64,000 nt of DNA from Candidatus Falkowbacteria bacterium GW2011_GWF2_43_32 (GTDB lineage Bacteria; Patescibacteriota; Patescibacteriia; Patescibacteriales; UBA12465): positions 26,942 through 90,941 of the forward strand of contig LCGL01000003.1 in NCBI GenBank assembly GCA_000999715.1. Reading direction: 5' to 3'. Positions 1 to 64,000 of the stretch are shown piece after piece. The notes beneath the pieces were generated by a model. The model was not told the DNA's origin, searched no databases, and saw only the letters and a list, made by a program, of their open reading frames with translations. Within the stretch, counting starts at the first letter, position 1. Each line of letters opens with the position of its first letter. The translations under genes were made by a program, and so were the position numbers.

Positions 1-1
1 A

Positions 2-718
2 ATGTATTTGCATCATTCCATTTTAAAAATCTATCGCCGACACATCAATCTTTTTATCGCTCCCAGTCGCTTCATGAAAGAAACTGTGGTTAAAGCCGGT
101 TGGCCGGCCGAAAAAATTAAAGTTGTTTATAATTCCTACAGTCCGGATTTGGTCGGCCCGAAAACCACGCTTGATTCTGTCGTCACCGAGAAATCGGCCA
201 CACACGATTATTTTCTTTACTTCGGACGCCTTAATCAGGAAAAGGGAATAGAAACTTTATTGCAGGCCGCGGCTTTAAACGGCCTGACCTTAAAAATCGC
301 CGGCGACGGTCCGGAAAAAGCGGCCTTGGAGAAATCGGCCAAGCAGCTAAAAATAAAAGCCGAGTTCTTGGGCTTTAAAAACGCCGCGGAATTACTGCCG
401 CTAATCAAGAACGCCCAGGCCGTGGTTATCCCGTCCATCTGGCCGGAAAATATGCCCCTCAGCTTGCTGGAAGCGCTCAGTCTCGGCCAACCGGTGATTG
501 CGGCGCGCATCGGCGGTCTGCCGGAAATAATCAAAAACGGAAAAAACGGTTTTTTGTTTACTCCCGGCGACCCGCATGATCTCGCTCGTCAAATTAAAAA
601 TCTGACCGGCGCCGACCGGGACGAACTCAGCCGGGCGGCCGTTAAAACCGCCGCCGATTTTACGCCGGAAAAAAATCTGACGGCAATAATTAATATTTAT
701 AAACAATTTTGCAAATAA
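2..718 (+). CDS. Glycosyltransferase family 4 (GT-B fold), C-terminal part; 5' end outside window
   Basis: ORF open to window edge; GT4 C-terminal signature YFLYFGRL..EKG..GDGP..PSIWPENMPLSLLEALSLGQPVIA..GGLPE. Confidence 0.85.
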   Translation: MYLHHSILKIYRRHINLFIAPSRFMKETVVKAGWPAEKIKVVYNSYSPDLVGPKTTLDSVVTEKSATHDYFLYFGRLNQEKGIETLLQAAALNGLTLKIAGDGPEKAALEKSAKQLKIKAEFLGFKNAAELLPLIKNAQAVVIPSIWPENMPLSLLEALSLGQPVIAARIGGLPEIIKNGKNGFLFTPGDPHDLARQIKNLTGADRDELSRAAVKTAADFTPEKNLTAIINIYKQFCK

Positions 719-732
719 AACCATATACAAAA

Positions 733-762
733 ACACCTCAATTACAATTGAGGTGTTTTTTA
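733..762. terminator. Rho-independent terminator, bidirectional hairpin
   Basis: Perfect inverted repeat ACACCTCAATT/AATTGAGGTGT (733-743/746-756) with A-run before and T-run after, between convergent genes. Confidence 0.8.
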
Positions 763-785
763 TTGCTAGAATCAATATTATAAGC

Positions 786-2057
786 TTACTCGGTGACGGT
801 AAAAGAAATGCTGTAAGTCAATCCGGAAATTTCGCCGTCAACTTTGATATCCACGCGATCGGCCGACAAAGAGGGAACCACTAAAGGTTGATAGAAGCGT
901 CCGCGATTGTCGCTCTTGATAATCATATTTTCGGTACCGTCAAATAAGATGTGCAAATCTTCGTTAGGAAAATATCCGCCGCCGTTCAAAACAACGGTCG
1001 CACCCGGAGCGCCAAAAGTATGATCCAAATTCAAATATAAATTTTCCAAACTGGCGGTATCCGTTTCTTCCGTCGCTTGATAGGAAGCCAATTTCTTTAA
1101 ATTACCGTCCATAACCAAGATATTAGAATTGTTAAACACTACAATCTTCTCACCGTCGGCATAAACAACCTTCAATCCCATCGCCCAACCGCTCGGTCCG
1201 CCCATTTCTACCGTGTTGGCGGAAGAAACGGCCTGCATGGTATTTTTATCCAATTTCACGACTCCCAGACCGTTGGAAAAATAAACATAATCGGTATATC
1301 CGGAGCCGGACATATCGTAACCGTTATAATCCAAATGTTGGAAACTGCCCAACAAACGACCGTCCAAATCAAATTTTTTAGCATAATAATCATCAACCAC
1401 ATAAAGCTGACTATTGCCGTCCTGATAAGCCTGACGATTGCCGGTTTCTTTATAATTTAAAGCGATCTTAGTTTTTTCCAGCCGAGTCTCGCGATCATAA
1501 ACTGTCAAATAGCCGTCTTGAACGTTAAGAATGAAGCGATCGCCGTCAGCCTTGATATTATGAGGATTGTCGGCATTGGTGAATTTATGGGCATCAATAA
1601 CTTGCAAGTCTTTATTCCAAATTTTCACGCCTTTGTCGCTGATCGTCGCCAAATTATGACCGAATTTATCAACGCGCGTATACCATTCCCAATAAGTATT
1701 TCGTTGACTGGTAATCGGGTTTAAAACATCGTTGGCTATTTCATACTTATATAAAGTAAAGCCGCTGACCGCAAAAACGAACAAATGATTGTCTTCAACA
1801 GAAAATTTCAAGTCATAAAACTTGTCATAACGGTTGAGCTTGGCATCAAAAGGCTTTATTTTGGCAATTAATTTCAATTGCCCGTCTTCCAGCTTTAAAA
1901 TTTCCAAACTGTCGGTATTGGTAGAGCCGACATAAACTTCATTATTAAAGCTGATCGCATCGCCGGAATAATAAGTCTTGATTTTACTTTGGCTGTTATT
2001 AACAATTGCAAAAACTGCCAATAAAACCGCGAGAGATAAAAAGATTACTTTTTTCAT
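786..2057 (-). CDS. Secreted hypothetical protein, propeller-like beta-rich body with C-terminal Ig/IPT-like segment
   Basis: 423-aa ORF; signal peptide MKKVIFLSLAVLLAVFAIVNN; repetitive beta-strand pattern; no catalytic motif recognised. Confidence 0.6.
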   Translation of the reverse strand: MKKVIFLSLAVLLAVFAIVNNSQSKIKTYYSGDAISFNNEVYVGSTNTDSLEILKLEDGQLKLIAKIKPFDAKLNRYDKFYDLKFSVEDNHLFVFAVSGFTLYKYEIANDVLNPITSQRNTYWEWYTRVDKFGHNLATISDKGVKIWNKDLQVIDAHKFTNADNPHNIKADGDRFILNVQDGYLTVYDRETRLEKTKIALNYKETGNRQAYQDGNSQLYVVDDYYAKKFDLDGRLLGSFQHLDYNGYDMSGSGYTDYVYFSNGLGVVKLDKNTMQAVSSANTVEMGGPSGWAMGLKVVYADGEKIVVFNNSNILVMDGNLKKLASYQATEETDTASLENLYLNLDHTFGAPGATVVLNGGGYFPNEDLHILFDGTENMIIKSDNRGRFYQPLVVPSLSADRVDIKVDGEISGLTYSISFTVTE

Positions 2058-2112
2058 ATTAATTTTTTAGCTAATATTATATAATTATTTTCTAATAAAA
2101 CAAATTCTTTTT

Positions 2113-2141
2113 AATTTACACTATTTAATAAAAAATGTCAA
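2113..2141 (-). promoter_or_regulatory. Sigma70-type promoter for 786-2057
   Basis: Minus strand TTGACA (2136-2141) - 17 nt - TAAATT (2113-2118). Confidence 0.55.
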
Positions 2142-2173
2142 GGGGATTAAAAACAAAAGTTAATAACTAGCTA

Positions 2174-2202
2174 TTGACAAATAAAACTATTTATATTAGA
2201 AT
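2174..2202 (+). promoter_or_regulatory. Sigma70-type promoter for 2237-4062 unit
   Basis: TTGACA (2174-2179) - 17 nt - TAGAAT (2197-2202); preceded by GCTA, forming the recurrent 12-mer GCTATTGACAAA. Confidence 0.65.
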
Positions 2203-2236
2203 AAATTAATAATTTAAAAATAAAAAAAACTATTAT

Positions 2237-3016
2237 ATGGAATTTTCCGATTTTCTTAAATTAATAAAGAGTAAAAAAGGCACTATTTTGACCTTGGTCT
2301 TTATAGTGGTGTTGTTTACGATTGGCTTATCTCTGACCAGCCCCTTGAAATACGGGGCTGAATCTCGTCTTTTGGTGGCGCAAGATACCGCCGGCAACGA
2401 TCCCTATACCATTTCCAAATCTAACGAATATCTGGGCAATCTGTTCGCTCAAATCGTATATTCCGCTTCTTTCTATGATTTGGTTCTGGAATCTCCTTAT
2501 AATGTCGATAAAAACTACTTTTCCGGCGCTTACAATAAACAATTGAAAGCTTGGCAAAAAACGATTGATACCAAAACTATCAGCGATACCGGCATTATTG
2601 AAATAAACATTTATCATCAAAATCCTTATCAGGCACAGCAGATTTCTTTGGCGGTGAACGATATTTTAATTAATAAAAATGCTTATTATCACGGCAATAA
2701 TCAAACGACCAAAATCAACATTATCGATCAACCGCTCGTTTCCAGTTATCCGGTCAAACCGAATTTAATACAAAATCTGATTTTGGCTTTTGTCGCCGGA
2801 CTGCTTTTATCTTTATTTTATATTTATCTTTTTCCGGAAAGACGCTACGACTTGAAATTATGGTCGATTAAGAAAAAATCTCCGGTGAAATCGCTGGGAG
2901 GAGCGATTAAATTGGAAGATTATACCGGCGATCGGAACGCGGAACAAAAAGAAAATGAAAACGCCGACGGCTCCAATTGGCCGGAAGGGGATATCAACAA
3001 TATTTTAAGACAATAA
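2237..3016 (+). CDS. Polysaccharide co-polymerase / chain-length-determinant (Wzz-like) membrane protein
   Basis: 259 aa; TM near N-terminus (ILTLVFIVVLFTIGLSL) followed by PLKYGAESRLLV, second TM near residue 180-200 (LILAFVAGLLLSLFYIYLF); classic PCP topology. Confidence 0.65.
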   Translation: MEFSDFLKLIKSKKGTILTLVFIVVLFTIGLSLTSPLKYGAESRLLVAQDTAGNDPYTISKSNEYLGNLFAQIVYSASFYDLVLESPYNVDKNYFSGAYNKQLKAWQKTIDTKTISDTGIIEINIYHQNPYQAQQISLAVNDILINKNAYYHGNNQTTKINIIDQPLVSSYPVKPNLIQNLILAFVAGLLLSLFYIYLFPERRYDLKLWSIKKKSPVKSLGGAIKLEDYTGDRNAEQKENENADGSNWPEGDINNILRQ

Positions 3017-3093
3017 AAACAATTAATAAATTTAAATAACAGTTGTAGAATTATTAACGTATCTTAAAAAACAACCCAAAGGAGGTTCATATC

Positions 3094-4062
3094 ATGACTA
3101 GAAAACTAATAGTTATTATCGTTCTGTTGGCCGCAGCGGTCAACGTTAACGCGCAGGCCCGGTATAACCGGATGAATATCGAAATTGAAGAAAACTATCA
3201 CTTCTTCAACAATCCCGCTTTCGGAAATGGCAATGTAATCGTCGTTTCCGGCGAATGGCTGCCCGGCTTTAATAAGCCAAAAGGTATTTTCGGAATCATC
3301 AACAGCGATGTTGATAAGATAAACTTAGGCGTTTATTATTCTTCGACCATTCGGTCGTGGGAAGATAAGCGTCCGACTCTAAGCACCGGATTTAACGTGA
3401 ACGATTTTCAGCAAGAAAGCTTCGGTGTAGCCGCCTTAATGAACATCACCGGATTGCAAACAATCGGCGACATTACCGTTCTGGCAAAAACCGGACCGAA
3501 TAATTTTAACGGAAATATTGTAAATAAAATGATTTATAATATTTATCTTGATTCGGTCTTGGCCGAATCGCAAACTAAAAATTATTCGGAAAATCTTAAA
3601 AATTTCGGTTGGAATTTTCAAACAAAAATCACTCGTTTCAACCGCAACACCATTTGGGCTTTCCGAAACTCTTTAGCGGTAGAATATTTAGCCGTCATTA
3701 CTTCGGAAATAAAACGTTATGAAAACTATGCTTTGATTGAAAATTCTCAAAACCGAAAAGGTCGATTTGCGATTATGGCCGAATCCAATGTCACCGATAT
3801 CAATTTGAACGATAAAATCGGTCTCGATCCGAGAGTCAAAATCGGCTTTGTAAAAGGGGAAACTTACAATTTCGGTTTGGCGGACAACGACGGACAAATG
3901 ATTTTGGGACTTGGTCTGTCTTTAATCCCCAGAACGGACAGAAGCAATGACATCATTAACGACGCCATCAATCTTTATTATGAATGGCATAGCGGCGGAG
4001 AAAGAGCCGGCGGACAATTGTCCGTCAAATGTAACCTATTTTCCCTGGGAAGATTATTATAA
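3094..4062 (+). CDS. Secreted beta-rich hypothetical protein
   Basis: 322 aa; strong SD AAAGGAGG; signal peptide ending NVNAQA; Asn/Gly/aromatic-rich alternating pattern. Confidence 0.6.
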   Translation: MTRKLIVIIVLLAAAVNVNAQARYNRMNIEIEENYHFFNNPAFGNGNVIVVSGEWLPGFNKPKGIFGIINSDVDKINLGVYYSSTIRSWEDKRPTLSTGFNVNDFQQESFGVAALMNITGLQTIGDITVLAKTGPNNFNGNIVNKMIYNIYLDSVLAESQTKNYSENLKNFGWNFQTKITRFNRNTIWAFRNSLAVEYLAVITSEIKRYENYALIENSQNRKGRFAIMAESNVTDINLNDKIGLDPRVKIGFVKGETYNFGLADNDGQMILGLGLSLIPRTDRSNDIINDAINLYYEWHSGGERAGGQLSVKCNLFSLGRLL

Positions 4063-4093
4063 GCACATTACATAATCAGCGGAAAAATAAAAA

Positions 4094-4125
4094 AGCGTCG
4101 AAATTATTCGGCGCTTGTTTTTTTT
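4094..4125. terminator. Rho-independent terminator, bidirectional
   Basis: Stem AGCGTCGAA/TTCGGCGCT (one G-U), loop ATTA, T-run 4118-4125, A-run upstream; between convergent genes. Confidence 0.75.
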
Positions 4126-4142
4126 GACTTTTAAAATTCGGT

Positions 4143-4883
4143 TTACGGAAGAAAGAACGATTGAATAACATAACAATCTAAATCTTCGTTAAAGACTCCA
4201 CCTCGCATATCCGCCAGGGAACCGTCGATATTGTGATAATCGCCGCCGTAACGAAGACATAAAAATTCCTGTTCGCCAAAATTCAACCAATAACTTAAAT
4301 CATTGAAAGACAAATAATACCAAGGCTCTCGATAAAAATTCAGTAGCTCCAGCTCTTGTCCGTTAAACAGCAATTGCCCTTGAGCATTAACGCTGTCGGC
4401 AAAAATAACGAAAGGCAAGGGGCGCGTCGGACAAAAAGCGGCATTAAAAAACAAAGTGTCAATTCCGATGCGAAAGCGAGCGCTATCGGTGTTATCGCCC
4501 CATAAGCCCGGCAGCCAAACCGTTGTCCCGGGGTAATCAATCGCGTAAATTTCCGCGGTGTCTTTAAAACCACGTCCGCCGTTAGTGGCAAACAAATCAA
4601 TCGCATACCGACCAGCCATAGGCAAAGAATAATAAAAACTCTTGTCATAAAAAGTTTCGTCATTCAAATTTATCTCATAGTAATCCACGAGATAAAAATC
4701 GGGGACATTGGCGTAAACGCTAAATAATGAATCAACATAAACGGTGTCAATTTCTTGACCGTTAATCAACACAACAAAAGATAAATCATTATTAATAAAC
4801 TTATCTATTTTTTCCGGTGGCCGCTCTTCAAAGCATGCCGTAAAAATTACGACAATTATCGCCAAAATCGCAAATTTTTTCAT
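4143..4883 (-). CDS. Lipoprotein with PKD/Ig-like segment, function unknown
   Basis: 246 aa; lipobox IVVIFTAC; segment AGRYAIDLFATNGGRGFKDTAEIYAI resembles a PKD strand pattern. Confidence 0.6.
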   Translation of the reverse strand: MKKFAILAIIVVIFTACFEERPPEKIDKFINNDLSFVVLINGQEIDTVYVDSLFSVYANVPDFYLVDYYEINLNDETFYDKSFYYSLPMAGRYAIDLFATNGGRGFKDTAEIYAIDYPGTTVWLPGLWGDNTDSARFRIGIDTLFFNAAFCPTRPLPFVIFADSVNAQGQLLFNGQELELLNFYREPWYYLSFNDLSYWLNFGEQEFLCLRYGGDYHNIDGSLADMRGGVFNEDLDCYVIQSFFLP

Positions 4884-4939
4884 GGTTTCTATCGTTTTTA
4901 AATGTAGTTGTTAAAGAATTGAAAATTTATTTTCATTTA

Positions 4940-4968
4940 ATCTTAATATAAATTCAAACTTTTGTAAA
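4940..4968 (-). promoter_or_regulatory. Sigma70-type promoter for 4143-4883
   Basis: Minus strand TTTACA (4963-4968) - 17 nt - TAAGAT (4940-4945). Confidence 0.45.
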
Positions 4969-5063
4969 GAAGCAAATAAAAAAAATAGATTATCTTTAGC
5001 GTCTATAATTAATATGTAGAAATATTTAGCTAACTTTAGCTATAATTTATCACAGCTTCACTA

Positions 5064-5092
5064 TTGACAAAAACCAAAAAAAAGTATAAAAT
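5064..5092 (+). promoter_or_regulatory. Sigma70-type promoter for 5192-7552 unit
   Basis: TTGACA (5064-5069) - 17 nt - TAAAAT (5087-5092); context ACTATTGACAAA. Confidence 0.65.
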
Positions 5093-5191
5093 AATTTGAA
5101 CTATAATTTTAGGCTAATGGCGTAATTTATAGCTCGGGAGATTAAAAACCCTATAAAAATTGTTGTTTAAAAACTAAAAATCCAGATACTC

Positions 5192-6397
5192 ATGAAAAAA
5201 CTTATGATTTTGGCGGCCGCGGTCGCTGTATTAACGGTTTCTTGCCGAGAGGAGGCGACTCCTTTTGAAGAAGAACCGCAAATTATTCCGAAAATTTATC
5301 TATCTTGGGACAGACCGGAAGAATTAAGAGCCCTTAATGTCTATTTGGGGTTTGAAAAAAGTGACCTCACCACGGAAGAAGTGGAAGAATTATATCACAA
5401 TTCCGCGCGCTTAATGATCCCTTATAAAGGAATCGTTAAAATGCTGAAATCTCCAAGTCAACCGACGGAGACGCAAATCCAAGCGCTCATAAGAAATCTG
5501 CAAATGGATTCTCTTTATTGTGATTTTACCGAGCTGAAAAATAGCCTGAACTATTTTCTCTTGAAAGGACGTCCGGTTTGCGTGGACATTCATGAATTTA
5601 TCGGTTATTTCCTGTATACCAATGAAGCAAACGACGCTCGTGATTCATCCCTTTTTATCAGCGCCTACAAACAAATTCTTTTAAAAGAATTTGAATTGCA
5701 GTTGGCGGGATTCTTGGAAAGAAATTACGCTCAGCAGGTGGAGGATGGCAATATTTGTTTGGAACTTCTTAATGAGCCTAAAAGCGACAGATGGGAAGAC
5801 ATTCAAAAAGATTTGGCGCAAGCCATCTCTGCCAAGTTTCCGAAATTGTGTTTAGCCGTCAGGCCGGACCAATCTTATTCTCCTAATTGCTTGCGGGCCA
5901 CTTGGTTCGATCCGGCTGATTACAGGAACATCAGGCATCTCACTTTCGTCAACTTTTGGTTTGCGGAAAGACCGGATATCGGCGCTTCGCCAATGGACTT
6001 CGCTATTCAGTACGACAAATTCGTACGATACCGAAACGGCGAAGATGTGGAATTTAATCTTTTTGGCGACCTAATAACCGGTTATTACTCACACCGGGAT
6101 TATGCTTTAAATCAACAATTGTTGGAAGAAGAATTCCAAATGTGCGTTGATTGGGCAAACAACCAGGGAGAAAAAATATTCTTTGCCGAACTTGGCTGTA
6201 TTCGCTACGCGGATCCGGACGGACAATATTTTCTTAATTGTCTCAAACTCGGACAAGAATATGACATCGGCATCGGCTTATTTGAAGTCGGCGCCCAATA
6301 TTTTTTCAATTACGACGGCGACGTGCCGTTTTATTTGAACGATAAAAGCTGGACGGGATTTCAATATCTGCAAATGGATCCGGCGGAACTAAACTGA
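5192..6397 (+). CDS. Lipoprotein, clan GH-A (GH5-like) glycoside hydrolase candidate
   Basis: 401 aa; lipobox VLTVSC; LELLNEP (NEP codons 5771-5779), SHRDY about 30 aa before FFAELG (Glu codon 6188-6190) = acid/base, His-x-x-Tyr and nucleophile pattern of GH5. Confidence 0.6.
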   Translation: MKKLMILAAAVAVLTVSCREEATPFEEEPQIIPKIYLSWDRPEELRALNVYLGFEKSDLTTEEVEELYHNSARLMIPYKGIVKMLKSPSQPTETQIQALIRNLQMDSLYCDFTELKNSLNYFLLKGRPVCVDIHEFIGYFLYTNEANDARDSSLFISAYKQILLKEFELQLAGFLERNYAQQVEDGNICLELLNEPKSDRWEDIQKDLAQAISAKFPKLCLAVRPDQSYSPNCLRATWFDPADYRNIRHLTFVNFWFAERPDIGASPMDFAIQYDKFVRYRNGEDVEFNLFGDLITGYYSHRDYALNQQLLEEEFQMCVDWANNQGEKIFFAELGCIRYADPDGQYFLNCLKLGQEYDIGIGLFEVGAQYFFNYDGDVPFYLNDKSWTGFQYLQMDPAELN

Positions 6398-6424
6398 AAT
6401 TGAAACTGTAAAAACTGAAAGATC

Positions 6425-7552
6425 ATGAAAAAAAACACCTTTAAAAATTGGAATCACCTGACGGGATTAATTATCCTTTTGAGTTTGTTAATCACCGGTT
6501 GTCGCGAGGCGCCGGATGATATCGGTAAAATTGAAAATCCTTGGACCGTTTCTATCGACGGCCCGACAGTGGCTTACGTCGGCGATACGATATCGCTGAC
6601 CGCCGTGTTGACCGGCAACGTTGTCGACTATAATCAAACGGCTTTTGACTGGATTATAAGCGATCCGGATGGCCTTACAAAAGCTTATACCGGTAAAAAG
6701 GCGAAGGTAGAACTGACTAAAGTCGGGGAATATTATGCCGAACTTGAAGCGACCGACTCTGACGGAGAAACAAAAACCGCCAATCTCGGTACCACCGCCA
6801 ATCGTCGCGGCGTAATTATTTCTTTAGGCCAAACGGCAGGGAACTATCTCTCCGGAGATAATCTTCAGTTTGACTCTTTGGGAATATATATCAAATTGAT
6901 TGCCGCGCCCGATGATTCGCTGGGCAGATTCACTCTGCACTTTGGAGATGATTTGGTTTTAGACACTACCATCGCGGCCACTCAAACGGTTCTAATGCAT
7001 CGTTATTCCGATTATGGAAACTATCAACTGGAATTCATAAACGACGAAACGATTGTCAAATCATTCACTATTGTCGCTCCCGATCCGGACGATGATACAA
7101 CGACAGTTTATGACGTTGACTTGGCGGAATATGACGACTTGACGGTACCTACGGATTATCCGGATGCCATGTTCGCTCAAGTGGACAGCGTTAATAACAA
7201 GTTTTATCTGCTTATTTCTGTCACGGCGACAGAAAGAGCCATCGGTCCCAATACCGAAATAACTTTAAAAGGGAACTGGGAAGGAAACAATTACAGCGAC
7301 TGGACAAGTTATTTGACCGGCACCGGCTACTCTCTGACGGTAACGACCGAAAAAGGCCGTTATCTTAAACTGGAGATAAACGATTATATCGAGGAATTCG
7401 AATATCGGGGAAACATCGTTTTGGACGACGGCAATTGGATTAACGCCCAAAACATGATGCCTTACTACGACATGGATCTGAGCATCGGAGATACCGGAAG
7501 CATTCACCTTATTATTCGTAACGGGAAAGTAATAGTCGTGATAAAAAAGTAA
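6425..7552 (+). CDS. Lipoprotein with two PKD-like Ig domains
   Basis: 375 aa; lipobox SLLITGC; FDWIISDPDG..GEYYAELEATDSDGETKTA and HRYSDYGNYQLEF match PKD-type WxxGD/HxY/GxY pattern. Confidence 0.65.
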   Translation: MKKNTFKNWNHLTGLIILLSLLITGCREAPDDIGKIENPWTVSIDGPTVAYVGDTISLTAVLTGNVVDYNQTAFDWIISDPDGLTKAYTGKKAKVELTKVGEYYAELEATDSDGETKTANLGTTANRRGVIISLGQTAGNYLSGDNLQFDSLGIYIKLIAAPDDSLGRFTLHFGDDLVLDTTIAATQTVLMHRYSDYGNYQLEFINDETIVKSFTIVAPDPDDDTTTVYDVDLAEYDDLTVPTDYPDAMFAQVDSVNNKFYLLISVTATERAIGPNTEITLKGNWEGNNYSDWTSYLTGTGYSLTVTTEKGRYLKLEINDYIEEFEYRGNIVLDDGNWINAQNMMPYYDMDLSIGDTGSIHLIIRNGKVIVVIKK

Positions 7553-7576
7553 TTTGTTGTAAGAAAATCAACAATC

Positions 7577-7603
7577 AAAGGCCTTTCTAAGAAAGGCCTT
7601 TTT
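7577..7603 (+). terminator. Rho-independent terminator for 6425-7552
   Basis: Stem AAAGGCCTTTC/GAAAGGCCTTT, loop TAA, followed by T-run. Confidence 0.8.
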
Positions 7604-7650
7604 CATTAACCGGACATCGCCGCTAAAATAAAATTAAATTTTATTAAATA

Positions 7651-7680
7651 TAAAAAAGGCTTTCCGTAAGGAGAGCCTTG
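7651..7680 (-). terminator. Rho-independent terminator for 7708-9000
   Basis: 10-bp stem AAGGCTTTCC/GGAGAGCCTT (one G-U), loop GTAA; on minus strand followed by T-run (complement of 7651-7657). Confidence 0.75.
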
Positions 7681-7707
7681 TTTGTTTGTTCGTATTTTGT
7701 CCGGTCG

Positions 7708-9000
7708 TTAATTATCTTGATATTTTAATTCCCAGACTAACTGCGTAATTTCTTGCGGCGAAGGTTGAAGAACCGTTGCCATTTCCTGATGATTTCCCAT
7801 TGATTTGGCACTATTCATCGGTGTCATAAACACCAAAGCGTCCAAATCTTCATTATACAAAGACCAAGCCGTGATATCTAATAATACACCGTCAACTCCC
7901 GGTCGAATCATAATCCAATTCGCGCCACCGGATTGAAAAGAAATAGAATCTTTGGCTACCATGGCGTACATGGACCCTCCATACATAGTCAAAGAAACAT
8001 CTTCAGACTGTTGAGTAGTTCCGTTAATGGCTCTAACAAACTTATTTTCACCTAAAATGCCGGAATAATCAATGTACAGATTTACTTGATCTTCCATAAT
8101 TTTTGCATCATTGTTAGCTACCGCTCCAGAAGGAATTTGAGGCGAATAAGACAAGGGAAAAGGAATACCATTAATGAAAATGAACCCAATGGCTATTGTG
8201 ATATTACCATTTAAAACTGTATCTAAATAATATCCACCCATCCTCTCTGCATTAACCGTAAACCACTGATTATTGATTGAGTGCACCTGCAACCAATAAA
8301 TATTACCCAAGGGCGTTGGAGTAATATTGCTGTTTTTGGCAATAATTTCCACTTCCATATAACCCGGATGCTCAACGCTGTTAATAACATTGGCGTCAAT
8401 CAACGTCCAATTATCACTTCCACCGATATTGCCGTGCGCCTGTATCGTTCCCACAGGATCATTATTCCAAGCCGTCAGCCACAGCCAGCGACAATAGTAA
8501 TAACCGTTGCCCATGTCATAAGCAGTATCCACCATTTGATTCAAATTGACCGGATCAAACGGATACTCATCCGAACATATCAAACCAATAGTATCTACCA
8601 ACGTAACAATTGACGAATCGGCGGAAATAATCAAATCCACGGCACCGTCCCGAATGGAATATGAATGAGCCACAATAATATCGTTTCCGGAAACTACTCC
8701 CACATTGCTGGTTTCGTCGCCCCAGGAAAAAACATAATTATCGAAAACTGCACCATCGGTAATTTTGAAGAAATTAGAGGTCTTGTAAAACATGGTATCG
8801 CCAACCTCCAAATAATCCGGAGCGTTCATTGATTTTAGTCTGCCATACTCCGTAGCAGAAATTTGTTCCACTAAAAAGTGGTAGGATCTAAATTCATGGG
8901 TTCGGAAATCATTGATAATGAATTCCTCACCTTCTTTCCTGCAAGAAAACAGGGATAAAAGCATCAGGCCACATAAGCCAAAAAACATTTTTGTCTTCAT
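7708..9000 (-). CDS. Lipoprotein with N-terminal PKD-like segment, function unknown
   Basis: 430 aa; lipobox LLSLFSC; FSWGDETSN..VAHSYSIRDGAVDLIIS is PKD-like; notably AT-rich coding sequence. Confidence 0.6.
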   Translation of the reverse strand: MKTKMFFGLCGLMLLSLFSCRKEGEEFIINDFRTHEFRSYHFLVEQISATEYGRLKSMNAPDYLEVGDTMFYKTSNFFKITDGAVFDNYVFSWGDETSNVGVVSGNDIIVAHSYSIRDGAVDLIISADSSIVTLVDTIGLICSDEYPFDPVNLNQMVDTAYDMGNGYYYCRWLWLTAWNNDPVGTIQAHGNIGGSDNWTLIDANVINSVEHPGYMEVEIIAKNSNITPTPLGNIYWLQVHSINNQWFTVNAERMGGYYLDTVLNGNITIAIGFIFINGIPFPLSYSPQIPSGAVANNDAKIMEDQVNLYIDYSGILGENKFVRAINGTTQQSEDVSLTMYGGSMYAMVAKDSISFQSGGANWIMIRPGVDGVLLDITAWSLYNEDLDALVFMTPMNSAKSMGNHQEMATVLQPSPQEITQLVWELKYQDN

Positions 9001-9057
9001 CTTTTCAGAGTTTAAATGATTGTTAAAAAACTATAGTTAATTTTCCATTAACTTATC

Positions 9058-9086
9058 AGTTTATATTAAATTTTAATTTTTGTCAA
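9058..9086 (-). promoter_or_regulatory. Sigma70-type promoter for 7708-9000
   Basis: Minus strand TTGACA (9081-9086) - 17 nt - TAAACT (9058-9063); 12-mer GCTATTGACAAA at 9079-9090 (minus). Confidence 0.6.
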
Positions 9087-9181
9087 TAGCAATAAGACGT
9101 CTTTACAAATCTTTCTATACATTACTTAAAATCATAATATATTACTTAATATTAGCTAAATAATAATTAAAGCTACAGCTA

Positions 9182-9209
9182 TTGACAAATAAACAAAATC
9201 TGTTATAAT
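9182..9209 (+). promoter_or_regulatory. Sigma70-type promoter for 9309-10957 unit
   Basis: TTGACA (9182-9187) - 16 nt - TATAAT (9204-9209); 12-mer GCTATTGACAAA at 9178-9189. Confidence 0.65.
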
Positions 9210-9250
9210 AAAGGGTTAAATTTTCTTTAACAATTTAGCGGAACACCGCC

Positions 9251-9297
9251 AATCAGTATAAGCTAAATAAACAAAAATCAGTATAAACTAATAAAAC
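9251..9297 (+). repeat. Direct repeat (2 x 22 nt, 25-nt period) in the 5' leader of 9309-10244
   Basis: AATCAGTATAAGCTAAATAAAC (9251-9272) / AATCAGTATAAACTAATAAAAC (9276-9297), 19/22 identical, ends 11 nt before the start codon and abuts the SD AAGGAGG. Confidence 0.8.
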
Positions 9298-9308
9298 AAG
9301 GAGGACTA

Positions 9309-10244
9309 ATGAAAAAAGTTATTATGTTTGCGCTTCTTATTTGGGGTATAGGCCTGAAAGCGCAAGACCTGGATGTATTCCAAGCTGACCTCTTATGGAA
9401 TTACCAGGGAAGCGATTACCAGCCTAACCGTTTAGGAAATGGCTGGCAGATTCAACCGGAAATACGTTATTATTTCCTGGAAGCTCACGGTAGCGGACTC
9501 ATTCCGTATTACCAGAATACTTTGACTTACGAGAAAAACTTTCTGGTCGGCATTTACTTTTGCGCCGCCTGGCAAGAAGAATGGAAGCGCGCCAGCGTAA
9601 CCGAATATCCTAAGATCATTGAAGGCATCTCAAAAAATGCCGGAATTCAAAAATTTGACTTCGGCCTGAGCTTGCAATATATTCCCGATCCGACGGTATT
9701 TCTTACTCTGGAAGCAGGAATGAGCATTAAAAGTCTTTACATCAAAAACGGTGTACACGACTCCGTACCCGAATATCCGTACTATCAGGGTGTGCCAATC
9801 AAATTCGGCATCCGATATCTGGATGACAGTTTTGATTTTTTCAACAAAATTAATTTATTGTTGGAAACCAATAATTCATTCCATGAATATCAATCCATTC
9901 AAAGCGGTGAAAAATTTTTTATTGACACCGCCGCAATGGCCGACGAACATTTTTTCGCCGTCAACTTGGAATGTAACATTTTGTCTCCATGGTTCAATCG
10001 CAACGCCCTATTAGACGTTTCCTTAATCAACCAATATCAATGGTATCAAGGAAAAGATTATTTCGGCCTGATGATGGACACGGGTAAAAACGAAGACTAT
10101 AAAGTCGGAATCGGCCTGGCGATACGTGAATTCCAGAAACTTGACGAGGCAATAAAAATTTCCGCCTTATTCGGACAATCCGGGTTTTCTCTGGGACTGA
10201 CGATAAAGCTCGGTCCTTTGTATGATTTATCTCCTAACCACTAA
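9309..10244 (+). CDS. Secreted beta-rich hypothetical protein
   Basis: 311 aa; strong SD; signal peptide MKKVIMFALLIWGIGLKAQD; Tyr/Gly/Asn-rich alternating pattern similar in style to 3094-4062. Confidence 0.6.
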   Translation: MKKVIMFALLIWGIGLKAQDLDVFQADLLWNYQGSDYQPNRLGNGWQIQPEIRYYFLEAHGSGLIPYYQNTLTYEKNFLVGIYFCAAWQEEWKRASVTEYPKIIEGISKNAGIQKFDFGLSLQYIPDPTVFLTLEAGMSIKSLYIKNGVHDSVPEYPYYQGVPIKFGIRYLDDSFDFFNKINLLLETNNSFHEYQSIQSGEKFFIDTAAMADEHFFAVNLECNILSPWFNRNALLDVSLINQYQWYQGKDYFGLMMDTGKNEDYKVGIGLAIREFQKLDEAIKISALFGQSGFSLGLTIKLGPLYDLSPNH

Positions 10245-10255
10245 AAATTTACGAA

Positions 10256-10957
10256 ATGGACACATCGGACAACAAAGAAAAAACTGCCAAGACCGGAACG
10301 AAAAAACCGGAAACAGAAGAAGAAAAAAAAGCTAAAGAAGAAAGATTAAAGCTTTGGCGCGAAAATGAGGCTAAGAGAAAAGCTGAGAAAAAACGTAAGC
10401 TGATGCTATTGATCATGAGTTTGGCGCTAGCAATAATTACATTTTTTCTTTTCCTGGGATACGTTCTGGGATATGTGAACATGAAAACTGCCAAAAAAAA
10501 TAATGACGACAGCTTTCAAAACGTTAACACACAAATATCCAATTTAGATTCGACGTTGATTAAAACTCAAAATCGGCTGATTGCAGTACAGCAAGAAACC
10601 ACCAATTTGGACTCAGCATTGGTTCAAACTCAAAACCAGCTGATTACAGCGCAACAAGAAATCACTAATAAATTGGAATCTAATTACCGGGCCGTCAAAA
10701 AACAAGTCAATAATGTGGACTGGAAATTAAAAACCGTTCAAAAAAAAGTGACGGAGATGGAGAAAAAAACTCAGGACAGCTTGGATAACGCAAAAGAGCG
10801 AGAAAAAACCATTCTTTTGCTATTGCTCAGTCAGAAAAAAACCATGGCCAAACAGGACAGCGTAATTACCGAATTAACGACAAAAACCGTTAAATTAGAC
10901 AGCGCTACCACGATAGCTAATGAAGCCCTGGTTAAAAAACACTGGCGATTACGATAA
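10256..10957 (+). CDS. Membrane-anchored coiled-coil protein with Lys/Glu-rich cytoplasmic head
   Basis: 233 aa; KE-rich N-terminus, one TM (LMLLIMSLALAIITFFLFLGYVLGYV), Q/N/T-rich heptad region with internal 21-aa repeat. Confidence 0.6.
   Translation: MDTSDNKEKTAKTGTKKPETEEEKKAKEERLKLWRENEAKRKAEKKRKLMLLIMSLALAIITFFLFLGYVLGYVNMKTAKKNNDDSFQNVNTQISNLDSTLIKTQNRLIAVQQETTNLDSALVQTQNQLITAQQEITNKLESNYRAVKKQVNNVDWKLKTVQKKVTEMEKKTQDSLDNAKEREKTILLLLLSQKKTMAKQDSVITELTTKTVKLDSATTIANEALVKKHWRLR
10541..10666 (+). repeat. Tandem 63-bp (21-aa) coding repeat, 2 copies
   Basis: 10541-10603 vs 10604-10666, 48/63 nt identical; NLDSTLIKTQNRLIAVQQETT / NLDSALVQTQNQLITAQQEIT. Confidence 0.85.
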
Positions 10958-11040
10958 TTGCCTACAATAAGCCAAAAATAAGGACGTTTTTCAAAAACGT
11001 CCTTTTTCATTTTTAATGATAGGTTTAATGATTAAACCTC

Positions 11041-11068
11041 TTGACAAAATCGTCATTTATGTTAAAAT
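11041..11068 (+). promoter_or_regulatory. Sigma70-type promoter (extended -10) for 11134-12549
   Basis: TTGACA (11041-11046) - 16 nt - TAAAAT (11063-11068) with TGT immediately upstream. Confidence 0.6.
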
Positions 11069-11133
11069 GATAAGATTTCTTAAAACATAAGAAATTTGAA
11101 AAATTGTAAATTAACAATCTAAATACCGAAATA

Positions 11134-12549
11134 ATGAAAAAAATCCTGTTTTTATTCGTAACGGCTGTATTCTTAATGATAGGATCGGCAGGAACCAACG
11201 CTCAAGGAAGCGTTAAGAGAATCAACGGAGTAATAAAGAACTCCGCTGACCGCGCCGTAGTATTCGGCTCTATCGCCAACGACCCGACACCGCCGGGAGG
11301 AACAATCACTCTAAAAGTAAACCAGGGAGAAAATATGATTCCCATATTATTCGCAAATCAAGCCGGAAACGCTCTGGACACCGTCACGGTAAAAGTTAAT
11401 TTTCACAGAGACGGCGACGTCTTTGAACTCACTACCGGACATTTAGGGAGATTTAATAATTCCAAACCCGACCTCACGGTTACTGCCGACAGAAATACCG
11501 GCAAAACGGTAAGCAATCAGTTGGACGGAATATTATTTTTTCTGGACCGGGGTATTTGCTTATCGCCGGGAACAAGCTCGCAAGAACTGATCGACCTTTC
11601 GCCTAACGAAAGAATAGTGATTGAAAAAAACTATCGCCTATTCTTTTTAGAAATTAGTGATTTCTTCGCCAAGAACGATAAGACGTATGCGGTCAGCCAA
11701 GAAACTTTGCTTCAAGGAAGCGGTCGCGACAGCATTATGGTGTCTTTAATCGCCGACGGAAGCGATTACGTTTTCATAGATGATCAAACCCGGGAAGTGA
11801 AAGGCATAAAATCGTCAAAAGGACGAGGCGGATATCAAAAGAATTTTGTTGAAGGCGCCAACACCATTTTAATGCAAACTCTGATGAATGGTGTCGCTCA
11901 AACAAGATACTACACTTTCATGGCTTCTAAAGGAAACACTACGGTTAGCCCGCCCGCCAGCGCTTTTGACAATCCGCCGCTATATTACGGCAGAAGAATC
12001 AAATTACCGCTTGCTGGTTTTGACAAGAGTTGCAGTTTCGAAATATTCGATCCTGTCAGCAAAACCTGGCTCAATGAAGTAATTATTGACGAAAACGGTT
12101 CTGTTAACGCTCAAACTTGCTTTCTCGGCATGAATCGCGTTCGGGTAAGCTATTTTGAAAAAACTCCTCAGGGCAGAATAAGGTATTCGTTTGAATATTT
12201 TAAACTGATTTCTGAAACAGACTCCGTTTTCAAAATAGATCCCAATTATTTCTGGTTACTGGCCGGAAAACCCGTGCCGGTTATTTTGAAAAATTCCGCT
12301 AAGAATGTTCTATTTCAACAAATAGAACTATGGAGTTTAAATCAACAGCTTAATCCCAGAAACATAGTGATTAAGAAGGACTATCCGACTGAAAAAACCT
12401 ATGTCAGAGAGGGAATCGCTCGCTTGCCGGGAAGATACACCGAAGGCTTAACCATCAGGAACCTGACCGTATCTTTCATTGTTTCTTCTCAAGACAAGAA
12501 CAAGCCGATAGAAATCAGAGATGAAAATATTGATCGAACGCAACGATGA
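11134..12549 (+). CDS. Secreted hypothetical protein
   Basis: 471 aa; signal peptide MKKILFLFVTAVFLMIGSAGTNAQG; no recognisable domain. Confidence 0.55.
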   Translation: MKKILFLFVTAVFLMIGSAGTNAQGSVKRINGVIKNSADRAVVFGSIANDPTPPGGTITLKVNQGENMIPILFANQAGNALDTVTVKVNFHRDGDVFELTTGHLGRFNNSKPDLTVTADRNTGKTVSNQLDGILFFLDRGICLSPGTSSQELIDLSPNERIVIEKNYRLFFLEISDFFAKNDKTYAVSQETLLQGSGRDSIMVSLIADGSDYVFIDDQTREVKGIKSSKGRGGYQKNFVEGANTILMQTLMNGVAQTRYYTFMASKGNTTVSPPASAFDNPPLYYGRRIKLPLAGFDKSCSFEIFDPVSKTWLNEVIIDENGSVNAQTCFLGMNRVRVSYFEKTPQGRIRYSFEYFKLISETDSVFKIDPNYFWLLAGKPVPVILKNSAKNVLFQQIELWSLNQQLNPRNIVIKKDYPTEKTYVREGIARLPGRYTEGLTIRNLTVSFIVSSQDKNKPIEIRDENIDRTQR

Positions 12550-12576
12550 TATTTTCTCAATGTCTATCAAAAATTC

Positions 12577-12615
12577 AACGCTCGCGATCTAATCATTTAG
12601 ATCCGAGCGTTTTTT
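12577..12615 (+). terminator. Rho-independent terminator for 11134-12549
   Basis: 13-bp stem with one bulge (12577-12590 / 12599-12611), 8-nt loop, T-run 12610-12615. Confidence 0.8.
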
Positions 12616-12620
12616 ATACT

Positions 12621-12654
12621 AAAATACCCCTTTCAATGAAAGGGGTATTTTTTA
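12621..12654 (-). terminator. Rho-independent terminator for 12679-13782 (hairpin usable on both strands)
   Basis: Stem AAATACCCCTTTC/GAAAGGGGTATTT, loop AAT, flanked by A-run and T-run. Confidence 0.8.
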
Positions 12655-12678
12655 TTTGATATTTTATCAATCCGATTA

Positions 12679-13782
12679 TTATTTCACCTCTTCGTAAACC
12701 CGGGCGACATCTTTGGCAATATCCTCCCAATTAAATTCCTGTTTCACCCGTTGACGACCGTCAGCGGCCTTCGCCGCCACCGCCTCCGGACTGTCCAAAG
12801 CGGCCTGTAGTTTTATCTTTAAATCATCCACATTTTTATTGGCAAAAACAAATCCGGCCTCACCTAAGGCCTCCAAATTAGCCCGAATATCGCTCACCAA
12901 GCAAGCGGTTTGATAGCCCATCGCTTCCAACAAAGAAATAGACAGGCCTTCGCTTTCCGACGGCTGAACGAATAAATAAGCGTTGGAATAAAGCTCGCCT
13001 AAAGTCCGTCCGGTCTGATTGCCGGTAAAAATAATATTTTCATGACCGGCCGCGGAAGCGTGCAATTCGGCCACATAATCATCGGTATAAGCGCCGTCAC
13101 CGACGATAACCAACTTCTTATCGGTTTGCAAACGTTTATAAGCGTCAATCAAATATTGGATGCCTTTATGACGCACCAGACGGCCGATATAAACAAAATA
13201 ATCGTTTCCTTCCAGTCCCCAGCGTCTGATTTCCCGTACCGGAGTTTTTTCCATGATGGCGGCGCCGTTAGGAATATATAAGGAATTCTTATGAAATTCG
13301 CGCGGTACGTATTCCGTCAATTCTTTGGAAATAGTAATAATCCGGTCGGCCAAAGCACAGCCGATTCTTTCGCCGCAACGCAAATATAAGCGCGCAAACC
13401 ATCCCCATTTCTGGTGATAATAATCCTGGCAGTGAAAAGTAAAGACAATCGGCGTTTTCGGTTTGAATAATTTAACAATCCACATCAAAGACGCCGGACC
13501 GATAGATTGAAAATGAATAACGTCTACCCGACGAAAAATAAGGTCCAGACAAGCCAAAAAAGTATGAGAGATCGCTTCAAAATGTTTGCCGCGCAAACCG
13601 GGCAAATTAATGATTTTCACTCCCTTATATTCTTTCAGGCGTTCCGGCAAATAACCGTTACGGCTATATACAAAAACTTCCTGGCCGGCAGCCGCCAAGT
13701 TAACAGCCAAACTTTCCACGTATCTTTCTACGCCGCCAGTTTTAGCCGGTATACCTTTTTGTCCAATAAACGCAATTTTCAT
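12679..13782 (-). CDS. Glycosyltransferase family 4
   Basis: 367 aa; N-terminal MKIAFIGQKGIPAKTGGVERYV and C-terminal PSESEGLSISLLEAMGY motifs typical of GT4. Confidence 0.85.
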   Translation of the reverse strand: MKIAFIGQKGIPAKTGGVERYVESLAVNLAAAGQEVFVYSRNGYLPERLKEYKGVKIINLPGLRGKHFEAISHTFLACLDLIFRRVDVIHFQSIGPASLMWIVKLFKPKTPIVFTFHCQDYYHQKWGWFARLYLRCGERIGCALADRIITISKELTEYVPREFHKNSLYIPNGAAIMEKTPVREIRRWGLEGNDYFVYIGRLVRHKGIQYLIDAYKRLQTDKKLVIVGDGAYTDDYVAELHASAAGHENIIFTGNQTGRTLGELYSNAYLFVQPSESEGLSISLLEAMGYQTACLVSDIRANLEALGEAGFVFANKNVDDLKIKLQAALDSPEAVAAKAADGRQRVKQEFNWEDIAKDVARVYEEVK

Positions 13783-13803
13783 ACATCTATAATATAACGT
13801 TTT

Positions 13804-13832
13804 ATTGTACTACATAACAAATATTTTGTCAA
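13804..13832 (-). promoter_or_regulatory. Sigma70-type promoter for 12679-13782
   Basis: Minus strand TTGACA (13827-13832) - 17 nt - TACAAT (13804-13809). Confidence 0.6.
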
Positions 13833-13934
13833 GGAAAAGGGAACAACCAAAACCCGGTAAACATAAGGTCAAAAAGATGAACTAATATGAATAAAAATCA
13901 TTTAATATTAGCTAAATATGCCCCTATAAAACCC

Positions 13935-13960
13935 AAAAACTCATTATATAATGAGTTTTT
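13935..13960 (-). terminator. Rho-independent terminator for corA
   Basis: Inverted repeat AAAAACTCATTA/TAATGAGTTTTT just downstream (minus sense) of the corA stop. Confidence 0.7.
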
Positions 13961-14002
13961 GGCCATTCACAAATATTCAATTAAAAATGACGCGGGGAAA
14001 AA

Positions 14003-14965
14003 CTACAACCATTTCTTCTGCCTGAAAAACAAGAGCATGCCGACACAACCGATTAACATAATACCGATAATTATCCAAAATCCCCAGGGCTGATCTACAA
14101 AGGGCATATATTTGGCGTTCATGCCGAAAATGGCGGCCAAAAGAGTAAGCGGAAAAACAATCACGGAAAAAATAGTCAAAGTTTTCATGATATCGGTCAT
14201 CTGGTTATTCAACAAAGATTCGTTCGTATTGTTCAACACTTCCACCATTTCTTTCTGATTATCCAAAATTTCCCAAATCCGTTTGGAATGTTCCACTAAA
14301 TCGGCATAATATTTTTTGATGGCCCCTTTCTCCACGATACTGCTTTCTATCTCCAAGAGTTTCTGAAAAATATTTTTATGATTCTGAATAATTTTACGGA
14401 CATTGATAATATTGCGCCGCAAGTTCAAAATCTGTTCTACCGCTTCTTTTTGTTTACGGTCAAAAATCAAATCTTCAATCTCCGCCAGACTGATACTGTT
14501 CTCGTCCAAAAGCGGATAACAACTGTTAATCAAAACATTTAAAATTTCATACAATAAAATAGCCGACGATTCCAAGGAATAAGCCAAAAGGGAAGCGGGG
14601 TTTTTACGGCCCAAATTGAAAAAATCGGCCAAAACTTTTAAGGAATTGTTGTGGGCCGTAATCAAAAAACCGTGTCCGATGAAAAAATCGACTTCGCTGG
14701 CCACGATCCGACCTCCTTTAAACGTGGGGAAGTGCAGAATCAAAAAAAGATATTTGCCGCCGCGAAAAATTTGCGGCCGCTGAAAAGAAACCGCCGCCGA
14801 AGCCGATCGCAGATGCGCCAAATCAAAAGCATAATTACGGCGCAAATAATCAATTTCGGTTTTGCCGGCATTCACGATATTGAGCCATTTCAAACGCGAG
14901 GCCGATCGGGGATTATCAACCATCAGCTCTTCAATGCGATCGCTGATTTTTCTATAATTGGACAT
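14003..14965 (-). CDS. corA: CorA-family magnesium/cobalt transporter
   Basis: 320 aa; two C-terminal TMs with the GMN signature (AAIFGMNAKYMPF). Confidence 0.9.
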   Translation of the reverse strand: MSNYRKISDRIEELMVDNPRSASRLKWLNIVNAGKTEIDYLRRNYAFDLAHLRSASAAVSFQRPQIFRGGKYLFLILHFPTFKGGRIVASEVDFFIGHGFLITAHNNSLKVLADFFNLGRKNPASLLAYSLESSAILLYEILNVLINSCYPLLDENSISLAEIEDLIFDRKQKEAVEQILNLRRNIINVRKIIQNHKNIFQKLLEIESSIVEKGAIKKYYADLVEHSKRIWEILDNQKEMVEVLNNTNESLLNNQMTDIMKTLTIFSVIVFPLTLLAAIFGMNAKYMPFVDQPWGFWIIIGIMLIGCVGMLLFFRQKKWL

Positions 14966-15060
14966 AAAAATGAAGCTGGGCCGTCAATCGCCGTTCACTT
15001 TGACGAAAGACTGTATTTATAATAAAATAAGAGTATTAATTCTGTAATTGATTATAGCAT

Positions 15061-16314
15061 ATGGCCAATATTTTGGGAATAAATCTGAGCGAATTGAAGC
15101 GCGGGGAACTGGACAAAAAAATTGCAGAATTCCTGAGCGGCGGCCATCACTACCTGGTCACTCCCAATCCGGAAATAATTCTGGCGGCGCATCGCGATGA
15201 AGAATTATTCTATATTTTAAACAGGGCCGATTTGGTTTTGGCCGACGGTTTCGGCTTAAAAGTGGCCGGTTGGTTAAACGCTTGCAAAATATCACGTTTC
15301 ACCGGCGCCGATTTGACCTTGAAATTACTGCAAACAGCCGCCGTTCACGCTCAAAAGGTCATGATTCTCAATTGGCAAGACGGTTTAAGCCGAGCAACCG
15401 ATATCGAGGCCGCACTGCGACGTCGCTGGCCGGCATTGAATTGCCGCGCGCTGGACATAGAGCGTTCGCCGATTTTAAATGAGACGACCAGGGCAACTAT
15501 CAATGCTTTCGCGCCGACAATTTTATTTTGCACTTTCGGATCGCCGTTCCAGGAAAAAACCGTCTACCATAATTTGTCGTCCTGGCCGAGCGTCAGATTG
15601 GCCCTGGGAGTCGGCGGCGCTTTCGATTTCATTACCGAAAAAATAAAACGGGCACCGAAATTTTTCAGAATAATCGGCTTGGAATGGTTATGGCGCCTCA
15701 TTAAACAACCGAAAAGAATCAGACGAATCTATAACGCCACTTTAGTTTTTATGATGAAGGCTCTGCGCGCTCGCTTCGTCAATATCTGGTTGTACCGTCC
15801 CAACGTGGCTTGTCTGCTTTATAAAAAAACGACCGGAACCGTTAAAATATTATTGGTAGAAAGGGAAGACGAACCCGGCCACTGGCAATTGCCTCAGGGA
15901 GGTTTGGACGGCGAATCTCTGACCCAGGCCGGCACTCGGGAACTCCGGGAAGAAGTCGGCGCAACCGCCGCCGAGGTCCGGGCAACTTTCAAAAATTTAT
16001 ACCGGTATAAATTTACCGGCAATCGTAAATTCGGCCATGATAAAACTCGCACAGAGAAAATTAAAACTGAAAAAAATAAATCGAACAAATTGGACGAGCT
16101 GGAACAGAAACGCTATAAATACGATTACAAAGGCCAGAAGCAAGGCTTATGCGTCGCGGAATTTTTGGGCAACGACCGCGATTTGCAAGTAAACTTCTGG
16201 GATCATCGCGCCTGGAAATGGGTAGAGGCCGACCGGTTGACAGAAGAAGTTCATCCGGTGCGACGACCGGCCGCTGAAATATTTTTAGAAAAATTTAAAT
16301 CTTTAAATTTATAA
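15061..16314 (+). CDS. Fusion protein: WecG/TagA-type glycosyltransferase (GT26) + RppH-like Nudix hydrolase
   Basis: 417 aa single ORF; N-terminal LVTPNPEII..ADLVLADGFGLKVA (GT26); from residue ~245 YRPNV..HWQLPQGGLDGESLTQAGTRELREEVG (Nudix box) and RppH-like C-terminus. Confidence 0.8.
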   Translation: MANILGINLSELKRGELDKKIAEFLSGGHHYLVTPNPEIILAAHRDEELFYILNRADLVLADGFGLKVAGWLNACKISRFTGADLTLKLLQTAAVHAQKVMILNWQDGLSRATDIEAALRRRWPALNCRALDIERSPILNETTRATINAFAPTILFCTFGSPFQEKTVYHNLSSWPSVRLALGVGGAFDFITEKIKRAPKFFRIIGLEWLWRLIKQPKRIRRIYNATLVFMMKALRARFVNIWLYRPNVACLLYKKTTGTVKILLVEREDEPGHWQLPQGGLDGESLTQAGTRELREEVGATAAEVRATFKNLYRYKFTGNRKFGHDKTRTEKIKTEKNKSNKLDELEQKRYKYDYKGQKQGLCVAEFLGNDRDLQVNFWDHRAWKWVEADRLTEEVHPVRRPAAEIFLEKFKSLNL

Positions 16315-16340
16315 TATCAAGAAATAAATTTACGTCATTA

Positions 16341-16451
16341 GCTGTCTGGCAACATATTTCTCCGCTTAGATGATTTCTGTGGTAAAAATTAATTAACATT
16401 AATTTTTACTTTACGAAATCATATGCGCTCCAAAATATATTGCCAGTCAGC
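16341..16451 (+). other. 111-nt three-tier imperfect hairpin (long inverted repeat) between the GT26-Nudix gene and gltX
   Basis: Outer 19-bp pairing 16341-16359/16433-16451 (17/19), middle 8 bp 16370-16377/16415-16422, inner perfect 12 bp GTAAAAATTAAT/ATTAATTTTTAC 16382-16393/16398-16409. Confidence 0.8.
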
Positions 16452-16464
16452 ATATAATTCATAT

Positions 16465-17922
16465 ATGCTATTTTTCAAAAATAAAATTCGCTTGCGCTTC
16501 GCGCCGTCACCGACCGGCTTTCTTCATCTGGGCAGTCTACGCGCCGCTTTATTCACCTATCTTTTGGCCAAAAGCCGGAAGGGACGATTTATTCTGCGCA
16601 TTGAAGACACCGATCAAAAAAGGGAAGTGTCGGGAGCGACCGATAATTTAATCAAAGTTCTGCGCACGGTCGGCCTGGAATTTGACGAAGGTCCGCACTG
16701 CGGCGGAAAATATGGACCCTACATACAAACGGGAAGACTGGGTATTTATAAACAACAAGCCGATCGGCTCTTGCAAACAGGCCAAGCCTATCGCTGTTTC
16801 TGTTCGCCCGAGCGTTTGACGAAAATGCGGGCGGCGCAAGAAGCCGACAAACAACCGCCACGTTATGATCGACTGTGCCGCGAGCTCAGCGTAGCCGAAT
16901 CCGATCGACGCGCGGCCGCCGGAGACTCTTTTGTGATTCGTCAAAAAATGCCGACGAACGGCGAAGTGACCGTATTTGACGAACTGCGCGGCAACATTAA
17001 ATTTTCGGCCGCCGACTTGGACGATCAGGTCCTGATGAAATCCGACGGCATCCCCACATATCAACTGGCCAATGTCATTGACGACCATCTGATGAAAATT
17101 TCTCACGTTACTCGCGGCGACGAATGGTTGCCCTCTTTTCCAAAAAATATTTTGCTCTACCGAGCTTTCGCTTGGACAGCGCCGAAATTCATCCACTTGC
17201 CCTTGATTCTGAACAAGGAGGGCGGAAAACTCAGCAAACGCCAAGGCGATGTCTTCGTGGAAGATTATTTGGCCAAAGGATATTTACCGGAAGCTTTAAT
17301 CAATTTTAGCGCGCTCCTCGGCTGGCATCCCAAAAACGATAAAGAAATTTGGTCGCTCAAAGAATTGAAAAAAGAATTTTCCTTATCCGGCCTCGGCGCC
17401 AGTCCGGCGATTTTTGACGCGGAGAAATTGGATTATTATAACGGCTATTATATCCGACAAAAATCATTATCGGCCTTGGCCGATTTATGCCGACCGTATC
17501 TGGAGGCCGCCGGTCGACCGGTAAAGGAAAAAGACAAATTGGAAAAATATGTCTCCCTGGCCCAGGACCGCATGAAAAAATTAATCGATATCGTGGAATT
17601 GACCGATTTTATATTTGCTCTCCCCGATTATAATTCCGAACTCCTCGGTTGGAAAACTTTAACTCCGGAAAGCGCCAAAAACAATTTACAAATTCTCAAA
17701 ACCGAACTGGAAAAAATCACGGCAGAAAAATGGAATAAAGACTATCTGGAAAAAACCGTTCTCGCTTGGATTAAAAATCGTCAGGAAAAAAACGGCGACC
17801 ATCTCTGGCCGATGCGCGTCGCCTTGACCGGTCTTAAAAACAGTCCCGGACCTTTTGAAACGGCCGCCGCCTTAGGCAGGGAAGAGAGTCTAAAAAGGAT
17901 AGCCAAAGCTATAAAAATCTAA
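16465..17922 (+). CDS. gltX: Glutamate--tRNA ligase
   Basis: RFAPSPTGFLHLGSLRAALF and KLSKR class-I motifs; start placed at Met15 of the track ORF (MLFFKNKIRLRF), alternative start 16423. Confidence 0.92.
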   Translation: MLFFKNKIRLRFAPSPTGFLHLGSLRAALFTYLLAKSRKGRFILRIEDTDQKREVSGATDNLIKVLRTVGLEFDEGPHCGGKYGPYIQTGRLGIYKQQADRLLQTGQAYRCFCSPERLTKMRAAQEADKQPPRYDRLCRELSVAESDRRAAAGDSFVIRQKMPTNGEVTVFDELRGNIKFSAADLDDQVLMKSDGIPTYQLANVIDDHLMKISHVTRGDEWLPSFPKNILLYRAFAWTAPKFIHLPLILNKEGGKLSKRQGDVFVEDYLAKGYLPEALINFSALLGWHPKNDKEIWSLKELKKEFSLSGLGASPAIFDAEKLDYYNGYYIRQKSLSALADLCRPYLEAAGRPVKEKDKLEKYVSLAQDRMKKLIDIVELTDFIFALPDYNSELLGWKTLTPESAKNNLQILKTELEKITAEKWNKDYLEKTVLAWIKNRQEKNGDHLWPMRVALTGLKNSPGPFETAAALGREESLKRIAKAIKI

Positions 17923-18009
17923 AATTTACTCAATTCTTGCCATTTATATATTTACAGCTTCTTTAAATTATGTTATAATTAAGAAATTACAGTTAAGCTC
18001 TCGTCAATT

Positions 18010-19287
18010 ATGAATACTTTCGATAACCAAGTCGATTTTGCCGCTAAAACTAAACGAACTTTCTTCCGCTATTGCAAAATAAGCTTGTTTTTGATTATTT
18101 TGATCGGCTTAATCGGCGCGGCGCCGGAGACTTTCAGCCAAAGTGGCAGTATCAACGATGAAATCAACAGTCTTAATTTAAAAATTCAAAATCAAAAAAA
18201 ACAATTGGAGCAATTAGCCACCAAACAAAAGGAGTATGAAGCGCAAATTGCGGCCAAGCAACGAGATAAGGCGAATTTGAACAACCAGTTGGCTATTTTG
18301 GAGAATCGCATTGCCAAAGCGCAATTGGATATTGAAGGCGCCAACTTGGAAATGGATAAAACCAGTCTAGAAATCAAAAAGGCGGAAATAGACAGTCTGA
18401 ATCTGGATCAAGAAATCGAGGAACAAAAAAATCACATTACCAATCTGCTGCGCTTAATGTACAAACAAGAACAAGTTTCCACCTTGGAAATATTGTTGAT
18501 GAACGATTCGCTGGCCGATTTTATGAATCAGATCAAATATCTGGAAAACGCCAACACGGAAATCGGCAAAAATGTGGCCGTTCTAAAACGCAACAAAGAC
18601 CAGTTGGAACATAATAAGGAAACTTTAATCCAAAAAAATCTGGAATTGGCGTCTTTAAAAAACCAACTGAAAGAACGGGAGGGAAATCTGATTTACGATC
18701 AGGAAAATAAAAGCTATCTGCTGGAGGAAACACGTTCCTCGGAACGGGAATATCAGGCTCTCTTGCAAAAAGCCAAACAAGAACAGCAACAGGCGCAAGC
18801 GGAAATAGCCAGCGCCGAACAGCTTATCCGGCAAAAGATGTCGCAACAGGACAAGAATCGCCTGGACAGCGGCAGCAGCGATATGGTCTGGCCGATTTCC
18901 AGCCACATGGTCACCGCCAGTTTTCATGATGCGGATTATCCTTATCGCAACATCATCGGCGAACATACCGGCATCGATATTCGCGCCAAACAGGGAACGA
19001 CTTTATCCGCCGCGGCCGACGGTTACGTCGCCAAGGTTAAATTTGACGGCAGTCGCAACTATGCTTATATCATGATTATCCACAGCAACGGCCTGGCGAC
19101 GGTCTACGGCCACGTTTCGGCCGTTTATGTCGCCACCGACCAATATGTCGTCCGGGGACAAGCCATCGGTCGTACCGGAGGCACGCCGGGCGGCGCCGGT
19201 TCCGGCAGTTTTTCCACCGGTCCGCATCTGCACTTTGAAGTCCGCCTGAACGGCTTACCGGTCAATCCGCTGAAATATCTGCCCTAA
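18010..19287 (+). CDS. M23 family metallopeptidase with N-terminal coiled coil (EnvC-like)
   Basis: 425 aa; TM/signal, long coiled coil, C-terminal HTGIDI..D..HLHFEV LytM motifs. Confidence 0.85.
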   Translation: MNTFDNQVDFAAKTKRTFFRYCKISLFLIILIGLIGAAPETFSQSGSINDEINSLNLKIQNQKKQLEQLATKQKEYEAQIAAKQRDKANLNNQLAILENRIAKAQLDIEGANLEMDKTSLEIKKAEIDSLNLDQEIEEQKNHITNLLRLMYKQEQVSTLEILLMNDSLADFMNQIKYLENANTEIGKNVAVLKRNKDQLEHNKETLIQKNLELASLKNQLKEREGNLIYDQENKSYLLEETRSSEREYQALLQKAKQEQQQAQAEIASAEQLIRQKMSQQDKNRLDSGSSDMVWPISSHMVTASFHDADYPYRNIIGEHTGIDIRAKQGTTLSAAADGYVAKVKFDGSRNYAYIMIIHSNGLATVYGHVSAVYVATDQYVVRGQAIGRTGGTPGGAGSGSFSTGPHLHFEVRLNGLPVNPLKYLP

Positions 19288-19321
19288 ATTTCCGCCGCAA
19301 CAAACATAAATAAATTACTGC

Positions 19322-19349
19322 AAAAAAACGAGTTTAAAACTCGTTTTTT
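19322..19349. terminator. Bidirectional Rho-independent terminator
   Basis: AAAACGAGTTT A AAACTCGTTTT palindrome flanked by A-run/T-run between convergent M23 and xer genes. Confidence 0.75.
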
Positions 19350-19375
19350 AGACGGCTATTTTATATTCGCGATGA

Positions 19376-20332
19376 TCAAAAATTTCGTCCCTCATGCACT
19401 TTACGATGAATATCTCTTAGCTGTTTGTTGGTCACATGGGTGTAGATTTGCGTCGTGGCGATATTGCTGTGACCCAAGAATTCTTGCACCGTCCGCAGGT
19501 CGACGCCTTGATTGAGCAAATCGGTGGCGAAAGAATGACGTAAAGTATGCGGAGTCGCCATCACCGGCAAACCGGTTATTTTAACATATTTTTTAACTAT
19601 ATCCTCGATACTTTTGACCGACAAACGACGCGATTGTTCGGACTGATGATTACCGCGGCGATAATTGATAAATAAAGCTTCGTCCATATCCCGACGTTCC
19701 CGTAAATAAGCGCGCAAGGCTCTAACGGCTCGCTCGGAAAAATAAACTGTCCGAATTTTTCCGCCCTTACCGATAATGGCCGTCTCAATATCAACCGTTT
19801 CATCTTTGACACGCAATTGATCGCTATTCAAAGCCGCCAATTCGGCGACACGCAAACCGGTGGAAAATAAAGTTTCCAATAGCGCCCGATCGCGCAAACC
19901 GATGACGGTATCGGCGCTGGGCGCGCTTAATAATCGCGATAACTGTTCCAATTTTAAAAACTTAACTTCTTTGTCCGCCTTGTCTTTGGCCAATTTTACT
20001 TTTGATGACGGCAGGGAAGCGATGTCTTTCTCCGCAAAAAACTCCAAGAGAGAGCGCAGAGCGATCAAATAATAATTCTGAGTCGTCTTTTTTAAAGTTT
20101 TTTTTGTTTTAGGATTGGCGTGTCGCGACAAATAAACTTTATATTGCCAAATCAATTCCGGGGTCAGGGAAGCCGGCGTTAAATTTTCCCGCTTAATTTC
20201 TTTCAACCAATAAAAAAATTTGCGCAAAAAACGAGTGTAATTTTCTTGCGTTTTAGACGACAGACCTTTCTCGATTTCGCAATAATCTAAAAAATCTATC
20301 AAATATTTAATTAACGGTTTATTTTTATCCAT
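19376..20332 (-). CDS. Tyrosine site-specific recombinase, XerC/XerD-like
   Basis: 318 aa; SAM-like N-domain; catalytic pattern GLRVAEL..HTLRHSFAT..LGHSNIATTQIYTHV (R, HxxR, H, Y). Confidence 0.9.
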   Translation of the reverse strand: MDKNKPLIKYLIDFLDYCEIEKGLSSKTQENYTRFLRKFFYWLKEIKRENLTPASLTPELIWQYKVYLSRHANPKTKKTLKKTTQNYYLIALRSLLEFFAEKDIASLPSSKVKLAKDKADKEVKFLKLEQLSRLLSAPSADTVIGLRDRALLETLFSTGLRVAELAALNSDQLRVKDETVDIETAIIGKGGKIRTVYFSERAVRALRAYLRERRDMDEALFINYRRGNHQSEQSRRLSVKSIEDIVKKYVKITGLPVMATPHTLRHSFATDLLNQGVDLRTVQEFLGHSNIATTQIYTHVTNKQLRDIHRKVHEGRNF

Positions 20333-20413
20333 AAGACGATTGATGTTTCATTTTATCAACCCGGGGCAGGAAACAAACAACTTTGTTAACTGCCTCTTTT
20401 CTTGCTCAACAAT

Positions 20414-20441
20414 ACTTCGCATAATGTATATTAATATACCT
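20414..20441. other. Candidate dif / Xer recombination core site
   Basis: ACTTCGCATAATGTATATTAATATACCT; 16 consecutive nt identical to E. coli dif including central TGTATA; about 80 bp upstream of the xer-like gene. Confidence 0.55.
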
Positions 20442-20588
20442 TATAGCTAAGTTAAATATATCATAACGGCGGCCATATAAGCAAACTTCGCCAATAAGCC
20501 CTCGGATGGCGGAATTAACGACAAATTGATATAATGGCATTATAATTATCCCAACAAAATATCTGCGCAATCATTAATCAAAAATACT

Positions 20589-21152
20589 ATGGAAAAAGAA
20601 ATAAAAAAAGCTAATTTGGGATCGGGCGGTAACTATTTGACGGGATATGTTAACGTTGATAATAACGCGCTTGAAAAAGCCGATGTAGTTCATGATCTTA
20701 ACCGCTACCCCTACCCTTTCCAAAATAATGAATTTGACGAGATTCTGGCCAGCCACGTGATAGAGCACCTTGGCGACCCCTTGGATTTTTTGCAAGAACT
20801 ATGGCGCATAGCTAAACCCGGCGCTCAAATAACGATAAAATGCCCGCATTTTTCTTGTAATTGGTTGCATCCGCGCCATAAATCGGCAATATCTATCAAT
20901 TTATTCACTTTTTTAGATCACAACAACTCGGAAAAATATCTTAATGCGGATTTTCAAGTCAACAGCGTAAAGATGAGATGGCTATTGGGGCGTCAAGGAA
21001 AAAGAGGTCGCCTCAGCGCACGTTTTTTCAACGGAATTATCAGCGGTTTGGCCAACCTTAACCCGGCGCTGGCCGAAAGAATTTGGTGCTATTGGGTCGG
21101 CGGGTTTGAAGAATTAATATTTCTGGTGACAGCCAATAAGCATAGCGATTAA
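20589..21152 (+). CDS. Class I SAM-dependent methyltransferase
   Basis: 187 aa; LGSGGNYLTGYVNVD and ILASHVIEHLGDP..LQELWRIAKPGAQITI (Methyltransf_11-like motifs). Confidence 0.75.
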   Translation: MEKEIKKANLGSGGNYLTGYVNVDNNALEKADVVHDLNRYPYPFQNNEFDEILASHVIEHLGDPLDFLQELWRIAKPGAQITIKCPHFSCNWLHPRHKSAISINLFTFLDHNNSEKYLNADFQVNSVKMRWLLGRQGKRGRLSARFFNGIISGLANLNPALAERIWCYWVGGFEELIFLVTANKHSD

Positions 21153-21223
21153 GTGTCGCCAAAATTTCTTTAAAATTTTTTTTAAAAATTAATAACCGAT
21201 CGGAGCAATTTCCTAATCGGCGC

Positions 21224-21364
21224 TTACCGTATAATCAAGCCCATCAACTGCACTTGCGGTTGAAACAGCAAAACTATTTTCATGATCAACAGAAAAAAAC
21301 CCACAACCGTGATACAAAACACCACTACCGCCAAGCCGAACAAAAATTTAAAAGCTCCTTCCAT
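21224..21364 (-). CDS. Possible 46-aa single-TM small protein (below ORF-track cutoff)
   Basis: Manual translation MEGAFKFLFGLAVVVFCITVVGFFLLIMKIVLLFQPQVQLMGLIIR; starts 24 nt after ftsQ stop, no clear SD. Confidence 0.35.
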   Translation of the reverse strand: MEGAFKFLFGLAVVVFCITVVGFFLLIMKIVLLFQPQVQLMGLIIR

Positions 21365-21387
21365 ATGATTGATATTAAAATAAAAAA

Positions 21388-22242
21388 TTAATTAAGATCG
21401 GGATTGATAAAAATCCGATCGCCATAGCGCAAATCAATATAATTCATCTTACTGAAATTATCCTTTATTTTTTCTTTTTTGACAAGCAAAAGGCGTTCCA
21501 ATTGTTCGCCGGCATCGTTTTTAACGTTAAAATAAACCGCCGGACCGTCAAAAAATTTAACCGTAATCATATTCAACTCTTGATCTATAATAAACTTATC
21601 CGCCCGCACTTCAGTTTGTCCGGCCAATTGTTCGCTCAGTTTCAAGAAAAAATTCAAATAATCCTCTTTGATAACGATGCGGTCCCGATCGTCCAATAAA
21701 CTGTTCTCGTTTTTATTTTCCAAAATCGGATATTTGTTCAGCTCTTCATCGACTACAGTCGGCTCTTTAATCACATACCCGTCGGCGGAAGTGTGAAAAA
21801 ACCCGCTTCCCTCTTGAAAAATAAAAGCGTAAGGACGTTCTTGAGCTTGTATTCGTAAGGCGCGCGGCCAACTTCTTTCCACGACGGCGCCGGCCAAATT
21901 ATATTCCGAGGCGATAGTCTGCGCGGCCGCTTCCCTGTCAAATAAAAAAATATTACTTTGCTTAAATATCAAGTAACGACTTTGATCCGCTTGGCTCCAA
22001 ATAATTTGTTCTATTTCCGCCGTTGATATCCGAGTCAAGCCGATAACGGTTACCGCTTGCAAACGCCAAAAAGAAGAAGCCAGAAAAAACCAGCCGGCCA
22101 GAATCAACAACAAAGCGAAAAAAATCAGCCAACGCAAAGAATGACCGCTCTTCCCTTTCTTTTTTCTCGGAAAAAAAGGATTGGCCAAATTTTTACGATG
22201 GTAATCTTGACGAATCTTTTTGGGTCGATGATTTTTAAACAT
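21388..22242 (-). CDS. ftsQ: Cell division protein FtsQ/DivIB-like
   Basis: 284 aa; basic N-terminus, one TM, POTRA-like LQAVTVIGLTRISTAEIEQII. Confidence 0.75.
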   Translation of the reverse strand: MFKNHRPKKIRQDYHRKNLANPFFPRKKKGKSGHSLRWLIFFALLLILAGWFFLASSFWRLQAVTVIGLTRISTAEIEQIIWSQADQSRYLIFKQSNIFLFDREAAAQTIASEYNLAGAVVERSWPRALRIQAQERPYAFIFQEGSGFFHTSADGYVIKEPTVVDEELNKYPILENKNENSLLDDRDRIVIKEDYLNFFLKLSEQLAGQTEVRADKFIIDQELNMITVKFFDGPAVYFNVKNDAGEQLERLLLVKKEKIKDNFSKMNYIDLRYGDRIFINPDLN

Positions 22243-22264
22243 TTTTTATTTAATATTAGCCAAT

Positions 22265-23425
22265 TTATACTACTTTTCTTCTAATATTAGCCTGTAATTT
22301 AACTAAAATCTCGTAAGGAATGGCCTCGCTTAATTTGGCCAAATTAAGCAAAGAATTATCGGCCTCCGGATTGGCGGCGATAATTTGCACTTTAGCGCCG
22401 ATTTCAACTGCTTGCCGGCCGATATCCAAACAAGCGAGATTCATGCAAATTCGTCCGACAATCGGCGCCCAACAATTGCCGGCACTGCCGGCAACCAAAA
22501 ATTTTGCCCGACCGGACCAACGACGCTCCAGGCCCTCGGAATAACCGAAAGGAATAATCGCGATAGTCGTCGGATTTTTGACATGATAAGTTTCGTTATA
22601 GGAAACACTTTCGCCCGGTTCCAAGGGCTGTAAAGAAACGACCTGAGAAAAAACTTGCAAAGCCGGTCGCAAAACGGAGTTTCTATTTTTCTCCGGCAAA
22701 GGATGATAGCCGTAAAAAGCCAAGCCGGGACGATAAGCGGTCAACAATTTATTATTTAATGTAAACACTCCGGCGGAATTGCCCAAATGAACCCAGCGCG
22801 GGAAAAATCCGGCGGCACGCAGACTGTTCAAAGAAGCGAGAAAATTTTCTTCTTGACGACGATTTAAATCGGAGTCTTCATCGGCCGAAGCCAGGTGCGA
22901 ACATAAACCAACGACGGACACTTTTTCCAAATATTTTTTGTTGCGCGCGATAAAAGCGTCCAAATCCTTGATTCCCTCCCGATTCATGCCGGAATTGACA
23001 AACAAATGAACACGGACACGTTGACCGAAGCGCGCCAAATAACGCAAAGTATTTTCGTTATAAACCACCACCTCCGTTCGTTTCCAACGGCAATAAGTAT
23101 AGGCCTTAAGAGGCATTTCTCCCAAAATCAAAACATTCTTACGGAAATAACGATAAACGATTTGCGCTTCCGGATAAGAATCGACCGCCACCATCAAAGC
23201 GTCGGTGGCGTTTAAAATTTGGCAAACTTCTTTCAAGCCGTGGCCGTACGCGTTGGCTTTCAAAACCGGAAAAATCTCCGCCGTCAGCTGACAACTCTTC
23301 AAATAATTATAATTGGCGATCAAATTGGCGGCCTTGATTTCCACCAAATTCAAAGTTTCATATTTCGGTTTGAATATCTGTCTGAAAAAATTTAACATAA
23401 TTAATTGATGACTATGGATCAACAA
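22265..23425 (-). CDS. alr: Alanine racemase
   Basis: PLP-lysine motif VLKANAYGHGL; full-length alignment style; true start may be Met10 (23398). Confidence 0.9.
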   Translation of the reverse strand: MLIHSHQLIMLNFFRQIFKPKYETLNLVEIKAANLIANYNYLKSCQLTAEIFPVLKANAYGHGLKEVCQILNATDALMVAVDSYPEAQIVYRYFRKNVLILGEMPLKAYTYCRWKRTEVVVYNENTLRYLARFGQRVRVHLFVNSGMNREGIKDLDAFIARNKKYLEKVSVVGLCSHLASADEDSDLNRRQEENFLASLNSLRAAGFFPRWVHLGNSAGVFTLNNKLLTAYRPGLAFYGYHPLPEKNRNSVLRPALQVFSQVVSLQPLEPGESVSYNETYHVKNPTTIAIIPFGYSEGLERRWSGRAKFLVAGSAGNCWAPIVGRICMNLACLDIGRQAVEIGAKVQIIAANPEADNSLLNLAKLSEAIPYEILVKLQANIRRKVV

Positions 23426-23450
23426 TCGGCGAACGACCTGAACGAAAGTT

Positions 23451-24500
23451 TTATTGACTGATTACCCGGCCCTGATCGTTGTTAAAATGATCGTCAAGCA
23501 AATCGGTGGTCGGCTGTCCGAAAGAACCGGTTTTTTCCTCGCCGGTCAGCGCATCTTTGGCATAATAACGCGTCATCATCAGCAAGGGCCAAGATTGTCC
23601 GACATGTTTTTCTTCGGGAATAAACCGCACTTCAAAACCAAAACGATAACTGTCGCTGGCCGGCGTTAATTCCGCTATTTTCCAAATTATCTGACGAGTG
23701 TCGGCGTTATAATCAAACTCTCCGGCCAGAAGCGAACGATCGCCGGCCAATTCTATATTTTCCGGCAAGCGCGCACTGAAGACCAAATTTTTGAATTCCC
23801 CGTCACTGGCCGCTTCCCAAAAAATCCAATAACTGGTCGGAATGCCCACGATCGGCGGCAAAGGACCGATACCCAACTGATCTCCTTGCGGGCTGGTATA
23901 ATAAGCGACACTCTTGACCGTCAAAGCCGCCACCCGAGTGAATGACGGCAAATCAAAATTATGTTTCAATAATTTGCCGCTAAAAATATATTCGCTATGC
24001 GCCTGCCAAGCGACTTGTCGCTGAGTGGTGGCGGTCGTAAAATAAGCTTTCAAATTCACTTCCCCGCCCTGACCGACGGGAATTGCCGTCCAAGTCAATT
24101 CTCGGCCGTTAATTTTAACCGCGGTATTTTCTTCCGCCAATTCCAAACGAGTTAAAACAAAAGCCTTATCGACGGGTGCTAAATTTATTTTCAGATTGCT
24201 AATCGCCGCCGCGCCGTTATTCTGAAAACTTATTTTCAAAGGCACACCCTCTTCCATTTTAACCGCACCGGAGACGGAAGAAAAATACATATCCAAAGGA
24301 GGATTATTCAAATCCAATGTCGGTCCGCTAAAGCCGTCCAGCCAGGAAATGTTCGGTCGATAGGAATACAAAGAAATTACGCCGATCGTCAAACAGATGA
24401 CGATAATGATCAAAGACAAATCCAAAACTAAGTGCCAACGATTTTTAAAATAAAAACGCTCAAAACGTCCGCGAAAATAGCGATGGATGATTTTAATCAT
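23451..24500 (-). CDS. Membrane-anchored surface protein with Ig/DUF11-like repeat region (paralogue of 62967-64000)
   Basis: 349 aa; N-terminal TM (LVLDLSLIIIVICLTIGVISLY); shares D..RQ[IV]IW[KE]I motif region with the last ORF of the window. Confidence 0.6.
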   Translation of the reverse strand: MIKIIHRYFRGRFERFYFKNRWHLVLDLSLIIIVICLTIGVISLYSYRPNISWLDGFSGPTLDLNNPPLDMYFSSVSGAVKMEEGVPLKISFQNNGAAAISNLKINLAPVDKAFVLTRLELAEENTAVKINGRELTWTAIPVGQGGEVNLKAYFTTATTQRQVAWQAHSEYIFSGKLLKHNFDLPSFTRVAALTVKSVAYYTSPQGDQLGIGPLPPIVGIPTSYWIFWEAASDGEFKNLVFSARLPENIELAGDRSLLAGEFDYNADTRQIIWKIAELTPASDSYRFGFEVRFIPEEKHVGQSWPLLMMTRYYAKDALTGEEKTGSFGQPTTDLLDDHFNNDQGRVISQ

Positions 24501-24567
24501 ATGATTATATCTTTTAGAACGTCATTTGCCGACGTCGCTGGACGGGCAAAATAACGAATAAAAAGAT

Positions 24568-26583
24568 TTAATAAAAATTCTTTAAGCCGACCAGTATCTC
24601 CGGATAATCGGCGCCATCCACTTTTCCGACCGTCACTTTGATACCGCCGTGATAATCGGCGTTATAGGCAAAAAAGCTGGACAAAGCGCGACCGGACGCC
24701 GTAAAAACGCGTACTTGCGGACCACCGCCGGATAAAGGACCGGTGACGATTTCCGCGTAACCGTCGCCGTTAAGATCGCCGACCGCCACGCTCACTCCGC
24801 CGCGAAACTTGTCATCGTAAGCCAGAAAACTATTTTCCAGGGCACCCGATAAAGAAAAAACTTTAATCAAAGCCTGTTCACCTTTGCCCGGAGCGGTGAC
24901 GATTTCGTCTTGTCCGTCTCCGTCCACGTCGCCCAAAGCGACATTGACGCCGCAACGCAAGCTTTTGTCATAGGCGAAAAAACTGCCTTCCAACTTGCCG
25001 TCAAAACTGAAAATCATCACTTGCGGACCGCCACCGACGCCGGCGCCGACAATAATTTTACGGAAATAACCGTCTTCAATCCGCGCCGCCAAACTTAATT
25101 GTTTTTTGTATAATTGGTTGTAAGGATTAAAACTGGAAAGTTGAGCGCCATTTTGATATAAACTGACTCGGCCGGCGGCGGCACTAAGATCAACCGATCG
25201 TTCGCCATTTTCGCCGGAAGTCGTGATTACTTCGGCTTCACCGGGATAATTGTTTAAATAGGAAAAGAAACCGTTACGCGTTTGCTGACCGCGGGAATTA
25301 AAGACTCGATAAAAATAGCCGTTGGAAAAAGGCGCATTTTTGATAGTATCGCCGGTTTTCAATAAAACCAAACCGTCTTCGGGCGCCAATTGAATGTAAT
25401 TTATTTTTTGTCCGTTATTGACGATTTTATCTTGCGTGCCTTTTATTTTTTCAAATTCTTCTTTGTCAAAAACGTAGGTTTGTTTTTTGCTGGTGGAGTT
25501 GACGATGGCAACGCCATTTTTAAAATCGCGACGCCAGAGTCCCGGCTGAGCCGTCCGATTGGACACGGCCAAGAGATTATAGGCCAAAGATTGCGGCGCA
25601 CCCAAATCAACATCATATTCGTCATACCACCAAGTTTGTCCGTGATCGGTGACGTCATAATCAAACCCGTAAAAACCGTCGCCCAAAAGGGCGCTGGTCA
25701 AGCCAAACCGGAAATGACGATAATCTTGCCGATTCTTATCGGAAACATTGATAACCGAAACCGACGGGGTGGCCGATAAAGACGGCAGACGCCAATAAGT
25801 ATCGATAGAGCCCGCCCATTGACCGTTACTTTCCCAGGAAGAAGGAAAACTTTCCAACATCATACCGTTCCAAAGCAAACGATAACCCTCATAAACCGTA
25901 CCGTTACCGACAATGATAAAATCGTTGCCGGCCAGGGCGCGAGTTTTGGCCAACATTTTTTTAACGCCTTCGGACCAGAGACGATCCGCTTCGGCCGCAG
26001 TCTCCCGGCGTCCGTCGTTATTAAAATCAAAATCGCCGTTGTTTAGCCAAGAAATGTTGCCCCAAATGTTGTCATAAAATACCCCATCCCACAAACCGCT
26101 GGCCTGAAGATGATTGACGACAAATTCCGGCAAATAATCGTTAAAGCGATAACCGCGATAGTCGGTTTCGGCCGCATCGGAAAGATTAAGCATGGTCGTA
26201 TTCGGCCAAACGGAAACTCCCCGTCCGCTCGTATCTTTCAGCCACCAACCGTCAATAATATTTTTCTTCAACTCCTGACGCAAATAACCGTTATCATAAT
26301 ATTCCACGCCGTTCAACATTTCTTGAGAAGAAACATAGGCCAGAATAATAATTTGCGGATTTAAAGCGCGAATTTTGGCTAATTGGGGACGACTGTTCTC
26401 CTGAACATCCATGTCCAAAATCAATAGATTCCACTTGGCCAATTCTCGCGCTTCGGCGTCGCTAATTTCCCATTTCAAAAAATAATTGGCCAAACGCGGA
26501 TAAACTGTCGGCAAATTCGCCGCCCGCGCCGTCGCGGGCCAAGATATGATGATGATAAAAAATAAAAGTAATAGCTTTTTCAT
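24568..26583 (-). CDS. Secreted protein: glycoside-hydrolase-like TIM-barrel-type N-domain + C-terminal FG-GAP/VCBS repeats
   Basis: 671 aa; signal peptide ..WPATARAAN; repeats GDVDGDGQDEIVTAPG / GDLNGDGYAEIVTGP / GKVDGADYPEILVG are FG-GAP-like; N-domain call is tentative. Confidence 0.6.
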   Translation of the reverse strand: MKKLLLLFFIIIISWPATARAANLPTVYPRLANYFLKWEISDAEARELAKWNLLILDMDVQENSRPQLAKIRALNPQIIILAYVSSQEMLNGVEYYDNGYLRQELKKNIIDGWWLKDTSGRGVSVWPNTTMLNLSDAAETDYRGYRFNDYLPEFVVNHLQASGLWDGVFYDNIWGNISWLNNGDFDFNNDGRRETAAEADRLWSEGVKKMLAKTRALAGNDFIIVGNGTVYEGYRLLWNGMMLESFPSSWESNGQWAGSIDTYWRLPSLSATPSVSVINVSDKNRQDYRHFRFGLTSALLGDGFYGFDYDVTDHGQTWWYDEYDVDLGAPQSLAYNLLAVSNRTAQPGLWRRDFKNGVAIVNSTSKKQTYVFDKEEFEKIKGTQDKIVNNGQKINYIQLAPEDGLVLLKTGDTIKNAPFSNGYFYRVFNSRGQQTRNGFFSYLNNYPGEAEVITTSGENGERSVDLSAAAGRVSLYQNGAQLSSFNPYNQLYKKQLSLAARIEDGYFRKIIVGAGVGGGPQVMIFSFDGKLEGSFFAYDKSLRCGVNVALGDVDGDGQDEIVTAPGKGEQALIKVFSLSGALENSFLAYDDKFRGGVSVAVGDLNGDGYAEIVTGPLSGGGPQVRVFTASGRALSSFFAYNADYHGGIKVTVGKVDGADYPEILVGLKNFY

Positions 26584-26633
26584 GACATTTTCGGGTTAAC
26601 TCTAATCTGAATGTTTAATCCTTATTATTATCA

Positions 26634-27902
26634 TTATTTTTGCTCTTTGTCAATTGGTTTCAAAACTTTCATGCCGCGCGGCAAATAAGGACGGAGGATT
26701 TTGGGAATAACCACCGAACCGTCCGCTTGCTGATTTTGTTCCAAAATGGCCGGTAATAAACGACTGGTAGCCAGACCGGAGCCGTTGAGAGTGCACACCA
26801 AGCCATTCTGACCGGTTTCTTTGTTTTTATAACGAATATTGCCGCGTCGCGCCTGATATTCCAAAGCGTTGGAAACACTGCTCACTTCTTTATAAATACC
26901 CATGCTCGGAATATAAACTTCCAAATCATAAGTTTTGGCCATCGCGGCACTGCAGTCGCCGGCCGCCAATTTTGACACCTGAAAATGCAAATCCAGACTT
27001 TCCATCAATTTTTTGGTATTGGCCACCATTTCCGCAAACATTTCCCAGGATTTTTCCGGATGAGACAAAATGAACATTTCAATTTTGTTGAATTGATGTC
27101 CCCTGATCATTCCCCGCTCTTCTTGGCGATAACTGCCGGCCTCCCGTCGGAAACAAGGCGAATAAGCAAAATACTTCAAAGGCAATTGTTGTTCGTCCAA
27201 GATTTCTCCGCGATGATAATTGCCGAGCATCATTTCGCTGGTGGCGTTCAAACAAAGCTTATCCTGCGTCCAAAATAAATCATCGCGAAATTTCGGCAGA
27301 TGTCCGGAAATATAAGCCGATTGTTCCGTCAACATAAACGGCGGAATTAAAAATTGATAACCGTTTCTGTTGTGAAAATTGATAAAATGAGACAACAGCG
27401 CCCACTCCATCAAAGCGCCGATATTTTTATAACACCAAAAACCGTTGCCGGACATCTTAACGCCTCGTTCATAGTCCACCACTCCGAGAGCAGTCGCCAA
27501 TTCAACGTGATTTCGGGGAGTAAAATCAAATTTCGGTTTCTTGCCGTAAGTGTAGATAACTTCGTTATTTTCTTTATCGCCGGCGACAACGTCGGGAGCG
27601 GGAATATTCGGCAACTCGGACAGACGCGCCTGCAATTCTGCTTCTGTCTCCGCCAAAGCGCCATCCAACTTCGTTATTTCCGCGCCGACCGCTTTCATCG
27701 TCGTGATTACTTCCGCCGTCGGTTTGGTTTTGGAATACTTATTGCGCTCGGCTTTCAATTCTTCCGTCGCTTTGGTAAGACGACGACGTTCATCGTCCAA
27801 AGCGATAATTTTCTCCAAATCCAATTTTTCCGGCGCCAGTCTTTTTAACAAGCCCTCTTTGACTTCTGCCAAATTGTCTCGGATGAACTTAATGTCCAAC
27901 AT
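26634..27902 (-). CDS. serS: Serine--tRNA ligase
   Basis: 422 aa; N-terminal coiled-coil arm and class II core (FRREAGS.., GSGLATSRLL). Confidence 0.93.
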   Translation of the reverse strand: MLDIKFIRDNLAEVKEGLLKRLAPEKLDLEKIIALDDERRRLTKATEELKAERNKYSKTKPTAEVITTMKAVGAEITKLDGALAETEAELQARLSELPNIPAPDVVAGDKENNEVIYTYGKKPKFDFTPRNHVELATALGVVDYERGVKMSGNGFWCYKNIGALMEWALLSHFINFHNRNGYQFLIPPFMLTEQSAYISGHLPKFRDDLFWTQDKLCLNATSEMMLGNYHRGEILDEQQLPLKYFAYSPCFRREAGSYRQEERGMIRGHQFNKIEMFILSHPEKSWEMFAEMVANTKKLMESLDLHFQVSKLAAGDCSAAMAKTYDLEVYIPSMGIYKEVSSVSNALEYQARRGNIRYKNKETGQNGLVCTLNGSGLATSRLLPAILEQNQQADGSVVIPKILRPYLPRGMKVLKPIDKEQK

Positions 27903-27919
27903 ATTATTATGCTTAACGA

Positions 27920-29596
27920 TTAATTAACTAATTCGCCGCCGAAAGCTTTCAACAGATTATTGACCAAACCGGGAGTCGCCTGACTGTCATTCTTGACGAC
28001 CGCAGCCTCCGTCTCCTCTTTTTCCGTTATCGCAATCTTTTCCTCTTTTTTAATTTCTAAATTCTCATCAATCTCCGAATGAAACATCAAACCGTCGCCA
28101 TAGACTTCCGCCAAAGTATTTTCCACAATACTTTTGATGCCGGCATCGTTAATCCGATCCTGATGAAATTTATATTTGAAGACCAAACAGATTTGCCCGC
28201 CGTTAACGGAACGCGGTTCGCAGTTTTGCATGATAAAAGACAAAGAATGATTGTGTTTTTTGATTTTGACCAGAAATTCCGGCCACTTGGAAGCCAATTC
28301 TTCCGCCGACAAATTAACGACCGTGGCATTTTTTTTGACCGCGCCGACCTTGACGACGTCCGGCCGGGCATTTTGTGCGGCCAAAGGAGCGGGCGCGGGC
28401 CGATCTTTAATTAAAGGACTATTGGGCGCCACTTCTTTCAATCGATTGACGACGGACGAACCAGCAGTCGGTGCAGACGGACCGGACAAACCGGTCGCCG
28501 GCAAACCGAAACATAATTCCACAACTGCCAATTCCAACGGCAATTGCGGAATCAAAGGATTTTTATTGTCCGAGGACGCTTCCAAAAATCGACGAGTAAA
28601 AAGAGTCAGCTGTTCCCATTTCAAAGTGTCGGCCGCTTGACTCAAGCGTTTTTCCAGACTTTCTCCGAAATCCAAACCCAAATTATCGGCCAATTCCGGG
28701 CTGAGCTTATTTAACATCACCTTGCGCAATATACTGATAATTTCTCCGGTAAAAACTTTAACGTTGACGCCGCTATCGGTCAAATTGTTTATCAAAGCAA
28801 TCGCCTTAGCCGCGTCTTTCCGACTCAAATGATCCAACAGATCCACCGCTTCGTTGCTGTTATAATGCGGAATGACCAATTCGGCTTGTTCGGTGGTAAT
28901 TTTTTTGTCGCCGAGAGAAAAAATTTGCCCCAACAAACTTTCGGCGTCGCGCAAATGCCCGCCGGAACGACGAGCGACCGCTTCCAAAACTTCCTGATCA
29001 ATTTCCATTTTTTCCTGAACGGAAATGTAAGATAATTTTTTGACGATTTCATTTATGCTGATGCGCTTGAAGTCAAAACGTTCACAACGGGAAATAATGG
29101 TCCCCGGCACCTTCTGCACTTCCGTGGTACATAAAACAAATATTACATAAGACGGCGGTTCTTCTATGATCTTCAGCAAGGCGTTAAACGCCGACAAAGA
29201 TAACATGTGCACTTCATCAATGATAAAAACTTTAAATTTCGCTCCGGACGGCGTCAAGCGGGAAAAAGCGATGATATTTTCCCGCACGTTGTCTACGCCG
29301 GTATTGGACGCGGCGTCAATTTCCACGATATCCATATGTCGTCCCGCGGTAATGCTCCGACAACTGGCGCATTTATTGCACGGCTCATACTCGCCGTCTT
29401 TCTTGTTTTCGCAATTGACAGCTTTGGCGAGCACCCGAGCCAAAGTGGTTTTACCGACCGCCCGCGGACCGCAAAACAAATAAGCGTTGGCCAGGCGGCC
29501 GGCGCTGATTTCATTTTGTACGGTTATTTTAATGTGATTCTGTCCGAGGACTTCGGAAAAATTCTGAGGACGATAATCACGATATAAAGTGGACAT
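27920..29596 (-). CDS. dnaX: DNA polymerase III subunit gamma/tau
   Basis: 558 aa; GPRAVGKTTLARVLAKAVNC Walker A, zinc module CNKCASC, IIDEVHML. Confidence 0.93.
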   Translation of the reverse strand: MSTLYRDYRPQNFSEVLGQNHIKITVQNEISAGRLANAYLFCGPRAVGKTTLARVLAKAVNCENKKDGEYEPCNKCASCRSITAGRHMDIVEIDAASNTGVDNVRENIIAFSRLTPSGAKFKVFIIDEVHMLSLSAFNALLKIIEEPPSYVIFVLCTTEVQKVPGTIISRCERFDFKRISINEIVKKLSYISVQEKMEIDQEVLEAVARRSGGHLRDAESLLGQIFSLGDKKITTEQAELVIPHYNSNEAVDLLDHLSRKDAAKAIALINNLTDSGVNVKVFTGEIISILRKVMLNKLSPELADNLGLDFGESLEKRLSQAADTLKWEQLTLFTRRFLEASSDNKNPLIPQLPLELAVVELCFGLPATGLSGPSAPTAGSSVVNRLKEVAPNSPLIKDRPAPAPLAAQNARPDVVKVGAVKKNATVVNLSAEELASKWPEFLVKIKKHNHSLSFIMQNCEPRSVNGGQICLVFKYKFHQDRINDAGIKSIVENTLAEVYGDGLMFHSEIDENLEIKKEEKIAITEKEETEAAVVKNDSQATPGLVNNLLKAFGGELVN

Positions 29597-29635
29597 AAGA
29601 AAATAAAAAATTGAATTTATAAAATGGAGCGAAAC

Positions 29636-32125
29636 CTACTTCGTTCCCAAGCCCGACCGACGGCTGATTTCCGCTTCCACCAAGCGAACATCCTGGCCAT
29701 ATTTCAAACGACTTAAAGAGCGAACTTTTTCTGCCAAACCCGGACGCTTGACGCCTAACAATGGCCAGGCGGTCTTTAAAGAGAAAGGCCGAGTAGCGCT
29801 ATTGTCAACCAATAATTTTATATAAGCCGTGCCCTTATCGATGTTAATCAAATCGTATTCGTTGAAAACCGGCGCGAACTCTTTAACCAAAAATTCGGCG
29901 TCTTCCGAGCCGATTTTAAAAGTCACCATTGTGCCAACGTTGCCGAAAACCGCATCTTTAATCTCCGTATTTTGTCCTTTGCTCAACTGACCGATATATT
30001 GATGGGCGATTACCAAATTCAACGCATATTTTCTCGCTTCCGATAATATCTGACAAATGGAATTGGTGGTAAAATTTTGAAACTCGTCGATATACAAATA
30101 AAAATCTTTACGCTGTTCGCTCGGCATATCCGTCCGACTCAAGGCGGCCATCAAAATTTTGCCGACCAAAATCATACCCAACAAATAAGCGTTCATTTCG
30201 CCGACCAGGCCTTTGGGCAAATCGATCAACAATATTTTCTGACGATCCATCACTTCGCGCAAATTAAAAGCGCTTTTCTGTTGACCGATGATCGACCGCA
30301 TCATATCGTTGGAAATAAAGGACGTCAACTTGGAAGTGATGTAAGGCACAATATTCGCCAAGGCCGCTTCGCCGCCGGCTTTTTCCGCTTCCTTTCTCCA
30401 AAAATCCACGACGGTTTGATTTTTACAACGACTTAATTTCAAGCGACGAAAATTTTCATCCGCCAAAACTTTGGGAATTTCCATTAAGGTGGAGCCTGAT
30501 TCCGGATCATCCATAATCAAAAGCATCGCGTTTCTCATATACTGCTCAAACATCGGTCCGCCGGTGGCTTTCAAGTCATATAATTTATCAAAGATGCCGA
30601 TCATTTCATTGATGACAAAACTTTTCTGTTCCGGATAGCGCGGATCATAATCCAATAAATTAAGCGACAAGGGGCGCTCCAGGTCTCCGGGAGAAAAAAT
30701 GATCACGTCTTCGGCGCGTTCCGGCGGCAAACGATCTAAAATATCGGCGATCAAATCGCCATGCGGATCAAGCACGCAAACACCTTCCCCGTTTTGAATA
30801 TCCTGAATGGCCATATTGGCCAACAAAACCGATTTACCCGTACCGGATTTACCGATGATATAAGTGTGCCGGCGTCGATCCGGTCGCTTCATGCGAATAT
30901 CTTGCTTGACGCCGCGATAAACATTTTCGCCGAGCGTAATGCCTTCATTCGGAATATTGTTGGGCGCCGGAGCAATCTTGGCCGTTAACCAAACGATATT
31001 CGGAGTCTCCGTGGTTTTTAAAGGAAAATGAAAAACACTGGCCAGCTCTTCGCTGTTTAACAAAAATCCGTATCGACCGCGAAAATAACGATAAATGAAA
31101 TCTTTAACCGTTCTGTCCGAATGTTTCTTGTCCGGACGGGAAAAAACATTGCCGTAACTGAAATTACTGTACTCGCTGAAAGCGCTGCCCAAATTTTCCA
31201 GATAAACATTGGCCTGTTCCCTGTTTTTGGCGCAAGCGATAATCCGTAAATTGACATCCAGTCCCGCCTTCAAATTTTTCTCTTCAATCGCCTTGACCAT
31301 TTCCTCCTCCACCGCCGACAATTTTTTCGGTGCCGAAGCGACTTCTTGATTGGCGGCAGTTTGCTCTTTTTTGGGACTGACCCAGAAATCACCGGCAAAA
31401 CTCAGCAAACTCCCCAAAGAACTGGCGGCTCTCAAACCGTCTTTAACGGAATTCTTCTGATGGATTTTGGCCACCGTTCGGCGCACTTTGGCGTGCCAAG
31501 CGGCTCGAGCGCTCCGCACGGTATACTGAATGGCCACACTTTCATCCTTGCCTAATTTTGACAAAATATTCACCAAAGAATTCATCGGATCAACCTCCAT
31601 TTTCTGATAAGTTTTGATGGGAAACAAAAAATCTTTACTGGTGCGCAAATAAGCGGCCGCAATCTGCCCCTGCAAACTGAAAGAATTGTAATCTTCCACT
31701 TCTTCGATCACCGCCTCCGGATAATGCGCATGAATCTGTTGTTCCAAATAACGAGCCTCGTCTTTGGGCGCCACGACATAAAAAGAGATGCGATTATGAC
31801 TGGCCACCACTTCAAAAGAAAATTGATCGTTGCGGCCATATAGCCAAGACTCGAAACCGCGTTGTGCCTTTAAACCGCCGACAGCGGCAAAAATTGTTTC
31901 TCCCTTGGCAATTTCTTCTTTAAGTTGTTGGCTGGAGCTCTCTTTCTTGTCGTCGGCCGGCTTTTCTTTGGGCAAGCGCACCAAAAAAACTTGATGACGA
32001 TAATAACGACGGCCGGAAAAAACCCAACGAATAATTTGTAAAATCAACACCACTAAAAACGCCAGGCCGATTGCGCCTAAAAAATACTGTAAAAATTCTT
32101 CAAAATTAAACGAAAAAAAATCCAT
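29636..32125 (-). CDS. Membrane-anchored FtsK/HerA-superfamily ATPase, VirD4/TraD (type IV coupling protein)-like
   Basis: 829 aa; N-terminal TM; Walker A IIGKSGTGKS, Walker B FYLYIDEFQNF, HQY..L motif; long N-terminal domain of unknown function. Confidence 0.7.
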   Translation of the reverse strand: MDFFSFNFEEFLQYFLGAIGLAFLVVLILQIIRWVFSGRRYYRHQVFLVRLPKEKPADDKKESSSQQLKEEIAKGETIFAAVGGLKAQRGFESWLYGRNDQFSFEVVASHNRISFYVVAPKDEARYLEQQIHAHYPEAVIEEVEDYNSFSLQGQIAAAYLRTSKDFLFPIKTYQKMEVDPMNSLVNILSKLGKDESVAIQYTVRSARAAWHAKVRRTVAKIHQKNSVKDGLRAASSLGSLLSFAGDFWVSPKKEQTAANQEVASAPKKLSAVEEEMVKAIEEKNLKAGLDVNLRIIACAKNREQANVYLENLGSAFSEYSNFSYGNVFSRPDKKHSDRTVKDFIYRYFRGRYGFLLNSEELASVFHFPLKTTETPNIVWLTAKIAPAPNNIPNEGITLGENVYRGVKQDIRMKRPDRRRHTYIIGKSGTGKSVLLANMAIQDIQNGEGVCVLDPHGDLIADILDRLPPERAEDVIIFSPGDLERPLSLNLLDYDPRYPEQKSFVINEMIGIFDKLYDLKATGGPMFEQYMRNAMLLIMDDPESGSTLMEIPKVLADENFRRLKLSRCKNQTVVDFWRKEAEKAGGEAALANIVPYITSKLTSFISNDMMRSIIGQQKSAFNLREVMDRQKILLIDLPKGLVGEMNAYLLGMILVGKILMAALSRTDMPSEQRKDFYLYIDEFQNFTTNSICQILSEARKYALNLVIAHQYIGQLSKGQNTEIKDAVFGNVGTMVTFKIGSEDAEFLVKEFAPVFNEYDLINIDKGTAYIKLLVDNSATRPFSLKTAWPLLGVKRPGLAEKVRSLSRLKYGQDVRLVEAEISRRSGLGTK

Positions 32126-32142
32126 GATATTAATTTTAACGC

Positions 32143-32628
32143 TTAAAATTTATCTTTTATCTTAATAATTTTATCGGTTTTAATTTTGGCCTCTTGTTCC
32201 AAGAAAAATTTATTGATACCCGGAATAATGCTCAACCAGCGCTTGATCAGTTCGATAATTTTGTTGACTTTTATTTTGGTCTGACTCAAAAGCAAATTTA
32301 TTTTTGCGGCGGTCTCTTCGCCCTGCTTTTTAAATTTCTGTTGTTCCGCCGGCTTCATTTTTAAAAAAACTTCGCTCAAACCTTCGGCCAAAATATTATC
32401 AATCGCCAATTCTCGCCGTTTTTGAAAACTCGGCATAACCGAAGCGCTCACAATCCCGCCGTCTCCGTTCGGATGGCTCTTTTCGCTAAAGGTAACTTTA
32501 TCCGGCGTCTGACGCCAAGACGGTAAAGCGCGTTCTGCTAAAGTTTCGGCGGTCGTCGACTTGTTTTCGACCGAAACCGGGGCGATTTTCTCAATCTGCG
32601 GTTGTTCAATTGTCTTTTCCTGAGCCAT
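32143..32628 (-). CDS. Hypothetical protein upstream of the T4CP-like ATPase
   Basis: 161 aa; no motif recognised; 17 nt before the ATPase start, 8 nt after the ferredoxin stop. Confidence 0.55.
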   Translation of the reverse strand: MAQEKTIEQPQIEKIAPVSVENKSTTAETLAERALPSWRQTPDKVTFSEKSHPNGDGGIVSASVMPSFQKRRELAIDNILAEGLSEVFLKMKPAEQQKFKKQGEETAAKINLLLSQTKIKVNKIIELIKRWLSIIPGINKFFLEQEAKIKTDKIIKIKDKF

Positions 32629-32636
32629 AATATGAA

Positions 32637-32810
32637 TTATTTAACGCTAATCGCTCCCACCGGACAACTGCCGGCCGCATCTTTAACGCAAGGTAAGGAC
32701 TTGTTTTTAATCACTTCGGCTTTGCCGTCGGCGCCAATTTTAAAAACTTCCGGACATAATCCGGCGCACATTCCGCAACCGATACACTTATTTTTATTCA
32801 CTTTTATCAT
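32637..32810 (-). CDS. Small single-cluster [4Fe-4S] ferredoxin (57 aa; missed by the ORF track)
   Basis: Manual translation MIKVNKNKCIGCGMCAGLCPEVFKIGADGKAEVIKNKSLPCVKDAAGSCPVGAISVK; CxxCxxC..CP pattern as in Thermotoga/Pyrococcus-type ferredoxins. Confidence 0.85.
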   Translation of the reverse strand: MIKVNKNKCIGCGMCAGLCPEVFKIGADGKAEVIKNKSLPCVKDAAGSCPVGAISVK

Positions 32811-32903
32811 AAAATATACCTTAATTTTTTAAAGTTTTTTCTGCCTTCATTATATCACATTTTTAAAAAAATAAAACCATTATTTTTCGCTTATTTTCCC
32901 ATA

Positions 32904-32932
32904 TTGACAACTCCCGGTCCTTTTGTTATATT
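32904..32932 (+). promoter_or_regulatory. Sigma70-type promoter (extended -10) for rpmA
   Basis: TTGACA (32904-32909) - 17 nt - TATATT (32927-32932), TGT upstream of -10. Confidence 0.6.
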
Positions 32933-33002
32933 AGAACAATAAAACTTTAAATAACCTCCAAAATACTGGCCTTTCGGTTAGCATTTTAGGTTGAATAAAA
33001 AT

Positions 33003-33305
33003 ATGGCACATAAGAAAGCCGCCGGGTCAACCTCCCTGGGCCGCGAATCAGAGAGCAAACGATTGGGCGTTAAATTGGCCGACGGTCAGTGGGCTAAAGC
33101 CGGCGCAATTATTATCAGACAACGCGGCACCAAATATCATCCTGGTTTGAACGTCAAAAAAGGTAAAGACGATACTTTATTCGCTTTACGCGGCGGTTTT
33201 GTAAAATTCACCAGTAAAAAATTAAGAAAATATGACGGTTCGCTGAAGGATTCTAAAATCGTCAATATTATTTTAAAGCCGATCGCGACTAAAACCGCAA
33301 AATAA
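33003..33305 (+). CDS. rpmA: 50S ribosomal protein L27
   Basis: [37 protein letters not shown]; start moved to MAHKK (track ORF starts 32991). Confidence 0.92.
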
Positions 33306-33317
33306 ATCAACCTGATC

Positions 33318-33349
33318 AAAACAGCCTTCCCTGCGGAAGGCTGTTTTTT
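33318..33349 (+). terminator. Rho-independent terminator for rpmA
   Basis: Stem AACAGCCTTCC/GGAAGGCTGTT, loop CTGC, T-run 33344-33349. Confidence 0.85.
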
Positions 33350-33372
33350 GATGTGTTAAAAAAAATCTGACT

Positions 33373-35037
33373 TTATTTTTTCTTACCCTTATTCTTGCAA
33401 GCGTTAACGAATTCCACGAACAAAGGGTGCGGTGCCAGCGGTCGAGAAATATATTCGGGATGAAATTGAACGCCGATAAAAAAAGGATGATCAGCCAACT
33501 CCACCGCCTCCACTATCTTGCCGTCCGGCGAAGTGCCGGCGATTTTCAAACCCAATTGTTCAAACATGCTCCGATAATCATTATTGAATTCGTAACGATG
33601 GCGATGACGTTCGGAAACGGTTTTACTGTCGGTAAATTTGGCATACGCCTGCGCCAAATGAGTTCCGGCCGCCAGTTTGCAAGGCCAGCCGCCTAAACGA
33701 ATCGTACCGCCATAACCTTTTTCCCTGATTAATTTCTCTTGACCGGGCATAATATGGATAACCGGATTTTTGGTCTTCGGATCGACTTCGGCCGAATTGG
33801 CATCTTTGAGTTTCGCGACATGACGAGCGAATTCAATCACCGCCATTTGCATGCCGTAACATAAGCCGAAATAAGGCACGCCTTTTTCACGACAATACCG
33901 AATGGTTTTAATCTTTCCTTCCGCTCCGCGCCCGCCCCAACCTTGCGGGACGATAATGCCGTCCAAGCCTTTGAGGATATTAATATTTTTATCCGCTTCT
34001 TCGGCGCTCAACCAATGAATATTAACCCGGCATTTCACGGCGGCGGCGGCATGTTTAATCGCTTCAATCACGGAAATATAAGAATCACCCAAAGAAAAAT
34101 CGCCGCTGGCAAAATATTTTCCTACAATGCCGATATTAACCGCCGGTTTTTTTATTTTGGAGGCCGCCACCATCTTTTCCCAAGCTATGTCGCCGTTTTT
34201 TCCGTTACGGGACGACAAGCCGAATTTTTCCAAAATCCTTCGGCCTAAATTATCTTTTTCAAAATTCAACGGAATATCGTAAATGGAATCGGCGTCCGGA
34301 GCGGAAATAACGCAGTCCAAAGGTACATTGCAATTGATGGATAACTTCTCTTTACGCGCCAGGTCAATCGGTTTTTCCGCACGGGCAACCAAAAAATCCG
34401 GTTGAATACCGGCGCTTTGCAGGCTTCTGACCGCGTGTTGCGTCGGCTTGGTTTTCATTTCGCCTATTTTGCTGGGAATCGGTAAATAAGAGACAATGAC
34501 AAACAACACGTCTTTCGGACGATAAAGTTTCATAACCCGGGCCGCTTCCAAAAACAAAAGGTTCTCATATTCGCCGACTGTGCCGCCGATTTCGATAATC
34601 ATGATTTCCGCTTTGGTCTTGGCAACCGCCTTCTCAATGCGTTCCCTAATTTCTTGCGGAATATGCGGCACGACTTGCACGCATTTTCCTTTATAACCCA
34701 AATTGCGTTCGCGTTCAATCACGGTTTGGTAAACCCGACCGGTCGTCATGTAATTCTCGCGATAAATATTTTTATTCAAAAATCTCTCGTAATTGCCGAT
34801 ATCCTGATCGGTCTCGTCGCCGTCTTCCGTAACGAAAACCTCGCCATGTTCTACCGGATTCATGGTGCCGGCATCCACGTTGATATAAGGATCCATTTTG
34901 ATGGCGCTGACATTATAACCGCGCGCCTGCAAAATGCGTCCGATGGAGGCGGTGGTCACTCCTTTTCCCACTCCGGACATCACGCCGCCCACAACAAAAA
35001 TATACTTGGTTGATTCTTTGGCTGAAGACATAAGCAT
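33373..35037 (-). CDS. pyrG: CTP synthase
   Basis: 554 aa; KYIFVVGGVMSGVGKG N-terminus, GATase domain GLCYGMQ..HRHRYEFN. Confidence 0.95.
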   Translation of the reverse strand: MLMSSAKESTKYIFVVGGVMSGVGKGVTTASIGRILQARGYNVSAIKMDPYINVDAGTMNPVEHGEVFVTEDGDETDQDIGNYERFLNKNIYRENYMTTGRVYQTVIERERNLGYKGKCVQVVPHIPQEIRERIEKAVAKTKAEIMIIEIGGTVGEYENLLFLEAARVMKLYRPKDVLFVIVSYLPIPSKIGEMKTKPTQHAVRSLQSAGIQPDFLVARAEKPIDLARKEKLSINCNVPLDCVISAPDADSIYDIPLNFEKDNLGRRILEKFGLSSRNGKNGDIAWEKMVAASKIKKPAVNIGIVGKYFASGDFSLGDSYISVIEAIKHAAAAVKCRVNIHWLSAEEADKNINILKGLDGIIVPQGWGGRGAEGKIKTIRYCREKGVPYFGLCYGMQMAVIEFARHVAKLKDANSAEVDPKTKNPVIHIMPGQEKLIREKGYGGTIRLGGWPCKLAAGTHLAQAYAKFTDSKTVSERHRHRYEFNNDYRSMFEQLGLKIAGTSPDGKIVEAVELADHPFFIGVQFHPEYISRPLAPHPLFVEFVNACKNKGKKK

Positions 35038-35062
35038 TGGCTTTAAATATTGTAAACTCGAT

Positions 35063-36304
35063 TTATTTTTTCTTTTTCAACAGTTCTACCGCTTTATCAA
35101 ATTGCGGATCCCGTTCCTGATCAAAATCTTCCGCGGTCATCTCTACCGTAACGTTCGGTTCTATCCCCTTGTCGTTAATGAAATCTCCGGCCGGCGTCAA
35201 CCATCTGGCGATGGTGATTTTTAAAACCGAACCGTCGCTCAAATCGCGCAAAGTTTGTACCGAACCCTTGCCGAAAGTGGTTTCTCCGACCAAAATCGCT
35301 TTCTTATAATCCCGTAAAGCGCCGGCTAATATTTCCGAAGCGGACGCGCTGCCGCCGTCCACCAAGACAACGGTCGGAAAATCTTTCAAACGCGCCCGAC
35401 CGTTGGCCGGATATTCATTGCGTCGATTATTGTTCAACTGTTCGGCGACGATCGGACCGACTTCAATCCATTCGCTCGCCAACTTAACGGCCGTTTCCAA
35501 ATAACCGCCGGGATTACTGCGCAAATCCAAGATAATTCCTTGAGGATTTTTCAATAAAATAGTATTAACCGCGACTTCAAACAAATCTTCCGTATCGTTA
35601 TTGAAGTTGCTGACCCGAATCACGAAAATGCCGTCTGAACGCATTTCGGTTTTTACGCTTCTAACGATAATTACCGAGCGCTTGATTTTGATATCCGTCG
35701 GCTTGTCCTGACCTCTGATGATAGTCAAAGTAACTTCGGTATCTTTGGGACCGCGAATCATTCTGACCACTTCGTTGATAGTCAAACCCAAAGTAGACGC
35801 GCCATCCACGGCATAGATTTTGTCTCCGGCGCGCAAACCGGCTTTCTGGGCCGGCGTATCGTCCAAAGGAGCGATAATGGTCGTAATATCATTGCGCAAA
35901 CCGACTTCCGCGCCGATACCTTCAAAAGTGCCGGCCAAATCGTCCGCGAACTCTTGGGATTCTTCGGGATCCATAAAAACCGTGTAAGGATCGTCCGTCG
36001 CCGCGGCCAAACCGCGCAAAGAACCGTAAAACAACTCTTGATTGCTCAACTGATTCTTGTCGATAAAATTATTTTTAACGCTATCCCAAACTTCCCAATA
36101 TAAATTAAAATCCAAAATATAATCGGCGTTGCCGTTTTGATTCAGCTCGCCCGCTTCTTCGGAATAAGCGATCGGCCGATTGAACAAAAAGCTTTTCCCT
36201 TTCGCTTTTCCCAAATAAAATCCGCCGGCGAAAATTCCCGCCACCGCCAGAATCAGCAAACTGACGCGAATAATGATTTTTAAAATATTTTTGTTGACAG
36301 TCAT
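35063..36304 (-). CDS. S41 family carboxy-terminal processing peptidase with PDZ domain
   Basis: 413 aa; N-terminal TM, PDZ (PAQKAGLRAGDKIYAVDG), catalytic GGSASASEILAGAL and TFGKGSVQ. Confidence 0.88.
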   Translation of the reverse strand: MTVNKNILKIIIRVSLLILAVAGIFAGGFYLGKAKGKSFLFNRPIAYSEEAGELNQNGNADYILDFNLYWEVWDSVKNNFIDKNQLSNQELFYGSLRGLAAATDDPYTVFMDPEESQEFADDLAGTFEGIGAEVGLRNDITTIIAPLDDTPAQKAGLRAGDKIYAVDGASTLGLTINEVVRMIRGPKDTEVTLTIIRGQDKPTDIKIKRSVIIVRSVKTEMRSDGIFVIRVSNFNNDTEDLFEVAVNTILLKNPQGIILDLRSNPGGYLETAVKLASEWIEVGPIVAEQLNNNRRNEYPANGRARLKDFPTVVLVDGGSASASEILAGALRDYKKAILVGETTFGKGSVQTLRDLSDGSVLKITIARWLTPAGDFINDKGIEPNVTVEMTAEDFDQERDPQFDKAVELLKKKK

Positions 36305-36316
36305 ATTATTATAAAA

Positions 36317-36925
36317 CTATTTTCTTAAAATAATCGGATGCGTTTCGTCCCGCAAGTCTATCAAGCGCGACGGTTTCTGACGACGACATTTGCCGGCATC
36401 GATGACCAAATCCGGACGACGTCCTTTTTGAGGAAAATAATTCAGCAAATGCCGTAAATCATGGATACTCTCTCGACCGCTGAGATTCAAACTGGTGGAC
36501 ACCAGCGGACAGTCGGCCTTCTTTATTATTTTAAGCAAAAATTCGCTTTTAGGCAAACGGACCGCCAAACCGTCGGACAAACCGCTTAATTCTTTCGGCA
36601 AACGACCGCGATGCTTGAGAATGACGGTCGTCGGTCGGGCGGACGGCGCCCACGCTTTTTTCAGAAACTCCGCTTGCACCCGAGAAACAAAAACATATTT
36701 TTTCAACTGCGCCAAACCCTTAACCAAAACAATCAAGGGTTTTTGCGGGGCGCGTTTTTTCAGTCGCTGAACCTTTTTAATCGCGCGCGAATGATTGGCC
36801 AAACAACTCAAACCATAAATGGTGTCTGTCGGCAAAACGATTGTCTGACCGACTTTCAAAGAACCGACAATTAAATTGACCAGCGCCGGTTTGATGGTTT
36901 TGAGATTAAGGCGTAGATGAGTCAT
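36317..36925 (-). CDS. tsaC: L-threonylcarbamoyladenylate synthase (TsaC/YrdC/Sua5 family)
   Basis: 202 aa; LPTDTIYGLSC.. and VSTSLNLSG motifs. Confidence 0.8.
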   Translation of the reverse strand: MTHLRLNLKTIKPALVNLIVGSLKVGQTIVLPTDTIYGLSCLANHSRAIKKVQRLKKRAPQKPLIVLVKGLAQLKKYVFVSRVQAEFLKKAWAPSARPTTVILKHRGRLPKELSGLSDGLAVRLPKSEFLLKIIKKADCPLVSTSLNLSGRESIHDLRHLLNYFPQKGRRPDLVIDAGKCRRQKPSRLIDLRDETHPIILRK

Positions 36926-36941
36926 GCAATCTGATTTAAAT

Positions 36942-37457
36942 TTAAATAATGGCCTGCAAAGTCTTCAAAGCGTCCGGTAAAAGAGGCAAAATAATTTTAA
37001 CGATGCGCAATAAAAACGGAGCAATGGCGGAGGCGGTCAATTGATCGCCGAAAAAATTGCCGATCAAGCTGTAACGGGAAATAACATAAATAATCAAACC
37101 TAAAATCAAAGCCCCTTCCAAAAATCCCAAAACCGCGCCCAACAGGTTATTGATGTATTTACTGCCCGGAATAACGGCGATAAATTTGAATAATTTTTCA
37201 ATCAGCACGAACAAAAATCGAGTCAAACGGGCGGCGACAACAAATAAAATAATGAAAGCGGCCACTTTGCCGGCATTGGCATGATCGCCGACCAAATGCT
37301 CTCCCCAAGCATACAAATTCAAATAAAAGTGACTGGCGACATAAGTGCCGACTATCAAGCCGACAAAATGCCCGAGAATTTTGATAATCCCTTTAAACAA
37401 GCCACTGACGGTAAAGCCGCCCAAAACAATCAATAAAACAAGGTCAAAGGTGGACAT
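36942..37457 (-). CDS. cvpA: CvpA family membrane protein
   Basis: 171 aa; four TMs, N-terminal FDLVLLIVLGGFTVSGLFKGIIK typical of CvpA. Confidence 0.75.
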   Translation of the reverse strand: MSTFDLVLLIVLGGFTVSGLFKGIIKILGHFVGLIVGTYVASHFYLNLYAWGEHLVGDHANAGKVAAFIILFVVAARLTRFLFVLIEKLFKFIAVIPGSKYINNLLGAVLGFLEGALILGLIIYVISRYSLIGNFFGDQLTASAIAPFLLRIVKIILPLLPDALKTLQAII

Positions 37458-37470
37458 ATATGTTGATAAA

Positions 37471-38913
37471 TTATAATCGCGGGAAAAGCGGTTGACCCTT
37501 CCGTACTTGAGCGGCCGAAAACTGGGCTTGAATCTGCCGGGCGGCTAAAGGCAAAAATGGTTCCAACAAACAGGCCAAATTAAGAATATTTTGAGCTAGA
37601 GGTTTGATAACTTTGGCGATATCCGCCCGGTCGCTCATCTTCCAAGGAGCGGTACGGCTCAAAGTTTCGTCACTATCTTTAATTTTTTCCCAAATGATTT
37701 GCAAAATATCGTTAAAACGATAATCCTTCATTTTGTCCGCGATATCGGCGACTACGGTTTTAATGCCGGCATCCGTCAAATCAACTTGCAAGTTTGTCGG
37801 AATCTCGTTCTTTTCCAACAGATTGGAAACGCGCGCCGTCAAATTTCCCAAGCCGTTGGCCAAATCGGCGTTGTAGCGCTCCCGAAATTTTTCTTCCGAA
37901 TAATCGCCATCCGCAAAGGTCGGTATTTCCGCCAAAAGATAATAACGAACCGCATCGGCGCCGTACTTATCGGCCAATTCATAAGGATCGATGGAATTAC
38001 CCAGGCTCTTGCTGATCTTCTGACCGTTGACGGTCAAAAAGCCGAAAACCAATACCTGCTGCGCCGTCGGTAAACCGGCGGACATCAGCATCGCCGGCCA
38101 CATGGCCGCTTGCGGCCGTAAATTGTCTTTACCGCAAACTTGCCGGCCCGGCCAATATTTTTGATAATTGCCGTCTTCTTCCGGCCAACCGAGAGTGGAA
38201 ATATAGTTTACCAGAGCGTCAAACCAGACATACATCACCTGACTGTCGTCGCCGGGAACGGCGACGCCGTGCGGCATTTTTTCTTTCAGTCGCGAAATGC
38301 TGAAATCTTCCAATCCGGAAGCGACAAAAGATTTGATTTCTTTCAAACGACTCGCCGGCACGACAAAATCCGGATAATCTTCATACAGCTTCAAAAGTTG
38401 CTTTTGATATTTGGAAAAACGAAAAAAGTAATTTTCTTCATCGATTATTTCCAGTTCCCGATTGGGATGCAAGGGGCAACGTCCGCCCGTCAATTCGGAA
38501 TCGGTTTTTTCCATTTCACAACCGACGCAATACTTTATTTTATACGCCTTTTTATAAATGTCCCCGCTCCGCTCGCAACGTCGCCAAAATTCCTGCGCCG
38601 CCTTTTTATGCTCGACAGCGGTGGTGCGAATGAATTTATTGTAAGAAAGATTCAATTTCTCTTTAAGCGGCAAAAATTTATCGGAATAAATATCGCAATA
38701 TTCTTGAATATCCATCCCCAACTCCTGCGCTTTCTGATAAATTTTTAAACCGTGTTCGTCCGTTCCGGTATTAAAAAATATTTCCCGGCCGTGTTGCGCT
38801 TGATAGCGGGCAATCACGTCGGCCTTAATGATTTCGGCCGCGAAACCGATATGCGGCTCGGAATTGATATAAGGCAAAGTGGTGGTGATGTAAAAATTTT
38901 TATTGGTTGACAT
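37471..38913 (-). CDS. metG: Methionine--tRNA ligase (short form)
   Basis: 480 aa; FYITTTLPYINSEPHIGF.., zinc-knuckle region, KISKSLGN; note HIGF instead of HIGH. Confidence 0.9.
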   Translation of the reverse strand: MSTNKNFYITTTLPYINSEPHIGFAAEIIKADVIARYQAQHGREIFFNTGTDEHGLKIYQKAQELGMDIQEYCDIYSDKFLPLKEKLNLSYNKFIRTTAVEHKKAAQEFWRRCERSGDIYKKAYKIKYCVGCEMEKTDSELTGGRCPLHPNRELEIIDEENYFFRFSKYQKQLLKLYEDYPDFVVPASRLKEIKSFVASGLEDFSISRLKEKMPHGVAVPGDDSQVMYVWFDALVNYISTLGWPEEDGNYQKYWPGRQVCGKDNLRPQAAMWPAMLMSAGLPTAQQVLVFGFLTVNGQKISKSLGNSIDPYELADKYGADAVRYYLLAEIPTFADGDYSEEKFRERYNADLANGLGNLTARVSNLLEKNEIPTNLQVDLTDAGIKTVVADIADKMKDYRFNDILQIIWEKIKDSDETLSRTAPWKMSDRADIAKVIKPLAQNILNLACLLEPFLPLAARQIQAQFSAAQVRKGQPLFPRL

Positions 38914-38946
38914 AATGTCCGTCGCGAGGAAACTATCCTCATTTTT

Positions 38947-39657
38947 TTATTTTTTAATTCTCAACTTTTGAATCAAAACCACAAATTCCCCTTTTAAACA
39001 GTTGGGGTCTTGCTGCAAATCCGCCAAAATTTCCGTCGGCGTACCCGTATAAAAACTTTCGTATAATTTAGTCAGTTCCCGCGCTACCATCACTTGCCGT
39101 TTTTCGCCCGATGTCTCGCTCATCTTGGCCAATTCTGCCAACAATTTAAGAATCCGATGTTTGGATTCGTATAAAATAACCGGATAATCGCTGGCCATGA
39201 TTTCTTTCAGCATCGTTTGCCGCCCCTTTTTATGCGGCAAAAATCCCAGAAATAAAAACCGATCAAAACCGGCGCCGGCGATGGAAACGGCGGCGCTCAA
39301 AGCCGACGCGCCCGGAATGCTGACGATTTTGACTTCATCGCCCAATTCCGCGCGCACCGCAGAAACCAACCTTCCTCCCGGATCGGAAATCCCCGGCGTA
39401 CCGGCATCGGTCACTAAAGCCAAGTTCTTGCCCGCTCGCAACAGTTCAATAATTTTATCGATCTTCAATTCGCCGGAATGCTGATGATAAGATATGGTCG
39501 GCGTCTTAATCTGATAATGATCCAACAATTTTTTAGTTACGCGAGTATCTTCGCAAAGAACGAAATCGGCTTCCTTCAAAATCCGTCCGGCGCGCCAACT
39601 GACGTCTTCCAGATTGCCGATCGGCGTAGCCACAATATTTAAAATTCCTGAAGTCAT
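38947..39657 (-). CDS. rsmI: 16S rRNA (cytidine1402-2'-O)-methyltransferase RsmI
   Basis: 236 aa; LNIVATPIGNLEDVS..CEDTR..DAGTPGISDPG tetrapyrrole-methylase-fold motifs. Confidence 0.88.
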   Translation of the reverse strand: MTSGILNIVATPIGNLEDVSWRAGRILKEADFVLCEDTRVTKKLLDHYQIKTPTISYHQHSGELKIDKIIELLRAGKNLALVTDAGTPGISDPGGRLVSAVRAELGDEVKIVSIPGASALSAAVSIAGAGFDRFLFLGFLPHKKGRQTMLKEIMASDYPVILYESKHRILKLLAELAKMSETSGEKRQVMVARELTKLYESFYTGTPTEILADLQQDPNCLKGEFVVLIQKLRIKK

Positions 39658-39673
39658 AAACGAAAGGCGGTGA

Positions 39674-41404
39674 TTAACCGTCTAAATTATCGCGTCTCTC
39701 CCGCACATAACGGGCCCAATCTTCCCCGATTTCCACCAAAACTTTAAAGGGGGCTTCAATGATGAAATCAAACAAAAAGATAAAAATATTGATTTTGGAA
39801 AATTCCCGAGACAACCAGCGACCGACCAGAATAATCGGCATATAAAACAAATCCAGCAAAAAGACCAGCAGATTTTCCTTGCGTTCCACGATGACCAATT
39901 CCTTGACTCCCCGGGTCGTGATTACGCTAAAGAAACTGACGAAAGCCAAGAAGAACAAAAAGATAATAATGCTCACCCAATTGAAATTGACTTTATCCAG
40001 GGCCCAAACGATGAAGTAAACGGAAACGCAGAAAGAGGCGACATAGACCAAATTAAAGATGCCGTTTTTAAACCAATTGCGCCGCGCCGGGCGACGCAAA
40101 ACAATCGGTTGTTTTTTCTCCTGTCCGGAAAAAGTAATTTCCTTCAAACCGTTGATGATTCTTTCCGTATTGTCTTTGTTCGGCTTGCGCGTCAAAGAAA
40201 CGATGAAAAACAACAAGACTGCCGGAAAAGCGATATTGATCAACAAAGAAATGGGATTCAAGGGTTCTCCGAACCATTTGATCGCCGGAATTTCAATCAA
40301 AATCACGAAAATGGATTTAGTCAAAAAAATGTAAATGATACTGCGCGTCGCCGCCCGCCAAAGCCGATTCTTGGCCGCTTGGTATTTCTGCTCGCAGACC
40401 TTGCGGACCGACGCGATGAAACCTTTTTCTCCTTTCTGCAATTCATTATAGGTCTTCGTCGGATTACCGGCGATCGTTTCCGCCAAAATGGAAGAACATA
40501 AAGAATACACCCGAACAATGCGATCCAATTGCTTGGTCAAGGGATGAGCCAATTGTTCATCTATCACATTTTTTAATTCCTCCAGACCGGCGGCGATTTT
40601 TTGAATCACGCCCCGCTCTTCTTCGGAGATCTTCCCCGCTTGGCCAATCTCCAGCCAATTCTTATTGTAATACTTGAACAAAACAAAACTTAACATCGCC
40701 GCATCAAATTTCAAAAAATTGCGATTGATGCTCAAATAAATTTGAATCTTCAAATCGGCTTCATAAGGCAGGTCGGCCGGCAATTTTATGTCTTTGGACA
40801 AGAAGGACAAAAGATTATTGACCAATACCCTTTTCACCGGATCCGGAGACAAATTTTCTTCAATCTCGCAAGCGGCCAAAGTCAACAACCAATGAACGAA
40901 TTTATTTTTGCTGTTGATCAAATCCTTGGCAGTATTGATGTCGGTTCTTAAATTCAAATCGGCGTTAATCTTGGCGACAAACTTTTCTTTCAATAAAATA
41001 TATTTCTCCAGCAAAGCGCCGATTTCTTGAATTTTACTTTCGGGAATTTTATTGTTCGGCAAATAACTGCCGCGAATCAGTTCTATCAACAATTGCTTGG
41101 CGAGAGTCAAGCCATCCGCTCCTTTAACCACGCCTTCGATCATAATCTGCCGACGCAAAATACGGTTGATGGCGTTTTTACGAAGCAGATGATCTTCCCC
41201 GTAATCTACGGCATTCCTGACTTTCTCATAAAAAAAAGACAACCGCGAAATCAAGGTTGACACTTTAAGGCGCGGAATATTGTCGTCATCCCGCTCTTCT
41301 TTATTTTGTTCGCTATAGATTATCCGAAACAGCCTTTTCGCGTCCTCATTAATTTCCACCGCCCGCTCTTCTTCGGTTCGTTTTATTAAATTCGGACTAA
41401 CCAT
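39674..41404 (-). CDS. Large polytopic membrane protein, function unknown
   Basis: 576 aa; ~330-aa soluble helical N-domain then at least five TM segments; no motif recognised. Confidence 0.55.
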   Translation of the reverse strand: MVSPNLIKRTEEERAVEINEDAKRLFRIIYSEQNKEERDDDNIPRLKVSTLISRLSFFYEKVRNAVDYGEDHLLRKNAINRILRRQIMIEGVVKGADGLTLAKQLLIELIRGSYLPNNKIPESKIQEIGALLEKYILLKEKFVAKINADLNLRTDINTAKDLINSKNKFVHWLLTLAACEIEENLSPDPVKRVLVNNLLSFLSKDIKLPADLPYEADLKIQIYLSINRNFLKFDAAMLSFVLFKYYNKNWLEIGQAGKISEEERGVIQKIAAGLEELKNVIDEQLAHPLTKQLDRIVRVYSLCSSILAETIAGNPTKTYNELQKGEKGFIASVRKVCEQKYQAAKNRLWRAATRSIIYIFLTKSIFVILIEIPAIKWFGEPLNPISLLINIAFPAVLLFFIVSLTRKPNKDNTERIINGLKEITFSGQEKKQPIVLRRPARRNWFKNGIFNLVYVASFCVSVYFIVWALDKVNFNWVSIIIFLFFLAFVSFFSVITTRGVKELVIVERKENLLVFLLDLFYMPIILVGRWLSREFSKINIFIFLFDFIIEAPFKVLVEIGEDWARYVRERRDNLDG

Positions 41405-41492
41405 ATAAAAAAATAAAACTAATTTTAGCTCATTATTATTGTATAATGTCTGATTTTAAAAAGCAACCCCATAAATACTAAGAATTATTATT

Positions 41493-41521
41493 AATACACC
41501 AGCATATCCCAATTTTGTCAA
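41493..41521 (-). promoter_or_regulatory. Candidate promoter for 39674-41404
   Basis: Minus strand TTGACA (41516-41521) - 17 nt - TGTATT (41493-41498); 12-mer GCTATTGACAAA at 41514-41525 (minus). Confidence 0.45.
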
Positions 41522-41531
41522 TAGCTAATAT

Positions 41532-41560
41532 TTGACATTCGGCCGATAATTTTATATCAT
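41532..41560 (+). promoter_or_regulatory. Sigma70-type promoter for secE-nusG-rplK-rplA
   Basis: TTGACA (41532-41537) - 17 nt - TATCAT (41555-41560); back to back with the divergent promoter 10 bp away. Confidence 0.6.
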
Positions 41561-41611
41561 TTTATCAGATAAAAAAGTGGCCTGGAAGGCTATTTTTAAA
41601 TACCTATTTTT

Positions 41612-41800
41612 ATGAACAAACTTACGAATTACATCCGAGAATCGGCCGCCGAAATGAAGAAGGTCACTTGGCCGACCAAAAAAGAAACTTATAATTATAC
41701 CCTGCTCGTCATCGGCATCAGTCTGGCCGTCGCGGTTTTTCTCGGCCTGTTGGATTATATTTTCTCCACCGGTCTGCAATTCATCGTCATTAATAAATAA
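41612..41800 (+). CDS. secE: Preprotein translocase subunit SecE
   Basis: 62 aa; ESAAEMKKVTWPTKKET then one TM; conserved position before nusG. Confidence 0.88.
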   Translation: MNKLTNYIRESAAEMKKVTWPTKKETYNYTLLVIGISLAVAVFLGLLDYIFSTGLQFIVINK

Positions 41801-41832
41801 TAAATTTATAATTCGTTCTTAACGCTAAAGAT

Positions 41833-42378
41833 ATGGCCAAACAACTTTTAAACCAGGGCCGACGTTGGTATGTCATTCATACTTATTCCGGTTACGAAGA
41901 AAACGTCACCGAAAATTTGAAACAAAGAGTGGAGTCCTTGGACATGGAAGACAAAATTTTTAACATTCTGATTCCGACCGAGAAAAAAATTAAAATCAAA
42001 AACGGCAAACGCAAAGTGGTGGAAGAAAAAATCTTTCCCGGCTATATTTTGGTCGAAATGGAAGTGACCGACGAATCCTGGTATATCGTCAGAAATACGC
42101 CCAACGTCACCGGCTTTATCGGCACCGGCACGATTCCGACGCCGATCGGAGAAGAAGAAGTCAAGTCATTGCAGAAAAGAATGGGCGTGGAAGATCCCAA
42201 ATTCCAGATTGACGTCGTTGTCGGCACGCCGGTACGCATTAACGAGGGTCCGTTCAAAAATATGGAAGGCAAAGTGACCGCCGTCGACGAGGCCAAAGGT
42301 AAAATCAAAGTGTCGGTATCCATGTTCGGTCGGGAGACGCCGGTAGAATTGGATTTTTTACAAATTAAAAAAATATAA
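41833..42378 (+). CDS. nusG: Transcription termination/antitermination factor NusG
   Basis: 181 aa; WYVIHTYSGYE NGN domain and KOW (GPFKNMEGKV). Confidence 0.93.
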   Translation: MAKQLLNQGRRWYVIHTYSGYEENVTENLKQRVESLDMEDKIFNILIPTEKKIKIKNGKRKVVEEKIFPGYILVEMEVTDESWYIVRNTPNVTGFIGTGTIPTPIGEEEVKSLQKRMGVEDPKFQIDVVVGTPVRINEGPFKNMEGKVTAVDEAKGKIKVSVSMFGRETPVELDFLQIKKI

Positions 42379-42425
42379 ATAATGATTAGAGGTCGATGCT
42401 TCTGCGATCTTCAAACCAAATTAAT

Positions 42426-42848
42426 ATGGCTAAAAAAATAAAAACTAAAATAAAATTGCAAATCGCCGGCGGCCAAGCCAATCCGGCGCCTCCCGTCGGT
42501 CCGGCCTTAGGGCAACACGGTCTGAACATCGCTGAATTTTGCAAACAATTTAACGACAAAACCAAGGATAAAATGGGCGATATCATCCCGGTGGAAATTA
42601 CCGTCTATGAGGACCGCAGTTACGATTTTATCTTGAAGACTCCGCCGGCGGCCGAACTGATCAAAAAGGCGGCCAATATCAAAAAGGGCTCCGGAAAACC
42701 TTTGACCGAAAAAGTCGGCGAAATTACGCAAGCCCAATTGGAGGAAATCGCCAAGACAAAAATGCCGGATTTGAACGCCAATAGTTTAGAGGCGGCCAAA
42801 AAAATCATTGCCGGTACGGCGCGACAAATGGGCGTACAAATTAAATAA
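42426..42848 (+). CDS. rplK: 50S ribosomal protein L11
   Basis: [32 protein letters not shown]; start moved to 42426 (track ORF 42396). Confidence 0.95.
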
Positions 42849-42859
42849 ATTAATTTTGT

Positions 42860-42890
42860 GGGAGTTCTCTTCCTTCGGGAGCCGAGAACG
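42860..42890 (+). promoter_or_regulatory. Hairpin in the rplK-rplA spacer (possible L1-binding regulatory structure)
   Basis: GGGAGTTCTCTTCCTTCGGGAGCCGAGAACG: outer stem GTTCTC/GAGAAC (42864-42869/42884-42889), inner TCC-TTCG-GGA with UUCG tetraloop. Confidence 0.4.
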
Positions 42891-42909
42891 TTTGACCACG
42901 ACCAATCTT

Positions 42910-43665
42910 ATGACTAAAGAAAAAAAAGACCAAGCCGAGAAAGTTGCGGTGAAAAAGACCGCCAAAAAATCCCTTAAACCCGCGGTTAAAATCGCCAAAA
43001 AAATTGATTACACGGCCATTTACGATCAGGCTAAAACCTATCCGATCGAAGAAGCGCTGGCCATCGTCAAAAAATTGACCAAAACTAAATTTGACGCGAC
43101 CGTGGAAATACATTTTAACCTGGGCATTAACACGAAAAAAGGCGAACAACAAGTACGCGGCGCGGTGAGCTTGCCGCATGGTACGGGAAAAACCGTCAAA
43201 GTGGCGGCCTTTGTTTCGCCGGAAAATGAAAAGGCCGTTAAAGCGGCCGGGGCCGATTTTGTCGGCGGCGAAGAATTAATCGCGGAAATCAAAAAAACGG
43301 AAAAAACCGATTTTCAAGTGGCGATTGCCGAACCGGCGCTGATGAAAAACTTGGCCCTGATCGCCAAAATTTTAGGAACGCGCGGCTTAATGCCTTCTCC
43401 GAAAAACGATACCGTTACCGCCAACCCAGCCAAAACCGTGGAAGAATTGAAAAAAGGCAAAATCAGTTTTAAAAACGACGATACCGGCAATGTCCATACC
43501 GTCATCGGCAAAATCAGTTTTGACGCCGACAAATTGGTCGCCAACTTCCAAGCGCTGTTGGAAATCGTCAAAAAAGCCAAACCGTCTTCTTCCAAGGGAA
43601 CCTTCTTGAAAAGTGTCAGTATCTGCTCGTCCATGAGCCCGGGAGTGAAAATTTCCGTCTCTTAA
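42910..43665 (+). CDS. rplA: 50S ribosomal protein L1
   Basis: Start moved to MTKEKK (42910); FDATVEIHFNLGIN..QVRGAVSLPHGTGK typical L1. Confidence 0.93.
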   Translation: MTKEKKDQAEKVAVKKTAKKSLKPAVKIAKKIDYTAIYDQAKTYPIEEALAIVKKLTKTKFDATVEIHFNLGINTKKGEQQVRGAVSLPHGTGKTVKVAAFVSPENEKAVKAAGADFVGGEELIAEIKKTEKTDFQVAIAEPALMKNLALIAKILGTRGLMPSPKNDTVTANPAKTVEELKKGKISFKNDDTGNVHTVIGKISFDADKLVANFQALLEIVKKAKPSSSKGTFLKSVSICSSMSPGVKISVS

Positions 43666-43695
43666 AACACCGCCCTAACCGCCTTAAACCCATTA

Positions 43696-43724
43696 TTGAC
43701 TTATAAACGGCGGTAATATATAAT
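43696..43724 (+). promoter_or_regulatory. Sigma70-type promoter upstream of the RRM protein gene
   Basis: TTGACT (43696-43701) - 17 nt - TATAAT (43719-43724). Confidence 0.6.
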
Positions 43725-43746
43725 CCATTCAGGTAAGCATTTAAAG

Positions 43747-43769
43747 AAGGCGGACCAACCGCCTTTTTT
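43747..43769 (+). terminator. Terminator-like hairpin + T-run (rplA terminator and/or leader attenuator of the RRM gene)
   Basis: Stem AAGGCGG/CCGCCTT, loop ACCAA, T-run 43764-43769; lies downstream of the 43696-43724 promoter. Confidence 0.65.
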
Positions 43770-43836
43770 AACAAAAGGTCGTCTTACGATTTAATAAAAA
43801 AGAAGCGGGCAACCGCTTCTAAGGCAAGCAAACAAG

Positions 43837-44094
43837 ATGAAAAAATTATTTGTCGGCGGCTTGAATTTCAAGACGACCGAAGAAATCTTGGCGGAAGCGT
43901 TCGCCAAGGCCGGTAAAGTTATCTCCGCCGTGGTTATCTCCGACCGGATGACTAACCGCTCCAAAGGCTTCGGCTTTGTGGAGATGGAAAATGACGATGA
44001 AGCGGAAGCGGCTATCGCCATGTACAACGAACAGGAATTGGACGGACGCAAAGTGGTCGTAAACGAAGCACGTCCCCTGGAAAAAAGATTTTAA
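43837..44094 (+). CDS. RRM-type RNA-binding protein
   Basis: 85 aa; RNP2 LFVGGL and RNP1 KGFGFVEM. Confidence 0.9.
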   Translation: MKKLFVGGLNFKTTEEILAEAFAKAGKVISAVVISDRMTNRSKGFGFVEMENDDEAEAAIAMYNEQELDGRKVVVNEARPLEKRF

Positions 44095-44122
44095 TCAAAA
44101 TTTAGAATCACACAGATAATCC

Positions 44123-44148
44123 AAAAAACACCCTAACGGGTGTTTTTT
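44123..44148. terminator. Bidirectional Rho-independent terminator
   Basis: AAAAAACACCC TAAC GGGTGTTTTTT between convergent genes. Confidence 0.85.
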
Positions 44149-44190
44149 ATTTTCACGATAATTAACGAAACGAAATTGACGCGATCGATT

Positions 44191-44658
44191 CTATTTTTTA
44201 AGTCGGGCCGACTTTTTGCCGGTCGATTTTTTTCCGATTGATTTTTTCTCGATTGATTTTTCACCGGTCGATTTTTTTTCGGTCGCTTGCCTGTTTTCGT
44301 AATCTTCAATCGCTTTCTTCAATCCTTGGACGGCCATAACCGAACAATGAACTTTCTGTTGCGGCAAACCGCCCAATTCGCCGACGATTTTTTGCCAATT
44401 ATATTTTTTGGCCTGAACAATGGTCATCCCTTTGACTTTTTCCGTCAGTACGGAAGCGGTGGCGATATTGGAAGCGCAACCGAAAGACAAAAATTTGACC
44501 TCCTTGATTTTTCCCTGCTCCACTTTCAAAAAGAAATCCAATTGATCGCCGCAAACCATATTGCCGATTTGAGCGTACCCGTCCGGTTTTTTGATGGAAC
44601 CGATATTCTTCGGTTTTAGAAAATTATCAATGGTCTTCTTCGTATAATTAAGTGACAT
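44191..44658 (-). CDS. NifU/IscU-type Fe-S cluster scaffold with Lys-rich repeat tail
   Basis: 155 aa; three scaffold cysteines (MVCGD, FGCASNIA, VHCS); C-terminal EKKSTGEKSIEKKSIGKKSTGKKSARLKK. Confidence 0.85.
   Translation of the reverse strand: MSLNYTKKTIDNFLKPKNIGSIKKPDGYAQIGNMVCGDQLDFFLKVEQGKIKEVKFLSFGCASNIATASVLTEKVKGMTIVQAKKYNWQKIVGELGGLPQQKVHCSVMAVQGLKKAIEDYENRQATEKKSTGEKSIEKKSIGKKSTGKKSARLKK
44218..44286 (-). repeat. Degenerate ~15-nt coding repeats (Lys-rich tail of the scaffold protein)
   Basis: Plus strand repeats of GTCGATTTTTTT / CGATTGATTTTTT x4-5. Confidence 0.7.
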
Positions 44659-44680
44659 ATATTTGAAATTAAATTATTTT

Positions 44681-45835
44681 TTATTTGATGGGACTGAAAC
44701 TGCGCAATCTTTTAACCGTATTGCGAAGATGATTAACCGTATAATCAATTTCCGCTTTGGTGTTGAAGCGTCCGAGCGAAAATCTGATATTGCTGTTCAA
44801 GAAATGATCCTTCAAGCCGATTGATCGCAGAACATAAGACGATTTCAAATCGGCGGCCGAACAAGCCGAGCCGGTGGAAACGCAAACTCCCTTGGAAGAA
44901 AGATCGATCAGAATCGCTTCCCCCTCCACATAACCGAACATCACGTTGAGATTGGCGGGCGAGCGCCGCGTCAAACTGCCGTTTACTCGCACTTCCGGCA
45001 CCTCTTTTTGAATCTTCTTCCACAGATAATCCCGCAAGCTTCTCACCTTTTTCAAATAAACTCCTCTCTCCCGATAAGCCAACTCCAGGGCCGCGGCCAA
45101 GCCGACGATGCCGGGCAAATTATAGGTTCCGGAACGATAACCGTCCTCCTGTCCGCCGCCGGCCAATAAAGGCCGGATCTTTATCTTACGATTGATATAG
45201 GCCAGACCGACGCCTTTCGGCCCATAAAACTTGTGCGCCGACAAACTCAGAAAATCAATAGCCATTTTTTGAATATCCAAATTTAAGTACGGAACGGCCT
45301 GCACGGCATCGGTGTGGAAATAAGCGCCATGACGATGAGCAATCGCGGCCAAAGCGGCAATGTCCTGGACGGTACCGATTTCGTTGTTAACGGCCATCAC
45401 GGAGACCAAAATCGTTTTTTTATCCAACAGCTTCTCCAGGGCCGCCGGCTCGACAATTCCCTCCTGATTGACCGGCACAATTTCCACTTTAAAGCCTTCA
45501 TGTTTCAATTCATCGGCCGCCTCGCGCACGCAAGGGTGTTCAATGGCGGAGATAATAATCTTATTTCTGGCGGTATCGCGATTGGCCCGCGCCACTCCTT
45601 TGATGATAAAATTATTGGACTCGGTCGCCCCGGAAGTGAAGATAACGTTATCCGGTTCTCCATGCAAAATTTTCGCCACCGTTTTTTTGGCCTGACGCAA
45701 ATCCAAAAAAGCCTGCTGTCCCGGAAAATAAATAGCCGAAGCATTGGCATATTTATCGGTTAAATATGGTTTCATTTTCGCCAAAACACGCGGGTCCAAA
45801 CGTGTGGTGGCCGCATTATCCAAATAAACTTTCAT
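44681..45835 (-). CDS. Cysteine desulfurase (NifS/IscS class)
   Basis: 384 aa; PLP lysine SAHKFYGPKG, active-site STGSACSA. Confidence 0.92.
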   Translation of the reverse strand: MKVYLDNAATTRLDPRVLAKMKPYLTDKYANASAIYFPGQQAFLDLRQAKKTVAKILHGEPDNVIFTSGATESNNFIIKGVARANRDTARNKIIISAIEHPCVREAADELKHEGFKVEIVPVNQEGIVEPAALEKLLDKKTILVSVMAVNNEIGTVQDIAALAAIAHRHGAYFHTDAVQAVPYLNLDIQKMAIDFLSLSAHKFYGPKGVGLAYINRKIKIRPLLAGGGQEDGYRSGTYNLPGIVGLAAALELAYRERGVYLKKVRSLRDYLWKKIQKEVPEVRVNGSLTRRSPANLNVMFGYVEGEAILIDLSSKGVCVSTGSACSAADLKSSYVLRSIGLKDHFLNSNIRFSLGRFNTKAEIDYTVNHLRNTVKRLRSFSPIK

Positions 45836-45928
45836 ATGATAATTAAGCTTAAATTTTAATAGAATTTTAAGTATAGCAAGTTTGCCATACTCTGTCCATT
45901 ATAGCCGTTTCGCCAATAATTTTCAAAC

Positions 45929-45964
45929 AAAAAACCGGAAACGATTCGCTCGGATCCGGTTTCT
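45929..45964 (-). terminator. Rho-independent terminator for the cyclophilin gene
   Basis: Minus strand AGAAACCGGA ..14 nt.. TCCGGTTTTTT. Confidence 0.65.
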
Positions 45965-45978
45965 CGACTTAACGATTA

Positions 45979-46731
45979 TTATTTCTGCAAAGTAATGCTC
46001 TTGATAACCACTGCGGTCAACGGCCGATCGTTGACGCCGGTCTCGACCGCTTCAATCTTTTTGACTACATCCAGGCCAGCCGTGACTTGACCGAAATTAG
46101 TGTGTTTGCCGTCCAACCAAGGAGTTTCGGCGGCGGTCACGATGAAAAATTGCGAACCGTTCGTTCCCGGACCGGCATTGGCCATGGCCAAAGAACCGGC
46201 GACTAATTTATGGGAATTGAATTCATCCGCAAACTGATAGCCCGGACCGCCCGTTCCCCAAACGGCGCTATTATCCTCCTTGCTTAAAGGATCGCCTCCC
46301 TGAATCATAAAATTTTTGATGACCCGGTGAAACTTCACCTCGTCATAGAAGCCGGCTTGCGCCAGATTCAAAAAATTATTGACGGTCACCGGCGCTTCGG
46401 CATTATAGAATTTTACCGTGATGTCGCCGTAATTGGTTTTTAAAACCGCTTGCGAATACTGTTTGGTCAAATCCGTTTGCTCGGAAGGATTTTTCATAAT
46501 TTTATCGTTAATTTTATTATCTTGATTATCAAGGGAAACAATCTCCGTAATCGTCTCCGCCGGCTCCTCCGAAACCGCTTCCGGAACCAAACCTGCCGGC
46601 GCCTCCGAATATCCGTCATTGACGACGTCGGGAACATTACCCGTTTCGATCGGATCGGCTTTTTCCAAAGAACAAGCCGAAATCCCGACCACCGCAACCA
46701 AAATCACTAAAGTAAACAAAAATCTTCTCAT
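45979..46731 (-). CDS. Cyclophilin-type peptidyl-prolyl isomerase, lipoprotein
   Basis: Start moved to [20 protein letters not shown] (lipobox); core [21 protein letters not shown]. Confidence 0.88.
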
Positions 46732-46756
46732 ATTTTTTTGTTGATTATTTTTTAAT

Positions 46757-48214
46757 TTAAACTTTATATTGTTTTCTGATGACGCTATCTTCCTCGCGTT
46801 GCTTTTCTTCAATCAATTCTTTGGCCTTGGCCCGCAGTTCTTCCAGGTTCAATTCGTCCAATTTCTTAGCTCTCATCGCCAAATCTTTAGCCACATTCAA
46901 TTCCGGATTTTCAATAACTTCACTCAATAAAACATCCAGAATCGCGCCGATTTTCGGTCCGGGAACGATTTTCAACGCCTTCATAAGGTCGTCACCGTTG
47001 ATTTTAAGCATTTTGACGGAAATAGGGTCATTCTGTACCTTTTCCAACATATACTGCAGGTGGCGCAATTTATAGGGCATGGCCTTGGGAGTGCCGGAAC
47101 CGAGCCGATCGGCGACGCGTAAATTTATCAAATCTTGCAAATTTTCCCGACCGACTTTGACAATCAAACGACGGACCGAAGCGGCGCTCACTTCTCCGAC
47201 ATTATAATAAAACATGTGATTTTTGACAAGATTGACCACGCGCTCCCGATCCTCGTTGGTAAACTTCAAACGACTCATGATTTTATCCGCCATTTTCGCT
47301 CCCAAATATTCATGATTATAAAAAGTGGCGATGCCCTTGATGATTTTACGGGTTTTCGGCTTGGCCACATCGTGTAACAGGGCGGCCAAACGCACCGGCC
47401 ATTCCCGACTCGGGCAATGTTTCAAAGTCATGACATTATGTTTGAAAACCGAATACAAATGATGGCGCGCCGGCGCTACGTTAACGCCCTGCTCCAGCTC
47501 CGGCAAAATATAATTCAATAACTTGCTTTCATAAAGTTGCATAATACCTTCCGCCGGTCGTTCCGAGGCCAAAATTTTAATCAATTCGTCGCGAATTCTC
47601 TCCGCCGCGACAAATTTCAAACTGCCGGCCAATTTAACGATTGCCCGTTGCGTTTTCGGTTCCAATTCAAAACCCAGTTGGGCGCTGAAACGCACCGCGC
47701 GCATCATCCTTAAAGCGTCTTCTTTAAAACGATCGCTCGGCTCGCCGACCGCGCGAATAATTTTCGCTTTGATATCTTTCCGGCCGCCGAACAAATCCAC
47801 TATTTTTTCCGGCTCGGCCGGATCAAGCGCCAAAGCGTTAACGGTAAAATCGCGTCGCTCCAAATCTTTATCCAAGCCGGTTTCAAAACGCACCACATCC
47901 GGATGACGCCGATCGGAATAACCTTGTTCACTGCGGTAAGTCGTAATTTCCACCACATCTTCCAAGGCGCCCTTAACGCCATCCGCACTTGATTTTGCGC
48001 GCCAAGGCAATAACACCGTACCAAAAACGTTTTCATATTTCGCCGACGGAAAAATTTTTAAAATCTCTTCCGGCCGGGCAACGGTCGTAATATCCCAGTC
48101 CTGCGGTTCCCTGTTCATCAGCAAATCGCGCACACAGCCGCCGACGATATAAGCCTCGTAACCGGCGATGCGCAGACTGGCGGTTATTTTTTTGATATGC
48201 GAAGGAATATTCAT
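46757..48214 (-). CDS. cca: CCA-adding tRNA nucleotidyltransferase with HD domain
   Basis: 485 aa; [30 protein letters not shown]-type LLHDVAKP. Confidence 0.9.
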
Positions 48215-48216
48215 AA

Positions 48217-49983
48217 TTAAAAAGCAAAAGGTAATTTTCTCTTATCGACGGACGAAGTCAAAATCGGATTCCGTTTTTTTGTAAATTTAGTATGCAATAA
48301 CCGAGCGCCGAGATTTTGTTCCTTGATTCTGGCATAATATGCCAACATCGGTTTATTCTCATGCGCGCGGCGCATCAATCGATTTTTATCAATGTTATAC
48401 AGGCTTTCCCAACGTTTCCTCCTAATGGCCGCCGTAGTCGGAATCGGTTGCCCGCCACCGCCCAAACAACCGCCCGGGCAAGCCATCACTTCTATATAAT
48501 GGTATTTTTGAAGTTTTGGCAAGATGCGGGAAAAATTGCCCAAACCGTTGACGACACCCAGGCGAATTTTGCGTCCGTTTAAAACGAGAGTAGCCTCTTT
48601 AAAGCCCGCCAAACCGCGCACTTCCTTAAATTCCAGGCGTTGATCGGGTGAATGTTCCGTCGAACCGGAAGGCTTTGTCCGACCGGTCGCGGCTAGCAAA
48701 GCCGCCACGGTGCGCAAAGCCGACTCCATCACGCCGCCGGAAGCTCCGTAAATCGCCGCCGCGCCGCTACCGCGATTGAACAATTTTTCGCCGTCGGAAT
48801 CCGGCAAATTTCTAAAATCAATGTTATGTTTTTTAATCAAATAAGCGAACTCGCGCACGGTTAATACATAATCCACGAGTTTCCGCTTTTGCCATTTCAA
48901 TTCCGGGCGCGCCGCTTCATATTTTTTGGCGGTACACGGAACAATGGAAACGACGACGATTTTTTTCGGATCAAGCTTTTTTTTCTCCGCCCAATATGTC
49001 TTGATGGCGCCGGCCAAATGGATATGAGGCGAACGTGCCGTGGTCAAATGCGGCAATAATTCCGGATGATAAAATTCGGCATAGGCAACCCAGGACGGAC
49101 AACAAGAAGTCATCAACGGCCAAACCGCTTGCGGCTGACGCCAACGATCCATAAATTCTTCCGCTTCGGTCATGGTCGTAATATCGGCGCCGAAATTTAT
49201 GTCAAAAACATGAGCGAAGCCCAATCTTTTTAAAGCCGTATAAATTTTTCCTTCGCAATTCGTGCCGACAGGCAAACCGAATTCTTCTCCCAAAGATACG
49301 CGCACCGCCGGCGCAAATTGAGCGACCACGATTTTATCTTTAGCCGACAAAATTTTTTCTACTGCCGACCAATTGCCCTGCTCTTGAGCGGCGGCCACCG
49401 GACAATGCAAAGTACACTGACCGCAATAAACGCAAGCGATACTTTTATCGCGCGTCGGCCGAATCTCTTGATTGATGCCACTACCGACCACTTCCAAATA
49501 ATTAATGCCTTGCCGGGCGCAAGCTGTCACGCAATTTCGGCAATCAAAACATTGCGTGCCGTCGACTTCCACGGCTTGATCAAAACGATAAGTGCGACGG
49601 CCTTGTTTTCGATCGGAGAAACGATTGATTGGCACTTTATATTTCCGACTCAACTTTAACAGCTCGCAATCGTAAAAATAGGAACAATGACCGCATTTCT
49701 CGACATGCGCCCCGAAAATCAACTCCAAGTTGGTGCGACGCGCCTGTCTGACCCGCGGACTGTCGGTTAACACTTCCATACCGGCGACGGCGACCGTCGA
49801 GCAAGCCGTCGCCAAATTTATCCGGCCTTTGATTTCCACCGCGCAAACGCGACAATTGGCCTGAACTTCCAGGTCGGGATGATAACACAAAGACGGAATC
49901 TCTATTCCGTTTTCGCGCGCAATTTCCAAAATCGTTTGCCCGGCGCGGCCGGTTATTTGTTTATTGTTTATTTTGAGTTTCAT
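48217..49983 (-). CDS. hydA: [FeFe]-hydrogenase catalytic subunit (2Fe-2S + 4Fe-4S domains + H-cluster domain)
   Basis: Start at MKLKINNK (49983, overlaps upstream stop as TAATG); H-cluster motifs TSCCPSW, VPCTAKKYE, MACPGGCLGGGGQP. Confidence 0.9.
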   Translation of the reverse strand: MKLKINNKQITGRAGQTILEIARENGIEIPSLCYHPDLEVQANCRVCAVEIKGRINLATACSTVAVAGMEVLTDSPRVRQARRTNLELIFGAHVEKCGHCSYFYDCELLKLSRKYKVPINRFSDRKQGRRTYRFDQAVEVDGTQCFDCRNCVTACARQGINYLEVVGSGINQEIRPTRDKSIACVYCGQCTLHCPVAAAQEQGNWSAVEKILSAKDKIVVAQFAPAVRVSLGEEFGLPVGTNCEGKIYTALKRLGFAHVFDINFGADITTMTEAEEFMDRWRQPQAVWPLMTSCCPSWVAYAEFYHPELLPHLTTARSPHIHLAGAIKTYWAEKKKLDPKKIVVVSIVPCTAKKYEAARPELKWQKRKLVDYVLTVREFAYLIKKHNIDFRNLPDSDGEKLFNRGSGAAAIYGASGGVMESALRTVAALLAATGRTKPSGSTEHSPDQRLEFKEVRGLAGFKEATLVLNGRKIRLGVVNGLGNFSRILPKLQKYHYIEVMACPGGCLGGGGQPIPTTAAIRRKRWESLYNIDKNRLMRRAHENKPMLAYYARIKEQNLGARLLHTKFTKKRNPILTSSVDKRKLPFAF

Positions 49984-50692
49984 TAGTCTTTGATCTTGAC
50001 CAAATCCCGATACAACCGATAAGCGAATACCATGACCACCGGACCGATCAGCAAGCCGATAATTTGCACCAGCGCGCCGCCCAGCCACCCCCAAATATTA
50101 TTGCCCAAATATGCGGTCGGCCAAGAAATCAAACTGATAACGGCGACCAAAACCAAGCCAATCAGCAAAAATCTGCCCAAGACCGGCCACCAATAACCTC
50201 GTACCAGGGCATAACTGCGATTGACCGCATCCATGCTTTTCTTGTCTTCAAAAAAGAAAGCATAAAGAGTAAAGGCGTAAAAAATCGAAAAAATAAGCGC
50301 CGGAATCACCAAGGCGAAAAACCACAGCAATATCAAAACGCTAGTTAAAAATTCCAACGAAATATAAGACCAAAAATAGGCGGCCGATTCCCGATATATT
50401 TTTTAATCAACAGGAACAAAGACAAATAAATTCTGATCAGAAAATAAACCGTCAACAAAACGGCCCACAAGCTCAGCCAAAACCCCAGACCTAAAAAAAA
50501 CGGACTTAAACCGAGATCGGTATTGGACCCGATCAATACGACCGCGACGATGACCGCTAAGGGCACCAACGCGAAAAGAAAACCCCAAAGATAAATTAAA
50601 ACGATTTTTTTTAAATTTTTCCACCAAATTTTGACGGCACTTTCCAACAGAGAAAAACCCGGCGTTAATTTGGCTTTTTGATTTTGTTCCAT
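49983..50692 (-). pseudogene. Polytopic membrane protein gene split into two frames at an A6/T6 homopolymer (50399-50404)
   Basis: Track ORFs 50345-50770 and 49983-50357 overlap; the downstream frame is open back to the homopolymer and reads on as KIYRESAAYFWSYISLEFLT..; one extra A would fuse them into ~235 aa. Confidence 0.5.
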
Positions 50693-50706
50693 ATGATTAT
50701 GATTAA

Positions 50707-51732
50707 TTAATTTTTGACATTCGCGAAATAACTTTTCAAGGGCGCGGCCATTGACGATCCCAGACCGCAAAAACTGGTATCTTCCAAGCTTTGGACCACT
50801 TCATCGAATAATTTGTGATTGAATTGTTTCTGATTCATCAATTCTCGCAGACGATAAGAGCCTTCGCGACAAATCGCGCATTGGCCGCAGCTTTGTTCTT
50901 GATAAAAGCTCAACCAATGTTTAAACAACTTACGCCAATCGGTTCGTTTCTTATCATAAATCATGATGGAGCCGGCTCCTTCCGCCGGAACGGATAATTG
51001 CTCGTCATTGAAAATTTCACCGCTGGCGCCGCCGCCGACTTGGACGAAAAATGCTTTAGCCGGATAATTCCCCGTTTGCCGTAAAATTTCTTCCACGGTC
51101 AAATTGGCCGGCAAATCATAAACTCCGGGGCGCCTGGCCAAACCGGAAATGGTATAAAATCTTTTCCCTTCGTAACGATTCTGCGCCGCCAAACTGACGT
51201 TGTAAAAAGTTTCCGGATTATTGATCAGCGTCGGTCGACCGTATAAGCCTTGTTCGGTAGGATAAGGCGGTTTCCGGCGCGGCTCCACTTTCTTCCCTTC
51301 GATTAAATTCAGCAAAGCGGTCTCTTCGCCGCTGATGTAGGTCAATCTGTCCGGCTTGATGAAAAATTCGGTTTTTTCGCCCAAAGCTTCATATGGCCGG
51401 TCCGCCAAAACGGTTTTTAGGGAAAAACTGTATAACTGATAATATTCGCGATTCAAAAAAATATAAATCTTTTTAATTTTGTCGGCGCCGAAAAACTGTT
51501 CGGCCAAATAAACGCCGTTGATAACGGCGGCGGCGTGATGATGAAAAATATAAGCATCCTTCTTGACGCCCGGCTCTCCTTCCGCGCCGTTGACGATAAT
51601 ATAACCCGGTTTTTTATTTTTGAGAGCCGCCTTCACCGCCGCCCATTTGGCCGCCGTCGGATACGACGCTCCGCCGCGTCCGACCAAGCCGGCCTCGGAA
51701 ATTTTTTTAAGAATATTGGCAGTTTTGGACAT
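50707..51732 (-). CDS. NuoF/HydB-like NAD(P)H-binding flavoprotein subunit (short form)
   Basis: 341 aa; GLVGRGGASYPTAAKW, YISGEETALLNLIEGK..PPYP, EQSCGQCAICREG..SFCGLG (N3-type 4Fe-4S). Confidence 0.85.
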   Translation of the reverse strand: MSKTANILKKISEAGLVGRGGASYPTAAKWAAVKAALKNKKPGYIIVNGAEGEPGVKKDAYIFHHHAAAVINGVYLAEQFFGADKIKKIYIFLNREYYQLYSFSLKTVLADRPYEALGEKTEFFIKPDRLTYISGEETALLNLIEGKKVEPRRKPPYPTEQGLYGRPTLINNPETFYNVSLAAQNRYEGKRFYTISGLARRPGVYDLPANLTVEEILRQTGNYPAKAFFVQVGGGASGEIFNDEQLSVPAEGAGSIMIYDKKRTDWRKLFKHWLSFYQEQSCGQCAICREGSYRLRELMNQKQFNHKLFDEVVQSLEDTSFCGLGSSMAAPLKSYFANVKN

Positions 51733-51810
51733 GTTATTTTTCTGCTTGATGACTCTTCCCGATTGTATAATTCCCCAAACGAAGAACCGAACCGATTTAA
51801 ACCGACCGCT

Positions 51811-52821
51811 TTAAATAAACTTCTTCAAATAATCGGCCAATTCCACAAAACGATGAGAGTATCCCCATTCGTTATCATACCAAGAAATCACTTTCAATAA
51901 GTCGCCGCCGACGACGCGCGTATTTTTCAAATCAATAATGGCACTATGGGAATTGCCGATAATGTCGGTGGACACCAACTCCTCGTTGGACGCTTCAATA
52001 ATCCCCTTCATTTTGCCGCGCGCCGCCTTGATAAAAGCGCGGTTGACCGCTTCCGGCGTAGTTTTCTTGTTCAAGACATAAACCGTGTCGCACAAAGAAC
52101 CGACCGGCGTCGGCACGCGTACCGCCAAGCCGTCAAACTTTCCTCTTAACGACGGGATTGTTTCCGCCGTGGCCAAAGCCGCGCCGGTAGTGGTAGGAAT
52201 GATATTCACCGCGGCCGCTCGCGCTCGTCGCAAATCCTTATGCGGACCGTCCACGAGATTCTGATCGGCCGTATAAGAGTGAATCGTGGTCATCAGCGCT
52301 TTTTTGACGCCAAAGTTATCCTTGATAATTTTTGTGGCCGGAGACAAGCAATTGGTCGTGCAAGAGGCGCACGACAAGATATTATCGCTCTTTTTGACTT
52401 TATCCATATTCACTCCCGGCACGATGATCTTCACCCCGCCGTTTTTAACCGGTGCGGACAAGACAACTTTCTTGGCCCCGGCTTGAAGATGCAATTTTAA
52501 ATCTTCTTTTTTCGTGAAGCGCCCGGTACATTCCAAAACAATGTCGACTTTAAGTTTTTTCCAGGGAAGTTCGGCCGGATTTTTAATCGCCAAAACCGGA
52601 ATTTTACTGCCATTAACGGTTAAGGCATCTTTAGAGCCGACGATTTTCTGCTCGGTCTGTCCGTAACAAGAATCATACTGCAAAAGATGAGCCAAAGTGG
52701 TCGCCTCCGTTAAATCGTTAATGGCCACTATATGCAAATGCGGAAAGCGCATCCAAATGACTTTGAAAGCGGCCCGACCGATGCGGCCGAAACCGTTAAT
52801 CGCGACATTGATTTTTTTCAT
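51811..52821 (-). CDS. gap: Glyceraldehyde-3-phosphate dehydrogenase
   Basis: 336 aa; INGFGRIGR, active site SCTTNCLSP. Confidence 0.95.
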   Translation of the reverse strand: MKKINVAINGFGRIGRAAFKVIWMRFPHLHIVAINDLTEATTLAHLLQYDSCYGQTEQKIVGSKDALTVNGSKIPVLAIKNPAELPWKKLKVDIVLECTGRFTKKEDLKLHLQAGAKKVVLSAPVKNGGVKIIVPGVNMDKVKKSDNILSCASCTTNCLSPATKIIKDNFGVKKALMTTIHSYTADQNLVDGPHKDLRRARAAAVNIIPTTTGAALATAETIPSLRGKFDGLAVRVPTPVGSLCDTVYVLNKKTTPEAVNRAFIKAARGKMKGIIEASNEELVSTDIIGNSHSAIIDLKNTRVVGGDLLKVISWYDNEWGYSHRFVELADYLKKFI

Positions 52822-52885
52822 ACAAAATAAAGAATTAATAAGTTATTCTTAAAAGATTATAGCATATTTCATAAAATAGATAAAA

Positions 52886-52910
52886 TAAAAACCCGGCGTA
52901 AACCGGGCTT
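52886..52910 (-). terminator. Rho-independent terminator for the PSP1 gene
   Basis: Minus strand GCCCGG TTTACG CCGGGTTTTTATTTT. Confidence 0.7.
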
Positions 52911-52925
52911 TAAAAAGTCCATTTT

Positions 52926-53759
52926 CTATTTTTTACCGTCGCCGTTTTTCTTCTTGCGATTAATATCCACCTGAATCACGACATCGCGCTCATCCGGCTT
53001 TTCGGCCGAAATTTTGACATCCACGGTCTGCTTTAAAATATGATGACCGACAATCAGGCCGCGCCGACCGTCCACATTCACTTTCGTGCCGAGCGGGGGC
53101 AATTGTCCGGCCATTTCTTTATAACCTTCATATTCGTAAGACAAGCAACACATCAAACGCCCGCACATGCCGGAAATCCTTTCCGAACCGCGATGAACGA
53201 CCTGTTGCGCCTCGGCCATTTCCGAAGTGATGGAAGAAAATTCTTCCTTAAATCCGCGGCAACACAAACCCCGTCCGCAAGAACCGCAATCGCCGGTAAC
53301 TTTCGCCTCGTCGCGCGTGCCGATTTGCGTCAAACGAATGTTGGCGTTAAAATGCGCCGACAAATCTTTAACCAATTCGCGAAAATCAACGCGACCATCG
53401 GCAATAAAAGAAAAATTCATGCGACCGCCCTCAAAAGAAAAATGAACGTCAACCAATTTCATCGGTAAATTATGTCGGTTGATCATTTCCCGGCAAAACG
53501 ACAAGGCCTCTTCCTTTCTTTCAAGACCCGGCAAACCGGCGATATCGTCATACTCCGCTTTTCTGACAATCGGCTTTATTTCGCGATTGCCGGCAACAGC
53601 CGGTTTTTCTTCCGAAAGAGAAACGATTTTTCCCAATTCTCTGCCCAACTCGGTGTCCACAATCACGCAATCTCCGGCCGACAAATTTAATTGTCCGACC
53701 GAAAAATTATAAACCTTATCCCAAGGAGTAAATTGTACCCGAGCAATCATCATAAACAT
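52926..53759 (-). CDS. PSP1 domain protein (YaaT/RicT-like)
   Basis: 277 aa; PSP1 C-terminal region with cysteine cluster CGSCGRGLCC..CGRLMCCLSYE. Confidence 0.85.
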   Translation of the reverse strand: MFMMIARVQFTPWDKVYNFSVGQLNLSAGDCVIVDTELGRELGKIVSLSEEKPAVAGNREIKPIVRKAEYDDIAGLPGLERKEEALSFCREMINRHNLPMKLVDVHFSFEGGRMNFSFIADGRVDFRELVKDLSAHFNANIRLTQIGTRDEAKVTGDCGSCGRGLCCRGFKEEFSSITSEMAEAQQVVHRGSERISGMCGRLMCCLSYEYEGYKEMAGQLPPLGTKVNVDGRRGLIVGHHILKQTVDVKISAEKPDERDVVIQVDINRKKKNGDGKK

Positions 53760-53767
53760 TTCCCGAT

Positions 53768-53795
53768 AAAAATGCCGCCTTTCGGCGGCATTTTT
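53768..53795. terminator. Bidirectional Rho-independent terminator after tsf
   Basis: AAAAATGCCGCC TTTC GGCGGCATTTTT. Confidence 0.85.
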
Positions 53796-53796
53796 A

Positions 53797-54591
53797 TTAT
53801 AAAGAGTAGCGCGCGAATTTTAAGACCTTCGCTCCGCCTAAAATATCTTTGACTTTCTTTTTATCATCCTTGATATATTCCTGTTCCGTCAAACAAACTT
53901 CGGAATAATACTTGCCCATTTTACCTTCCACAATCTTATCGACCATTTCCGCCGGCTTGCCTTCCTTAATCAACTGTTCTTTATAAATTTCTTTTTCTTT
54001 TTCCAATTCTTCGGCGTTTACTTCCGACGGTAAAATATATTTCGGATTGGCCGCGGCAATCTGCATAGCCACATCTCCGGCCACGGCCTCCTGACCGGCT
54101 TGATCCAAGGCGACCAAAACGCCGATCTTGCCGCCCAAATGCGAATAAGCCGCAACCGTCGCGCCGCTGACAATTTCCAAACGTTTAATCGCCAATTTTT
54201 CTCCGATTGTGCCGCTCAGATTATCCAAGTTTTCTTGAACGGTGCCCTCGGCCATAGGCAAAGAAGACAGCTCTTCCACGGTAGCCGGCTTTTTTGTCTT
54301 AATTAATTCTAAAATCTGATCGGCTAAAGTTTGAAATTTTTCGTTACGAGCGACAAAATCGGTTTCGGAGTTTACTTCCACGATATAAGCTTCATTTTTC
54401 GCTTCGTTAACGGCCACTTTGACCACGCCCTCGTTGGTATCGCGATCCAAGCGCTTGGCCGCTTTGGAAATACCTTTTTTACGTAAAATTTCCACCGCCT
54501 TATTGATGTCGTTACCCGCTTCTACCAACGCTTTCTGACAATCGGTCATGCCGGCGCCGGTCATCTCGCGTAATTGTTTGATTAATTCCAT
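53797..54591 (-). CDS. tsf: Elongation factor Ts
   Basis: Start moved to MELIKQLREMTGAGMTDCQKAL (54591); track ORF N-terminus overlaps rpsB and is rejected. Confidence 0.92.
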   Translation of the reverse strand: MELIKQLREMTGAGMTDCQKALVEAGNDINKAVEILRKKGISKAAKRLDRDTNEGVVKVAVNEAKNEAYIVEVNSETDFVARNEKFQTLADQILELIKTKKPATVEELSSLPMAEGTVQENLDNLSGTIGEKLAIKRLEIVSGATVAAYSHLGGKIGVLVALDQAGQEAVAGDVAMQIAAANPKYILPSEVNAEELEKEKEIYKEQLIKEGKPAEMVDKIVEGKMGKYYSEVCLTEQEYIKDDKKKVKDILGGAKVLKFARYSL

Positions 54592-54598
54592 AAAGTTA

Positions 54599-55294
54599 TT
54601 ATTTAAGATTTTTTTTTCCTTCCAATAGAGCTTCTTTGATTGCCGCCACCAACAAAGCGATCGTTTTGGTAGAATCGTCGTTGGCCGGAATCGGATAATT
54701 GACTTCTTCCGGATTAACATTGGTGTCACAGATGGCCACAATCGGGATATTTTTTTGTTGCGCCTCTTTAACGGCCGTTTCTTCTTCTTTGATATCCCAA
54801 ATAAATAAGGCGTCCGGCATTTTATTCAAATTAGTCAAACCGCCGACGCGCATTTCCAGTTTTTTAATTTCACGATCAAAATTCAACCGTTCTTTTTTGG
54901 TATATTTTTCCAATTTGCCGCTTTCTCGTTTTTCGATCAAATCCAGATATTTTTTAACCGATTTTTTGACGATGGCAAAATTCGTCAAATATCCGCCCAA
55001 CCAATTGCCGACAATATACGGTTGACCGGCTTCTTCCGCCATCTTTTTCAAGGGCGCGGACACTTGGCTTTTGGTGCCGACAAATAAAATACTTTTGCCT
55101 TCCGACACCAACTTGGCCATAAAGCTCAAAGCTTCTTGCAATTTTTCTTGAGTCTTTCTCAAATCGATGATATACAAACCGTTTTTGGAAGTAAAAATGA
55201 ATTGTTTCATTTTCGGATGCCAACGGTTGGTCCGATGGCCGAAGTGCGCACCGGCTTTCAACAAATCTTCGATTTGCGGGACAACGATGTTCAT
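54599..55294 (-). CDS. rpsB: 30S ribosomal protein S2
   Basis: 231 aa; LLKAGAHFGHRTNRWHPKM, conserved rpsB-tsf order. Confidence 0.95.
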   Translation of the reverse strand: MNIVVPQIEDLLKAGAHFGHRTNRWHPKMKQFIFTSKNGLYIIDLRKTQEKLQEALSFMAKLVSEGKSILFVGTKSQVSAPLKKMAEEAGQPYIVGNWLGGYLTNFAIVKKSVKKYLDLIEKRESGKLEKYTKKERLNFDREIKKLEMRVGGLTNLNKMPDALFIWDIKEEETAVKEAQQKNIPIVAICDTNVNPEEVNYPIPANDDSTKTIALLVAAIKEALLEGKKNLK

Positions 55295-55448
55295 ATTTTT
55301 CTTTTTAGCCGATAACCGACGTTAAAAACGAGATTCTCGGCTTATAACTTCTGCTTCCTTTTACCTCGGCCTGAACCAAGGAAGAAAATAGCTGCAGCAA
55401 TCATAAAATTGCCGACCGCGGAAGCATGATATTTATTAAACTTTTATT

Positions 55449-55480
55449 AAAAAAGAGGCCGTTTGAGAGGACGAACCTCT
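55449..55480 (-). terminator. Terminator-like hairpin + T-run downstream of 55526-57010
   Basis: Minus strand AGAGG TTCGT CCTCT CAAACGGCCTC TTTTTT. Confidence 0.55.
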
Positions 55481-55525
55481 AGATTAAATATACGGGAAAA
55501 TCGGAAAGATGTCAAGAATTATCCC

Positions 55526-57010
55526 CTATTTTTGATAAAATTCCCGGGAAGCGGCATTAAACTCGGCCACCAGAATATTATAAGCGTCAACTTGAGCGCG
55601 ATAAGTGTTTAAAACAACATTATACTCGCTCACCAAAACATTGTATTCCGACACCAAACTATTATATTGGGAAATTTGTCCGCTGTTATAATAGTCGTCC
55701 ATCTGAATTTTTAAAACATTTAACCGGTCTTCTCGCTCTTGCAAATCCGTTTTCAAAGCCTCTATTTCGCCTTGTCGGACGACCAACGCGTCGCTATCCG
55801 CGGCCAAGGCGGCGACTTTGGCTCGCAAAGCCGGCAAACCGCCATAAAGCCGTCCGGTGCTTTTTTGATATATTTCCAAACTGCCCAAGCTGGCAATATT
55901 GAACAAATCGGTAAAACTGTTCTCCGCGCTTTGCGCCTGCCCGGCGGCAATATTGCGCGGCACGACGCCCAAAGGAAAGAAATTAGTCGTTTCGCCGTAA
56001 CAATAGCCGGAATTATTTAAGGAATCGGCCACCGGACAAGCGATGCCGACCGCGGAATGATTGCTGTCCGGAAAATCCAAAATAGCGGCGCCATACCCCA
56101 ATTTTCGTAACAGCGCTACCGCCAAAAAAGTTTTATCGGAACAAACGCCGCGATTTAAATATAAAGTTTCGTAAGGATAGTAAGGATTGGTATTGCGATT
56201 ATCGCTCTCGGCTAATTTGGCCTGGTCGTAAGGGATGTATTGAATGAAGGCCAAAGCGAATTCCGCGATTTGATCATTTGTCCAAGAATTGAGCGCCGCA
56301 ATCGCTTTGATTTTTGTCGTTAACTCGTCCAAAGAAGTGTCGCCGCTCTTAACCGTCAAAAATAAACCGTAAAAAGCTTCCCGGATATTGGCCGGCGGCG
56401 AAGCGCTATTGTACGAATAAATCTTGGTTGAATTTCGATAAGCGTCATACCAAGCGAAAGACAAATTTTGAATCAGCTCATAAGAATTATTTTGATATTT
56501 AAAAACAAATTTGGCCGAAATATCACCCGTCGGGACTTCTTGATAAATTGCTATCTTGGCCAAATCGACATTCGTGATTCCCAGTCCTTTGGAGCGCATC
56601 AAATTAAAAGCATCCGTCGGACGACCCAAATAATATAACCGCAAATCCAGCGGGTCAACATAATAAGCCTGTCCTTTATCCTGAACTTGCAATAAAATCC
56701 GACCGGCCAAACGCGAGGGCGCGCCCGCGGCCAGAAAATTATTTGTGTCGTTATTGGACACTCCCAACCCCAGCGACCGCATGATGGCAAAAGCGTCATC
56801 CGGACGACCTAAGTAATAGCGCAAGCCGTTTAAAGGATTAACATACCAGGCTTGACCCAAATCCTGTACTTGCAGCAAAATCCGACCGTTTAAATTCGCG
56901 GCCGCCTGTGCGCGCGGCGCTCCCGCGAAACCGACGTCGAACAAAAAGACGCCCGCTAAAAGGATACCGAATAAAAAAGAAAAAAATAATTTTATTTTCG
57001 GACAACGCAT
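55526..57010 (-). CDS. Secreted transglutaminase-like protein with two N-terminal 61-aa repeats and C-terminal coiled coil
   Basis: 494 aa; signal peptide; GRILLQVQD.GQA.YV.PL..R.YYLGRP.DAF..MRS.GLG x2; RGVCSDKTFLAVALLRKLGY resembles the transglutaminase-core Cys region. Confidence 0.65.
   Translation of the reverse strand: MRCPKIKLFFSFLFGILLAGVFLFDVGFAGAPRAQAAANLNGRILLQVQDLGQAWYVNPLNGLRYYLGRPDDAFAIMRSLGLGVSNNDTNNFLAAGAPSRLAGRILLQVQDKGQAYYVDPLDLRLYYLGRPTDAFNLMRSKGLGITNVDLAKIAIYQEVPTGDISAKFVFKYQNNSYELIQNLSFAWYDAYRNSTKIYSYNSASPPANIREAFYGLFLTVKSGDTSLDELTTKIKAIAALNSWTNDQIAEFALAFIQYIPYDQAKLAESDNRNTNPYYPYETLYLNRGVCSDKTFLAVALLRKLGYGAAILDFPDSNHSAVGIACPVADSLNNSGYCYGETTNFFPLGVVPRNIAAGQAQSAENSFTDLFNIASLGSLEIYQKSTGRLYGGLPALRAKVAALAADSDALVVRQGEIEALKTDLQEREDRLNVLKIQMDDYYNSGQISQYNSLVSEYNVLVSEYNVVLNTYRAQVDAYNILVAEFNAASREFYQK
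56560..56925 (-). repeat. Tandem 183-bp (61-aa) coding repeat, 2 copies
   Basis: GGACGACC anchor at 56619 and 56802 gives a 183-bp period; protein copies clearly homologous. Confidence 0.8.
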
Positions 57011-57019
57011 AAAATAAAG

Positions 57020-57730
57020 CTAATCGAGCAAGGTAATAAAAGCGTCTTCGGACGGCGCCAACGGCAAATGACCGACATCGTTGATATAACTTATTTTGAT
57101 ATAACCGTTGCGGTCAATGATAAATTTGCTGATTGACGACTGAAAAATCTCCAAAGACAGAAAACCGATGATATCGGCATTCAAAATGCCGGTGATAAGT
57201 GCTTTGATAAAATTTCCGTGCGAAAAAATCATGATTCTTTTTCCGCGATTGTCGCGAAACAAATCGGCCAACGCCCGCCGGGCGACAACCTGCATCTTAT
57301 CCAATTCCCTATCCAAGAGACGATGATTTTTCAATTTATTTTTTCGAGTCTTCTCCGACATGTTAAAATATTTTATCTTATGCCAATGCGTCCAATCAAT
57401 TTCATCCAAGCGCTGATCGATCAACAACTTCTTGCCCGACCGACGAACATACTCCGCCGCGGTTTCTTGCGCTCGCCGCAAACCGCTGGCATAAATGCTG
57501 TCCAGTTTCATGGTCAATAACCTTTTGGTCAAGTGCTTCCGCTGTTCCCGCCCGAAACGGGAAAGCGGCATATTATATTCTCCCACTTTTTTTTCCACCG
57601 TATAGTCGGGGTGGCAGTGCCGCACCAGGAAAACTTCCGTATAAGGTTTCTTGATCGGCGGCTTGATTTTGACGTAAGGATTTTTATACATAAACCGATG
57701 ATTTAAAGAATAAACCGCTGGCGTCGACAA
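57020..57730 (-). CDS. Histidine phosphatase (phosphoglycerate mutase-like) family protein
   Basis: 236 aa; FLVRHCHP (RHG-type motif) and SHGNFIKAL; start may be an internal Met. Confidence 0.75.
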   Translation of the reverse strand: MSTPAVYSLNHRFMYKNPYVKIKPPIKKPYTEVFLVRHCHPDYTVEKKVGEYNMPLSRFGREQRKHLTKRLLTMKLDSIYASGLRRAQETAAEYVRRSGKKLLIDQRLDEIDWTHWHKIKYFNMSEKTRKNKLKNHRLLDRELDKMQVVARRALADLFRDNRGKRIMIFSHGNFIKALITGILNADIIGFLSLEIFQSSISKFIIDRNGYIKISYINDVGHLPLAPSEDAFITLLD

Positions 57731-57731
57731 C

Positions 57732-58343
57732 TTATAAATTCTTCTCGATAAAATTCCAATTTACCAAATTTCGCAAGATCGCGTCCGCAAAATCCGCCCG
57801 ACGATTTTGATAATCAAGATAATAAGAGTGCTCCCAAATATCCAAAGCCCATAAGGGTCGGAGGCCATGCGCCGCCGGCGTATCGGCATTAACGGTGGTT
57901 ATAATCTTGAGCGACGCTCCGGCGCCGGCCTCGCTTACGCCGTCTTGCACCAACCAGGCCCAGCCACTGCCAAAATGTCCGGCCACGGCAGTTTTAAAAG
58001 CGTCAATGAAATTATCCCGAGAACCGAAGGAAGCGTTAAGTGCCGCCGACAATTTTGACGTCGGTTCCGCCACGACATCCGCCGGGCGCAAACTCTGCCA
58101 AAAAAAATCATGATTATAAACCTGAGCGGCATTATTGAAAATTCCGCTCTGGGCGGGATTGCCAACGGTCTTTAAAATAATATCCGTCAAGGAAAGCGCC
58201 GCCAATTCGGTCCCGGCCACCAATTTATTCAAATTATCGACATAGGTTTGATGATGCTTGCCGTAATGAAAATCTAAAGTTTTGGCGGACATGTGCGGCT
58301 CCAGAGCTTCTCTGGCAAAAGGTAAAGGAGATAAAGTAAACAT
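57732..58343 (-). CDS. Fe/Mn superoxide dismutase
   Basis: 203 aa; LDFHYGKHHQTYV and DIWEHSYYLDYQNRR. Confidence 0.95.
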   Translation of the reverse strand: MFTLSPLPFAREALEPHMSAKTLDFHYGKHHQTYVDNLNKLVAGTELAALSLTDIILKTVGNPAQSGIFNNAAQVYNHDFFWQSLRPADVVAEPTSKLSAALNASFGSRDNFIDAFKTAVAGHFGSGWAWLVQDGVSEAGAGASLKIITTVNADTPAAHGLRPLWALDIWEHSYYLDYQNRRADFADAILRNLVNWNFIEKNL

Positions 58344-58458
58344 ATTATTAAAAATTAATGAATAATTGATATTATAACAAAAAAACCAAATTATTCCTAA
58401 CGAATACCGCCTCCGCCAACCGACGACCGAACGATTGAATTATGTCCGGTTATCGACA

Positions 58459-58487
58459 TTGACAATTTATTTGGAAAGTTATAAATT
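58459..58487 (+). promoter_or_regulatory. Sigma70-type promoter for 58530-59600
   Basis: TTGACA (58459-58464) - 17 nt - TAAATT (58482-58487). Confidence 0.55.
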
Positions 58488-58529
58488 AATTGAATATCTA
58501 ACCGTTCATTAACAAGAAAGGAGCTTATT

Positions 58530-59600
58530 ATGAAGATACTGCTTTATTGCCCGGAAGAGTTTGAATTACTTTTCCCTATCGCCGTCATCTCTAAAAAATT
58601 CATTAATCAGTCATTATTTGTCATCACGATTACGCCGACAGGATTGAGTCATCCGGATTTTTGGTCAAAGGTTTCGCATCGGATAATAACGGCCGTTCAG
58701 CAAGCCGCTTACAGAGACAAGTCCGACAAGAATTCGCTGAACGATCGCGCCATTAAGCAAAGAATAAACGATGCCGATCTTTATCTGCTGGGCATCGATC
58801 CCGAGAATGATCAAGAAGCCGTCGATTTGCTTGATTTTTTCGATCAAAACGAAAATCGCATCAAGCTCTGGATAGACAATCATGATTGGTGGGCCAATGA
58901 ACTGCACTACGTTCATCATAAAATTACCAAGCTGAACAAACGACAAAGCTACTTGGACATATTGAAACGGCGCGGATATCCGGTGCCGAACTCTTGGCTG
59001 GAATTGAACGCCTTAATGACCTCGCCGCACAGGTTAGTTCAGACTAAATCCGATATGAATTTTCTGAAAATTATTCGCCTGCAGAGAGCTTTCAGGGTCA
59101 GCTTGATAATCAGTCGAAATTTAGAAAACAATTATTTCAATCCGATATTTTTGCAGGCGGTGGAAGAATTGATTCACGGTCAGCCTAAGTCAGAAATTGA
59201 CACGCTTTACAATTTGTGCGCCAAAATGCAAAAAATAACCGAGGAAGCCAAAAAGAAATTTACTTGGCGACCGGTACATTTTCCCCTTGCCCTTAAAAAC
59301 GGCATTAAAATCGCTTGTTGCGATTTGGGAAGCACGGAAGACTATTTTGATGCCCCAACCTTGATCGAGTATGCCAACAAACTCTCTCCCAATTGCGTGA
59401 TTTATTTTACGATTCAAGGCAATCCCCATCTGTTCTTAAAAACGGAACATGACGATATTACGGTCCAAGAAATTGCCGAGTTTTATCCGGAATTCCAAAT
59501 CAAAGCGAATAAAATTCAAATCTTGCGTATAATAGACGGAGAATTGATTTTTCATAAAAAGCGCCGCGATCGGGAAAAAAATGAAAACAAAAACAATTAG
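58530..59600 (+). CDS. Hypothetical cytoplasmic protein (orphan, own promoter and terminator)
   Basis: 356 aa; strong SD AAAGGAG; no signal peptide, no motif recognised. Confidence 0.6.
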   Translation: MKILLYCPEEFELLFPIAVISKKFINQSLFVITITPTGLSHPDFWSKVSHRIITAVQQAAYRDKSDKNSLNDRAIKQRINDADLYLLGIDPENDQEAVDLLDFFDQNENRIKLWIDNHDWWANELHYVHHKITKLNKRQSYLDILKRRGYPVPNSWLELNALMTSPHRLVQTKSDMNFLKIIRLQRAFRVSLIISRNLENNYFNPIFLQAVEELIHGQPKSEIDTLYNLCAKMQKITEEAKKKFTWRPVHFPLALKNGIKIACCDLGSTEDYFDAPTLIEYANKLSPNCVIYFTIQGNPHLFLKTEHDDITVQEIAEFYPEFQIKANKIQILRIIDGELIFHKKRRDREKNENKNN

Positions 59601-59621
59601 AAGGACGGAAATGTCTTTCTC

Positions 59622-59653
59622 AAAAAGCTTAACCGCTTGGGTTAAGCTTTTTT
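59622..59653 (+). terminator. Rho-independent terminator for 58530-59600, overlapping the 3' end of convergent rlmN
   Basis: AAGCTTAACC GCTTG GGTTAAGCTT + T-run 59648-59653. Confidence 0.75.
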
Positions 59654-60663
59654 AATTTTCCCCGCAATTGCCCGCAGGCCGCACCGATAGCCGCGCCGAA
59701 ACTGAGACGCACGGTCGCCGGCACTCCTTGCTTGTCCAAAATTTTCTTAAAAGCGTCAATCCTGGCGCGATCAGAAGGGCGAAACTTGCCGGTCGCGTTA
59801 TAAGGAATCAAATTAACCAAATACAAAGGCTTCTTCATTAATTCCGCAAGTTCCTCGGCTTCCTGGTCGCGATCGTTCACGCCTTTAATCATCAAATATT
59901 CAAACATTACCCGACGTCCGGTTTTTCGAATATAATCGTCCACCGCTCGGAAGATTTCCCGCAAGGGATATTTTTGCGCCACCGGAATCAAATCGCGGCG
60001 CAGAGCGTCATTGGGAGCATGCAAGGATATCGCCAAATTCATTTGAATTTTTTCGCCGCTCAAGCGCTTGATGCCCTCGGTCAAGCCGACGGTAGAAACC
60101 GACAAACGACGCGCACCGATGTTCAAAGTTTCCGGATTGTTCAAAAACTTCACCGCTTTGATAAATTCGGCATAATTCAGAAAGGGCTCGCCCATGCCCA
60201 TGATTAAAAATCGCGCCCAAAAAATCACCTGTTCCACAATTTCTTCGGCCGTCAAATTACGCCGAAAACCGGCGGCGCCGGTGGCGCAAAAAGCGCAACC
60301 GAGCGGACAACCGACCTGGGAAGAAACACAGACCGTATTGCGCCCCGAAACATCCGGACTCGCTTTGCTTTGAGAACCGTGCTGACGAATCAAAACCGTT
60401 TCAATCGCCTCGCCGTCGGCTAAAGTAATCAAAGCTTTAATACTGCGCGAGTCGCCGGCAGTTTTAAAAACTTGCGCCTCAATTTCCAAAGGACAAGCGG
60501 CCGTCAATTTATCGCGTAAATTTTTGGGTAAATTGGAAGCCTCGTCCCAAGCGGAAATGTAATCTTGAAATAAAGCTTTATTGATCTGGGCATAACGAAA
60601 TTTCGGCTCCGCGGCCAAAACGCTTGATAATTCGGCAAGGTTCATATTATTGAAATTAAGCAA
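59629..60663 (-). CDS. rlmN: 23S rRNA/tRNA (adenine-C2)-methyltransferase RlmN (radical SAM)
   Basis: 344 aa; GCPLGCAFCATG radical-SAM cluster, MGMGEP, AACGQL. Confidence 0.9.
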   Translation of the reverse strand: MLNFNNMNLAELSSVLAAEPKFRYAQINKALFQDYISAWDEASNLPKNLRDKLTAACPLEIEAQVFKTAGDSRSIKALITLADGEAIETVLIRQHGSQSKASPDVSGRNTVCVSSQVGCPLGCAFCATGAAGFRRNLTAEEIVEQVIFWARFLIMGMGEPFLNYAEFIKAVKFLNNPETLNIGARRLSVSTVGLTEGIKRLSGEKIQMNLAISLHAPNDALRRDLIPVAQKYPLREIFRAVDDYIRKTGRRVMFEYLMIKGVNDRDQEAEELAELMKKPLYLVNLIPYNATGKFRPSDRARIDAFKKILDKQGVPATVRLSFGAAIGAACGQLRGKLKKLNPSG

Positions 60664-60679
60664 ACTGTTTATTTATAAA

Positions 60680-61789
60680 TCATTTTTTTCGCCAAGTGAT
60701 TTTAACGATTTCCCCTCTGGCGGCCGTGCGCATCGGCGGTCCCCAGGTACCGACGCCACCGTTGACGATCAAGGAAAAATCACCGGCCCGGAACAGACCA
60801 TAACCATAGCCCCGATGCGCCCATTTGGCAAGCAGGTTGAAAGGAAACAACTGACCGTCGTGAGTATGGCCGGAAAGCTGTAGATCTATGTCGGCTTTCC
60901 GGGCTAAAGCGATATTTTTCGGCGCATGGAATAAAAGGACGCTCGGTTTTTTCCGATCGTAACCGACTTGACGTAAAATCGTGTCCTCCAAATCAAAATC
61001 GCGATTAAAAGAATAATTGATGCCAATAATCTGCAAACCGTCTACGATCGTCAACTTATTGTCCAAAATTTTAATCGGTCCGTCTTTTAACAAAGCGGAC
61101 ACATAATCAAGGCCCAAATACAAATCATGATTGCCGAAGCTGTAATAAATGCCACGCGGCGCATGCAGATTTTGCAAAGGATGATGGAGCCAGCGAAAAT
61201 CGGCTTCCATGCCGTCAAACAAATCACCGGTAATGAAGATCGCTTCCGGGTTCAAATTATTGAGACGTTTAACCAAACGCGACAAGAAATGCTGACGATA
61301 AATCGGACCGAGATGAACATCGGAAATCTGCGCAACCGATTTCCCTTCCCAGGCGGCCGGCAAATCTTTAATCCGCACTTCATATTCCTGCACCCGCGGC
61401 GACCAAGCGCGCCAGACGCCGACCAGCGACAAGACGACGCCACCGCTCAAAAAAATAATTTTCAAATATAAAGACGGAAAAACAAAACCGTAAAAACTGC
61501 CGATTAAACGAACGCAGACAATCAGACCGGCCATCACGCCGAAATTAACCAATAAACCCACCCAGGAAAGCGCCAAAATATAATACCAGCGAGTGAATAA
61601 ATTATCGCGTTGATGTATCAAATAAGAAGACAAGACCACGCTCGCGAATAAAAAAATCGTAACACCGGCCGCGATTATCCGACCCGACGCGACGTTGAGA
61701 TAAAAAAAATTGACGATAATATACCAGAACAAAATGTGCCCGGCCAAAAGCACCAAGCCGGACAGGGCAAAGAAAAATAATTGCATCAT
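60680..61789 (-). CDS. Membrane-anchored calcineurin-like metallophosphoesterase
   Basis: 369 aa; four N-terminal TMs; ISDVHLG, GDLFDG, GNHD, GHTHDG motifs. Confidence 0.85.
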   Translation of the reverse strand: MMQLFFFALSGLVLLAGHILFWYIIVNFFYLNVASGRIIAAGVTIFLFASVVLSSYLIHQRDNLFTRWYYILALSWVGLLVNFGVMAGLIVCVRLIGSFYGFVFPSLYLKIIFLSGGVVLSLVGVWRAWSPRVQEYEVRIKDLPAAWEGKSVAQISDVHLGPIYRQHFLSRLVKRLNNLNPEAIFITGDLFDGMEADFRWLHHPLQNLHAPRGIYYSFGNHDLYLGLDYVSALLKDGPIKILDNKLTIVDGLQIIGINYSFNRDFDLEDTILRQVGYDRKKPSVLLFHAPKNIALARKADIDLQLSGHTHDGQLFPFNLLAKWAHRGYGYGLFRAGDFSLIVNGGVGTWGPPMRTAARGEIVKITWRKK

Positions 61790-61829
61790 ATATAAATTCC
61801 TTTAAATTTTTAACACTTATCACCATTCA

Positions 61830-62945
61830 TCACCGCGACCGATATATTTCCTTGAGCCAAATCTGATAAAATTCCAAATTGTTCAAACTGGCCAGTCTTT
61901 GTCCCAAGGGATCGTTCAGACGAAAAAGATGATGCAGATAAGCACGCGAAGTTTTTTTCAATTCCGGCAAACTACTGGCGGCGTTAATCGGCCGCCAATC
62001 GGCGGCAAAACGCGCATTATTGATATTGAGACTGTCATACTTCAAGCCCGCCGCGTTTTTTCCGGACGATAACAAAAACAATTTCCCGTGTCGCCCTTCC
62101 CGCGTCGGAATGACGCAATCAAACATATCCCAGCCCATACTCGCACAACGCATAATATCCCGAGGCGTGCCGATGCCAAGCGCAAATCGCCAAGCGTCCG
62201 GCGGAATAAATTCCGCCGTTCGGCGCAAAACTTGATCCAAAAACTTTCCCGCCTTATCGACCGGGCGCGCTCCGAAACCGTAACCGTCAAAACCGATTTT
62301 AACCAGTTCTCGGGTGCAATATTCCCGCAAATCTATTTCCGCTCCGCCCTGGATAACCGCGAAAAGGAGCGGACGTTTTCGGCCGCTTAATTTCCGTTTC
62401 TTTATTTGTTTCAAATATTCGATTTTACATCTTTTCGCCCAGGCGATCGTCCGCGCTACCGCTTTTTCCAAATCGCCGCGGGAAAACTCGTTCGGCGGAC
62501 AATCGTCCAAACAAACCATCATATCCGTTCCCAAAACAAACTGAATTTGAATGGATTTTTCCGGCGTCAATTCTTGCCGGGAACCGTCTAAAGGCGAACG
62601 AAAAATAACTTTGTCGTCAGTAATCTTGCCCGCTCGCGGATTGCGATGAATCAGGGAAAAAACCTGATAACCGCCGGAGTCCGACAAAAGCGGCCCGGAC
62701 CAATCCATAAATTTATGAAGGCCGCCGGCTTTTTTGATCAAATCCAAACCCGGCTGTAAATATAGATGAAAAGTATTGACCACCAAGGCCGCCGTCCCGG
62801 TCCGACGCACCGCTTCATTGTCCGTCAATTTTACAAACCCGCGCGTCGCGTCCGGCATGAAAAATGGCGTCAGTAAAGAACCGTGCGCCGTCCGCAAAAG
62901 ACCGCGACGCGATTTTGATTTATTTGTCCGAGATATTTTTGGCAT
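61830..62945 (-). CDS. tgt: tRNA-guanine transglycosylase (queuine tRNA-ribosyltransferase) homologue lacking the zinc-site ligands
   Basis: 371 aa; TPFFMPDATRG, LLSDSGGYQVFSL, AVIQGG, GWDMFDCVIPTR, SRAYLHHL; CxCxxC..H positions read S, L, L, N. Confidence 0.85.
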   Translation of the reverse strand: MPKISRTNKSKSRRGLLRTAHGSLLTPFFMPDATRGFVKLTDNEAVRRTGTAALVVNTFHLYLQPGLDLIKKAGGLHKFMDWSGPLLSDSGGYQVFSLIHRNPRAGKITDDKVIFRSPLDGSRQELTPEKSIQIQFVLGTDMMVCLDDCPPNEFSRGDLEKAVARTIAWAKRCKIEYLKQIKKRKLSGRKRPLLFAVIQGGAEIDLREYCTRELVKIGFDGYGFGARPVDKAGKFLDQVLRRTAEFIPPDAWRFALGIGTPRDIMRCASMGWDMFDCVIPTREGRHGKLFLLSSGKNAAGLKYDSLNINNARFAADWRPINAASSLPELKKTSRAYLHHLFRLNDPLGQRLASLNNLEFYQIWLKEIYRSR

Positions 62946-62966
62946 AAACTAGCTGTCTTCGGCAAC

Positions 62967-64000
62967 TTATTGCACCCGACCGGAATTATTCAAACCGGCA
63001 ATTTCGTCATCTTCCAATTTAGTCGTTTTCGGAGCGGTTTTCAACGTGATGACATCTTTGGTTTCCGTATCCGTCGCGCTCACCGTCGAGCCGGGCGATA
63101 ACACCAGAATTTTATCCCGATCCGCCTCGGTCGGCGCAATGCTGATATTAAATTCGGCGTCGGCGCGATACACCGAAACCGGCAACCTCCCTATTTCCCA
63201 AATTACCTGACGGCCGGCGGCGTCATAATACAAACTGCCGACATTGGTATTGTTTTTTTCATCCCAGGAAACATAGCTCGGCAAATTGAAAACGACGCGC
63301 GTATCGGCCAATTCATGCAAATTGTTTTCCACCACCCAATAAACGCGAACGCTGGTTTTTTCTCCGACACGAGGCGGCAACGAACCCGATCCGACCGGCA
63401 AATTGTCATCGTTGAAATAAAGAATGCGCTCGCTTAATTTCAAATCGCTGTTAATGCGGCTGATAATCGTATTGCTTTTATTGTCCTGTCCTTTGATGGC
63501 TTGGTTATTCATGCTGTACTGACCGTAAGAAATCACCTCCAGCTTTTTACCGAAATCGCTGTCCCGGAAAGGCTGTAAATCAAGCCGGAAGTTAATCGCC
63601 CCCTCTTGCCCCGGTTTTATCTCCGCCAATTCCGGAATTTCATTTTTTGTCCAAAGAATCGATTTATTCTGCACTTGTCCCTGCCCTTCATCCTGCAAAG
63701 AACTCCAATTTAAAAATTCACCGCTCAGCGCCGCCATGATCACCACGTCTTTATACGCGCTATCGCCGCGATTGGAATAAGTCAAAGAATAATTTAAGGG
63801 CTGGCCGAAAGTGACGGCGCCGTCGTTTTTAGAACCGTTCAAAAACAAAGTGAGATTCAAATCGCTGGCCACCAATTCCGGAGAAATGGTTTTTTCCCAA
63901 AATACATAGGCTTGACCGTCGTCCAATTTCTTTTCCAACCGCACTTTCACCGCCAAATTATCCGATTTTTGCTTGATACGATAAACGAGCGGCACTTGCT
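62967..64000 (-). CDS. Surface protein with Ig/DUF11-like region, paralogue of 23451-24500; 5' end probably outside window
   Basis: ORF open towards window edge; shares AAGRQVIWEIGRLP motif region with 23451-24500 product. Confidence 0.6.
   Translation of the reverse strand, partial: QVPLVYRIKQKSDNLAVKVRLEKKLDDGQAYVFWEKTISPELVASDLNLTLFLNGSKNDGAVTFGQPLNYSLTYSNRGDSAYKDVVIMAALSGEFLNWSSLQDEGQGQVQNKSILWTKNEIPELAEIKPGQEGAINFRLDLQPFRDSDFGKKLEVISYGQYSMNNQAIKGQDNKSNTIISRINSDLKLSERILYFNDDNLPVGSGSLPPRVGEKTSVRVYWVVENNLHELADTRVVFNLPSYVSWDEKNNTNVGSLYYDAAGRQVIWEIGRLPVSVYRADAEFNISIAPTEADRDKILVLSPGSTVSATDTETKDVITLKTAPKTTKLEDDEIAGLNNSGRVQ

Follow-up and report, generated by a model that had tools for sequence, protein, structure and literature searches.

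A bacterial-type tRNA-guanine transglycosylase lineage of Patescibacteria with all four structural zinc ligands replaced

Background

Can a tRNA-guanine transglycosylase (TGT) that has exchanged every ligand of its structural zinc still serve as an ordinary housekeeping enzyme? The question is raised by a tgt gene in a 64-kb window, the whole stretch of DNA analysed here. The zinc-binding domain of TGTs has been described as needed for dimerisation and tRNA binding (PMC6165067). A preliminary description of the gene had reported intact catalytic residues together with the loss of all four zinc ligands, and had proposed from this an altered quaternary structure or an altered substrate, such as a different 7-deazaguanine or a non-tRNA target. 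We have compared the protein with characterised and uncultured relatives, predicted its fold, and searched the window and related genomes for the queuosine pathway. Our findings favor a canonical Tgt that probably performs its normal preQ1 reaction with a zinc-free C-terminal subdomain.

Results

The reading of the gene as a full-length TGT homologue was borne out. The ORF scored 327.8 bits against the equivalog model TIGR00430 (cutoff 306.75) and 325.8 bits against PF01702 (E 4.3e-97; cutoff 26.3), and phmmer matched it to Z. mobilis TGT (5n6f_A) over residues 8-367 with an E value of 8.5e-73, at 35-36% identity over the whole length. It carries the motifs TPFFMPDATRG, LLSDSGGYQVFSL, MVCLDDC, AVIQGG and GWDMFDCVIPTR, as well as the pocket segment GYGFGARPVDK (Table 1). 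Catalytic and base-recognition residues D276, D89, D147 and Q199 are all present and 100% conserved in the clade of related proteins, as are the equivalents of Z. mobilis D102, S103, G104, G105, Q107, D156, C158, Q203, G229, G261, D280, R286 and R289. Judged by its sequence, the window protein is a Tgt of the bacterial type, complete in length and in its catalytic residues. Compared with the enzymes of Z. mobilis, E. coli and T. maritima (EC 2.4.2.29), homology is full-length and the catalytic Asp pair is common to both, but the window protein carries short insertions: ~4 aa follow the DSGGYQ helix, ~5 basic aa precede AVIQGG, and the hairpin ahead of the former zinc site is longer by ~10 aa.

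Table 1. Coordinates of the tgt gene and its catalytic, pocket and former zinc-site features in the window
Feature	Position	Strand	Evidence
tgt CDS, bacterial-type tRNA-guanine(34) transglycosylase, 371 aa	61830..62945	-	PF01702, TIGR00430, Z. mobilis match, AF2 model
Asp89 = Z. mobilis Asp102, DSGGYQ motif	62679..62681	-	100% conserved in clade
Asp147 = Z. mobilis Asp156 (base recognition), followed by Cys149 = Z. mobilis Cys158	62505..62507	-	both 100% conserved in clade
Base-pocket segment GYGFGARPVDK, residues 221-231, replacing Z. mobilis GYAVGGLAVGE	62253..62285	-	alignments, clade conservation
Asp276 = Z. mobilis Asp280 (catalytic nucleophile), DMFDCV motif	62118..62120	-	100% conserved in clade; codon read from sequence
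Former zinc-site segment, exactly residues 324-355, SSLPELKKTSRAYLHHLFRLNDPLGQRLASLN	61881..61976	-	ungapped alignment to Z. mobilis C318-H349; pLDDT blocks 94, 95, 91, 91
Asn321 to Glu328, part of zinc-free signature I-N-x-x-S-x-L-x-E-L	61962..61985	-	clade conservation
Ser324, codon AGT, at position of Z. mobilis Cys318	61974..61976	-	alignments and codon reading
Leu326, codon TTG, at position of Z. mobilis Cys320	61968..61970	-	alignments and codon reading
Leu329, codon TTG, at position of Z. mobilis Cys323	61959..61961	-	alignments and codon reading
Asn355, codon AAC, at position of Z. mobilis His349	61881..61883	-	alignments and codon reading
Glu358, clade-specific co-substitution; Lys/Arg in zinc-containing relatives	61872..61874	-	clade conservation

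Other members of the superfamily were considered and rejected as identities for the protein. The archaeal model ArcTGT (TIGR00432) gave 75.5 bits against a cutoff of 350, and the C1, C2 and PUA domains are absent, the protein ending at residue 371. A DpdA identity was discarded because the bacterial Tgt equivalog is the model that fits best and the neighbors are housekeeping genes of conserved synteny, with no dpd genes among them. The enlarged pocket (C158V/V233G) of queuine-type TGTs, whether eukaryotic or from bacteria that salvage queuine, is not found, C149 and V229 being kept instead, and eukaryotic QTRT1 was a weaker match than bacterial TGT (E 1e-60 vs 1e-72).

None of the structural zinc ligands Cys318, Cys320, Cys323 and His349 has a counterpart in the window protein, and the earlier claim of fourfold substitution (S324/L326/L329/N355) was upheld by phmmer, MAFFT and the codons. 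The phmmer alignment to 5n6f_A runs without a gap, with 'seCHCavCqkwSRAYIHHL' opposite 'aaSSLpeLkktSRAYLHHL' and 'lmteHNiafyq' opposite 'laslNNlefyq', and a MAFFT alignment of 229 sequences returned the same four ligand columns. A substitute Cys/His cluster was sought across the clade in the C-terminal subdomain, residues 305-371; none is conserved, and the clade consensus has no Cys anywhere in these residues. Zinc binding through the canonical Cys3His site is, by these alignments, impossible for the window protein, as had been proposed.

This loss is a trait of the lineage, a point that the preliminary description had left as a check. No ligand is kept (0/4) in 62 of the 77 GTDB species-level relatives, which are Falkowbacteria-like Patescibacteria. 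A protein on an independent contig (P0001) is 99% identical and has the same residues at the ligand positions. A motif scan of the best 120 database homologues (72-99% identity) located the ligand positions in 101, the other 19 lacking a pattern match; Cys was found at the Cys positions in none of the 101 and His at the fourth position in one (P0076). The replacements are themselves conserved across 66 clade sequences (barrel identity to the query 59-83% among those members that were compared): S324 in 95%, L/I326 in 93%, L329 in 94% and N355 in 92%. They are accompanied by N321 (95%; D in forms that keep the Cys3His ligands, or CCCH) and by E358 (95%), a position occupied by K in 83% of the Moranbacteria sisters and mostly by R in CCCH representatives. 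E328 is conserved in 73% of the clade, where CCCH forms have L, T or V. In a neighbor-joining tree of the barrels, built to look for a single zinc loss, the internal branches (≤0.02) are too short to order the zinc-less groups against the Moranbacteria CCCH clade, and we therefore make no claim of one loss event.

The unusual base pocket noted in the preliminary description is present, but its proposed tie to the zinc loss did not hold. Among the preQ1-pocket positions Gly230, the Leu231/Ala232 switch, Glu235, Tyr258 and Met260, the query has A226, P228, D230, K231, F254 and L256; in Z. mobilis numbering the segment shows G230A, A232P and G234D and has lost the conserved E235, and outside it Y258F and M260L have become fixed in the clade. 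With Pro in place of Ala232, the Leu231/Ala232 peptide switch is left without its amide NH. The Glu235 equivalent is not conserved across the clade. Since the preQ1 pocket is altered, base recognition may differ in detail. The residues of bacterial preQ1-type specificity, Cys158 and Val233, are retained (C149 in 100% and V/I229 in 98% of the clade). The same pocket type occurs in the zinc-containing Moranbacteria sisters and in many other CCCH-bearing relatives; because these sisters share it, the pocket is older than the zinc loss, and on this comparative evidence the pocket change is a separate event.

Zinc-containing Tgt proteins of Moranbacteria and other CPR bacteria (L058, L061, L065, L069, L071-L075, L077-L079, P0121, P0123) resemble the window protein in their barrels (62-69% identical), in the pocket (GARH[IV]D, FLG) and in an upstream neighbor encoding a DUF11 protein. 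They differ in keeping CCCH, in a C-terminal subdomain that is only 30-45% identical to that of the query, and in having Pro or Val at the Cys158 position, where the window protein has Cys.

Queuosine genes were sought around the locus and in relatives, again a check raised earlier. Pfam searches of ~41 of the ~55 window ORFs found no queA, queH, queG, queC-F, yhhQ or queT; tblastn with an approximate E. coli QueA query, the one search that took in the remaining ORFs, found nothing in the 64-kb window, its sole match being in Falkowbacteria RIFOXYC2_FULL_47_12 (L050). In that genome a queA-queH-tgt operon is formed by neighboring, overlapping genes for QueA (PF02547, E 2.5e-100), QueH (PF02677, E 5.9e-64) and a zinc-less Tgt. 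QueA and a zinc-less Tgt also lie on the same long contig or chromosome in six genomes (809,082; 979,672; 911,224; 895,742; 376,996 and 977,025 bp), the pairing being by identical size and source rather than by reading both genes from one record. The nearest two relatives, P0002 (81%) and L001 (78%), belong to this set, as does CP066698.1, a complete chromosome. QueA acts on preQ1-tRNA and QueH on oQ-tRNA. The operon and the six contigs therefore point to normal preQ1 insertion at tRNA G34; the partnership with QueA and QueH was seen in relatives, and for the window's own genome it is presumed from them.

The gene order around tgt, comprising a DUF11 wall protein, tgt, (pyk, eno), a metallophosphoesterase, rlmN and SOD, is kept in more than 70 species. 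A functional partner was sought among the conserved neighbors at 80 loci, and apart from L050 only housekeeping genes were found. Fusion proteins in relatives were followed as a path to QueA and abandoned, the partners being RNA methyltransferases (TP_methylase, FmrO, Methyltransf_30). Rfam scans of the window, L050 and L081 gave no preQ1 riboswitch, and a tRNA scan of the window gave no matches.

The proposed change of quaternary structure found no support in the predicted fold or at the dimer interface. The AF2 model has a mean pLDDT of 87.5 and a pTM of 0.88, with residues 311-360, the former zinc subdomain, at 90-95. Foldseek aligned it to Z. mobilis TGT with a TM score of 0.87 and an rmsd of 2.5 Å over ~372 columns; the predicted structure shows the (beta/alpha)8 barrel and, packed closely against it, the C-terminal subdomain (matches 1efz, 1q2r and 2ash). 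The former zinc subdomain is thus confidently predicted to adopt a TGT-like fold, although AF2 confidence does not prove stability without metal. At the dimer interface, the equivalents of T47, K52, L74, P78 and F92 are 100% conserved in the clade, followed by M93 (92%), W95 (83%), Y330 (80%, with F in a further 18%), H333 (94%) and E339 (77%, with D in a further 21%). These levels equal those of CCCH-bearing relatives. Of the Lys52/Glu339 pair and the aromatic cluster (Trp326, Tyr330, His333), the equivalents K39, Y336, H339 and D345 in query numbering are conserved; the dimer hot spot equivalent to Trp326 is Thr332 in the query and Y or H in the clade.

Incomplete zinc sites were also found beyond this lineage. 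At most one ligand is kept in ~20% of the nearest 141 full-length cluster representatives, including the Tgt of cultured Devosia spp., which keeps one of four; across these sequences, loss of the zinc site recurs within the TGT family. The Devosia enzyme resembles the window protein in lacking the canonical Cys3His site while its catalytic residues remain, but its replacement pattern is S-N-C/I and its pocket is canonical. A literature search for zinc-less Tgt returned only the DpdA of phage 9g, in which two of the four ligands are missing and the catalytic residues remain (PMC5699537); unlike the window Tgt, it is a DNA-modifying paralogue with an ArcTGT-like pocket. Proteins of the uncultured lineages P0129/P0201 and P0200/P0248/P0169 keep their catalytic residues and share the signature of the window protein, I-N-x-x-S-x-[LFM]-x-E-L ... 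L-N-N-L-E-F-Y, but in the P0129 and P0200 types the pocket is canonical or of another kind, and the barrel shares only 35-48% identity with that of the query.

Discussion

The window gene, in a Falkowbacteria-like member of the Patescibacteria (CPR), probably encodes a housekeeping Tgt that does the normal preQ1 job with a zinc-free C-terminal subdomain. It would act as a homodimer, exchanging guanine-34 of GUN-anticodon tRNAs (Asp, Asn, His, Tyr) for preQ1, and QueA and QueH would convert the preQ1-tRNA to queuosine. The small C-terminal subdomain would bind no metal, being no longer held by a structural Zn(Cys3His) center. In its place, the two inner Cys positions, now Leu/Ile, may form a small hydrophobic core in the former metal cavity, and the outer Cys and the His, now Ser and Asn, may serve as hydrogen-bonding caps. 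Neighboring changes fixed alongside these are D321N, x328E and K/R358E; on one reading, the Lys/Arg that balanced a negative [ZnCys3His] center would no longer be needed. We infer that dimerisation and enzymatic activity with preQ1 are both retained, and the 92-95% conservation of the replacement residues suggests that they are under constraint. The comparison with characterised bacterial Tgt is consistent with this, base-recognition residues (Cys158 and Val233 included) and dimer-interface residues being alike and QueA/QueH partners occurring in the lineage, whereas all four zinc ligands are replaced (S/L/L/N) along with the co-substitutions N321, E328 and E358. Against it, E. coli Tgt is reportedly crippled when its zinc ligands are mutated (Chong et al. 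1995). The zinc-binding domain has also been called one of 'two hallmarks of TGTs' (PMC6165067). There is precedent, however, for activity with an incomplete zinc site: in phage 9g DpdA two of the four ligands are missing, and the Devosia Tgt has one.

The alternative that the enzyme serves another 7-deazaguanine (preQ0, queuine or another salvaged base), or a nucleic acid besides tRNA position 34, seems improbable. In its favor, CPR bacteria live mostly by salvage, the window ORFs scanned include no gene for preQ1 biosynthesis, and the pocket reads GARPVD/FLG in place of the canonical GGLAVGE/YMG, with Glu235 lost and Pro at A232. This pocket variant is nevertheless common to zinc-containing sisters and so unrelated to the zinc loss. 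The same tgt type shares an operon with QueA and QueH in L050 and co-occurs with QueA on six long contigs, the eukaryote-like or queuine-type change C158V/V233G is absent, Cys158 and Val233 being kept, the top-scoring model is that of bacterial Tgt and not ArcTGT, and no dpd-like DNA-modification neighbors are present. These observations told against the different base or non-tRNA target that had been proposed.

It is quite improbable that the metal site has instead changed its preference, with Ser324, Asn321, Asn355, Glu328 and Glu358 binding Mg2+, Ca2+, Na+ or another hard cation. N321, S324, E328, N355 and E358 do co-occur, strongly conserved, in every signature-bearing lineage, but two of the ligand positions are Leu/Ile, which are incapable of metal ligation, and E328 is conserved in only 73% of the clade. 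A decaying or non-catalytic relic, no longer structurally sound and surviving as a pseudoenzyme or as a gene about to be lost, is very improbable: CPR genomes are reductive and a hallmark structural site has gone, but more than 60 species have an unbroken ORF in which the catalytic residues are 100% conserved, the replacement residues are themselves conserved, the fold is predicted with high confidence, synteny is kept, and QueA/QueH co-occur. That a sequencing or assembly error or a misalignment conceals real Cys/His ligands found no support and has a negligible probability, sequencing error being excluded because the 99% identical protein on an independent contig and the homologues in dozens of independently assembled genomes carry the same residues. 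The alignment is pinned by the invariant motifs SRAYLHHL and NNLEFY and comes out alike and without gaps from phmmer and MAFFT, and the clade consensus has no Cys in residues 305-371.

Beyond the housekeeping Tgt itself, it is possible, though doubtful, that the zinc-free subdomain is a discrete, reusable solution rather than one-off decay. Its signature, I-N-x-x-S-x-[LIFM]-x-E-L-[RK] ... L-N-N-L-E-F-Y, is carried by at least three lineages of TGT barrel that differ from one another in pocket type. The zinc-free C-terminal modules share 49-66% identity with one another but their barrels only 35-48%; the relatives closest in the barrel (62-69%) keep zinc, and their module is only 30-45% identical. 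A reusable subdomain would mean either that one metal-free fold has been reached repeatedly by convergence or that CPR lineages have exchanged the 3' part of tgt.

Conclusions

No description of a zinc-less Tgt lineage was found in the literature; the enzyme itself is known, and no new activity or system is revealed. A large, conserved and apparently functional Tgt lineage with none of the four ligands challenges the zinc site as a hallmark of the family, as do the independent cases, cultured Devosia included. It also offers a natural recipe for replacing a Cys3His structural zinc site with a small hydrophobic and polar cluster, of use to protein engineers. The finding is also relevant to drug design, since the dimer interface formed by the C-terminal subdomain is what inhibitor programmes on Shigella Tgt aim at. 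The tgt-queA-queH portion of the queuosine pathway is present in CPR bacteria, a matter on which the literature searched for queuosine in CPR, Patescibacteria and Saccharibacteria is silent. Queuosine synthesis fails under zinc starvation (PMC9894224), and a zinc-free Tgt may be relevant to metal limitation. FolE2 and QueD2, zinc-independent or low-zinc replacements in the same pathway, make queuosine/preQ0 synthesis separable from zinc supply (PMC5699537, PMC9894224), but they are separate paralogues with a catalytic metal, whereas the window lineage has a single orthologue that has lost a structural metal site. If the zinc-free subdomain is indeed reusable, it could free queuosine modification from zinc supply or from Zn-thiolate oxidation.

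Results and discussion

Loss of the zinc site in a bacterial-type Tgt

The protein encoded by tgt matched the Pfam TGT family (PF01702) over residues 12-367 (E 4.3e-97). Its score against the NCBIfam equivalog for bacterial tRNA guanosine(34) transglycosylase (TIGR00430), 327.8 bits, was slightly over the curated cutoff of 306.75, and that against the archaeal TGT model (75.5 bits; cutoff 350) was far under it. Using phmmer, residues 8-367 were aligned with the Z. mobilis TGT chains in the PDB (E 8.5e-73), and every motif cited in the preliminary description was found in the protein. The zinc-site region of this alignment is gap-free and is anchored by SRAY(I/L)HHL and HN/NN-(I/L)-x-F-Y. The Z. 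mobilis ligands C318, C320, C323 and H349 correspond to S324, L326, L329 and N355 (codons AGT, TTG, TTG and AAC), and a MAFFT alignment of 229 sequences gave the same four columns. The two alignments bear out the earlier claims that all four ligands are substituted and that the canonical zinc site is absent.

Features of the window and of related loci (L050 and L084 are tgt loci of relatives)
Feature	Coordinates	Strand	Remarks
Ten-ORF run	786-12549	both	233-471 aa; no Pfam match at E<=1e-4; GC 0.39-0.40, slightly under the 0.42-0.47 elsewhere in the window
NuoF-like protein	50707-51732	minus	Complex1_51K FMN-binding domain and NADH 4Fe-4S domain; small-genome host
ORF without Pfam match	58530-59600	plus	356 aa; opposite strand, between SOD gene and rlmN
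tgt/metallophosphoesterase junction	61790-61829		
tgt ORF	61830-62945	minus	371 aa
Former zinc-site interval	61881-61976	minus	exact match to residues 324-355
DUF11/CLIPPER-like protein (cluster 1 in L001-L080)	62967-63995	minus	~660 aa; directly upstream of tgt in 74/81 loci
queA-queH-tgt operon	L050:417-3216		Falkowbacteria RIFOXYC2_FULL_47_12, MFGL01000010.1
C-terminal zinc-free module	L084:5017-6180		grouped with P0129, P0201, P0200, P0248 and P0169

Zinc loss as a lineage trait

The best 120 database homologues, 72-99% identical to the window's Tgt, all derive from Patescibacteria or Falkowbacteria MAGs. Ligand positions were located by motif scan in 101 of them (the other 19 had no match to the motif pattern); none of the 101 has Cys at a Cys ligand position, and one (P0076) has His at the fourth. 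Of 77 Tgt genes from GTDB species representatives, 62 have no ligand left, three retain His only and 12 have the full set, these 12 forming a tight group labelled mostly Moranbacteria/Moraniibacteria. Zinc-less Tgt is thus lineage-wide, a point for which the preliminary description had proposed a survey, and the fixation of the S/L/L/N pattern in these species rules out sequencing error. Conservation in the zinc-less group is 95% for S324, 93% for L/I326, 94% for L329 and 92% for N355, and these residues co-occur with the clade-specific changes Asp to N321 (95%), hydrophobic to E328 (73%) and Lys/Arg to E358 (95%). Nothing suggests that a Cys/His site has moved elsewhere: no conserved Cys was found in residues 305-371 of the zinc-less clade, and the only conserved His residues there, H338 and H339, occur in zinc-containing forms as well.

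Zinc loss was also surveyed in the 150 nearest 50%-identity cluster representatives. In the 141 that are full length, all four ligands are kept by 107, three by four, two by two, one by 14 and none by 14, a zinc-loss fraction that is probably too high, since the ranking was by resemblance to a Tgt that itself lacks the site. One example of such loss is Tgt of cultured Devosia spp. (Alphaproteobacteria; homologues P0277 and P0282, e.g., WP_212658164.1 and WP_046171630.1). Devosia Tgt (e.g., WP_212658164.1) resembles canonical Tgt in its pocket and its 62% identity to Z. mobilis TGT, but has S, N, C and I at the ligand positions, keeping one of four, and provides an experimentally tractable zinc-site-deficient Tgt. 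The DpdA of phage 9g lacks two of the four ligands (2016 review, PMC5699537), and structural papers count the zinc domain as one of "two hallmarks of TGTs" (PMC6165067). The literature searched contained no description of a bacterial Tgt lacking the zinc site. Some other relatives (P0161, P0131 and P0269) are fused to RNA methyltransferase domains, either an N-terminal RsmI-like TP_methylase or a C-terminal FmrO or Methyltransf_30.

A zinc-free module on different barrels

The zinc-free signature I-N-x-x-S-x-[LIFM]-x-E-L-[RK] ... L-N-N-L-E-F-Y occurs in at least three barrel lineages, namely the clade studied here, homologues P0129/P0201 with a canonical GGLSVGE/YMG pocket, and homologues P0200/P0248/P0169 with a GGVAQG/HLG pocket. 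With ligand columns excluded, the C-terminal modules of these lineages are 49-66% identical and the barrels 35-48%, whereas the Moranbacteria sisters share 62-69% identity with the window's Tgt in the barrel and 30-45% in the module. Either convergent evolution of a single metal-free solution or an exchange involving the 3' part of tgt would account for this pattern. Internal branches of <=0.02 in a neighbour-joining tree were too short to order the groups. The P0129-type gene and the tgt of the clade studied here share their gene order (DUF4012, DUF11-protein, tgt).

Catalytic residues, dimer interface and predicted fold

Equivalents of D102, S103, G104, G105, Q107, D156, C158, Q203, G229, G261, D280, R286 and R289 are 100% conserved in the clade. 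The Z. mobilis dimer-interface residues T47, K52, L74, P78, F92, M93, W95, Y330, H333 and E339 are as conserved as in zinc-containing relatives, which does not support the altered quaternary structure suggested earlier; the sole varying interface position is Trp326 (Y/H in the clade, Thr in the window's Tgt). An AlphaFold2 model from a 59-sequence alignment had a mean pLDDT of 87.5 and a pTM of 0.88. Given the pLDDT of 90-95 in blocks over residues 311-360 and the Foldseek superposition on Z. mobilis and T. maritima TGT (TM 0.86-0.88, rmsd 2.4-2.6 Å, ~372 columns), the fold of the former zinc subdomain is predicted to be retained, with Leu326 and Leu329 perhaps filling the metal cavity.

The preQ1 pocket

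At the pocket, GARPVD takes the place of canonical GGLAVGE (G230A, A232P, G234D and loss of the conserved Glu235), with the further changes Y258F and M260L. The zinc-containing Moranbacteria sisters have the same pocket type (GARH[IV]D, FLG), and related GG[WR]P[LI]D pockets occur in many other representatives with all four ligands. The pocket change, coupled to zinc loss in the preliminary description, therefore cannot count as part of it, and is a separate, older event. The Leu231/Ala232 peptide switch is a known mechanism of the TGT pocket, and A232P may alter it, since Pro has no amide NH.

Pathway context

Pfam scans of ~40 ORFs and tblastn with an approximate E. coli QueA query found no other queuosine genes in the 64-kb window. 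The immediate neighbours of tgt are housekeeping genes, in a synteny kept in >70 species. At L050, adjacent and overlapping queA (PF02547, E 2.5e-100), queH (PF02677, E 5.9e-64) and zinc-less tgt form a compact operon, which places the final three steps of queuosine synthesis in CPR bacteria. No mention of these steps or of queuosine metabolism in CPR was found in the literature searched. The L050 Tgt has the GARPVD pocket, which is thus compatible with a QueA/QueH context. Six further QueA/tgt co-locations are indicated by contigs that match in bp size and source.

QueA and zinc-less Tgt on contigs matched by length and source (P, database homologues; L, tgt loci)
Contig (bp)	QueA	Zinc-less Tgt	Remarks
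809,082	P0337	P0116 = L009	
979,672	P0440	P0100	
911,224	P0467	P0093	
895,742	P0481	L001	78% identity to the window's Tgt
376,996	P0492	P0002	81% identity to the window's Tgt
977,025	P0512	L017	complete chromosome CP066698.1

QueA acts on preQ1-tRNA (summarised in PMC5699537) and is linked to zinc-less tgt, so that insertion of preQ1 at G34 is the most economical reading for this type of Tgt. Retention of Cys158 and Val233 in the sequence argues against a queuine-type pocket. Together with the operon and the six contigs, it lends no support to the new substrate or non-tRNA target proposed earlier.

Genomic surroundings

In most relatives, pyruvate kinase and enolase (assigned by reading representative sequences) lie between tgt and the membrane metallophosphoesterase gene; both are absent from this junction in the window and in L009. 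The DUF11/CLIPPER-like protein, probably located at the cell surface, shows a very stable linkage with tgt, and a DUF4012 protein of ~850 aa often lies ahead of it. The SOD-rlmN slot holds other genes or none in related genomes and is thus a variable insertion point in a conserved synteny. The ten-ORF run could encode lineage-specific surface proteins or be an island. ARAGORN found no tRNA genes in window 1-64000, and no Rfam family reached the gathering threshold there.

Conclusions

Sequence, fold, catalytic residues and pathway context all mark the window's Tgt as a Tgt orthologue, although it lacks two features usually listed for the bacterial family, namely the zinc site and the canonical pocket loop with Glu235. 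We consider it likely to be a functional, zinc-independent version of ordinary bacterial Tgt. The results imply neither a new activity nor a new system; what would surprise specialists in TGT structure is that the zinc site can apparently be dispensed with and has been repeatedly lost.
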